Below, piece after piece: positions 1 to 64,000 of a stretch of 64,000 nt of DNA; position 1 is the first letter of the stretch, and each line of letters starts with the position of its first letter. A model generated the notes under the pieces. The model saw only the letters and a list, made by a program, of their open reading frames with translations. It did no database searches and was not told the origin of the DNA. The DNA is taken from the NCBI RefSeq assembly GCF_030144855.1, contig NC_082731.1:31806001-31870000 (forward strand), given 5' to 3'. This stretch comes from Hypanus sabinus. Its lineage: Eukaryota. The position numbers and the translations under genes are program-made.

Positions 1-12136: not shown

Positions 12137-12361
12137 CTGAACAGGGTCAGGGTTCATGCACCTGAGCCCAGGTTACCCCAAACCTCCACCTCTCCCTTCC
12201 CATTAACCCCCTCACAATTACCCCTCTGCCTCCACCCATCTCCAACTCCTCACCTGGACTCCCGCCTCCCTCCTCCTCCTCCGTCTCTGCTCACCTCCAA
12301 CCCCTGCCCGCAAATCTTTGGCCTTCCAGCTCGCTCCCCCCGTTCCGGGCGGGGCCCCTAC

Positions 12362-12508
12362 CTGTTCCAGCTGGCGTTGCCCGAGCGCCGACTGCTCGAG
12401 GCGGGACCCCAGGATCCGGGTCAGCTCCCGCTCCTCCCTCAGCGCCCTCAACGCCTCCCGTAGCTCGGACATGGCCCCCGTGCCCTCGGCACTCGGCCTC
12501 TGCTGGGA
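12362..12508 (-). CDS. RPGRIP1: RPGRIP1-like exon (SQQRPSAEGTGAMSELREALRALREERELTRILGSRLEQSALGQRQLEQ)
   Basis: cag acceptor and GTAGGG donor, 147 nt, phase 0/0, coiled-coil. Confidence 0.8.
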
Positions 12509-13026
12509 CTGAAGATGGGCACGTCAGCGGAGGGAGGGAGACTCAAGGCGAGGAGGAGGAGGGAAGGACAATGGAGAGGAAGGGGAGGGAGAAGTGTGCT
12601 GGAGAGCGAAGGGAATGGAGGAGTGGGTGGAGGAGGAGGAGGGATTGGTGAAAGGGGGGGGGAGTGTGAGAAGGGAGAGGGGATGAGGACAGGGACGAGG
12701 AGGGATCGAGGCAAGGAGGAGGGAGTGAGGTTCATGGGTGGAGGGAGGGATAGAGGGGCAAAGGATGGGGAGGAAAAGAGTAGGGAAAGTGAGGGATGAG
12801 TGTTGAGGGGGCAATGAGGAGGGGTGAGTGTTGAGGAGAGGATGAAGGATGGTGAGGAAGGGGTGAGGGTTGAGAGAAGATGAGGGAGAGGTGAGGGATG
12901 AGGAAGGAGGGGTGAGTGTTGAGGAAAGGGATGATGAAGGAGGGGTGTGTTGAGGGGGAGGGAGGAGGAAGGGGTGAGTGTTGAGGGGGAGGGAGGAGGT
13001 TGATGACAGGAAGTTCAAGGACCTAC

Positions 13027-13047
13027 CTCCATCTCTGAGTTGAGGTA
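13027..13047 (-). CDS. Candidate 21-nt micro-exon of the RPGRIP1-like gene (YLNSEME)
   Basis: Strong acceptor ctttctctccctcag and donor GAG|GTAGGT, in frame with the next exon. No homology support; the true exon could be longer. Confidence 0.4.
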
Positions 13048-13204
13048 CTGAGGGAGAGAAAGTGGGGTGTGTGGGAGGGAGAGGGGGGAGAGGCAGTTGT
13101 CAGAGTGAGAGGAAGATAATTGAGTGTTTAGTGACACAACTGTGCTCTCTCCCTCAGCCTCACAATGAAAGGGTCTGGGGTGGATGTCCCGGGAGACAGG
13201 TCCC

Positions 13205-13941
13205 ATCCCACCCTCTCCACCACCTCCCACCCCCTCAACACCTCCCACTCCCTCACCACCTCCCACTCCTTCAACACCCCTCCCACTCCCTCACCAGCTC
13301 CACCATTCCCTCTCCTCCACCTCCCACTCCCTCAACACCCCTCCCATTCCCTCACCACCTCCACCATTCCCTCTTCACCACCTCCCACTCCCTCACCACC
13401 TCCCACTCCCTCACCACCCCTCCCATTCCCTCACCACCTCTCCCACTCCCTCCCCACCCCCCACTCCCTCCACACCCCCCCACTCCACCACCTCCCATTC
13501 CCTCACCACCTCTCCCACTCCCTCACCACCTCTCCCACTCCCTCTCCACCCCTCCCACTCCCTCACCTCTCCCACTCCCTCTCCACCTCTCCCACTCCCT
13601 CTCCTCCACCTCCCACTCCCTCAACACCCCTCCCATTCCCTCACCACCTCCACCATTCCCTCTTCACCACCTCCCACTCCCTCACCACCTCCCACTCCCT
13701 CACCACCCCTCCCATTCCCTCACCACCTCTCCCACTCCCTCCCCACCCCCCCACTCCCTCCACACCCCCCCCACTCCACCACCTCCCATTCCCTCACCAC
13801 CTCTCCCACTCCCTCACCACCTCTCCCACTCCCTCTCCACCCCTCCCACTCCCTCACCTCTCCCACTCCCTCTCCACCTCTCCCACTCCCTCACCACCCC
13901 TCCCATTCCCTCACCACCCCTCCCATTCCCTCCCCACCCCC
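13205..13941. repeat. C-rich degenerate repeat (ccacctcccactccctca)n with internal block duplication, ending at a 200-N gap (13942-14141)
   Basis: ~18-20-bp units; a ~300-bp block is repeated. Confidence 0.9.
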
Positions 13942-14141
13942 NNNNNNNNNNNNNNNNNNNNNNNNNNNNNNNNNNNNNNNNNNNNNNNNNNNNNNNNNNN
14001 NNNNNNNNNNNNNNNNNNNNNNNNNNNNNNNNNNNNNNNNNNNNNNNNNNNNNNNNNNNNNNNNNNNNNNNNNNNNNNNNNNNNNNNNNNNNNNNNNNNN
14101 NNNNNNNNNNNNNNNNNNNNNNNNNNNNNNNNNNNNNNNNN

Positions 14142-16522
14142 CTCTCATCTCCTCCGGCAGGGAGTCCACCTGCCACTGACCCACTAAGAGTCCGGAACAT
14201 TTCGCCCAGTTGATCCTGGCGGAGGATGCTGCCGAGAAAATGTCTTGGCACTCGCGCATCCTCCGCAGGTCACTGGGATCTGTCATCATGAGGAGTACAT
14301 CATCGGCGTAGGCCGAGAGGACGACCTCCATGTCCGGTTCGCGTAGAACCAGACCTGTCAGCCTTCGCCGTAGGAGGCTCAGGAATGGCTCGACACAGAT
14401 CGCGTACAATTGACCGGACATGGGGCATCCCTGACGTACTCCTCTTCTGAAGGGAATGGGCGCTTCCAGCAATCCATTGACCTTAACAAGGCACTCTGCG
14501 GCAGAGTAGAGGAGCCGAACTCGGGCCACAAAGTGTGGTCCGAGCCCAAAGGCCTGCAGAGTGCCCACCAGGAAACTGTGGTCTACCCGGTCAAACGCCT
14601 TCTCCTGGTCAAGAGAAAGAAACGCTGCCGGGGTCCCAGTCTCCTGGTACAGGTGGATCAGGTCCCGTACTAGGTGGACATTGTCCTGGATGGAGCAGCC
14701 CGGGACCCAGTCTCCTGCTGCAGGTGGATCAGGTCCCGTACTAGGTGGACATTGTCCTGGATGGAGCGGCCCGGGACCCAGTCTCCTGGTGCAGGTGGAT
14801 CAGGTCCCGTACTAGGTGGACATTGTCCTGGATGGAGCGGCCCGGGACTGTGTAAGATTGGTCAGGATGAATCACCTGTCTCAGTCCTGAACCAAGACGG
14901 TTGGCCATTGCCCGGGCGAAGATCTTGTAGTCCGCGCACAAGAGGGAGACCGGGCGCCAGTTCTTTAGCAGGCGAAGGTCTCCCTTCTTGGGCAGCAGGA
15001 CCACGACAGCTCTCCGCCATGAGAGGGGCAATTCCCCGGTGGCTAGGCTCTCCCCTACAACAAGGCTGTAATCGACCCCCAAGACATCCCAAAAAGCCTG
15101 ATAAAACTCCACACTCAGACCATCTAAGCCAGGGGATTTACCCCTCCGGAGTTGCCGAAGGGCAGCAGACAGCTCCTCCCCAGTCAGGGAGGCGTCCAGA
15201 CGCGCTGCGTCATCGGGGCTGACCTTTGGTAAATCTTCCCAGACCTCACTGCACGCCCCCGCATTTGACGGATCCGGTGAGAATAAGGACCGATAGAAAG
15301 TGCGGACTTCTTCGATAATTTCGTCAGGATCCGTGATGGAGGAGCCATCAGCAGCCAATAGCTCCACCAGCTGCTTTTGAACTCCCCGCCACTTCTCCAA
15401 CGAGTAGAAGAAGGGTGAGCCGCGGTCCAAATCTTGCAGCATTTGGATCCGCGACCTCACATATGCACCTCGGGACTGCTGAAGCTGCAGATTCCTGAGT
15501 GCGTCCTTCTTCTCCTGGTATTCCTGCCACGTTTGATGGTCTCCACCGGTCGAACCAAGACGGGTCTCCAGGTCAAGCAACGCTCTCTCAAGCCGCTCAA
15601 TCTCAGAGTCCCGCCTCTTTGTCGACCCCCTAGTGTACTCCCGACATAAAAACCGGATGTGGGCCTTGCCCACATCCCACCACAGCCGTAGGGAGCAGAA
15701 CTCTCTCCGTCTCTCTCTCCAGGCGGCCCAGAACGCTCGGAATGAATCATGGAATCGGCTGTCCTCCAGCAGCCGGTTGTTAAAGTGCCAATACCCGGAT
15801 CCCACCCGAGGGTGCAGAGGAGTAAATTCCATCCACACAAGGTGATGATCCGAGCACGACACCGGCCGCATGGAGGAAGCCGACACGCGGGAGACATAAG
15901 CCCGAGAGATATACAGGCGGTCTATCCGGGAACCCCCCTCTCTCGATCTTCTGGAGAAGGCGCTAGAGTCGGGGTGAAGATTCCGCCAGCTGTCCACCAA
16001 GTCAAAGGAGCCGACTAGCTCCTTTAACTTTTTCGCTGATGCCGGGTCGCGCTGGAGGCCCGAGCGGTCCTCCACCTCGAGGGTACAGTTGAAGTCTCCC
16101 CCGAGGACGACGCAGTCCCCCAGGTCGATGGAACTCAGCAAGGTGGACAGCTGACAGAATAGGCGCGTCTGCATCACCCCGCGCCTCGGAGCGTACACGT
16201 TGATAAAATGTAACGGTACACCATCCAGGCGCACAGCCAGGTGGAGCAGACGGCCGGGCACAGCATCTTGGACTCCTACGATTTCTGGCCGGAAGGTTGG
16301 GGCCAACAGGATCGCCACCCCACTAGAGTTGGAGCTAAGGTGACTCATGTAGACCCCGCCCTGCCACTCCAGGAGCCAAGCGGACTCGTCCCCCGGGGTG
16401 GTATGGGTTTCCTGCAGGAAACTCACCGCGTATCTCCCGTCCCTGAGGACTGAGAGATTGTTATACCTGCGGAGAGAGCCCCTGCTACCATTTACATTGA
16501 GTCTAGCTATGGTAAGCTTCAT
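14142..16522 (-). pseudogene. Tx1 ORF2 (APE endonuclease + reverse transcriptase), frameshifted by a 71-bp triplication and truncated by the gap
   Basis: MKLTIARLNVNG, FLQETH, INVYAP, GGDFN, SRIDRLY, SDH; KSPGLDG, DQEKAFDRV, GVRQGCP, YADD. A 71-bp unit at 14635, 14706 and 14777 adds 142 nt. Confidence 0.92.
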
Positions 16523-16534
16523 GTCGGAAGCACA

Positions 16535-18583
16535 CTAGGCCTCAGCACCAGTCCCCTTCCCACTGAGAGCGATGGCGCCCTCAGCCGCACTCTCCCGAAG
16601 AAAACCGAGAATATCCTTTGCTTTCCGGGCCCGACTGCTACCATCGCTACCCTGTGACCCACCATCTCCCGAAGGAGCGAGGCTGCTTTTCATCCTGATG
16701 TCCCGCACCAGGTCATCCAGGAAGGATTTCAGCTGCCGCCTGTCATTCCCTGACACAGCATTCCTCTTCCCCTTCCCCTTCCGTCTGAGGATGACCCTCA
16801 GGGACTTCACCAGCCTCGGCATGCTAGGCCAGCGAAGCGAGGCTAGTTTAGGCCGATGCTTTGCACCAACGGAGGAGTGAATAAACTCTCTGATCTCCTC
16901 CACAGGTATCAATGGGGACTTCTCTGGAGGGGTGAGGATGTCCATTGTCTCGCTGTCAAATGAATCCCCCTCCAACCCCTCACTGCAGACAGATCCCCCA
17001 CCGTCCTCCTCAGGTGGTGTATAAGGTGGCTGCCCCTGTAACCTACACTGCACAGTGGGTACCTCCCCCATACCTTCCCGCTCCACCGTCGCAGCAGTCT
17101 TACCCACAGTTGCGACGATGGAGGGAAAACCCCAAGGGACTCCCTGCAGGCCATTAGTTGATGGGGTCGGCATGCAGGTTACATCACCCTCCCCAGGAGA
17201 CAGGCGTGAAGGGGACCCCAGCAGCTCTGGCCCAATGGATTCACTGGCAGCCTGATGCTGACTGTGAGAGAGCCTGGTCTCCTCTCCACCTGTACTACTT
17301 AATACATTTGCCTCCAAGGAGGCGCTGACTGCTAAGTCCTGGGTGGAGGGCTCCAGGTCTGTTTTAGGCGTGCAAACAGGCCCAGCACTAGCTTCATGCA
17401 TAACCACACCACCCACCCCAGGACTGGTGTCTACATCTGGGGATTCAGGGTTAGACACAACTCCCACCTGGATCCCCACCCCTGTCTGGGACTCCCCCTC
17501 ATCTGCATTCTCTGCTCTCTTGGGGGAACAATCCCATCTCCTCTTCAAGCCGGAGGAGCACACAGGTGCAGAATTCACCGACAGCGCGGTACTCTCCGCT
17601 CCTATCGCCCCGTCCAGCCGTACGCTTCCCCGAGTCTCCCCCTCCACCTCAGGGCAAATGGGCGTGAGCTCTGCGGTCTCGGGGGCCGACTTCTTCACGT
17701 GTTTCGACTTCTTCCTCGCTTTCTTGCCCCGCCCGGACTCCACCCCGTCCCTCGCCTGAACCTCCCCACACGTAGCCCCAGGATCACCCGCCTGAACCAC
17801 AGGGGTAGGAGCAGACGTAGGAATAGGGGCAGGGTTAGAGACAGGGTCAGGGGCAGGAGCAGGGGTCGGCACAGGTGTTGGAGCAGGGATGGGATCAGGG
17901 GCAGAGGTAGCTGGGGCACTGGTTCCCGAAGTGGACTCTCTGGGTTTTCGGGTGCTAGGACAGTCCCTCCGAAAGTGCCCCACCTCCCCGCACGCATGGC
18001 ACCGTGGGCGCTCAGAGCTCCAATACACCTGTTAATCCACCCCCCCGTGCCGGACAGTAAACCGGCCCTCAACTTCGTCCTCCCTTTCCAGTTTCATGAA
18101 TACCTGTCGCCGGAAAGAGATTACGGTCCGGAGGGTGCGCCTCCTGAATTTGTGCCTGATGGCAGTTATTTCTGACCGTACTTGCCCCAAGCGGGCCAAT
18201 GCGGGAAGCAGGTCCTCGTTGGGGATGAAAGGCTGTACGTGACCGAGGACGATGCGTTGTGTGGGAGCTGTCACTAGCTCCATCTGTAAAAAGATGTTCT
18301 CCACCGTGATCCCTCTACTGAGGGCCCGATGCACCAACTCATCATTCCTCAGGTAAAACACCGCCTTCCCGAACTCCTTCTCAGCGGCCAAAACACCATC
18401 TCTCCCCAACAAGTCCTCCATGGCCTCCGCGCACTTTTCCAGGGTAGTTCCAGTTCGCAAAATACATTGCACCCCGCGTTCAACTTTCACCGCCCGAAAC
18501 AGGGCGTTGTCCGAGGCCGGAGAGGCAGCCGCCTTTGCATAACTCCCCGAAGGCCTGCGACTCCCTGTAGACCGGTCCGGCAT
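16535..18583 (-). pseudogene. Tx1 ORF1 (gag-like, zinc knuckle) with one in-frame TAA
   Basis: ORFs 18032-18583 and 16535-18028 share a frame and are separated by TAA (VD*QVYWS). SYAKAA N-terminus, FRRQVFMKL, CHACGEVGHFRRDC (CX2CX4HX4C). Confidence 0.9.
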
Positions 18584-19107
18584 GTTACTTGTGTGTCCGA
18601 ACCGAGAATGATACGGTGGTGCAGGTTATAAAGTCTCGGAGTGAATTGAGTAACTGGTGGGAAAAGTTTGTACTCGACGGTACCTTGCTGGCCCAATGCC
18701 AGAAATTCCAACGCCAGGAAAGGCTCCGTTAGTCCTGTAGAAACTTCCAGGCCGTGAGAGGTCGAGACGTCCCAAACGACGGTTCGGCTCCAACACCGAA
18801 CGAGAATCCCGACGATAGAGATGGAAGGAGGTTGCCCCGATGTCAATGGGGACAAACAACGTCGTTTGCCTCCGGTTTTGGGAGCGAAACTGCTTCACGG
18901 CGAGTTGCCAGCCGCCACAGCAGAGTGCTACGCAGTTCGAGGCCGTAAACGAACCCCGTCCAAACTGGCAGAAAAACTCCAAACGAAGCTTCCACTCTAA
19001 ACCAGCCGCTCACTTAGAAGTTCAAGGGACGTTGGAAACCAATTTCCAAGCCATTCAAGACCTTCATAAAGTAGTTTATCCCCGATTTCTCCCAGCGCAA
19101 TCAGAAC

Positions 19108-20166
19108 AGCTCCACTCTGTGTCTGACCCCGGGAGTGTGTGATGGGACGGTGTGGAGGGAGATTCACTCTGTGTCTGACCCCGAGAGTGCGTGATGGGAC
19201 GGTGTGGAGGGAGCTTCACTCTGTGTCTGACCCCGGGAGTGTGTGATGGGATGGTGTGGAGGGAGATTCACTCTGTGTCTGACCCCAGGGGGCTGTGATG
19301 GGACGGTGTGGAGGGAGTTTCACTCTGTGTCTGACCCCGGGAGTGTGTGATGGGACGGTGTGGAGGGAGATTCACTCTGTGTCTGACCCCGGGAGTGTGT
19401 GATGGGACGGTGTGGAGGGAGATTCACTCTGTGTCTGACCCCAGGAGTGTGTGATGGGACGGTGTGGAGGGAGATTCACTCTGTGTCTGACCCCAGGAGT
19501 GTGTGATGGGACGGTGTGGAGGGAGTTTCACTCTGTGTCTGACCCTGGGAGTGTGTGATGGGACGGTGTGGAGGGAGATTCACTATGTGTCTGACCCCGG
19601 GAGTGTGTGATGGGACGGTGTGGAGGGAGTTTCACTCTGTGTCTGACCCCGGGAGTGTGTGATGGGACGGTGTGGAGGGAGATTCACTCTGTGTCTGACC
19701 CTGGGAGTGTGTGATGGGACGGTGTGGAGGGAGATTCACTATGTGTCTGACCCCGGGAGTGTGTGATGGGACGGTGTGGAGGGAGTTTCACTCTGTGTCT
19801 GACCCTGGGAGTGTGTGATGGGACGGTGTGGAGGGAGATTCACTATGTGTCTGACCCCGGGAGTGTGTGATGGGACGGTGTGGAGGGAGTTTCACTCTGT
19901 GTCTGACCCCGGGAGTGTGTGATGGGACGGTGTGGAGGGAGATTCACTCTGTGTCTGACCCTGGGAGTGTGTGATGGGACGGTGTGGAGGGAGATTCACT
20001 ATGTGTCTGACCCCGGGAGTGTGTGATGGGACGGTGTGGAGGGAGATTCACTCTGTGTCTGACCCCGGGAGTGCGTGATGGGACGGTGTGGAGGGAGCTT
20101 CACTCTGTGTCTGACCCCGGGAGTGTGTGATGGGACGGTGTGGAGGGAGATTCACTCTGTGTCTGA
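19108..20166. repeat. 52-bp minisatellite, ~20 near-identical copies
   Basis: cactctgtgtctgaccccgggagtgtgtgatgggacggtgtggagggagatt at 19113, 19165 ... 20153. Confidence 0.98.
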
Positions 20167-20223
20167 TCGTGTGACTGGACAGTACTGACACAAACACCAG
20201 GGACACTATTGTAAACTCTATAC

Positions 20224-20229
20224 TTTATT
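20224..20229 (-). terminator. AATAAA polyadenylation signal of the NUT-like gene
   Basis: tttatt on the + strand, 35 nt past the stop codon. Confidence 0.65.
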
Positions 20230-20264
20230 TACTAATGGATATGCATTGACTCTCTAGGCAACCC

Positions 20265-21488
20265 TCAGTCCCTCTTCATCCTCTTGCTTCTCCGCACCGC
20301 CACCGCATCGTGCTTCTTCTTCTCCACATGGATCCAGGTCCTGGGGACAGGGGAGTTCCTGCCTATCCCAGCCTTCTCTGATGCCCTCGCACAGCTTAGC
20401 ACTTGCCCACTGGAGAGCAGGCCCAGGCTCCGGGCCTCATCCTGTGGGATCCTCCAGCACGCTCTGTCCTCCAGCTTGACGGCCACCTCACCCTCTCCAC
20501 AGCCATCCCTGATGGACATGGGATCCTGAGGAAGGAAATGGCCATGAGAAACATTCCCGGCACCCTGGCATGGAGTAGGGGCCTTACCTTCGGCCTGGGC
20601 CTCGCTGTGGGCCTGAGCCACTGTTAGGGACTTGATTTGAGTCTGGGCTTCAGCTGAGCCCATGATTTGGGTTTGTGCCTCTACCTTGGCCCTAATTTGG
20701 CTCTGGGCTAGAGCTGGGGCCTTGATTTGGGCTTCATCCCCCATTAAGCCACCAATTTTGCCCTGGGCTTCATTTGGTCCCCTGTTTTGAGTTTCAGTCT
20801 CAGTTGAACCCCTCATTTGGGTTTGGGCCTCACTTGATTCCATGATTTGGGCCTGGGGTTCAGTTGGAGCCTTGCTGTCGGCGTGAGCCACTGCTAGGGC
20901 CTTGATTTGTTTCTGGGATTTCGATAAAACCCTGCTTTTGGCTTGATCATTTGCCTGGGCCCTGATTTGAGCTTCTGCAGTTGAGGCTCTGTTTTTGCCC
21001 TGGGATTCAATTGGGCATCTAGTTTGGGCCTTATCTCCAGTTGGGGCCCAGCTTTGGATGGAGCCTTTAGCCTGTCTGTCCTGCTGCCCTGAGGCTGGCA
21101 TCCCAGCATCAGTCAGGCCTGATGGCCCAGTCCTACAGTCTCTGCTGACAATGGGGCCATGTGATCCAGGTTGAGATACCCCAGGGCTGAGGGGAGGGGT
21201 CTGACAGACCCTCTGGAAGGATTCGGGGGGCAGGACAGTCGGTGGGGGAGGCTGGACCAGAGCCTGGGCATTGACTGAGGAGGATGTGCACTGGCCGTGG
21301 GCTGACTGCAAGGCCAGGCGCTGGAGGTGGCTGGAGTAGGAGCAGTCCTGCCCCAGAGGGGATAGCAGGAGTTCCGGGAGGGGCTGAGTGGCCTCGGGTT
21401 GGCGGGCCAGGGGTGGGGAGGGGCAGCGGAGGATGGGGGGCACAGTTGGTTGGCCAGATACAGCCTCCGCTGTCGGGGTCTTTGAATC
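20265..21488 (-). CDS. NUTM1: NUT-family protein, last coding exon (low-complexity region, 10-aa repeats, basic C-terminus RRSKRMKRD)
   Basis: cag acceptor at 21489-21491, phase 0, 1224 nt open to TGA. A large terminal exon with a basic NLS-like tail is typical of NUTM1. Confidence 0.8.
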   Translation of the reverse strand, partial: DSKTPTAEAVSGQPTVPPILRCPSPPLARQPEATQPLPELLLSPLGQDCSYSSHLQRLALQSAHGQCTSSSVNAQALVQPPPPTVLPPESFQRVCQTPPLSPGVSQPGSHGPIVSRDCRTGPSGLTDAGMPASGQQDRQAKGSIQSWAPTGDKAQTRCPIESQGKNRASTAEAQIRAQANDQAKSRVLSKSQKQIKALAVAHADSKAPTEPQAQIMESSEAQTQMRGSTETETQNRGPNEAQGKIGGLMGDEAQIKAPALAQSQIRAKVEAQTQIMGSAEAQTQIKSLTVAQAHSEAQAEGKAPTPCQGAGNVSHGHFLPQDPMSIRDGCGEGEVAVKLEDRACWRIPQDEARSLGLLSSGQVLSCARASEKAGIGRNSPVPRTWIHVEKKKHDAVAVRRSKRMKRD

Positions 21489-22603
21489 CTGTGGAGAGGA
21501 GAGAGGGGGCGAGTTAGTGAGGAGAAGGAGGAGTGATAGAGGAAGGGGGTAGGTGTCAGGAAGAGTGGAGCAGGAGAAGGTTCAGGATGGTGAGGGATGG
21601 AGGGCAGGTATTAGTGAAGGGGGTAGCAAGGGAATTTGAGGGGGGAAGGGGAGAGAGCAGAAGTGAGATGAGGGGAGAGGGAGGGGAAGAGGGATAGAGA
21701 TAGCGGGTTTAGTGAAAAGGGAGGTATGAGGGTAACGGGGAACGAGTTGGGAATAGAGCAGGAGGAAGGGTAGGGAGGAGGTGAGCAGCAGAAAGGAAAG
21801 GGTGAGGGGCTGTTGCTGAGCAGAGGTGATGGAGGGAGTAAGGAAACACGGAGGGGGAGAGGAAGGGAGGGAGAGAGGGAGGGAGAGAGGGAGGGAGAGA
21901 GGGAGGGAGAGAGGGAGGGGGGGCGGTTAGGGAGCAGAGGGCTGGTTGTTGAGGGTGGGAATGATGGGGAGATATACGGGGTCAGATACGAGAGGCATTT
22001 TGAAAGGGGAGGGAGGGGGTGTTGGCCACTTCGCTCTTCCTCCCTCTTATCTCCGCTCAAAATGCACCATAACTCCCTCAGATCCACACGCTCTCCCTCC
22101 TTCCCACCCCCACTCCCTCCCTCTCTCATCCCCTTCCCACTCTCCATTCTCCCCCTTCCCCAAAATAAAACATAGGAGCAGGATTAGTCCATTTGGCCTA
22201 TCAACTCTGCTCTGCCATTTCATCCTGGCTGATCCATTTCCCTCTCGGCCTTTCCTTGTACCCTCCTCTTTTCTCTCTCCACTCTCTCCCCTTTCTCTCA
22301 CTCTAACCTTACCCCTTTCTCCCATCTCGCCCCTCTTTCTCCCCCACTTTATCTCTCTACCTCCTCCCCTTTCTCTCTCCCTCTTCCCTCTGCCTTTCTG
22401 CTCTCTCTCCCCTCTCCCTCTTCATAACCCCTCTTTCCCTCACCCTCCCATACTCATCCCTCCTCATCTCCCACTTCCCCTTCCCCTCTCTTTCTTTCTC
22501 TCTCTCCCACTTCCTGTCTTCCTTCCCCCCTCTCCCCTCTCTATTTCTCCCCTTCACCCCTCTCCCCCATCTCTTTCTCTCTCTTTCCGCATTCCTCCCT
22601 CAC

Positions 22604-22705
22604 CTCGGCCTCCGACGCTAGGTCTCGGAGCAGCTGCGGGAAGTCCAGGGACGCGTGGGGGGAGAGGAGGTCGGACAGGAAGCGTGGGTGGATGATGGTT
22701 TCAGT
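22604..22705 (-). CDS. NUTM1: NUT-family exon (TETIIHPRFLSDLLSPHASLDFPQLLRDLASEAE)
   Basis: cag acceptor and GTGAGG donor, 102 nt, phase 0/0. Matches human NUT VEAVIHPQFLADLLSP. Confidence 0.9.
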
Positions 22706-24029
22706 CTGTAAGGAGAGAGAGAGTCATGCATCACAGAAACAGGCCCTTCGGCCCACCTGGCTCATGCTGACCCAGATTCCCAACTGAGCCCGCCCCACCC
22801 CGTCCGCGCATGGCCCAGATCCCTCCCATCTCCGAGTATTTTAAACCATGTCAATGTACTTGCCTCATCCACTTCCTCCAGCCACATACAGAGCACCTTT
22901 AGGGAAAAATGTTGTCCCTCAGGTTCCGATTAAATCTGTCCCCTCCCACTCTTCATCCTCCTCTCTCTCTCCCCCAACACTCCCCTCTCATTCTCTCACC
23001 CCTCCTTCCTTCCTCTCTCACTCTCTCCCCTCTCTCCCACACTTTATCTCTACCCCTCCCTCTCTCCCCCTCCCTTCCTACTCTCCCTCTCTCCCTTAAT
23101 TCTCCCCTTTTCCCTCCTCTCTCCCACTACTCTCCCTCCCACTCCCTCTCCCCTCCCTCTCCTCGTCCTGCTCTCTCCCCCCTCCCACTCCCTCTTTCTA
23201 TCTCCCCTCCCACCTTCTCCCCTCTCTCCCTCCCTTCTCTTCCCCCTTTCTCTCCTCTCTCTTCCTCTGCCCTCTCCCTTCCTTCTCTTCCCCTTCTTTC
23301 TCCCCTCCCTCCGTTCCTCTCTCTCTCTCCCCTCACCCTTCCCTCTCTCTCCCCACTTTTCCCCACACTTCGTCCTGAGTATTGATCTCGGTTCTGTGAC
23401 AGGAAAGATGTGACATCCTCTGGTTCTCGGTTCTGTGAGCATTCACCCTGTCCGTGCCCCCCTCCCACCGTGTTTTACACACCACCGAAAGCTCTGCCTC
23501 AGTTTCCTACGCCCCAGGAAATAAAGCCCCAATCAGCCCAGTCTCCCTCTGTAACTCAGTCCCGGTCACCTCCTCCAGCCGATGGCATCTTTCCGGTAAC
23601 AGAACCGATCTCATACCCCAGGTGACAGCGCTCCGCGGGTCAGGCGGCATCTACGGAGCAGAATAGGGTCGATGTTTCAGGCCGAGGGGGGCAGAAGCTA
23701 AAATGAGGAGCTGGGAAGGTGGTGGGGGTGATATACGGGACGAGGGGACTGGACCCGGAAGGAAGAGGGACCGCGGTGGGAAGTGATGGGCGGGTGAGGG
23801 GGTAGCCGGAATGGGGAAACAGGGAAGGAGGGAGGGGATGGAAATTGCCTGAAGTCGATGTTCACGCCGCCAGGCGGGACCTGAGTGTGCCCTCGTCGTG
23901 GGAGAGAGGAGGAGGTGGACAGTCGCGACAGGGTGGGACCGGGAAAGCGAACCGAAGCGGGTAGGTACGGGGAGACGGAGCTGTTCTGCCCACTCCATCC
24001 CGTCTTTCAGTATCCCAGTAGCCTTCACT

Positions 24030-24930
24030 GAGAAATGACTGGGCCTCCTCAGCCGTCTATGGCAGAGGATTCTCCAGATTCGCCACAGTCTGGCTACAGA
24101 AATTGCTCCTCATCTCCGTTCCAGAGGGACGTCCTTCTCCGAGGCTGTAATCTCAGTCCGCTATAGGAAACATCACATCCACTCTATCTAGGCCTTCCAA
24201 TATTAGATCGATTTTAATGAGAGGTGTCCCCTCCCCTTCTCCTGAACTCCGACGAGGACAGACCCAGGGACTCCTGGTACCCACTATCATTCTCGTAAGC
24301 CTCCGTCTCCAGTACCAGCACGTTCCTCGGCTAGAGGGCTCAAAACTCCTCACACTCCTCCAGTGCCTTATAAAGTGAATGCCGACATTGCATTTGCCTT
24401 CCTCACCACCGACTCAACCCGCAATGTTAATCTTTAGGGACTCCTGCACCAGGACTCCCAAGTCCCCTTTTGCACCTCAGATTGCCCCCCCCATTTAGAA
24501 AATAGCAAAAGTGCACGACCATACACTTCCCAATACCGTGTCCCATCGGCCGCTTCTTTCCTCTCATGCGGAGTCCCCGACTCTGCGACCCTCCCCGTTC
24601 CTGGACTGTAAACTTGGCCAAGGAGCTGCCAGTTCCATCTTCCGGATCGTTAGCGTAGAAAACAAACACAGCTCGATCCTGCGGAACGCCGGCGGCCAAC
24701 CAGGAAAGGGCCCCTTTCTCCCCACTCCATCAGCCGCAGCTCGATCCATGCTGGTATCTTCTGGTAATACAATGGGTTCTTATCTGGCCAAGTGGCACCG
24801 TGAGAAAGGCCTTCTGAAAATCCACAACATCCACCGCCTCTCCTGCCTGTCAGTTCCTTAAAGAATTACAGCAGTTTTTCCCCTTATGCCATGCTGGCTT
24901 GGCCTGTTTTATCATGCGCCTCCAATTACC
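24030..24930 (-). mobile_element. Decayed CR1-type LINE fragment
   Basis: Reverse-strand remnants (ccactctatctaggccttccaatat, gcatttgccttcctcaccac, caagtcccttttgcacctc). Confidence 0.6.
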
Positions 24931-24994
24931 CCGAAGTTCCTCGCCAGACACACCGCCCAGGATCTCACATGGTCTGTGCAAACTGGCTGTGCGG

Positions 24995-25577
24995 TGTAAG
25001 AGGCAGAACAGCGCCCATTTCACCTCAGACGGTTGAAGAAGTCCGGCATGAGTCCCCGAATCCTAAGAACTTTCTTCACGGGCACGATCGAGAGCATCTC
25101 GACTGGCTGCCTCACTGCCCGGTACAGGAACTGTACCTCCCTCAATCGCAGGGGCACGATCGAGAGCAACTCGACTGGCTGCCTCACTGCCTGGTCTGGG
25201 AACTGTACCTCCCTCAATCGCAGGGCTCTGCAGAGAGTGGTGCGAACAGCCCAGCGCATCTGTAGTTGTGAACTTCCCATGATTCAGGACATTTACAGAG
25301 ACAGGTGTGTAAAAAGGGCCCGTAGGATCATTGGAGACCCGAGTCACCCCAACCATAAACTGTTCCAGCTGCTACCATCCGGGAGACGGTACCGCAGCAT
25401 AAAAGCCAGGACCGACAGGCTCCAGGACAGCTTCTTCCACCAGGCCATCAGACTGATGAACTCACGCTGAGTATTTCTATGTTACACTGACTGTCCTGTT
25501 GTACATTGTTTATTACAAATTACTGTAATTTGCGCGTTCAGATGGAGACGTAACACAAAGATTTTTACTTCACGTGT
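24995..25577 (+). mobile_element. Rex1/Babar-type LINE 3' fragment with a 72-bp tandem duplication
   Basis: TIESxxTGCLTAW, LQRVVRTAQRI, HPNHKLFQLLPSGRRYRS, SFFHQAIRL. The duplicated unit starts at 25081 and 25153. Confidence 0.85.
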
Positions 25578-26459
25578 GTGGGCGACTCGAGAACAGTACC
25601 TTCAATGGATACGATTAAATATTCCTGTTTCGGTCCGTCACAGCTAAAAAGCACAACTGCTTCCAAGGACAGTACAGTCAACAGAGATGTCTCAATGCGT
25701 TTAAAAGAACTATCGCTGCTTAAAACTGACAGAAACAACACCGACTGTGGACGGAAATAGGATTCCGCGTAAGAAACGTGGGTGCAGGTCAGGGATACAA
25801 GTGCGCTTCAGGAAACGGGGTTTTAAACTCCATATACCAGCTACCTTGCTGGCAAACGTGCTGGCTTTGATGAATAAAATCAATGATCTCAGAGCTGAAT
25901 CAGGGGGACATTAGGACCGCGTGTGTCCTTTCTTTCACGGAATCCTGGTTAACCCCTTCCATACCGGATGCAGCGCTCCAGATCGACGGGTTCACTGTAC
26001 ACCGTCAGGATAGATCTATAGAGTCTCTCTAAAGCAGAGGTGGAGGAGTATGCCTCATGATCAACTCTTCTTGGCGCACAAATGTATCAGTTCGGTCCCA
26101 GTTCTGCTCACCAGACCTGGAATATCCAGCGGTAAAGTTCCGTCCTTTTTACCTACCACGGGAGTTCTCCGGGGTCAGTTTACATTCCACCTCAGGCCAA
26201 CGTCAAGCAGGCTTCAGATGATCTGAGCAATGGGATCAACATGCACAAAACAGCCACCGTAACGCCTTCACTATCGTTTTGGGAGATTTTAACAAGGCCA
26301 GTCTGGAAAAAAATCACTAAGCAACTATCATCAACAAATTACTTGCAACCCCAGAGGAAACAGCACACTGGACCATTGCTACACCACGATCAAGCACGCC
26401 CTCACTTCAGGAAGCCTGGACTTCCACTCGCTGAGAGCGGGCAGACACTGAAGACCAGC

Positions 26460-27108
26460 CGCTACGGTCCGGTCCGGAGCCAGCACTCCGGGTCCTGATC
26501 CTGTCCGCGATCTCCGGACTCCGGGTCTTGTAGCCGTCCCTCCTTTCACCCTTGAGCCAATTAGTCACACCTGTGGATCACCGAGGCTTGTTGGGGCTCG
26601 AGGAGGCGCACCTGATGCCCATTGGCTGGCGGGGTATATAGGGGGGAGGGGGCGTTTTGCCTACTCTGTTCCTCTGGTTGCCCTGGCTTGGAGTTCTCCT
26701 TGTTAAAGACGAGTCCTTTGAGTAAGTCTGGCAGTCACCCTGGACCTAGTTCCCTTCCTATCCCTTGCCTCTGATGGGCAAGCCTGGCTGGACTGCCGTT
26801 GCCCCTACCTGTCCCTCGCTGCTGATGGGTTGTGCCCCACAGCCTACCCAGGTGCCCCGTGACCTGCCCAGGCCCCTGTGTTCCTGCCTGGGAGGCCCTG
26901 CCCTGGAGTTATGCGGCCTGCCCGGTGAACTCCACCCTGCCTGAACTCTAAGACTCTCCCAGAACCCCAGAATCACCTTGAACGCCATGTCCCTCACGCA
27001 CCCCACGGTCACCACATCTTGCCTATCGTTTAGTTGTTCCCGTCCTGCCCTTTGTACTTCAGTACCTGTGTCCTGCACTTGGGTCCAGCCTCCTGTCCTC
27101 TTAAGACA
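26460..27108 (+). mobile_element. Solo LTR (Gypsy-like), 649 bp, 5-bp TSD CCAGC, inserted in the Rex1 element
   Basis: ccagc at 26455-26459 and 27109-27113. Ends cgctac...aagaca (decayed TG...CA), TATA-like gtatatag at ~26634, and tcctgcacttgggtcc near the 3' end. Confidence 0.8.
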
Positions 27109-27678
27109 CCAGCAGTGAGGACCAAGAAGGTACGGACAAGGGAAGCACAGAAGTGACTACAGGACTGCTTTGAATCGGTGAACTGGACTGTGTTCAGGGA
27201 TTCATCTTCCAACCTGGATGAGTTTGCTGCTGTTGTCACCGACTTCATTAAAACCTGTGTGGATGAGTGTGTGCCTACAGAGACTTACTGTACATTCATT
27301 CCCAGACCAAAAGCCGTGATTGAACCAGGAGGAATGTCGTCTGCTGAAGGCTAGATGATCTGAGGCCTTCAAGTCTGGCGATCCAGGCCTGTACCAGAAA
27401 ACCAGGTATGAGTTGCGGAGGGCTTTCTCAAGGGCAAGGAGACAATTTTGAATGAGGTTAGAGGCGACATCGAATGCACGACAACTCTGGCAGGGCTTGC
27501 AAGACATTACTTCCTACAAAGCAAAACCCAATAGCATGATTGGCAATGATGCTTCACTACCAGATGAACACAATGCTTTATATAAGCAAACACAAAGGAC
27601 ACTTGGATGCTGTGGTCAAATCAACACGTACAAAAGCTGGGTGAAACCAGCAGGTCGGGCAGTATCTGTTGGAACGAG

Positions 27679-27716
27679 CTGTCAATGTTTCGGGCTGAGA
27701 CCCTTCATCAGGACTG
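27679..27716 (-). ncRNA. Minimal (type I) hammerhead ribozyme motif of Penelope-type repeat, partly decayed
   Basis: Minus strand: cagtc-CTGATGA-agggtctcagccc-GAAA-cattgacag. The core boxes CUGANGA and GAAA and stem II are intact; the GUC site appears CpG-decayed. Confidence 0.6.
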
Positions 27717-29134
27717 ACAAAGGTCAATGGTAGATGCAATCCCCATGGCTCTCCACACAGCTTTAGACCACCTGGACAACACAAACACCTATGTCAGGAT
27801 GCTGTTCCTCAAATGTAGCTCAACATTTAACATCATCATTCCCACAATCCTGATAGAGAAGTTTCAGAACCTGGGTCTCTGTACCTCCCTCTGCAATTGG
27901 ATCCTCAACTTCCTATCCGGAAGACCACAGTCTGTGCGGATTGGTGATAACATCTCCTCCTCACTAACGATCAACGCTGGTGCACCTCAGGGGTGTGTGC
28001 TTAGCCCACTGCTCTACTCTCTGTATACACGACTGTGTGGTTAGGCATAGCTCAAATACCATCTATAAATTTGCTGATGATACAACCATTGTTGGTAGAA
28101 TCTCAGGTGGTGACGAGAGGGCGGACAGGAGTGAGATATGCCAACTAGTGGAATGGTGCCGCAGCAACAACCTGGCACTCAACGTCAGTAAGACGAAAGA
28201 GCTGATTGTGGACTTCAGGAAGGGTTAGACGAAGGAGCTCATACCGATCCTCATAGAGGGATCAGAAGTGGAGAGAGTGAGCAGTTTCAAGTTCTCTGAG
28301 GATCTAACCTGGTCCCAACATATCGATGCAGTTATACAGAAGGCAAGGCAGAGACTACACTTCATTAGGAGTTTGAAGAGATTTGGTATGTCAACAAACA
28401 CACTCAAAAACTTCTATAGATGTACCGTGGAGAGCATTCTGACAGGCTGTGTCACTGTCTGGAATGCAGGGGCTACTGCACTGGACTGAAAGAAGCTGCA
28501 GAAGGTTGTAAATCTAGTCAGCTCCATCTTGGGCACTAGCCTACAAAGTACCCAGGACATCTTCAGGGAGCGGTGTCTCAGAAAGGCAGCATCCATTATT
28601 AAAGACCTCCAGCATGCCCTTTTCTCACTGTTACCATCAGGTAGGAGGTACAGAAGCCTGAAGGCACTCACTCAGCGATTCAGGAACAGCTTCTTCCCCT
28701 CTGCCATCCGATTCCTAAATGGACGTTGACAGTGGACATTGAACTCTTGAATACTACCTCACTTTTTAAATACATATTACTTCTGTTTTTTGCACGATTT
28801 TAAATCTATTCAATATACGTACACTCTAATTGATTTACTTTATTATTATTATTTTGTTTTTTTTCTTCTATATTACATATTGCATTGAACTGCTGCTACT
28901 AAGTTAACAAATTTCACGACACATGCCAGTGATAATAAACCTGATTCTGATTGTGATTTAAGGAATAAAATTAATTCAATTCAATTCAAACCTCATCTTT
29001 AACAATAAACTCTAAAACCTCAGCAACACTGGGGTCAGGTTAACTGGCCTGGTGTCTCCTCCCTTTAACAGGGATGTTACAGTCCTCTGGGATAATCTGC
29101 AACTCCAGTGATCCTTGAAAGGTCCATGTGACCA

Positions 29135-29655
29135 TAACACGTGGCAAGAATTCGACTATTTGGCCCATTGAGCCTTCTTTCCCATTCAATCATCGCTTCT
29201 TATCCCTCTCAATCATTCCTCCCCATAACCTTTGACCCCTCCCTTACTGGTCAAGAACCTATCAACCTCTGTTTTAAATAACCCCAATAATTTCCCTCCA
29301 CAGTCATCTGTGGCAATGAATTCCACAGAATCTCCACCCTCTGGCAAAAGAAATACGTTCTCATCGCTATTCTAATGGTACAACCTTCTATTCTGTGCCC
29401 TCTGGTCCCAGACGCCCCCAGCTGTAGGAAATACCCTCTCCACGTCCTCTGTATCTCGGCCTTTCAATATCTGATCAGTTTCAATGAGATCCTCCCTCAT
29501 TCTGCTGAGCTCCAGTGAGGACAGGCCCAGAGCCATCAAAAGCTTCTCATATGTTAACCCCTTCATTTCTAGGACAGTTCTCGCCAACCTCCTCTGGGCC
29601 CTCTCCAATTCCAGCACATCCCTTCTCCGATAGTTGGCCCCAAACTGCTCTAGTA
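29135..29655 (-). mobile_element. CR1-type LINE 3' fragment
   Basis: Minus-strand LERAQRRLARTVLEMKGLTYE...MREDLIET. Confidence 0.8.
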
Positions 29656-30031
29656 ATGTCTCCACAATCTCTCCAGCTCCTGTTTCAGGACTCTGGAGTG
29701 AAGTCCACCCAGTTTTGGTGACTTATCCACAGCTTTCTAGAACTTTGTCCTTACTTCTGGCTATTAAGTTCTTCTACCCCTGACCCTCTTGAAGAGGGGG
29801 GCAGTGAGAGAGGTGGAAGAGGTAAGAGAAAGTGGGTAAAGGAGGGGACAGAGATATGGGGAAGGGAGGAGACATGGTGGTGGGGGAGAGAAAGGGAGAT
29901 GGAGTGTTCTCGGTGACTCCACTCAGTCCCCAATGTAACCATTCGGCCTGAGTGACCCAGATCGAGCCCTGTGACACTGATTGACTCTTGCTGATCTGCA
30001 GCAACTCCAACTGACCACTGGTTGCCCCTAC

Positions 30032-30300
30032 CTTGCTGATGAAGGAGTCCTTGCTGCAGAGTTTCTCGATGTACCTGAGGATCTCGACCTCCTCCTCACA
30101 ATGCTCCTCAGGAGGTTCTCGAAGGTGAGCCTCGGTATCGGGCGGCGGCAGGCCCAGGGCCTCCATGATCTCAATGTACTGCTCCACCGCCTCGAGGGGG
30201 ATGGACTGGTGGTGCCCACCCGTGCCACGGGCTGGGGTCTTCGGCTGTTTGTGGGACCGCTGGGATCCTCCTTTACCTCCGGCCTTCCGTCCACCAGGGT
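30032..30300 (-). CDS. NUTM1: NUT-family exon (...IPLEAVEQYIEIMEAL...ILRYIEKLCSKDSFISK), p300-binding TAD region
   Basis: cag acceptor and GTAGGG donor, 269 nt, phase 1 to 0. Matches human IPPEAVKEYVDIMEWL and LLSYINELCSQKVFVSK. Confidence 0.92.
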
Positions 30301-30364
30301 CTGCAAGAGGGAATTCATGGGACGGGGGTCAGAGGGATGGCAGAGGGACTTCCTCAGCAATTCA

Positions 30365-33300
30365 ACTCAAACAACCCAACCCAAAATAACTGTATACAAC
30401 ACAACCAGCATGACCAAATACAACATTACACATTTCAACCCCCCAGAACCCAACACCACCCAACCAAACCATCCCAATACAACCCCAGCAGAATCAAACA
30501 CAACACAACGTAATTCAACACCTTCCAACCCACCAGAACCCAACACCACCCATCCAAACCATCCCAACACAACCCAGCGCAATCGAACACAACACAACAC
30601 AACATAATCCAACACCTTCCAACCCACCATAACCCAACACGACACACCCAAACCATCCCAACACAACCCAGCGCAATCGAACACAACACACCTTCCAACC
30701 CAAAACAACCAAACCATCCCAACACTATTGAACACAACACAACATAACCCAACACCACCCAACCAAACCATCCCAACACAACCCCAGCAGAATCAAACAC
30801 AACACAACATAACCCAACACCACCCAACCAAACCATCCCAACACAACCCCAGCAGAATCAAACACAACACAACATAATCCAACACCTTCCAACCTACCAG
30901 AACCCAACACAACACAACACAACCAAACTATCCCAACACAATCGAACACAACACAATGTAATCCAACACCTTCCAACCCACCAGAACCCAACACAACACA
31001 ACACAACCAAACCATCTCAACACAATCGAACACAACAGAATGTAATCCAACACCTTCCAACCCACCATAACCCAACACCACCCAACCAAACCATCCCAAC
31101 ACAATCGAACACAATGCAACGTAATGCAACACCTTCCAACCCAAAACCCAACACTACACTACACATAGCCTCAAGATTCTGGGCAGTAGGATGGAGATGA
31201 GGAGGTACTGCTTTTCCCAGAGAGCGGTGAATCTGTGGAATTCTCTGCCCAATGAAGCAGTGGAGGCTACCTCAGTAAATATATTTAAGACAAGGTTGGA
31301 TAGATTTATGCATTGTGAGGGAATTGAGGGTAATGGGGAAAAGGCAGGTGGGTGGTGATGAATCCATGCCCAGATCAGCCATCATCTTATTGAATGGCAG
31401 AGCAGGCTCAACCAGTCAGATGGCTTACTCCTGTTCCTATTTCTTATGTTCTTACGTACTTACACAACACAACACAATCCAACACCTTCTGACCCACCAT
31501 AACTCGACACAACTCAACCCAAACTGACCCAGCCCAACCAAACACACCAAAAACATAACCCAACACCTTCCGACCCACCATAACTAGACACAACTCAACC
31601 CAAACTGACCCAGCCCAACCAAACACACCAAAACATAACCCAATACCTTCTGACCCACCATAACTCGACACAACTCAACCCAAACTGACCCAGCCCAACC
31701 AAACACACCAAAAACATAACCCAACACCTTCTGACCCACCATAACTCAACACAACTCAACCCAAACTGACCCAGCCCAACCAAACACACCAAAAACATAA
31801 CCCAACACCTTCTGACCCACCATAACTCGACACAACTCAACCCAAACTGACCCAGCCCAACCAAACACACCAAAAACATAATCCAACACCTTCCAACCCA
31901 CCATAACTCGACACAACTCAACCCAAACTGACCCAGCCCAACCGAACACACCAAAAACACAACCCAACACCTTCCGACCCACCATAACTCGACACAACTC
32001 AACCCAAACTGACCCAGCCCAACCAAACACACCAAAAACATAACCCAACACCTTCTGACCCACCATAACTCGACACAACTCAACCCAAACTGACCCAGCC
32101 CAACCAAACACACCAAAAACATAATCCAACACCTTCCAACCCACCATAACTCGACACAACTCAACCCAAACTGACCCAGCCCAACCGAACACACCAAAAA
32201 CATAACCCAACACCTTCTGACCCACCATAACTCGACACAACTCAACCCAAACTGACCCAGCCCAACCAAACACACCAAAAACATAACCCAACACCTTCTG
32301 ACCCACCATAACTCAACACAACTCAACCCAAACTGACCCAGCCCAACCAAACACACCAAAAACATAACCCAACACCTTCTGACCCACCATAACTCGACAC
32401 AACTCAACCCAAACTGACCCAGCCCAACCAAACACACCAAAAACATAATCCAACACCTTCCAACCCACCATAACTCGACACAACTCAACCCAAACTGACC
32501 CAGCCCAACCGAACACACCAAAAACACAACCCAACACCTTCCGACCCACCATAACTCGACACAACTCAACCCAAACTGACCCAGCCCAACCAAACACACC
32601 AAAAACATAACCCAACACCTTCTGACCCACCATAACTCGACACAACTCAACCCAAACTGACCCAGCCCAACCAAACACACCAAAAACATAATCCAACACC
32701 TTCCAACCCACCATAACTCGACACAACTCAACCCAAACTGACCCAGCCCAACCAAACACACCAAAAACATAACCCAACACCTTCTGACCCACCATAACTC
32801 GACACAACTCAACCCAAACTGACCCAGCCCAACCAAACACACCAAAAACATAATCCAACACCTTCTGACCCACCATAACTCGACACAACTCAACCCAAAC
32901 TGACCCAGCCCAACCAAACACACCAAAAACATAATCCAACACCTTCCAACCCGCCATAGCTCAAAGCAACACAACCCAAACTGATCCAGCCCAACCGATC
33001 CAACGCAACTCGACACAATCCAGCCCTACACAACACAACACAATAGAATCCAACACATTCCAATTCACCATAACCCACAACCCAACCCAGTACAACTAAA
33101 CACAACACAAGATGACCTAATCCAATGCAACATAATACAATCGACCTAAGGCAATCCAACCCAACAAAACCCATCCCAACATAATCCAACCCTATAAAAC
33201 ATTTCTCAAACCAACCCGACCCAATCCAACACAATGCTCCCCAAATCTGCCAATCCCCAGCCCACTCTACTACCAGCCTTATCCCCTTCCATCCCATCCC
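30365..33300. repeat. CAACA/CCAA-rich satellite; homogeneous 81-bp core array at ~31470-32950 (~18 copies); CR1 3' fragment inserted at ~31165-31455
   Basis: 27-aa periodicity of the repeat ORFs. Unit cccaacaccttctgacccaccataactcgacacaactcaacccaaactgacccagcccaaccaaacacaccaaaaacataa. Confidence 0.95.
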
Positions 33301-33454
33301 CAGTATGGCTACCAAACCAGTTCAAACCATCACCCTCATCAACAACACAATCCAACGGAATAATTACTGCTAGGGTCCATGAGTTGGGGTTTAAGGTCTG
33401 GAGCTGAGGTCAGAGTTGAGGGGTTAGAGTTTGGCATTGGAGGGTCATACTGAC

Positions 33455-33585
33455 CTTCCATGACCTGTTTCTCAGGTTTGGCCTTGGTCCTGGACACCAG
33501 CTGGACCCCAGGCGAGATCCCGGCCGGCAGTGGGACTGGGTCTGCAGACCACTGAGCGTTCTCCTCCATCTCGAACTCCATGAAC
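33455..33585 (-). CDS. NUTM1: NUT-family exon (FMEFEMEENAQ...KQVME)
   Basis: cag acceptor and GTCAGT donor, 131 nt, phase 2 to 1. Matches human FMEFEAEE. Confidence 0.88.
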
Positions 33586-34076
33586 CTGCGGAGAGTCGTT
33601 TCAGAGTCAGTGCCGCAGCAGAACTGAAGATCTACCACCAGAGCCCAGCACACCATCCGCAGTGGAAACCTGCGCTAAGTCAGGACCTCCCACCGGCCCT
33701 TGCACCACACTCCTAGAAGGCGTCTTACATTCCCAGCTGAGACCACCCACTCCAAGCAGTTACCAGCCCCACAACTACTCTCTTAGCAAAGACCATCCTC
33801 TTCTTTGAGACCAACCCAACCTCTCTCGGCAGAGATCATCCCAGCAGAACCATCCCCTCCAGCAGAGCCTAGCCCCCTCCCACCACTATCCAGCAGACCA
33901 AGCCCCTCCCTATGGAGGCCAGCCCTCCCACCTCTCTCCCAGCAGACCATCCCCTCCAGCAAAGCCCAGCCCCTTTCCACCTGGTAGACCAATCCTCCCA
34001 GCAGAGACCATGCCCTCCCAGCAGAGATCAGACCCTCCCACCTCCCTCCCAGCAGACCTGCCCCCTTCCCACTCAC

Positions 34077-34205
34077 TTCTCCGCCATCTCGTAGTAGATC
34101 ATCCGATCAAAATTGCTGAGGCGGCACCATTCCTGCACGGCCAAGGGCACTCCCTCCTCGGTGCCCAGCTGTGGTCGGCACTGGGAGAGGGAGCGGAGGA
34201 CTGGT
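34077..34205 (-). CDS. NUTM1: NUT-family exon ([43 protein letters not shown])
   Basis: cag acceptor and GTGAGT donor, 129 nt, phase 2/2. Matches human [42 protein letters not shown]. Confidence 0.95.
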
Positions 34206-34723
34206 CTGTGGGGAGAGGCGGTAGGGAAGTGGGGGGGTCATTCCCGTCAATGGCTGTCCCAGACCCACCCTCACTCAAAAAATGATGGGCGGGGCGGTGA
34301 TTTGAGGCTCTGCATCAGCTGGGTCACGGTGCTGAAGGAGGGCCAATGTGAGATGTGGCACTTTGGGAAGACAAATGGGGGGACAGGACTTTCTCAGTGA
34401 ATGACAGGACCCTGCGGAGCGTTGTAGAGTAGAGGGACCCTGGAGTGCAGGTACATAGTCTCCTGAAAGTGTTGTCACAGGTAGACAGGCAGGCTGGCCT
34501 TCATCAATCAGGGCACCAGTTGGGACGTACTGTTGCAATTCTTCAAGAAGTCGGTGTTCAAACCTGCTTCAGGAAAGATGCCATTAAGCTCGAAAGAGTG
34601 AAAACGGGTTTACGAGGATGTTGTCAGGACCCAAGGGATGGAGTTATAGAAGATGTTAGGCAGATCAGTACTTTATTCCCTGGAGTGTGGGAGACTGAGG
34701 GGTGACCTGTATAAAATCATGAG

Positions 34724-35470
34724 CAGTTCAGGAAGGGTGAGATGAAGGAGCTCATACCAATCCTCAGAGGGATCAGAAGTGGAGAGAGTGAGCAGTTTCA
34801 AGTTCCTGGCTGTCAAGATCTCTGAGGATCTAACCTGGTCCCAACATATCGATGCAGTTATACAGAAGGCAAGACAGTGGCTATACTTCATTAGGAGCTT
34901 GAAGAGATTTGGCATGTCAACAAATACACTCAGATAATTCTATAGTTGTACTGTGGAGAGCATTCTGACAGGCTGCATCACTGTCTGGTCTGGAGGGGCT
35001 ACTGCACTGGACCGAAAGAAGTTGCAGAGGGTTGTAAATCTATTCAGCTCCATCTTGGGTATTAGCCTACAAAGTACCCAGGACATCTTTAGGGAGTGGT
35101 GTCTCAGAAAGGCAGCGTCCATTATTAAGGACCTCCAGCACCCAGGGCATGTCCTTTTCTCACTGTTACCATCAGGTGGGAGGTACAGGAGCCTGAAGGC
35201 ACACACTCAGCGATTCAGGAACAGCTTCTTCCCCTCTGCCATCCGATTCCTGAATGGACATTGAACCCGTGAACACTACCTCACTTTTTAAATATATATT
35301 ATTTCTGCTTTTTGCACTATTTTGAATCTATTCAATATATGTATACTGTAATAGATTTACTTATTCAGTATTATTATTTTTCTCTTCTTCTATATCACAT
35401 TGAACTGCTGCTGCTAAGTTAACAAATTTCACGTCACACGCCAGCGATAAGAAACCGGATTCTGATTCTG
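34724..35470 (+). mobile_element. Rex1/Babar LINE 3' fragment, near-identical to 28210-28960
   Basis: ESILTGCITVW...LFSLLPSG...SFFPSAIRFLN; tail gattctgattctg. Confidence 0.9.
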
Positions 35471-35656
35471 GGGTAGGGCGAATGCACACAGAGCTTTTCC
35501 CCAGGGCTGGGGAATCAAAAACCAGAGGGCACAGGCTGATGGTGAGAGGGGAGAGAGGGCCTGGGTGACAACGTTTTCACACAGAGGTCGGTCCATATAT
35601 GGAGGGAGCTACCAAAGGAAGTAGTTGAGGCAGGCAGATTAAGAATATTTAAGACT

Positions 35657-36384
35657 ATTCAATGAATATACTGTTGGTGGCTGCTAAAAAGACTTACTAG
35701 GAAATGGTTATCACAGGAGAGCCCAACTTTAAATGCATGGATGGAAATTACAATGGACATTTACAAAATGGAGAAGATAACGGCATCTGTTAATCATAAG
35801 TTGGAACAATTTGATTCATACTGGGGGAAAATAGTTTAACGACGTAACACCTCATAGGCCTGATTTTATTCTCACAGATCGATGAATATGTTATAAAAAA
35901 AAAGATCACTCCCTACGTGTGCATAGCTTTCTCCTTTCACTTGTTCTTTCTTTCCTCTCTTTTCTATAAGTGTCCTCATACCTCAGATAAATCAAACACG
36001 AGGAAATCTGCAGGTGCTGGAAATTCAAACAACACACACAAAATGCTAGTGGAACCCAGCAGGCCAGGCAGCATCTATAGGGAGAAGCCCTGTCAACGTT
36101 AACAACAACACACACAAAATGCTGGTGGGACGCAGCAGGCCAGACAGCATCTACAGGGAGAAGCCCTGTCAACGTTAACAACACACACAAAACACTCCCT
36201 ATAGATGCTGCCTGGCCTGCTGCGTTCCACCAGCATTTTGTGTGTGTTGTTGTTACCTCAGATAAATAAGTGGAGATTTGTGGCAAATATGATTATATGA
36301 TATATATGTACAGTATCTGAAATATATCTTATAGAAATGTTTGTTTGATAATGAACTTCAATAAAAATTAATTACAAATAAAAG
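35657..36384 (+). mobile_element. L1-clade 3' fragment with 15-bp TSD
   Basis: TSD agaatatttaagact at 35642-35656 and 36385-36399. ORF2 C-terminal remnant (RKWLSQESP, WMEITMDIYKMEKIT) and A-rich aataaa tail. Confidence 0.8.
35993..36253. mobile_element. Penelope-derived palindromic insert with 14-bp TSD, inside the L1 fragment
   Basis: TSD tacctcagataaat at 35979-35992 and 36254-36267. Two direct and one inverted copy of cacacaaaatgctggtggaacgcagcaggccaggcagcatctatagg. Confidence 0.8.
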
Positions 36385-37028
36385 AGAATATTTAAGACTC
36401 TTGGGCGGGGACGTCGACTGGAAAAGCTGAGAGGGAAATGGCAGGCGATACTGGCTTAGACGGGAATCTTGGTTGACACAGAGTAGATGGGCTGAAGAGC
36501 CTCTTTTGCTACTGTTAGACAATGTGCCTCTCTAAGACTCTCTTAGATGTCCTGAGCGTATCTGTGCCTCTACCACCAAGCCTGGCTGGAAAGACTTTAG
36601 TTACGGGGAGAGATTGGACAGGCCGGGGAGCATTTTCTGTGTTGTGGCAGAGGCCGAGGGACGACTTGATAGACGTTTATAAGATGATGGGAAATAGATG
36701 CCTGGGGACCATGGACTCCTTGTTTATTGATATTGGTCCATGGCATAAAAAGGTTGGGAACCCCTGCCCTAGGGTTGGGGCATCAAGAGAAGGTAAAGGA
36801 GGAGATTTAAAAGGGATGAGAGGGGTAGGGGTTCCTACGCCGAGTGTGGTTCATATCCAAAATCGACAGAAGATGGTAGAATCTGTACCTCCAGGCAAGG
36901 CAGGGGAGGGAAGGTGGGCTGGGGCGGACAGGCGGGTTTCAGGATTGGTGCTGGAGTGGGATTGGAAGGTCAGGGTTGTTCAGTCCCGGCGGCCCCCTCC
37001 TCCCCTCTCCCTTTCCCCTCCCTCTTAC

Positions 37029-37633
37029 ATGAAGAAGCAGGCGAGGGCCTCTGTGTCAGGGGACTGGGCGAGGTGGGCTCGGGCCAGTCCCTTGTACTGC
37101 TGCCACTTCCGGAAGTTGTGGTAGACGCCTCGGGAGTAGCCAGCGGTGGGGGGCGGCCGGGCTGGAGGGGGGTTACCCGGCCGGCTCGGCACTCCCCCTC
37201 CCGATCCCTGCGGGGGCCCCACCACCAGGGGCCTGAGGAGCAGGGGGGGCACCTGCCCCCGCCACGGGCGGCCGGAGTCCGGGGCTCGGGGTGGCGGGGG
37301 CAGGGGAGGGGGGTGAGGAGGGGTGATGTGGGGGCTGGCAGGGCGGTGGAGGACCACCCCCCGGCAGAGGGTGACCCCGGTGGGCATGCTGATCACCCGG
37401 AGGCCAGAGGAGGGGGGCTGCCTCAGCCAGCGGAGAGGCAGGGGGGGTGAGGCCAGGATCAGCGCCCGGGGTGGGTTCCAGTGGCTGGGGCCAGCAGTCG
37501 GCTGGAGCTGCTGTGGGGCGGTAGCGGAAACGTGGGGAGGGGGGAGGTGGGACGTCAAGGGTCCGAGGGGCTGGTCCCTCTCACTCTCCCCCCATAGGGG
37601 GCCAAGGGGACTGCTGTGGCTCACTCCCTCCAT
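37029..37633 (-). CDS. NUTM1: NUT-family first coding exon (MEGVSHSS...[32 protein letters not shown])
   Basis: Acceptor at 37651-37652, ATG in strong Kozak context (AGGATGG), GTAAGA donor at phase 2. Matches human [32 protein letters not shown]. Confidence 0.92.
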
Positions 37634-38161
37634 CCTGGACTGGGCTTCACCTGTGCAGAGAGGAGAGAGGTTAGAGACAGGTGGTGGTTCCTGAACACCC
37701 ATTCTAGAACACTCCCCTATCCCGGAACAACCCTCCCTGTCCTAGAACACCGACCCTGGACGTACACCTGCTCTGTCCCAAAACATTTTCTTCTGTCCCA
37801 GAACTTCCCAGCCCATCCAGAATATTCCCTCTGCCCCTCTAGCCTAAGACTATTTCTCTCCCCCCAGCATTCCAGGCCATTCCGCTCCATCCTATAGCAT
37901 CTTCAGACCCTGTTCACGAATTCCACCCAACCCAGAATATCGCCACCCCTGCCGTCCCGGAACAACTCACTCTGTGCCAGTACGTCTTCCCTCCTCCCTG
38001 AGCATCTACCTACCCCGTCCCAAAATATTTCTCCCCTATCGCAGAACAACATTCCCGTCCCAAAACACATCACTCCCACCCTCCCCCTGCCTGCCTCCCC
38101 ACCCCATCCCCTCCGACCTCCCTCGGCCACGCTCTCCCTCCCTGCCCCGTCTCCCACTCAC

Positions 38162-38290
38162 CGCGTCCCGGGACAGTTTCTCTCTCGGTTCCGCCGCGAG
38201 GTCGGCAACCGGCGGTTCAAAGGAAAACAGCGGCCGCGGGGGCGGGGCCGGGAGAATAGAGACGGGGGAGAGAAAGCGAGAGAGGGCGCG
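38162..38290 (-). promoter_or_regulatory. Probable non-coding first exon / CpG-rich promoter of the NUT-like gene
   Basis: Local CpG cluster, GC box (ggggcggggc) and a strong donor GCG|GTGAGT at 38161. The upstream repeat-derived ATG is out of phase with the next exon. Confidence 0.55.
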
Positions 38291-38292
38291 GA

Positions 38293-41200
38293 GGGAGATG
38301 GACATTTTGTGGGTGAAGGGAGATGGACACTGTGGAGTGAAGGGAGATGGACTTTGTGTGGGTGAAGGGAGATGGACACTGTGTGAGTGAAGGGAGATGG
38401 ACTTTGTGTGGGTGAAGGGAGATGGACTGTTTTCGGTGAAGGGAGATGGACATTCTGTGGGTGAAGGGAGATGGACATTGTGTGGGGTGAAGGGAGATGG
38501 ACTTTGTGTGGGATAAAGGGAGATGGACTGTGGGATAAAGGGAGATGGACATTCTGTGGGGTGAAGTGAGATGGACACTGTGGGGTGAAGGGAGATGGAC
38601 ATTCTGTGAGTGAAAGGAGATGGACACTGTGGGGTGAAGGGAGATGGACATTGTGTGGGGTGAAGGGAGATGGACTTTGTGTGGGATAAAGGGAGATGGA
38701 CACTGTGGGATAAAGGGAGATGGACACTGTGGGGTGAAGGGAGATGGACACTGTGGGGTGAAGGGAGATGGACATTGTGTGGGTGAAGTGAGATGGACAC
38801 TGTGGGGTGAAGGGAGATGGACATTGTGTGGGTGAAGTGAGATGGACACTGTGGGGTGAAGGGAGATGGACATTCTGTGGGTGAAGTGAGATGGACACTG
38901 TGTGAGGTGAAGGGAAATGGACTTTGTGTGGGTGAAGGGAGATGGACTTTGTGTGGGTGAAGGGAGATGGACACTGTGGGGTGAAGGGAGATGGACATTC
39001 TGTGGGTGAAGGGAGATGGACACTGTGGGGTGAAGGGAGATGGACATTCTGTGGGTGAAGGGAGATGGACACTGTGTGAGGTGAAGGGAGATGGACTTTG
39101 TGTGGGGTGAAGGGAGATGGACATTGTGTGGGGCGAAGTGAGATGGACACTGTGGGGTGAAGGGAGATGGACTGTGTGGGATGAAGGGAGATGGACTTTG
39201 TGTGGGGTGAAGGGAGATGGACATTCTGTGGGGTGAAGTGAGATGGACACTGTGGGGTGAAGGGAGATGGACTGTGTGGGGTGAAGGGAGATGGACACTG
39301 TGGGGTGAAGGGAGATGGACATTCTGTGGGTGAAGGGAGATGGACATTCTGTGGGTGAAGGGAGATGGACACTGTGGGGTGAAGGGAGATGGACATTCTG
39401 TGGGTGAAGGGAGATGGACACTGTGTGAGATGAAGGGAAATGGACATTGTGTGGGGTGAAGGGAGATGGACTTTGTGTGGGTGAAGGGAGATGGACACTG
39501 TGGGGTGAAGGGAGATGGACATTGTGTGGGGTGAAGGGAGATGGACACTGTGTGAGGTGAAGGGAGATGGACTTTGTGTGGGGTGAAGTGAGATGGACAC
39601 TGTGGGGTGAAGGGAGATGGACATTCTGTGGGTGAAGGGAGATGGACACTGTGTGAGGTGAAGGGAAATGGACATTGTGTGGGGTGAAGGGAGATGGACT
39701 TTGTGTGGGTGAAGTGAGATGGACACTGTGGGGTGAAGGGAGATGGACATTGTGTGGGTGAAGTGAGATGGACACTGTGGGGTGAAGGGAGATGGACTTT
39801 GTGTGGGTGAAGGGAGATGGACTTTGTGTGGGTGAAGGGAGATGGACACTGTGGGGTGAAGGGAGATGGACTTTGTGTGGGGTGAAGTGAGATGGACACT
39901 GTGGGGTGAAGGGAGATGGACATTCTGTGGGTGAAGGGAGATGGACATTCTGTGGGTGAAGGGAGATGGACACTGTGGGGTGAAGGGAGATGGACATTCT
40001 GTGGGTGAAGGGAGATGGACTTTGTGTGGGGTGAAGGGAGATGGACATTCTGTGGGGTGAAGTGAGATGGACACTGTGGGGTGAAGGGAGATGGACTGTG
40101 TGGGGTGAAGGGAGATGGACACTGTGGGGTGAAGGGAGATGGACATTCTGTGGGTGAAGGGAGATGGACATTCTGTGGGTGAAGGGAGATGGACACTGTG
40201 GGGTGAAGGGAGATGGACATTCTGTGGGTGAAGGGAGATGGACTGTGTGAGATGAAGGGAAATGGACATTGTGTGGGGTGAAGGGAGATGGACATTGTGT
40301 GGGGTGAAGGGAGATGGACACTGTGTGAGGTGAAGGGAGATGGACTTTGTGTGGGGTGAAGTGAGATGGACACTGTGGGGTGAAGGGAGATGGACATACT
40401 GTGGGTGAAGGGAGATGGACACTGTGTGAGGTGAAGGGAAATGGACATTGTGTGGGGTGAAGGGAGATGGACTTTGTGTGGGTGAAGTGAGATGGACACT
40501 GTGGGGTGAAGGGAGATGGACATTCTGTGGGTGAAGGGAGATGGACATTCTGGGGGTGAAGTGAGATGGACACTGTGGGGTGAAGGGAGATGGACATTCT
40601 GTGGGTGAAGGGAGATGGACTGTGTGGGGTGAAGGGAGATGGACAGTGTGGGGTGAAGGGAGATGGACATTCTGTGGGGTGAAGGGAGATGGACTTTGTG
40701 TGGGGTGAAGGGAGATGGACATTCTGTGGGTGAAGGGAGATGGACTGTGTGGGGTGAAGGGAAATGGACATTCTGTGGGTGAAGGGAGATGGACATTCTG
40801 TGGGGTGAAGGGAGATGGACATTCTGTGGGGTGAAGGGAGATGGACTGTGTGGGGTGAAGGGAGATGGACATTCTGTGGGTGAAGGGAGATGGACATTCT
40901 GTGGGGTGAAGGGAGATGGACTTTCTGTGGGTGAAGGGAGATGGACTGTGTGGGGTGAAGGGAAATGGACATTCTGTGGGTGAAGGGAGATGGACATTCT
41001 GTGGGTGAAGTGATATGGACACTGTGTGGGGTGAAGGGGGATGGACATTCTGTGGGTGAAGGGAGATGGACATTCTGTGGGTGAAGTGATATGGACACTG
41101 TGTGGGGTGAAGGGAGATGGACAGTGTGGGGTGAAGGGAGATGGACTGTGTGGGGTGAAGGGAGATGGACAGTGTGGGGTGAAGGGAGATGGACATTCTG

Positions 41201-42190
41201 TGGGGTGAAGGGAGATGGACTTTGTGTGGGGTGAAGGGAGATGGACATTCTGTGGGTGAAGGGAGATGGACTGTGTGGGGTGAAGGGAAATGGACATTCT
41301 GTGGGTGAAGGGAGATGGACATTCTGTGGGTGAAGGGAGATGGACATTCTGTGGGGTGAAGGGAGATGGACTGTGTGGGGTGAAGGGAGATGGACATTCT
41401 GTGGGTGAAGGGAGATGGACATTCTGTGGGGTGAAGGGAGATGGACATTCTGTGGGTGAAGGGAGATGGACTGTGTGGGGTGAAGGGAGATGGACATTCT
41501 GTGGGTGAAGGGAGATGGACATTCTGTGGGGTGAAGGGAGATGGACATTCTGTGGGTGAAGGGAGATGGACATTCTGTGGGTGAAGGGAGATGGACATTC
41601 TGTGGGTGAAGTGATATGGACACTGTGTGGGGTGAAGGGAGATGGACTTTGTGTGGGTGAAGTGAGATGGACACTGTGGGGTGAAGGGAGATGGACATTG
41701 TGTGGGGTGAAGGGAGATGGACACTGTGTGAGGTGAAGGGAAATAGACATTGTGTGGGATAGAGTAAGATGGACACTGTGGGGTCAAAGGAGATGGACAT
41801 TATGTGGGGCGAAGGGAGGATGGACTGTATGGAGCGAAGGGGGTTGGACATTGTTTGCAGTGAAGGGAGATGGACTTTGTGTTTGATAAAGGAAGATGGA
41901 CTGTGTGGGATGATGGGAGATGGACTGTGTGGAGCGAAGGGGCATGGACACTGTGTGGGATGATGGGAGATGAGCTTTGTCTAGGATAAAGGAAGATGGA
42001 CACTGTGTGGAGCGAAGGGAGATGGACATTGTGTGGGATAAAGGGAGATGGACACTGTGCGGGATGATGGGAGATGGACTGTGTGGAGCGAAGGGGCATG
42101 GACATTGTTTTGCGGTGAAGGGAGACGGACTTTGTGTTTGATAAAGGAAGATAGACACTGTTAGGGGTGAAGGGGGATGGACATTGTGAT
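38293..42190. repeat. ~27-29-bp minisatellite, ~3.9 kb
   Basis: Unit gtgaagggagatggaca(t/c)t(c)tgtg(t)ggg; degenerate toward the right end. Confidence 0.98.
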
Positions 42191-42194
42191 GAAT

Positions 42195-42860
42195 ATAAGA
42201 CAACTGGAAAAGAACTCAAGAAGGTAATTAAGGAAAAGCAGGAGGGATCCTGAAAAGTCCTTGGCTAGTTGGATTAGAAAGAATCCCAAGGCATTCTATA
42301 CTTCCATCAAGAGAAAGTGGATAATTAGGAAGAGGGTAGGGCCACTCAAGGATAAAAGGGGGTGGGGCATTTGCCTGGGCATGGGTGAGGTACTCCAGAT
42401 CATTAACAAGGAGAAGAATGTAGAGGATAGGGAGAACAGTGGTGAGCATATGCGTATGTTAGGGGACGGAAAGGTAAAGGGGAGGTAGTGTTGCGTCTCT
42501 TAAAGAGCATTAAGGTGGATAAGTCCTCAGGGCCTGATGGTACATACCCCAGATTATTGAGAGGCAAAAGAAGAAGCTGTTGGGGACTTGACCAATATCT
42601 TTGTGTCCTCTCTAGCCTCGGGTGAGGCCCCGGAGGACTGGGAAGTAGCTAATTCTTGTTATCATTATTTAAACAGGGCTACAGGGGTCATCCTGCAAAT
42701 GATAGACCGGCCAGTCTCACATCAGTGGCAGGGAAGTTACCGGACAGCCTTCTGAAAGATAGCATTCGGAAAATCATGGCCTAATTAGAGGGAGCCAGCT
42801 TGGCTTTGTGCCGGGCAAGTTATGTCTAAATCGAATGAGTTTTTCTTTTGACAAGGTGAC
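42195..42860 (+). mobile_element. Decayed CR1 ORF2 fragment
   Basis: NPKAFY, RVGPLKD, gtggataagtcc...gggcctgatgg (DKSxGPDG). Confidence 0.8.
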
Positions 42861-43144
42861 TCTGATCAGGCCGCATCTGAACCAACGTTCCCTCTAACAA
42901 CCAGTGCGTCCGCAGAAAACTTGTGCCGTGCAATCTTTCTGCTCAGCAACGACAGCACTGTTCTGCCTGTGAATGGACCAGAGAGACACGCCGCTAAGGG
43001 TGTAAGTTTTTATTTGGCATGCCCAGTATTTGGAGACACTCTGGAGAGAAGATCCTTGAACCAAGTTACATCACATTTTCATCTGCTAAAGAACAATTGC
43101 TATAGTTACACTGGATTCATAATGCTTTCTTTGAGTTACATATA

Positions 43145-44590
43145 ATCAGACTCAGATTTAATCGCTGACGTATGCCGTGAAGTTTGTAAACTTTGCCGCA
43201 GCAGTACAATTAAATACATAATAATGGAGAAAAACTATGAATTAAAGTAATTATATATATTAAATAGTTAAATTAAAAAATATTGCAGTAAAATAGAAAT
43301 AAAAAAGTAGTGAGGTAGTGTTCATGGGATCAATGCTCATTCAGATGGCAGAGGGGAGGAAGCTGTTCCTGAATCGTTGAGTGTGTGTCTTCAGGCTCCT
43401 GTACCTCCTTCCTGATGGCAGAAGGGAGGAAGCTGTTCCTGAATCACTGAGTGTGTGTCTTCAGGCTCCTGTACCTCCTGCCTGATGGTATCAGTGAGAA
43501 CAGGGCACGGCCTGGGTAATGGATGGCAGAGGGGAAGAAGCTGTTCCTGAATCGCTGAGTGTGTGTCTTCAGGCTTCCTGATGGTAGCAGTGAGAACAAG
43601 GCATGACCTGAGTCCTTAATGATGAAGGCCATCTTTTTGAGCACAACTCCTTGAAGATGGCATCCGTTAGTTTTGTGAAACCATGGATTTGCACCTTGGA
43701 AGAGACTGGCAGTTGCCCAAGCTGCAAGTCTCCCCTCTCCACGCCACCAATGTGGTCTCAAGCAGCTCGGCACCGGTGTCGTCGCAGAGCAATGTGTTGT
43801 TATGAAGCTCAAGGACGCAACACGCCGCCTCAGCTGAGGCTCAAACCAGTGACCTTTAGATCACTAGGCCGATGCCTTATCCACTAGGCCACGCGCCAAC
43901 TCCTGGATATTATAGAGGCTAATACCCACGATGGAGCTGACTAACTTTACAGCTCTCTGCAGCTGACTTTGATCCCGTGCAGGAGCTCTCCTGCATCCCC
44001 TTATCAGATGGCGACGCACCCAGTCAGAATGCTTTCCACAGTACACCTGTAGAATTTGCAGCTGGTTTAGGTGACGTACAAGATCTCCTTAAACTCCCAC
44101 TGGTCACTGTCTTGCCTTCTTCGAGGTTGCATTAATATGTTGGGAGCAACTCACACAAAATGCTGGAGGAACTAAGCAGGCCAGGCAACATCTGTGGGAA
44201 AAGTACAGACAAGGCTTTGGCTGAGCTCCTTTGGCAGGACTGAGGAGGAAAAAGGAAGATTTCATCTTCCTCAGGGTAGGCGTTCCTGGAAGAGACTTTG
44301 CAGCATAGTAGTCAAGTCACAAAGAAGAGACAATCTACAGATGCTGGAAATCCAAGCCTTCAGCCTGAAACGTCAGCGGTACTTTTTTCCGTAGATGCTG
44401 TCTGGCCTGCTGAGTTCCTCCAGCATTTTGTGTGTGTGTGTTGTTCTGACTTCCAGCATCTGCAGACTTCTCTTCTTTTTGGTATGTTGGGACCAGGTTA
44501 GGTCTCCCAGGAACTAGAAATTGTTCACTCTCTCAATCAGATCCCTCTATGAGGACTGGTGTGTGTTCCCCTCTGAAGTCTCCAATTTTC
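43145..44590 (-). mobile_element. Rex1/Babar LINE 3' fragment (reverse) with local triplication and Penelope-type palindrome (44150-44470)
   Basis: aatcagactcag tail; gaagctgttcctgaatc..gagtgtgtgtcttcaggct x3; translation LFSLLPSG, SFFPSAI. Confidence 0.8.
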
Positions 44591-44849
44591 AGACACCCAG
44601 ATCTTCACACCAACACACCTACAGTGAGTGTTAATCACCGCTGTCTCTTAGTTGCATTCATGCACATGCAGACATCTCAGGTCAATGGGATGCTTTCTGG
44701 TTTGCAATTGACCCCAGTCTGCAGCTCCAGGAAGACCATTGTTCCCAGCTGCATTTAAAATTCAATCTACTGTTATTTGTGAAGCCAAGCAGAGCTGCAG
44801 AATGGATGCTGCTAAAAAAGAGTGACAGGGGAGAGCCATTCAAAAATGC

Positions 44850-45640
44850 TAATGAGAGAGAGAGAGAGACTCATAATTCAGTATTTTGGCATCTGCAGTG
44901 ATACTGCCACGGACACTTTGCTTTGAACATGAACTGCTCGTTAACACTCCCACTGAGACAAAAGGAGGTAGTGAGGTCTGAGGGACAGGGTGATACCCCA
45001 TCGAGCGGGGGAGGGGGGATAAAATAGTGAGTTTGCTAAGACACCGCAGACACGCCACGAGACCCTGGGGCCATTGTGCCCCCACAAGTCGGTGGGAGTT
45101 TGGAGGACTGATTTGCAGGAATCGGCCTGAAGCTCACAGGGTATAAAGGTACGGCCGGTGGGGACCTGTTGTGTGTCCACCCTTGGCTGGGTGACGGGTT
45201 CACCACGGAAGAACGATTGCATCTGGAACGGAGGGGTCACAGTCGGTGACCACAACGGGACAACGATCACATCTGGAACGGAGGGGTCACAGTCAGTGAC
45301 CACAACCGGACAAGAAGGTTGCCTGAAATCTCAGCTGTATCTCTCTCTCTCTCTCTCCAACAGACCACAACAACTACCTCGAACTACACTAAACTGAACT
45401 GAACTCTGCTTCTCCTGAAGACTGATCATTTACCCCTAGACTTCGATAGAGCTTGGCTGATTCCTATTCCCATATTTCTGTGTATATTATCACTGTTAAC
45501 CTGTTACATTTATATCCTTGCCTTTAGTGTACTGTATTACTTAATTTACTAATAAACTTTATTAGTTTCTAGCAATTACAGACTCCAACGAGTGTTCCAT
45601 TTCTGCTGGTTTAACAACCCCGTCACAGAGTATGTTAACC
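44850..45640 (+). mobile_element. Probable solo LTR (boundaries uncertain)
   Basis: TATA-like ggtataaa (45140), aataaa (45551), ctgaactgaact repeats, 3' end ccccgtcacagagtatgttaac, and an internal ~50-bp duplication at 45220/45270. No TSD identified. Confidence 0.45.
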
Positions 45641-46749
45641 CTACAATCCACATTCAGATCTGAAGACAGGTTGATGTTGAAATTAGTATTGATTATATTC
45701 CATATCTCCAGAACAACTCCCTAACAACCAGTATACAGATAATTTTTGCACTGTATCTCAGTACGTGACAACAATAAACCAATTCCAATATGATAAGAGG
45801 GTGACTGTTGCCCTCTCTCAGGTAGGGCTGTCTGCATGTCGAGAATTTCCTGGACACTCTTCACGATTCTGCTTTATCAGGAGCCTCAGCCCTCCAGAGT
45901 GTGTAATTTTGAAAACGGTGAATGGGCAGAGCAGTGTGGAGGGGGTAACCGGAGATTTCTAGAAACGCTGGAACAGATGGTGACGGCAGCGCGCCATTTC
46001 ATTGTTTTCTTGGACTCAACCTAACAATTTCAGAACAGATGGCAACAAGACTGAAGCCAGAAGAGTTAGAAATGTACTCACCAAATACTTTGACCCATAA
46101 CTTACTGAATAAATAAGTATACTCACTTTGCCCTGTTTTCTGTCCTTGCTCGTATGAAGGTGGTTTCTCTATTTATGCAAGTACTTCTCTGACAATAGAT
46201 GTGTAACAGCCATTGTATGGAAATAAAAGATAATACTGATGCAGACATGTTTTATACATTTAACAAGATACTTTATTAATGCAACAGAGTTAGCCAGTTT
46301 TTCAATGTTTATTGTCAGCCAGGTCATACTATCTGTGAACTCCCTGTTGGTTGCCTCCATACGCTCCAGTATTTGTTTTTTTTAGTTTTAAGACCTCCTG
46401 TGCGAGTCAGCTGCTGTCCGTCATTTGGCAATTTTCTTTTAAGTTTTTCTTGCCTGTAACTGCACAAACGCACACTTTCACAGCGAGATTCGACACCAAA
46501 CATGTCGCTTGTCTTCTGTAGATGTGTCCTGCGTATGCCCAGTAGGAGGAGATTCGCCCAAATACCCGTTTTAATGTGGATAGAGATATTTTCAAAAACG
46601 CTTGGTGCGGACACCTATCATTTTTATGCAAAACCAGTGTTTTCAAAGTTATCCTGTCTAGTGTGGACGTAGTCTGAGACTCATTCCCTCTGACCCTCAC
46701 CTCACCAGTTTGTATCAATGCACCAGACATTGAGAATTGAGATTACCTT

Positions 46750-47440
46750 TGACAATTGTCTACCGTCCATGTACCTATCCAAACGTCTAATGTTGAAATC
46801 GAGCACACATGCACAACTTGTGCCGTCAGGTCATTTCCCTTTGAGTGAAGGTGTTTTCCCTTGAACTTTTCACCTTTTACCCTTAACCCATGACCTCTGG
46901 TTGTCGTCCCACCCAACCTAAGCGGGAAAAAGCCTGCTTGCTTTTACCCCTCATAACTTTGCATATTGCTATGAAATCTCTTACTTTCTAAGAAATAGAG
47001 TCCAATCTTTCATTATGACTCCGGTCCTCCAGATCCAGCAGCATCCTTGTATTTCCATATTCCTGTAGGCAGGTGATCAAAACTGCACTTAATACTCTAA
47101 TTTAGGCCTCACCAACATCTGATACAACTTCGACATAACATCCCATCTCCCAGACTCAGTACATTGATTTATGAAGGCCAATGTGCCAAAAGCTTTCTTT
47201 ATGACCCTATCTACATGTGACACCACTTACTATGAATTATCTACCTGTACTCCCAGGTCCCTTTGTTCCACTGCACTCCTCAGTGCCCTACTGTTCTACT
47301 CTGGTTAGCGCAAAACCTCTCACTTGTCTGCATTAAATTCCATCTGCCATCTTTCCAGCTGATGCAGATCCGCCTGCAAGCCATGATGGCCTTCCTCACT
47401 GTCCACTACTCTCCTAATCTTTGTGTCCTCTGCAAATTAG
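46750..47440 (-). mobile_element. CR1-type LINE fragment
   Basis: Reverse CR1 motifs (gaaggccaatgtgccaaaagctttc, ccaggtccctttgttcc). Confidence 0.75.
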
Positions 47441-47521
47441 TAGATTCTTCTAATTCCCACTGAATAATGGGTGTTATAGTGTGATCTCAACAAAGTGATC
47501 ACTTCTACTTCAAAAATTGAG

Positions 47522-48430
47522 GAATAGAGGACCTCAGTATACAAGGTAGGACACACACTGAATGGTGGGGAGTGTCAATGGACAGTGGGGACAGAGGGAT
47601 CTCGGTGTACAAGGGTAGAACACACACTGTGAATGGTGGGGAGTGTGGAGGGACAGAGGGACCTCGGTGTACAAGGTAGGACACACACTGAATGGTGGGG
47701 AGTGTCAATGGACAGTGGGGACAGAGGGATCTCGGTGTACAAGGGTAGAACACACACTGTGAATGGTGGGGAGTGTGGAGGGACAGAGGGACCTCGGTGT
47801 ACAAGGGTAGAACACACACTGTGAATGGTGGGGAGTGTCGAGGGAGAGAGGGATCTCAGTGTACAAGGGCAGGACACACACTGTGAATGGTGGGGAGTGT
47901 GGAGGGACAGAGGGACCTCGGTGTACAAGGGCAGGACACACACTGTGAATGGTGGGGAGTGTCCAGGGACAGAGGGACCTCGGTGTACAAGGGCAGGACA
48001 CACACTGTGAATGGTGTGGAGTGTCAAGGGACAGGGGGACCTCGGTGTATGAGGGCAGGACACACACTGTGAATGGTGTGGAGTGTCAATGGACAGTGGG
48101 GACAGAGGGATCTCAGTGTACAAGGGTAGAACACACACTGTGAATGGTGGGGAGTGTCGAGGGAGAGAGGGATCTCAGTGTACAAGGGCAGGACACACAC
48201 TGTGAATGGTGGGGAGTGTGGAGGGACAGAGGGACCTCGGTGTACAAGGGCAGGACACACACTGTGAATGGTGGGGAGTGTTGAGGGACAGAGGGACCTC
48301 GGTATACAAGGGCAGGACACACACTGTGAATGGTGTGGAGTGTCAAGGGATAGAGGGACCTCGGTGTACGAGGGTAGAACACATACTGTGAATGGTGTGG
48401 AGTGTCGAGGGACGGTGGGGACCTTGGTGT
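47522..48430. repeat. 62-71-bp minisatellite (~14 copies) derived from CR1 sequence
   Basis: Unit gacagagggacctcggtgtacaagggcaggacacacactgtgaatggtggggagtgtggagg, followed by colinear CR1 remnants (actggccttcatt...tataaaactgg). Confidence 0.9.
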
Positions 48431-49045
48431 ATGAGGTAATGTTACACAGACAGTGAGAGTACTGTTAGATGTGATGTCTTTGGGATACTGGCCTTCATTA
48501 CTTGGAGCACGGAGTATCAGATCAGGGAGGTATTGTACTCTATAAAACTGGCCAAGAGGACCACAACCTTGTCATAGGATTTGGAAGCTTGCTTGCCTTG
48601 GTAACCTGGAGAATTATGTTGGCTGGAATCAGGACTTTATGCTTTGGCTTCTGGTCCAGTCACCAGTGCCAAACAGGTCAAAGGGTAGAGGCCAGACTAA
48701 GAGTGGTCTGCCGGTCCTCAAGGTTCAGCTCAGGGTTAACAACCCTGACTGGTCAAACAGAATTGTTATGGAAACAGCAATGAATACTGCTATGAAGAGA
48801 GATGGAGGACCTATTGTTGCCCTAAATGCCCGCGGTGTCAGGTGCTATGAAAATAGGGTCAGACCTTGGCTGGAGGGCCTTGTACAGTTCTCATCCCCAA
48901 ATTTCAGGAAAGGGCTAAGGACATTGGAATGGAGACAGAAGAGATACCCCAAGACCTTGCTTGAGGTGGAGTGGCTCAGGGGTCGAAAGGGAGGTGCACA
49001 TAATTATGAACAGATGGATTAGGAGTTGAAAGGTTCCTGTCTCTA

Positions 49046-49790
49046 GGTCAGACCCACACCGGGAGCACCGTGCACAGTTTGTATCCCTGGATCAAACCCA
49101 CACCGGGAGCACCATGCACAGTTTGTATCCCTGGATCAAACCCACACCGGGAGCACCATGCACAGTTTGTATCCCTGGATCAAACCCACACCGGGAGCAC
49201 CATGCAGAGTTTGTATCCCTGGATCAAACCCACACCGGGAGCACCGTGCACAGTTCCCATCTCCGTATTCCTGGGTCAGACCCACACTGGGAACACTGTG
49301 CACAGTTCCCGTCTCCGTATCCCTGGGTCAGAACCACACCAGGGAGCACCGTGCACAGTTCCTGTCTCCGTATTCCTGGGTCAGACCCACACAGGGAACA
49401 CTGTGCATAGTTCCCATCTCCGTATCCGTGGGTCAGACCAACACCGGGGAGCACCGTGCACAGTTCCTGTCTCCGTATCCCTGGGTCAGACCCACACCGG
49501 GAGCACCGTGCACAGTTCCTGTCTCCGTATCCCTGGGTCACACCCACACCGGGAGCACCGTGCACAGTTCCCGTCTCTGTATCCGTGGGTCAGACCCTCT
49601 TGGGGAGCACCCATGCACAGTTCCTGTCTCCGTATTCCTGGGTCAGACCCACACAGGGAGCACCGTGCACAGTTCCCGTCTCTGTATCCCTGGGTCAGAC
49701 ATACACAGGGAACACTGTGCACAGATCCCGCCTCCGTATCCCTGGGTCAGACCCACACCGGGAACACCGTGCACAGTTCCCATCTCTGTA
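49046..49790. repeat. 44-bp then ~52-bp minisatellite downstream of the NOP10 polyA site
   Basis: gtcagacccacaccgggagcaccgtgcacagttcctgtctccgtatccctgg and a shorter 44-bp variant. Confidence 0.95.
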
Positions 49791-49860
49791 TAGGGATGGA
49801 GGAGAAGGGGGCAGCGAAGGCATCGGATCATAAGCCACACAGAACATCCGTACGCTAACT

Positions 49861-49866
49861 TTTATT
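49861..49866 (-). terminator. AATAAA polyadenylation signal of NOP10
   Basis: tttatt on the + strand, ~145 nt past the stop codon. Confidence 0.65.
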
Positions 49867-50008
49867 GTGAGACAGTGCGTAACACGACGATTACAGTCTT
49901 CTCCCCACAAGTAGCGAAGCCTCATCTCTCCTCGTGCACGCTGCACAGGCGAAGCCAAAGCTTGGAGGATGGGGGGGCACTAGGGCCCACTGGCCATCGG
50001 CTGGCACG

Positions 50009-50149
50009 TCAGAAGGTGGGGGACGGCTGCTGAGTGGGCAGGATGTTGAAGCGTTTCTTCAAGGTCACCCTGTGCCTGGAGTACTTGTCATCGGGCGAGA
50101 ACCGCGCTGGGTGGGCTGTTGTGGTCACTCGACCCTGGGGGTCCACCTT
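50009..50149 (-). CDS. NOP10: H/ACA ribonucleoprotein subunit NOP10, exon 2
   Basis: cag acceptor; [46 protein letters not shown]. With exon 1 this gives 64 aa. Confidence 0.97.
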
Positions 50150-50499
50150 CTGCACAGGGGGAGAGAGATTGAGGGAGGGGAGGAGAAAGGGAGAGATTAG
50201 AACATTAGAAGCAAAGGGTCACTGATTGTGCCCTCATCCACAAATTCCTAGTGGACCAGGACAGGGTGTCCTCAACCTGGTCTAACCATGGAGACCCCAC
50301 GGTTAATAAAGTGCACCAACACCTCTATCTCTTTGGCATGTCTCTGCCGACTCACACCAATATTTACCACTCAGAACCAGAAGATCACAGCCCGTCCCGT
50401 GACACAAGGTACTGCAGGCAGTTGTGGGCACAGCCCAGCACTGTGTTTGCATTTCCCGCACCTTGGAAAAGCAGTCAATATAACCAAAAACCCCACCTA

Positions 50500-51150
50500 T
50501 ATGACATAGAAGCAGAAGTAGCCATTTGGCCCATTGAGCCCACCCTATTCCATCATGGCCGGTTTACTAACCCTCTCAATCCCGTCCTCCTGCCTTCTCG
50601 TAACTTTTGATAACCCGGTTAATCAAGACCCTATCGTCCTCGGCTTTAAATACGCACAACAAACTGCCCTGCGTAGCTGTTTGTGGCAATGAATTTCACA
50701 CAGTCACCAAGCTCTGGCTACAGAAATTCCTCCTAATCTCTGTCCTGAGGGTGTGAACTCCGGTCCTGGACTCACCCACCACAGGAGACATCCTCTCTGC
50801 ATCCACTCTATCCAGGTCTTTCAATATTCCAGCAACACACATGCACACACACAAAACACTGGAGGAACTCAGCAGGCCAGGCAGCAACCATGGGAAAAGT
50901 AGTCAACGTTTTGGGCTGAGACCCTCCAGCTGGACACACACGATGGGTCATCAATGACAGTCCTCTTTCATTCTTCTGAATTCCAGCGAGTACAGACCCA
51001 CAGCCATCAAATGCTGCTCGTACATTAACCCTTTCATCCCGGGAACAATGCTTGTGAACCTCATCAGGACCCATGCCGCCACATAATTTCTTAGATAAAG
51101 GGTCCAAAATTACTCACAAACCTCCAAGTATAGCCTTTTAAAGCTTCATC
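50500..51150 (-). mobile_element. CR1 3' fragment with a Penelope-type insert (~50830-50940)
   Basis: gccatttggcccattgag tail, ccactctatccaggtctttcaatatt, attaaccctttcatccc. Confidence 0.7.
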
Positions 51151-51827
51151 CTTGCACTCACCCTGGGCTTCAAACCCCGCTGTTGAACGGCTACCTATAC
51201 AAGACATTCCACTGACCTCAGAATTTACGCAGCTTGTCCTGACCTCTGGAAACTTAACTCTTTATTCTGCGCTCTGTTATGGTCTTCCCTTGCACTACCT
51301 CATTGTCAAGTTGTTATGAAATTTTCTGCATTATTGCCCGTGGGCATAGTTCAGCACATCATGAAAACCAACCAGCCTCCTCCTCTCTCCCATGGACAGA
51401 AGTTAAAACAGACTGAAATCACACACCACCAGGCTCAAAGACAGCTTCCACCCCCGCTTTCGAGTCATAGACAGTCTCAGCAGGGCCCTGTACTAGTGAG
51501 GTTTCTCCACTACAATCCTCGAGGAGGGGGGACCCTTCACGCTCCGTATCTCCCGCTGCTCTCTCTGTGACCGGCGGACAGCTTCCCTCAGTAGGAACAC
51601 CCTCCCCCATCTCATGCTGTTCGACAACCCTTCGTATTTCGGTCTTCAGCCCTGTCCCCGACCCTCCCCTGAACACTCTCCCTCATATCATATCACCACT
51701 GACCTCTACGCATTGCCGATGACCCAATGAAACCAAGACTCTGACACCCAGAGCCTAACCCTAACCCCGACCATTACCCTTCTTCCCCAGACCACCAACC
51801 CTCTTGCTCGGCTCCCTGACCACCCTC

Positions 51828-54800
51828 CTCCCCTGACCCCCGACCCCTACCCTTCTCCCCTGACCCCCGACCACTACCCTTCTCCCCTGACCCCCGACCC
51901 CTACCCTTCTCCCCTGACCCCCGAACACTACCCTTCTCCTGACCCCCGACCACTACCCTTCTCCCCGACCCCCGACCACTACCCTTCTCCCCTGACCCCC
52001 GACCACTACCCTTCTCCTCTGACCCCTGACCACTACCCTTCTCCTCTGACCCCCGACCACTACCCTTCTCCTCTGACCCCCAACCTCCACCCTTCTCCTC
52101 TGACCCCCGACCACTACCCTTCTCCTCTGACCCCCGACCACTACCCTTCTCCTGACCCCCGACCACTACCCTTCTCCCCGACCCCCGACCACTACCCTTC
52201 TCCCCTGACCCCCGACCTCCACCCTTCTCCCCTGACCCCCGACCACTACCCCTCTCCTGACCCCCGACCACTACCCTTCTCCCCTGACCCCCGACCTCCA
52301 CCCTTCTCCCCTGACCCCCGACCACTACCCTTCTCCCCTGACCCCCGACCACTACCCCTCTCCTGACCCCCGACCACTACCCTTCTCCCCTGACCCCCGA
52401 CCTCCACCCTTCTCCCCTGACCCCCGACCACTACCCTTCTCCTCTGACCCCCGACCACTACCCTTCTCCCGTCCCCGACCTCTACCCTTCTCCCCGACCC
52501 CCGACCACAACTCTTCTCTTCTGACCCCCGACCACAACCCTTCTCCCCTGACCCCCGACCACTACCCTTCTCCTCTGACCCCCGACCACTACCCTTCTCC
52601 TCTGACCCCCGACCACTACCCTTCTCCCCTGACCCCCGACCACTACCCTTCTCCCCTGACCCCCGACCTCCACCCTTCTCCCCTGACCCCCGACCTCCAC
52701 CCTTCTCCCCTGACCCCCGACCCCTACCCTTCTCCCCTGACCCCCGACCACTACCCTTCTCCCCTGACTCCCGACCACTACCCTTCTCCTCTGACCCCCG
52801 ACCACTACCCTTCTCCCCTGACCCCCGACCACTACCCTTCTCCTCTGACCCCCGACCACTACCCTTCTCCCCTGACCCCCGACCCCTACCCTTCTCCCCT
52901 GACCCCCGAACACTACCCTTCTCCCCTGACCCCCGACCTCCACCCTTCTCCCCTGACCCCCGACCCCTACCCTTCCCCCCTGACCCCCGACCTCCACACT
53001 TCTCCCCTGACCCCCGACCTCCACCCTTCTCCCCTGACCCCCGACCACTACCCTTCTCCCGTCCCCCGACCTCTACCCTTCTCCCCGAACCCCGACCACA
53101 ACCCTTCTCCCCTAACCCCCGACCACTACCCATCTCCTCTGACCCCCGACCACCACCCTTCTCCCCTGACCCCCGACCTCCACCCTTCTCCCCGACCCCC
53201 GACCCCCGACCACTACCCTTCTCCCCTAACCCCCGACCACTACCCTTCTCCCCTGACCCCCGACCACTACCCTTCTCCTCTGACCCCCGACCACCCTTCT
53301 CCCCTGACCCCCGACCACTACCCTTCTCCCCTGACCCCCGACCACTACCCTTCTCCCCAGACCCCCGACCACTACCCTTCTCCCCTGACCCCCGACCTCC
53401 ACCCTTCTCCCCTGACCCCCGACCACTACCCTTCTCCTCTGACCCCCGACCACTACCCTTCTCCTCTGACCCCCGACCACTACCCTTCTCCCCTGACCCC
53501 CGACCACTACCCTTCTCCCCTGACCCCCGACCTCCACCCTTCTCCCCTGACCCCCGACCTCCACCCTTCTCCCCTGACCCCCGACCCCTACCCTTCTCCC
53601 CTGACCCCCGACCACTACCCTTCTCCCCTGACTCCCGACCACTACCCTTCTCCTCTGACCCCCGACCACTACCCTTCTCCCCTGACCCCCGACCACTACC
53701 CTTCTCCTCTGACCCCCGACCACTACCCTTCTCCCCTGACCCCCGACCCCTACCCTTCTCCCCTGACCCCCGACCACTACCCTTCTCCCCTGACCCCCGA
53801 CCTCCACCCTTCTCCCCTGACCCCCGACCCCTACCCTTCCCCCCTGACCCCCGACCTCCACACTTCTCCCCTGACCCCCGACCTCCACCCTTCTCCCCTG
53901 ACCCCCGACCACTACCCTTCTCCCCTGACCCCCGACCACTACCCTTCTCCCGTCCCCCGACCTCTACCCTTCTCCCCGAACCCCGACCACAACCCTTCTC
54001 CCCTAACCCCCGACCACTACCCATCTCCTCTGACCCCCGACCACCACCCTTCTCCCCTGACCCCCGACCTCCACCCTTCTCCCCGACCCCCGACCACTAC
54101 CCTTCTCCCCTAACCCCCGACCACTACCCTTCTCCCCTGACCCCCGACCACTACCCTTCTCCTCTGACCCCCGACCACCCTTCTCCCCTGACCCCCGACC
54201 ACTACCCTTCTCCCCTGACCCCCGACCACTACCCTTCTCCCCTGACCCCCGACCACTACCCTTCTCCCCTGACCCCCGACCACTACCCTTCTCCCCTGAC
54301 CCCCGACCACTACCCTTCTCCCCTGACCCCCGACCTCCACCCTTCTCCCCTGACCCCCGACCTCCACCCTTCTCCCCTGACCTCCGACCACTACCCTTCT
54401 CCCCTGACCCCCGACCACTACCCTTCTCCCCTGACCCCCGACCACTACCCTTCTCCCCTGACCCCCGACCCCTACCCTTCTCCCCTGACCCCCGACCACT
54501 ACCCTTCTCCCCTGACCCCTGACCACTACCCTTCTCCCCTGACCCCCGACCCCTACCCTTCTCCCCTGACCCCCGACCACTACCCTTCTCCCCTGACCCC
54601 CGACCACTACCCTTCTCCCGTCCCCCGACCACTACCCTTCTCCCGACCCCCGACCTCCACCCTTCTCCCCTGACCCCCGACCTCCACCCTTCTCCCCTGA
54701 CCCCCGACCACTACCCTTCTCCCCTGACCCCCGACCACCACCCTTCTCCCCTGACCCCCGACCTCCACCCTTCTCCTCTGACCCCCGACCTCCACCCTTC

Positions 54801-57800
54801 TCCTCTGACCCCCGACCTCCACCCTTCTCCCCTGACCCCCGACCACTACCCTTCTCCCCTGACCCCCGACCACTACCCTTCTCCCCTGACCCCCGACCAC
54901 TACCCTTCTCCCCTGACCCCCGACCTCCACCCTTCTCCCCTGACCCCCCACCCCTACCCTTCTCCCCTGACCCCCGACCACTACCCTTCTCCCCTGACCC
55001 CCGACCTCCACCCTTCTCCTCTGACCACCGACCTCCACCCTTCTCCCCTGACCCCCGACCACTACCCTTCTCCCCTGACCCCCAACCTCCACCCTTCTCC
55101 CCTGACCCCCGACCACTACCCATCTCCTGACCCCCGACCACTACCCTTCTCCCCGACCCCCGACCACTACCCTTCTCCCCTGACCCCCGACCACTACCCT
55201 TCTCCCCTGACCCCCGACCACTACCCTTCTCCTGACCCCCGACCACTACCCTTCTCCTCTGACCCCCGACCACTACCCTTCTCCCCTGACCCCCGACCTC
55301 CACCCTTCTCCCCTGACCCCCGACCACTACCCTTCTCCCCTGACCCCCGACCTCCACCCTTCTCCCCTGACCCCCGACCACTACCCTTCTCCCCTGACCC
55401 CCGACCACTACCCCTCTCCTGACCCCCGACCACTACCCTTCTCCCCTGACCCCCGACCTCCACCCTTCTCCCCTGACCCCCGACCTCCACCCTTCTCCTC
55501 TGACCCCCGACCACTACCCTTCTCCCGTCCCCCGACCTCTACCCTTCTCCCCGACCCCCGACCACAACTCTTCTCCTCTGACCCCCGACCACAACCCTTC
55601 TCCCCTGACCCCCGACCACTACCCTTCTCCCCTGACCCCCGACCACTACCCTTCTCCCCTGACCCCCGACCACTACCCTTCTCCCCTGACCCCCGACCTC
55701 CACCCTTCTCCCCTGACCCCCGACCTCCACCCTTCTCCCCTGACCCCCGACCACTACCCTTCTCCCCTGACCCCCGACCACTACCCTTCTCCCCTGACCC
55801 CCGACCACTACCCTTCTCCTCTGACCCCCGACCACTACCCTTCTCCCCTGACCCCCGACCACTACCCTTCTCCCCGACCCCTACCCTTCTCCCCTGACCC
55901 CCGACCACTACCCTTCTCCCCTGACCCCCGACCTCCACCCTTCTCCCCTGACCCCCGACCCCTACCATTCTCCCCTGACCCCCGACCTCCACACTTCTCC
56001 CCTGACCCCCGACCTCCACCCTTCTCCCCTGACCCCCGACCACCACCCTTCTCCCCTGACCCCCGACCCCTACCCTTCTCCCCTGACCCCCGACTCCTAC
56101 CCTTCTCCCCTGACCCCCAACCACTACCCTTCTCCCCTGACCCCCGACCACTACCCTTCTCCCCTGACCCCCGACCACTACCCTTCTCCCCTGACCCCCG
56201 ACCACTACCCTTCTCCCCTGACCCCCGACCACTACCCTACTCCCGTCCCCCGACCTCTACCCTTCTCCCCGACCCCCGTCCACAACCCTTCTCCCCTAAC
56301 CCCCGACCACCACCCTTCTCCTCTGACCCCCGACCTCCACCCTTCTCCCCGACCCCCGACCACTACCCTTCTCCCCTGACCCCCGACCACTACCCTTCTC
56401 CCCTGACCCCCGACCACTACCCTTCTCCCCTGACCCCCGACCACCCTTCTCCCCTGACCCCCGACCACTACCCTTCTCCCCTGACCCCCGACCACTACCC
56501 TTCTCCCCTGACCCCCGACCTCCACCCTTCTCCCCTGACCCCCGACCTCCACCCTTCTCCCCTGACCTCCGACCACTACCCTTCTCCCCTGACCCCCGAC
56601 CACTACCCTTCTCCCCTGACCCCCGACCACTACCCTTCTCCCCTGACCCCCGACCACTACCCTTCTCCCCTGACCCCTGACCACTACCCTTCTCCCCTGA
56701 CCCCCGACCCCTACCCTTCTCCCCTGACCCCCGACCACTACCCTTCTCCCGTCCCCCGACCACTACCCTTCTCCCGACCCCCGACCTCCACCCTTCTCCC
56801 CTGACCCCCGACCTCCACCCTTCTCCCCTGACCCCCGACCACTACCCTTCTCCCCTGACCCCCGACCACTACCCTTCTCCCCTGACCCCCGACCACTACC
56901 CTTCTCCCCTGACCCCCGACCACCACCCTTCTCCCCTGACCCCCGACCACCACCCTTCTCCCCTGACCCCCGACCTCCACCCTTCTCCCCTGACCCCCGA
57001 CCTCCACCCTTCTCCCCTGACCCCCGACCTCCACCCTTCTCCCCTGACCCCCGACCACTACCCTTCTCCCCTGACCCCCGACCACTACCCTTCTCCCCTG
57101 ACCCCCGACCTCCACCCTTCTCCCCTGACCACCCACCCCTACCCTTCTCCCCTGACCCCCGACCATTACCCTTCTCCCCTGACCCCCGACCTCCACCCTT
57201 CTCCCCTGACCCCCGACCTCCACCCTTCTCCCCTGACCCCCGACCACTACCCTTCTCCCCTGACCACTACCCCTCTCCCCTGACCCCCGACCACTACCCC
57301 TCTCCCCTGACCCCCGACCACTACCCTTCTCCCGTCCCCGACCACTACCCTTCTCCCCTGACCCCCGACCACTAGCCTTCTCCTGACCCCCGACCACTAC
57401 CCTTCTCCCCTGACCCCCGACCACTACCCTTCTCCCCTGACCCCCGACCACTACCCTTCTCCCGTCCCCCGACCACTACCCTTCTTCCGTCCCCCGACCA
57501 CTACCCTTCTCCTCTGACCCCCGACCACTACCCTTCTCCCCTGACCCCTGACCACTACCCTTCTCCCCTGACCCCCGACCACTACCCTTCTCCTCTGACC
57601 CCTGACCACTACCCTTCTCCCCTGACCCCCGACCACTACCTTTCTCCTCCGTCCCCCGACCACTACCCTTCTCCTCTGACCCCCGACCACTACCCTTCTC
57701 CCCTGACCCCCGACCACTACCCTTCTCCTCTGACCCCCGACCACTACCCTTCTCCCCTGACCCCCGACCCCTACCCTTCTCCCCTGACCCCCGACCACTA

Positions 57801-60800
57801 CCCTTCTCCCCTGACCCCCGACCTCCACCCTTCTCCCCTGACCCCCGACCCCTACCCTTCCCCCCTGACCCCCGACCTCCACACTTCTCCCCTGACCCCC
57901 GACCTCCACCCTTCTCCCCTGACCCCCGACCACTACCCTTCTCCCCTGACCCCCGACCACTACCCTTCTCCCGTCCCCCGACCTCTACCCTTCTCCCCGA
58001 ACCCCGACCACAACCCTTCTCCCCTAACCCCCGACCACTACCCATCTCCTCTGACCCCCGACCACCACCCTTCTCCCCTGACCCCCGACCTCCACCCTTC
58101 TCCCCGACCCCCGACCACTACCCTTCTCCCCTAACCCCCGACCACTACCCTTCTCCCCTGACCCCCGACCACTACCCTTCTCCTCTGACCCCCGACCACC
58201 CTTCTCCCCTGACCCCCGACCACTACCCTTCTCCCCTGACCCCCGACCACTACCCTTCTCCCCTGACCCCCGACCACTACCCTTCTCCCCTGACCCCCGA
58301 CCACTACCCTTCTCCCCTGACCCCCGACCACTACCCTTCTCCCCTGACCCCCGACCTCCACCCTTCTCCCCTGACCCCCGACCTCCACCCTTCTCCCCTG
58401 ACCTCCGACCACTACCCTTCTCCCCTGACCCCCGACCACTACCCTTCTCCCCTGACCCCCGACCACTACCCTTCTCCCCTGACCCCCGACCCCTACCCTT
58501 CTCCCCTGACCCCCGACCACTACCCTTCTCCCCTGACCCCTGACCACTACCCTTCTCCCCTGACCCCCGACCCCTACCCTTCTCCCCTGACCCCCGACCA
58601 CTACCCTTCTCCCCTGACCCCCGACCACTACCCTTCTCCCGTCCCCCGACCACTACCCTTCTCCCGACCCCCGACCTCCACCCTTCTCCCCTGACCCCCG
58701 ACCTCCACCCTTCTCCCCTGACCCCCGACCACTACCCTTCTCCCCTGACCCCCGACCACCACCCTTCTCCCCTGACCCCCGACCTCCACCCTTCTCCTCT
58801 GACCCCCGACCTCCACCCTTCTCCTCTGACCCCCGACCTCCACCCTTCTCCCCTGACCCCCGACCACTACCCTTCTCCCCTGACCCCCGACCACTACCCT
58901 TCTCCCCTGACCCCCGACCACTACCCTTCTCCCCTGACCCCCGACCTCCACCCTTCTCCCCTGACCCCCCACCCCTACCCTTCTCCCCTGACCCCCGACC
59001 ACTACCCTTCTCCCCTGACCCCCGACCACCACCCTTCTCCCCTGACCCCCGACCTCCACCCTTCTCCTCTGACCCCCGACCTCCACCCTTCTCCTCTGAC
59101 CCCCGACCTCCACCCTTCTCCCCTGACCCCCGACCACTACCCTTCTCCCCTGACCCCCGACCACTACCCTTCTCCCCTGACCCCCGACCACTACCCTTCT
59201 CCCCTGACCCCCGACCTCCACCCTTCTCCCCTGACCCCCCACCCCTACCCTTCTCCCCTGACCCCCGACCACTACCCTTCTCCCCTGACCCCCGACCTCC
59301 ACCCTTCTCCTCTGACCACCGACCTCCACCCTTCTCCCCTGACCCCCGACCACTACCCTTCTCCCCTGACCCCCAACCTCCACCCTTCTCCCCTGACCCC
59401 CGACCACTACCCTTCTCCTGACCCCCGACCACTACCCTTCTCCCCGACCCCCGACCACTACCCTTCTCCCCTGACCCCCGACCACTACCCTTCTCCCCTG
59501 ACCCCCGACCACTACCCTTCTCCTGACCCCCGACCACTACCCTTCTCCTCTGACCCCCGACCACTACCCTTCTCCCCTGACCCCCGACCTCCACCCTTCT
59601 CCCCTGACCCCCGACCACTACCCTTCTCCCCTGACCCCCGACCTCCACCCTTCTCCCCTGACCCCCGACCACTACCCTTCTCCCCTGACCCCCGACCACT
59701 ACCCCTCTCCTGACCCCCGACCACTACCCTTCTCCCCTGACCCCCGACCTCCACCCTTCTCCCCTGACCCCCGACCTCCACCCTTCTCCTCTGACCCCCG
59801 ACCACTACCCTTCTCCCGTCCCCCGACCTCTACCCTTCTCCCCGACCCCCGACCACAACTCTTCTCCTCTGACCCCCGACCACAACCCTTCTCCCCTGAC
59901 CCCCGACCACTACCCTTCTCCCCTGACCCCCGACCACTACCCTTCTCCCCTGACCCCCGACCACTACCCTTCTCCCCTGACCCCCGACCTCCACCCTTCT
60001 CCCCTGACCCCCGACCTCCACCCTTCTCCCCTGACCCCCGACCACTACCCTTCTCCCCTGACCCCCGACCACTACCCTTCTCCCCTGACCCCCGACCACT
60101 ACCCTTCTCCTCTGACCCCCGACCACTACCCTTCTCCCCTGACCCCTGACCACTACCCTTCTCCTCTGACCCCTGACCACTACCCTTCTCCCCTGACCCC
60201 CGACCACTACCCTTCTCCCCTGACCCCCGACCACTACTCTTCTCCCCTGACCCCCGACCACTACCCTTCTCCTCTGACCCCCGACCACTACCCTTCTCCC
60301 CTGACCCCCGACCCCTACCCTTCTCCCCTGACCCCCGACCACTACCCTTCTCCCCTGACCCCCGACCTCCACCCTTCTCCCCTGACCCCCGACCCCTACC
60401 ATTCTCCCCTGACCCCCGACCTCCACACTTCTCCCCTGACCCCCGACCTCCACCCTTCTCCCCTGACCCCCGACCACCACCCTTCTCCCCTGACCCCCGA
60501 CCCCTACCCTTCTCCCCTGACCCCCGACTCCTACCCTTCTCCCCTGACCCCCAACCACTACCCTTCTCCCCTGACCCCCGACCACTACCCTTCTCCCCTG
60601 ACCCCCGACCACTACCCTTCTCCCCTGACCCCCGACCACTACCCTTCTCCCCTGACCCCCGACCACTACCCTACTCCCGTCCCCCGACCTCTACCCTTCT
60701 CCCCGACCCCCGTCCACAACCCTTCTCCCCTAACCCCCGACCACTACCCATCTCCTCTGACCCCCGACCACCACCCTTCTCCCCTGACCCCCGACCTCCA

Positions 60801-62349
60801 CCCTTCTCCCCGACCCCCGACCACTACCCTTCTCCCCTGACCCCCGACCACTACCCTTCTCCCCTGACCCCCGACCACTACCCTTCTCCCCTGACCCCCG
60901 ACCACCCTTCTCCCCTGACCCCCGACCACTACCCTTCTCCCCTGACCCCCGACCACTACCCTTCTCCCCTGAACCCCGACCACTACCCTTCTCCCCTGAC
61001 CCCCGACCTCCACCCTTCTCCCCTGACCCCCGACCTCCACCCTTCTCCCCTGACCTCCGACCACTACCCTTCTCCCCTGACCCCCGACCACTACCCTTCT
61101 CCCCTGACCCCCGACCACTACCCTTCTCCCTGACCCCCGACCACTACCCTTCTCCCCTGACCCCTGACCACTACCCTTCTCCCCTGACCCCCGACCCCTA
61201 CCCTTCTCCCCTGACCCCCGACCACTACCCTTCTCCCGTCCCCCGACCACTACCCTTCTCCCGACCCCCGACCTCCACCCTTCTCCCCTGACCCCCGACC
61301 TCCACCCTTCTCCCCTGACCCCCGACCACTACCCTTCTCCCCTGACCCCCGACCACTACCCTTCTCCCCTGACCCCCGACCACTACCCTTCTCCCCTGAC
61401 CCCCGACCACCACCCTTCTCCCCTGACCCCCGACCACCACCCTTCTCCCCTGACCCCCGACCTCCACCCTTCTCCCCTGACCCCCGACCTCCACCCTTCT
61501 CCCCTGACCCCCGACCTCCACCCTTCTCCCCTGACCCCCGACCACTACCCTTCTCCCCTGACCCCCGACCACTACCCTTCTCCCCTGACCCCCGACCTCC
61601 ACCCTTCTCCCCTGACCACCCACCCCTACCCTTCTCCCCTGACCCCCGACCATTACCCTTCTCCCCTGACCCCCGACCTCCACCCTTCTCCCCTGACCCC
61701 CGACCTCCACCCTTCTCCCCTGACCCCCGACCACTACCCTTCTCCCCTGACCACTACCCCTCTCCCCTGACCCCCGACCACTACCCCTCTCCCCTGACCC
61801 CCGACCACTACCCTTCTCCCGTCCCCCGACCACTACCCTTCTCCCCTGACCCCCGACCACTAGCCTTCTCCTGACCCCCGACCACTACCCTTCTCCCCTG
61901 ACCCCCGACCACTACCCTTCTCCCCTGACCCCCGACCACTACCCTTCTCCCGTCCCCCGACCACTACCCTTCTTCCGTCCCCCGACCACTACCCTTCTCC
62001 TCTGACCCCCGACCACTACCCTTCTCCCCTGACCCCTGACCACTACCCTTCTCCCCTGACCCCCGACCACTACCCTTCTCCTCTGACCCCTGACCACTAC
62101 CCTTCTCCCCTGACCCCCGACCACTACCTTTCTCCTCCGTCCCCCGACCACTACCCTTCTCCTCTGACCCCCGACCACTACCCTTCTCCTCTGACCCCCG
62201 ACCACTACCCTTCTCCTGACCCCCGACCACTACCCTTCTCCTCTGACCCCCGACCACTACCCTTCTCCCCGACCCCCGACCACTACCCTTCTCCCCTGAC
62301 CCCCGACCACTACCCTTCTCCTCTGACCCCCGACCACTACCCTTCTCTG
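51828..62349. repeat. 27-bp minisatellite, ~10.5 kb (~390 units), G-rich on the NOP10 sense strand, with higher-order duplications
   Basis: Unit ctgacccccgaccactacccttctccc. Identical variant strings occur at offsets of ~4.0-4.5 kb. Confidence 0.98.
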
Positions 62350-62401
62350 ACCTCCGACAACTCCCAGGCAGCCCAGCCACCCACAAAGCCCCGATCCCGA
62401 C

Positions 62402-62455
62402 CTTCAGGGTGTAAACTCGCTCGCCGTCACTGTTCAGGTAGTAATGCAGGAACAT
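62402..62455 (-). CDS. NOP10: H/ACA ribonucleoprotein subunit NOP10, exon 1
   Basis: MFLHYYLNSDGERVYTLK followed by a GT donor; matches human MFLQYYLNEQGDRVYTLK. Confidence 0.97.
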
Positions 62456-63038
62456 GGTCGCGGCTCCACGAGGGAATCACTGAAATCTGCGTCACTTCCG
62501 CTCTCGATGTCACCGGGGCACCGTCTGGACCGGCGGAAGAGTTGCGCACTGAAGGTGTCCTGGCAGGACGGGCAGCAGCGCCTGCGCACTGAGGGAGATT
62601 CCTGGCCGGACATGCGGCAGCGCATGCGCACTGAGGGAGACGCAGGCGGGACAGGCAGGGGCGCTTGCGCAGTGAGGGAGATTCCTGGCCGGACTGGCAG
62701 CGGCGCCTGCGCAGTGTGGCGCTAGCGGACGCCGGGGAAGTAGCGGAGCGTGCGCATTTCGGTCCAGACGGAAACCTAGGTGGGGGGGGGAGGGGAGAAG
62801 GAGCGAGTTCGCCGGTAGCGCCTGCGCACTGCGGTGTCCGTCTGGGCGGGAGGGAACGGCGCCTGCGCAAATTGATCCCCGGCTCTGACAGCTGCAGCGG
62901 CGAGCAGGAGCGCGCCGAGCGGTTCCCGCCGCCCGTCAGTCGCCGGTCCCGTACGTCACAGCCGGTTGCCGGCCCGGTCTCCGGCCGACGGTAACGGGTC
63001 ACCGATCGACCGCTGAACGGCAGGCTGCCGGGCACGGA
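62456..63038. promoter_or_regulatory. CpG-island bidirectional promoter NOP10/SLC12A6
   Basis: Very CpG-rich. ETS-CRE composite tgcgtcacttccg at 62488-62500, and 6-8 NRF1-like GCGCNTGCGCA sites (62578, 62620, 62661, 62703, 62818, 62859). Confidence 0.85.
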
Positions 63039-63228
63039 ATGGCCATGTCGGTGCGGTTCACGGTGACACCGACCCGCGCCGAGGACGTACCGGGACTGGG
63101 GGGCAGCCCCGATGTCGCCGGCGGCGGAGGCGATGCGGCCGACCGGATGCAGGACGGCGAGACGGCGGCATCGCAGGGAGTTGGCGACCCGGGACAATCA
63201 GCGAGCGGCGCAGTGGAAACGGGGGAAG
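63039..63228 (+). CDS. SLC12A6: K-Cl cotransporter 3 (KCC3a-type) first coding exon
   Basis: MAMSVRFTVTPTRAEDVPGLGGSPD matches human [25 protein letters not shown] (RFxV SPAK/OSR1 motif). AAG|GTGAGT donor, phase 1. Synteny with NOP10 and NUTM1. Confidence 0.88.
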
Positions 63229-63253
63229 GTGAGTGGAGAAAAGCGGGGTGAGA

Positions 63254-64000
63254 GGTACCGGTGGGGACGGGTCTGTCACTGTATAACACCGGGGTACGGT
63301 ACCGGTGGGGACGGGTCCGTCACTGTGTAACACCGGGGTACGGTACCGGTGGGGGCGGGTCTGTCACTGTGTAACACCGGGGTACGGTACCAGTGGGGAC
63401 GGGTCTGTCACTGTATAACACCGGGGTACGGTACTGGTGGGGACGGGACTGTCACTGTGTAACACCGGGGTACGGTACCAGTGGGGACGGGTCTGTCACT
63501 GTATAACACCGGGGTACGGTACTGGTGGGGACGGGACTGTCACTGTGTAACACCGGGGTACGGTACCGGTGGGGACGGGTCCGTCACTGTGTAACACCGG
63601 GGTACGGTACCGGTGGGGACGGGTCTGTCACTGTATAACACCGGGGTACGGTACTGGTGGGGATGGGTCTGTCACTGTATAACACCGGGGTACGGTACCG
63701 GTGGGAACGGGTCCATCACTGTGTAACACCGGGGTACGGTACCAGTGGGAACGGGTCTGTCACTGTGTAACACCGGGGTACGGTACCGGTGGGGACGGGT
63801 CTGTCACTGTATAACACCGGGGTACGGTATCGGTGGGAACGGGTCCGTCACTGTGTAACACCGGGGTACAGTACTGGTGGGGACGGGTCTGTCACTGTGT
63901 AACACCGGGGTACGGTACCAGTGGGAACGGGTCTGTCACTGTGTAACACCAGGGTACAGTACCGGTGGGAACGGGTCCGTCACTGTGTAACACCGGGGTA
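63254..64000. repeat. 44-bp intronic minisatellite, ~17 copies, runs off the right edge
   Basis: Unit ggtaccggtggggacgggtctgtcactgtataacaccggggtac, period 44. Confidence 0.98.

Follow-up and report, generated by a model that had tools for sequence, protein, structure and literature searches.

LINEs that reside in tandem arrays with precise junctions are known from R1/R2 in rDNA and from TRAS1/SART1 in telomeric repeats, with R2 relying on a restriction-like endonuclease and R1, TRAS and SART belonging to the R1 clade. In mouse L1, tandem monomers of ~200 bp are found directly upstream of the 5′UTR in a single orientation, and these monomers occur with L1 copies. The target-specific LINEs of the Tx1 clade include Tx1L, which is found in the Tx1D transposon, Keno (U2 snRNA genes), Kibi/Koshi ((TC)n and (TTC)n) and Tx1-Mar (Mariner-N4_AMi). 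Many Tx1 families are target-specific (Kojima 2015, PMC4494074), the criterion applied in that study being one sequence type in >20% of flanks, and satellites ("Sat") are listed among the targets of Tx1 families in its Fig. 3. The snRNA-headed Tx1/SINEU elements carry a piece of the target at their 5′ end via read-through transcription (Kojima 2015, PMC4494074), and for the R1/R2 and TRAS1/SART1 LINEs, co-transcription with the target assists 5′ joining (as cited in PMC4494074). In non-mammalian animals, the combination of an L1-superfamily ORF2 and a CCHC ORF1 has been tied to the Tx1 clade (Ivancevic 2016, PMC5203782).

The window analyzed here, a stretch of 64,000 nt from the stingray Hypanus sabinus, harbors a minus-strand non-LTR retrotransposon whose 5′ end meets a 52-bp satellite array, as shown in Table 1. 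Tandem repeats occupy 40% of the non-N window and minisatellites 37%, so the adjacency of element and array is by itself not beyond chance; the association goes beyond chance because the joint recurs in other copies. In our estimation, the probability is about 0.6 that the element represents a multi-copy ray LINE of the Tx1 type, belonging to the L1 superfamily, whose insertions occupy a fixed position in an independent and abundant 52-bp satellite.

Table 1. Features of the retrotransposon and the adjoining satellite array, in window coordinates.
Feature	Position	Strand	Details
Non-LTR retrotransposon (5′UTR, ORF1, ORF2 with APE and RT)	14143-19107	minus	
5′ untranslated leader, 524 nt	18584-19107	minus	ORF1 ATG at 18583
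ORF1, ~682 codons	16535-18583	minus	two ORFs, 183 aa and 497 aa long, sharing a frame
ORF2 first part, 593 aa	14741-16522	minus	APE endonuclease (~15845-16498), linker, RT start
71-bp tandem triplication within RT	14627-14848		TRF period 71, 3.1 copies, 96%; self-BLAST
RT continuation in shifted frame, through YADD box, ending at gap	14143-14745	minus	RVT_1 profile positions 45-193 of 205
Assembly gap, 200 N	13942-14141		covers remaining ORF2, 3′UTR and 3′ junction
Five junction letters AGCTC	19108-19112		broken-unit tail or element's first letters
52-bp satellite array	19113-20166	plus	20.3 units; TRF score 1933, 95% matches

ORF1 is laid out as a conserved N-terminal domain, a CCHC zinc knuckle (~17954-18004, with a zf-CCHC match of E 4e-6 in the domain search) and a long low-complexity tail, and is interrupted by a single stop at 18032-18034. 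At position 18032, the window has a T; every contig of all four sequencing runs reads A there, so the stop is private to the window copy. Mobula birostris P0001 shares 86% identity with the N-terminal domain, versus 63% for the C-terminal 497-aa piece; this difference and the private stop indicate that the element family is under selection. Comparison of the N-terminal domain with PDB sequences gave nothing below E 0.08 and no RRM match, and its single-sequence fold reached a pLDDT of only 40. ORF2 begins 12 nt past the ORF1 stop and matches Exo_endo_phos at E 7e-16 and RVT_1 at E 1e-25 (domain search). The two extra copies of the 71-bp repeat add 142 nt to the RT, and the translations revealed that the flanking reading frames are offset by one. 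As the original prediction had claimed, the 3′ portion of the element is hidden by the assembly gap; the part of ORF2 inside it is estimated at roughly 500 codons, based on relatives that are 1250-1300 aa long. No minus-strand remainder of the element was detected by tblastn to the left of the gap, and a different repeat of 20 bp lies beyond it, the 5′ flank being the only one visible. The window copy is young yet dead: its ORF1 holds a private stop, its RT carries the 71-bp triplication, and the gap cuts it short.

When compared with solved structures, ORF2 matched human L1 ORF2p across residues 3-569 with E 9e-53 and R2 with only E 6e-4; among these solved structures, it is nearest to the L1 superfamily rather than to R1, CR1 or R2. 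Its apurinic-type endonuclease is N-terminal and followed by the RT, which is the order found in the Tx1 clade, and the CCHC knuckle assigns ORF1 to type I (RRM and/or CCHC) and not to the mammalian coiled-coil type II. On the strength of the L1-superfamily ORF2 and the CCHC ORF1, assignment to the Tx1 clade is plausible. No named Tx1 reference was among the matches of protein searches with the element's proteins, and metagenome scans with ORF1 and ORF2 returned nothing, or just 25-38% relatives in short contigs. The stingray element shares with the target-specific Tx1 LINEs an L1-superfamily ORF2 with APE and RT, a CCHC ORF1, a multicopy repeat as neighbor and a constant junction nucleotide, but differs from them in its 52-bp ray satellite target, its stingray host and the 5′ junction being the only one visible. 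Residence in a tandem array with a precise junction is likewise shared with R1/R2 and TRAS1/SART1, whereas the closest solved relative of the stingray element is L1 ORF2p.

Only the letters AGCTC separate the leader from the first full satellite unit, which agrees with the direct abutment without spacer proposed earlier, and contigs from four organisms reach the joint across the leader, making the description of the element as 5′-complete a reasonable one. The unit tails in the array are AGATT (13/20), AGTTT (5/20) and AGCTT (2/20), and AGCTC agrees with the last, a minority tail, at 4/5 letters. The proposed placement of the junction inside a unit is therefore weak, with 4 nt behind it. Within the array, the 38-nt satellite core was matched 19 times versus 0 expected (array count), and a partial 156-bp higher-order pattern was observed (unit table). 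The array stops abruptly at 20166, 14 nt into unit 21, with no significant satellite-like sequence and no gradual decay past this position (score of 15 versus 12.4 +/- 2.1 for shuffles).

The read evidence consists of contigs from four runs (X1, X19, X20 and X22), from which presence and the dominant path can be read but not copy counts, and the statements on contigs apply to the pieces listed, among >1,100 loose ends and >113,000 pieces. In run X1 (organism A), record 6 spans 18959-19136 across the joint, with a length of 178 nt and a depth of 81. Its one difference from the window is listed at 19078, and the contig therefore has the identical AGCTC. It is the dominant contig over the joint in organism A, where contigs of the element body range in depth from 123 to 161 and diverged single contigs from 7 to 9. 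The X1 contigs represent other copies and not the window locus, because they differ at the private sites 18032 and 19078. In X1, a foreign loose end is attached to the satellite at 19111; had it been an internal piece of the element, it would have pointed to a 5′-truncated copy at the same site, but it had no match in the element's visible 5 kb. In run X19 (organism H), two contigs among those listed lie over 19027-19082, with a total depth of 232.2 (227.3 and 4.93), and both X19 contigs over the element's last 80 nt enter the satellite at the same nucleotide. Record 9 (18966-19137) harbors 12 differences from the window, and record 10 (18992-19179) harbors 25, with 72 nt of satellite included. 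The low-depth satellite contigs listed for X19 have depths of 3.6-12, and the depth of 227 therefore suggests tens of copies. Among the contigs listed for runs X20 and X22, none crosses the joint. Both X1 record 6 and X19 record 9 end at 19136/19137, before the 31-mers turn purely satellite, which is compatible with several junction copies that then run into differing unit variants.

On this contig evidence, which is not a copy census, the 5′ joint is multi-copy and common to two organisms, recurring in another ray. The 5′ flank accordingly shows the same sequence at a fixed nucleotide in many copies, as looked for in target-specific families by Kojima, in the contigs and short of a copy census. 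Other copies with unrelated flanks, named in the original prediction as its refuting outcome, were not seen among the contigs listed. The constant AGCTC, unlike the usual AGATT, may consist of the element's own letters, or it may reflect common ancestry of the copies at the DNA level.

The word depth in the four runs ranges from 1e5 to 2e7 for the satellite and from 1e2 to 5e3 for the element, the satellite being 10^3-10^4 times commoner in all four. Because of this excess, the satellite constitutes an independent multicopy target, and the data favor targeting over carrying. The proposal that the element either targets or carries the 52-mer is borne out insofar as, in the contigs of two organisms, the element's 5′ end continues predominantly or solely through this one joint, but not as to the choice between targeting and carrying. 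Under targeting, the mechanism would be that of other Tx1 elements: the apurinic-type endonuclease of ORF2 would nick the satellite unit at one set position, target-primed reverse transcription would then insert a copy of the element RNA, and the 5′ joint would thereby arise at a constant nucleotide. By analogy with R1/R2 and the snRNA-headed Tx1, read-through transcripts from the upstream satellite may pair with the target and aid the joint; read-through of the snRNA-headed Tx1/SINEU kind is a possible route to the constant 5′ joint of the stingray element, although no copy of its family was observed to carry a satellite head outside satellite sequence.

The foremost of the alternatives, though an unlikely one, is that the element itself includes the satellite units, either as 5′ promoter monomers of the mouse L1 kind or as a co-transcribed head that is reverse-transcribed along with it, and carries them to new, untargeted sites. 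Such units would account for an array that, in every bridging contig, lies upstream of the 5′ end with the same orientation and phase, and for the AGCTC that is constant in the dominant X1 contig. The far end of the array also fits, since an abrupt stop at 20166 with no decayed units past it is what a truncated cDNA would leave, and head-carrying Tx1 relatives exist (PMC4494074). However, the satellite excess is far above the ~20 units per copy that this reading provides, so the satellite mostly exists alone, and the 5′UTR is devoid of satellite-like relics, the local alignment of the leader with the satellite scoring at the level of shuffles. Tandem units directly upstream of the 5′UTR in a single orientation do resemble the mouse L1 monomers, but an arrangement of that type would have monomers only within element copies and no independent satellite, and the 52-mer is found as an independent satellite in great excess.

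Somewhat more doubtful is the view that one or a few old insertions in the satellite were multiplied together with the array at the DNA level, by unequal crossing-over or segmental duplication, in which case the joint would be multi-copy without any choice of target. The large share of tandem repeat in the window (40%) is favorable to such a process, and so is a joint that is identical in the dominant X1 contig down to the non-consensus AGCTC. The same joint is nevertheless present in contigs of another organism that are 7% and 13% different from the window copy, and the other copies have an open ORF1 with an N-terminal domain conserved across rays, as a retrotransposing lineage would show; moreover, the bridging contigs break where the satellite unit variants differ.

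Also improbable, and placed behind these two, is a coupling of element and satellite in both directions, in which the array would serve as promoter, units would be carried on the RNA and new arrays seeded, and the element would home to the satellite too; if this were true, a major ray satellite would be spread by a LINE that also homes to it. A chance landing of an untargeted ordinary LINE beside or inside one of the region's many minisatellites is very improbable and has been largely refuted by the contigs, for although a random insertion would be about one-in-three likely to touch a minisatellite (37% of the window) and just one flank is visible, a joint formed by chance would be single-copy and species-specific, whereas the same joint is dominant in X1 at a depth of 81 and is the sole listed path in organism H at 227 + 5.

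Insertion into a satellite is familiar behavior for Tx1 elements and makes no new class, satellites being already on record as Tx1 targets (PMC4494074); the suggestion that a coupled retrotransposon-satellite system of this sort was undescribed is therefore not upheld, as Kojima 2015 names such targets. If satellite targeting by the stingray element is confirmed, rays would possess a LINE family, still live or live until recently, whose endonuclease recognizes a defined 52-bp satellite, and a case from cartilaginous fish would join the target-specific Tx1 elements. It would likewise make available for study a naturally occurring APE endonuclease that is sequence-specific and has a long, known target, and the filled versus empty units between species would serve as a marker of the turnover of satellite arrays.

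The sequence immediately to the left of the 52-bp satellite array is a non-LTR retrotransposon on the minus strand, with the organization shown in the table. Human L1 ORF2p was aligned with the ORF2 of the element over residues 3-569 (E 9e-53), and R2 proteins did no better than E 6e-4. The Tx1 label is plausible, being supported by the type of ORF1 variant together with an L1-superfamily ORF2, as RRM/CCHC variants of ORF1 in non-mammalian animals have been linked to the Tx1 clade (Ivancevic 2016, PMC5203782). No similarity was detected between the leader and the satellite, the alignment score being at shuffle level.

Features of the element, its satellite and other repeats in the window
Feature	Position	Strand	Details
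5′ leader	19107-18584	minus	524 nt
ORF1	18583-16535	minus	~682 codons; CCHC zinc knuckle, E 4e-6
ORF1 stop	18032-18034
ORF1/ORF2 spacer		minus	12 nt
ORF2	from 16522	minus	apurinic-type endonuclease, E 7e-16; reverse transcriptase (RT), E 1e-25
71-bp segment triplicated within RT	14627-14848		96% identity
Assembly gap	13942-14141		200 N; cuts ORF2 just past the YADD box
52-bp tandem array	19113-20166		20.3 units in perfect register; 95% matches; TRF score 1933
Old RT fragment of a separate LINE family	9300-10180	plus	23-30% identical to L1-type proteins; unrelated to the element
Second 52-bp minisatellite	49213-49791		11 units; no element attached
27-bp-unit array	51822-62347		10.5 kb; 394 copies; 92%

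The copy in the window is dead and carries three defects, namely the stop in ORF1, the triplication within the RT, whose two extra copies add 142 nt so that the reading frames on either side differ by one, and the truncation of ORF2 by the gap. The triplication is also a minisatellite arising inside a LINE ORF, and such births are common in this genome. Since the ORF2 proteins of relatives are 1250-1300 aa long, about 500 codons, the 3′UTR and the 3′ junction of the element are hidden by the gap, and no further piece of the element was found to the left of it. In its N-terminal domain ORF1 matches a Mobula birostris protein at 86% identity, against 63% for the C-terminal piece, and Hypanus sabinus gene models contain fragments of the family at 84-88% identity; on these values the family has the look of a retrotransposon lineage that works in rays. 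Pieces of the family at 56-88% identity also occur in four annotated ray gene models (P0002, P0004, P0005 and P0018; Mobula hypostoma 'lipeb isoform X2', two Hypanus sabinus LOC proteins and Amblyraja 'zinc finger protein 830'), which are probably gene predictions contaminated by TE sequence.

The leader and the first full satellite unit are separated by no more than five letters, AGCTC (19108-19112). The units of the array end in AGATT (n = 13), AGTTT (n = 5) or AGCTT (n = 2), so the claim of the original prediction that the junction lies inside a unit depends on the four letters that AGCTC shares with the minority ending AGCTT; AGCTC could equally be the first letters of the element, with the satellite beginning at the TRF unit boundary. 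The 38-nt core of the satellite gave 19 matches against 0 expected. The distal end of the array is abrupt, at 14 nt into unit 21, and no significant decayed satellite units were detected past it. The second 52-bp minisatellite, in reverse orientation, has a TCTGACCC-GGGA core and the period in common with the satellite (weak alignment, score 28), and is possibly a diverged sister of it.

Logan contigs from four public sequencing runs coded as four different organisms (X1, X19, X20 and X22) were aligned to 18000-19330 at 85% likeness; the contigs represent dominant paths rather than copy counts, and the findings hold among the pieces listed. The start of ORF1 and the entire leader up to the joint were covered in all four runs, with summed word depths of hundreds to thousands. 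The body contigs of X1 (organism A) match the window almost exactly (3 differences in 376 and 1 in 127; depth 123-161), and its joint-crossing contig spans 178 nt (18959-19136; depth 81) with one difference. At 18032 and 19078 the X1 contigs have letters different from those of the window, so they represent copies elsewhere, and the ORF1 stop is peculiar to the copy in the window; position 18032 is A in every contig listed from the four runs. In X19 (organism H), 19027-19082 is covered by two contigs only (all_depth 232.2 = 227.3 + 4.93), both of which cross the joint at the identical place, one (18966-19137) with 12 differences and the other (18992-19179) with 25 differences and an extension of 72 nt into the satellite. 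The X1 contig and the first of the X19 contigs reach just 29-30 nt beyond the joint, slightly short of the 31-nt bridging rule. Set against depths of 3.6-12 in the low-depth X19 contigs of the satellite that were listed, a depth of 227 amounts to tens of copies. Joint-crossing contigs end at 19136/19137, ahead of purely satellite 31-mers, which would fit several junction copies followed by differing unit variants. No joint-crossing contig was found among the pieces listed for X20 and X22. In one X1 contig an unrelated 30-nt sequence is joined to the satellite at 19111, within 3 nt of the phase of the element joint; it matches nothing in the 5 kb of the element that can be seen, and may represent either a 5′-truncated copy or the head of a different subfamily.

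As for other copies, whose comparison the original prediction had proposed, the joint recurs in the listed contigs of X1 and X19; it is a property of the family common to more than one organism, and the association between satellite and element is real, non-random and family-wide. The satellite itself is a major independent component of the genome, beyond the heads of elements, with word depths between 1e5 and 2e7 in its bins, 10^3-10^4 times those of the element in all four runs. This abundance favours the satellite as a target and counts against its being explained solely as 5′ monomers or a satellite head carried by the element, an alternative that is unlikely but the best of those remaining, given that orientation and phase are constant, the distal end of the array is sharp and AGCTC is constant. 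Slightly less probable still is that a single old insertion was multiplied together with the array at the DNA level, a reading that accommodates less well a family under selection and the presence of the joint, in the other organism, in contigs with 7% and 13% divergence. On the window alone, chance placement beside the satellite would be the more likely reading, since tandem repeats (84 TRF rows) occupy 40% of the non-N window and minisatellites 37%, so that adjacency there is not above chance, but the joint shared between organisms largely excludes it for the family and leaves it very improbable. This repeat-rich window surrounds an apparently intact NUT-like gene, as called in the original prediction (20265-37633).

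Taken together, the family-wide joint, the independent satellite and the apparently working lineage make a known Tx1-type mechanism most likely, the element being probably a satellite-targeting Tx1-type LINE. Its APE endonuclease would nick a fixed site in the multicopy repeat, the element RNA would be copied in by target-primed reverse transcription, and the 5′ joint would form at a constant nucleotide. Pairing between the target and transcripts begun in the upstream satellite may help the joining, along the lines argued in the case of R2/R1 and of flank-dependent transcription (PMC4494074). Many Tx1-clade families are target-specific (Kojima 2015, PMC4494074), with Tx1 inserting into Tx1D, Keno into U2 genes, Kibi/Koshi into (TC)n and (TTC)n, and Tx1-Mar into a Mariner (PMC4494074). 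The coupling of a satellite with a retrotransposon had seemed undescribed in the original prediction; this is contradicted by the legend of Fig. 3 in the same work, where 'Sat, satellites' stand among the known targets (Kojima 2015, PMC4494074), so that the satellite-associated family of rays would belong to a kind already described.
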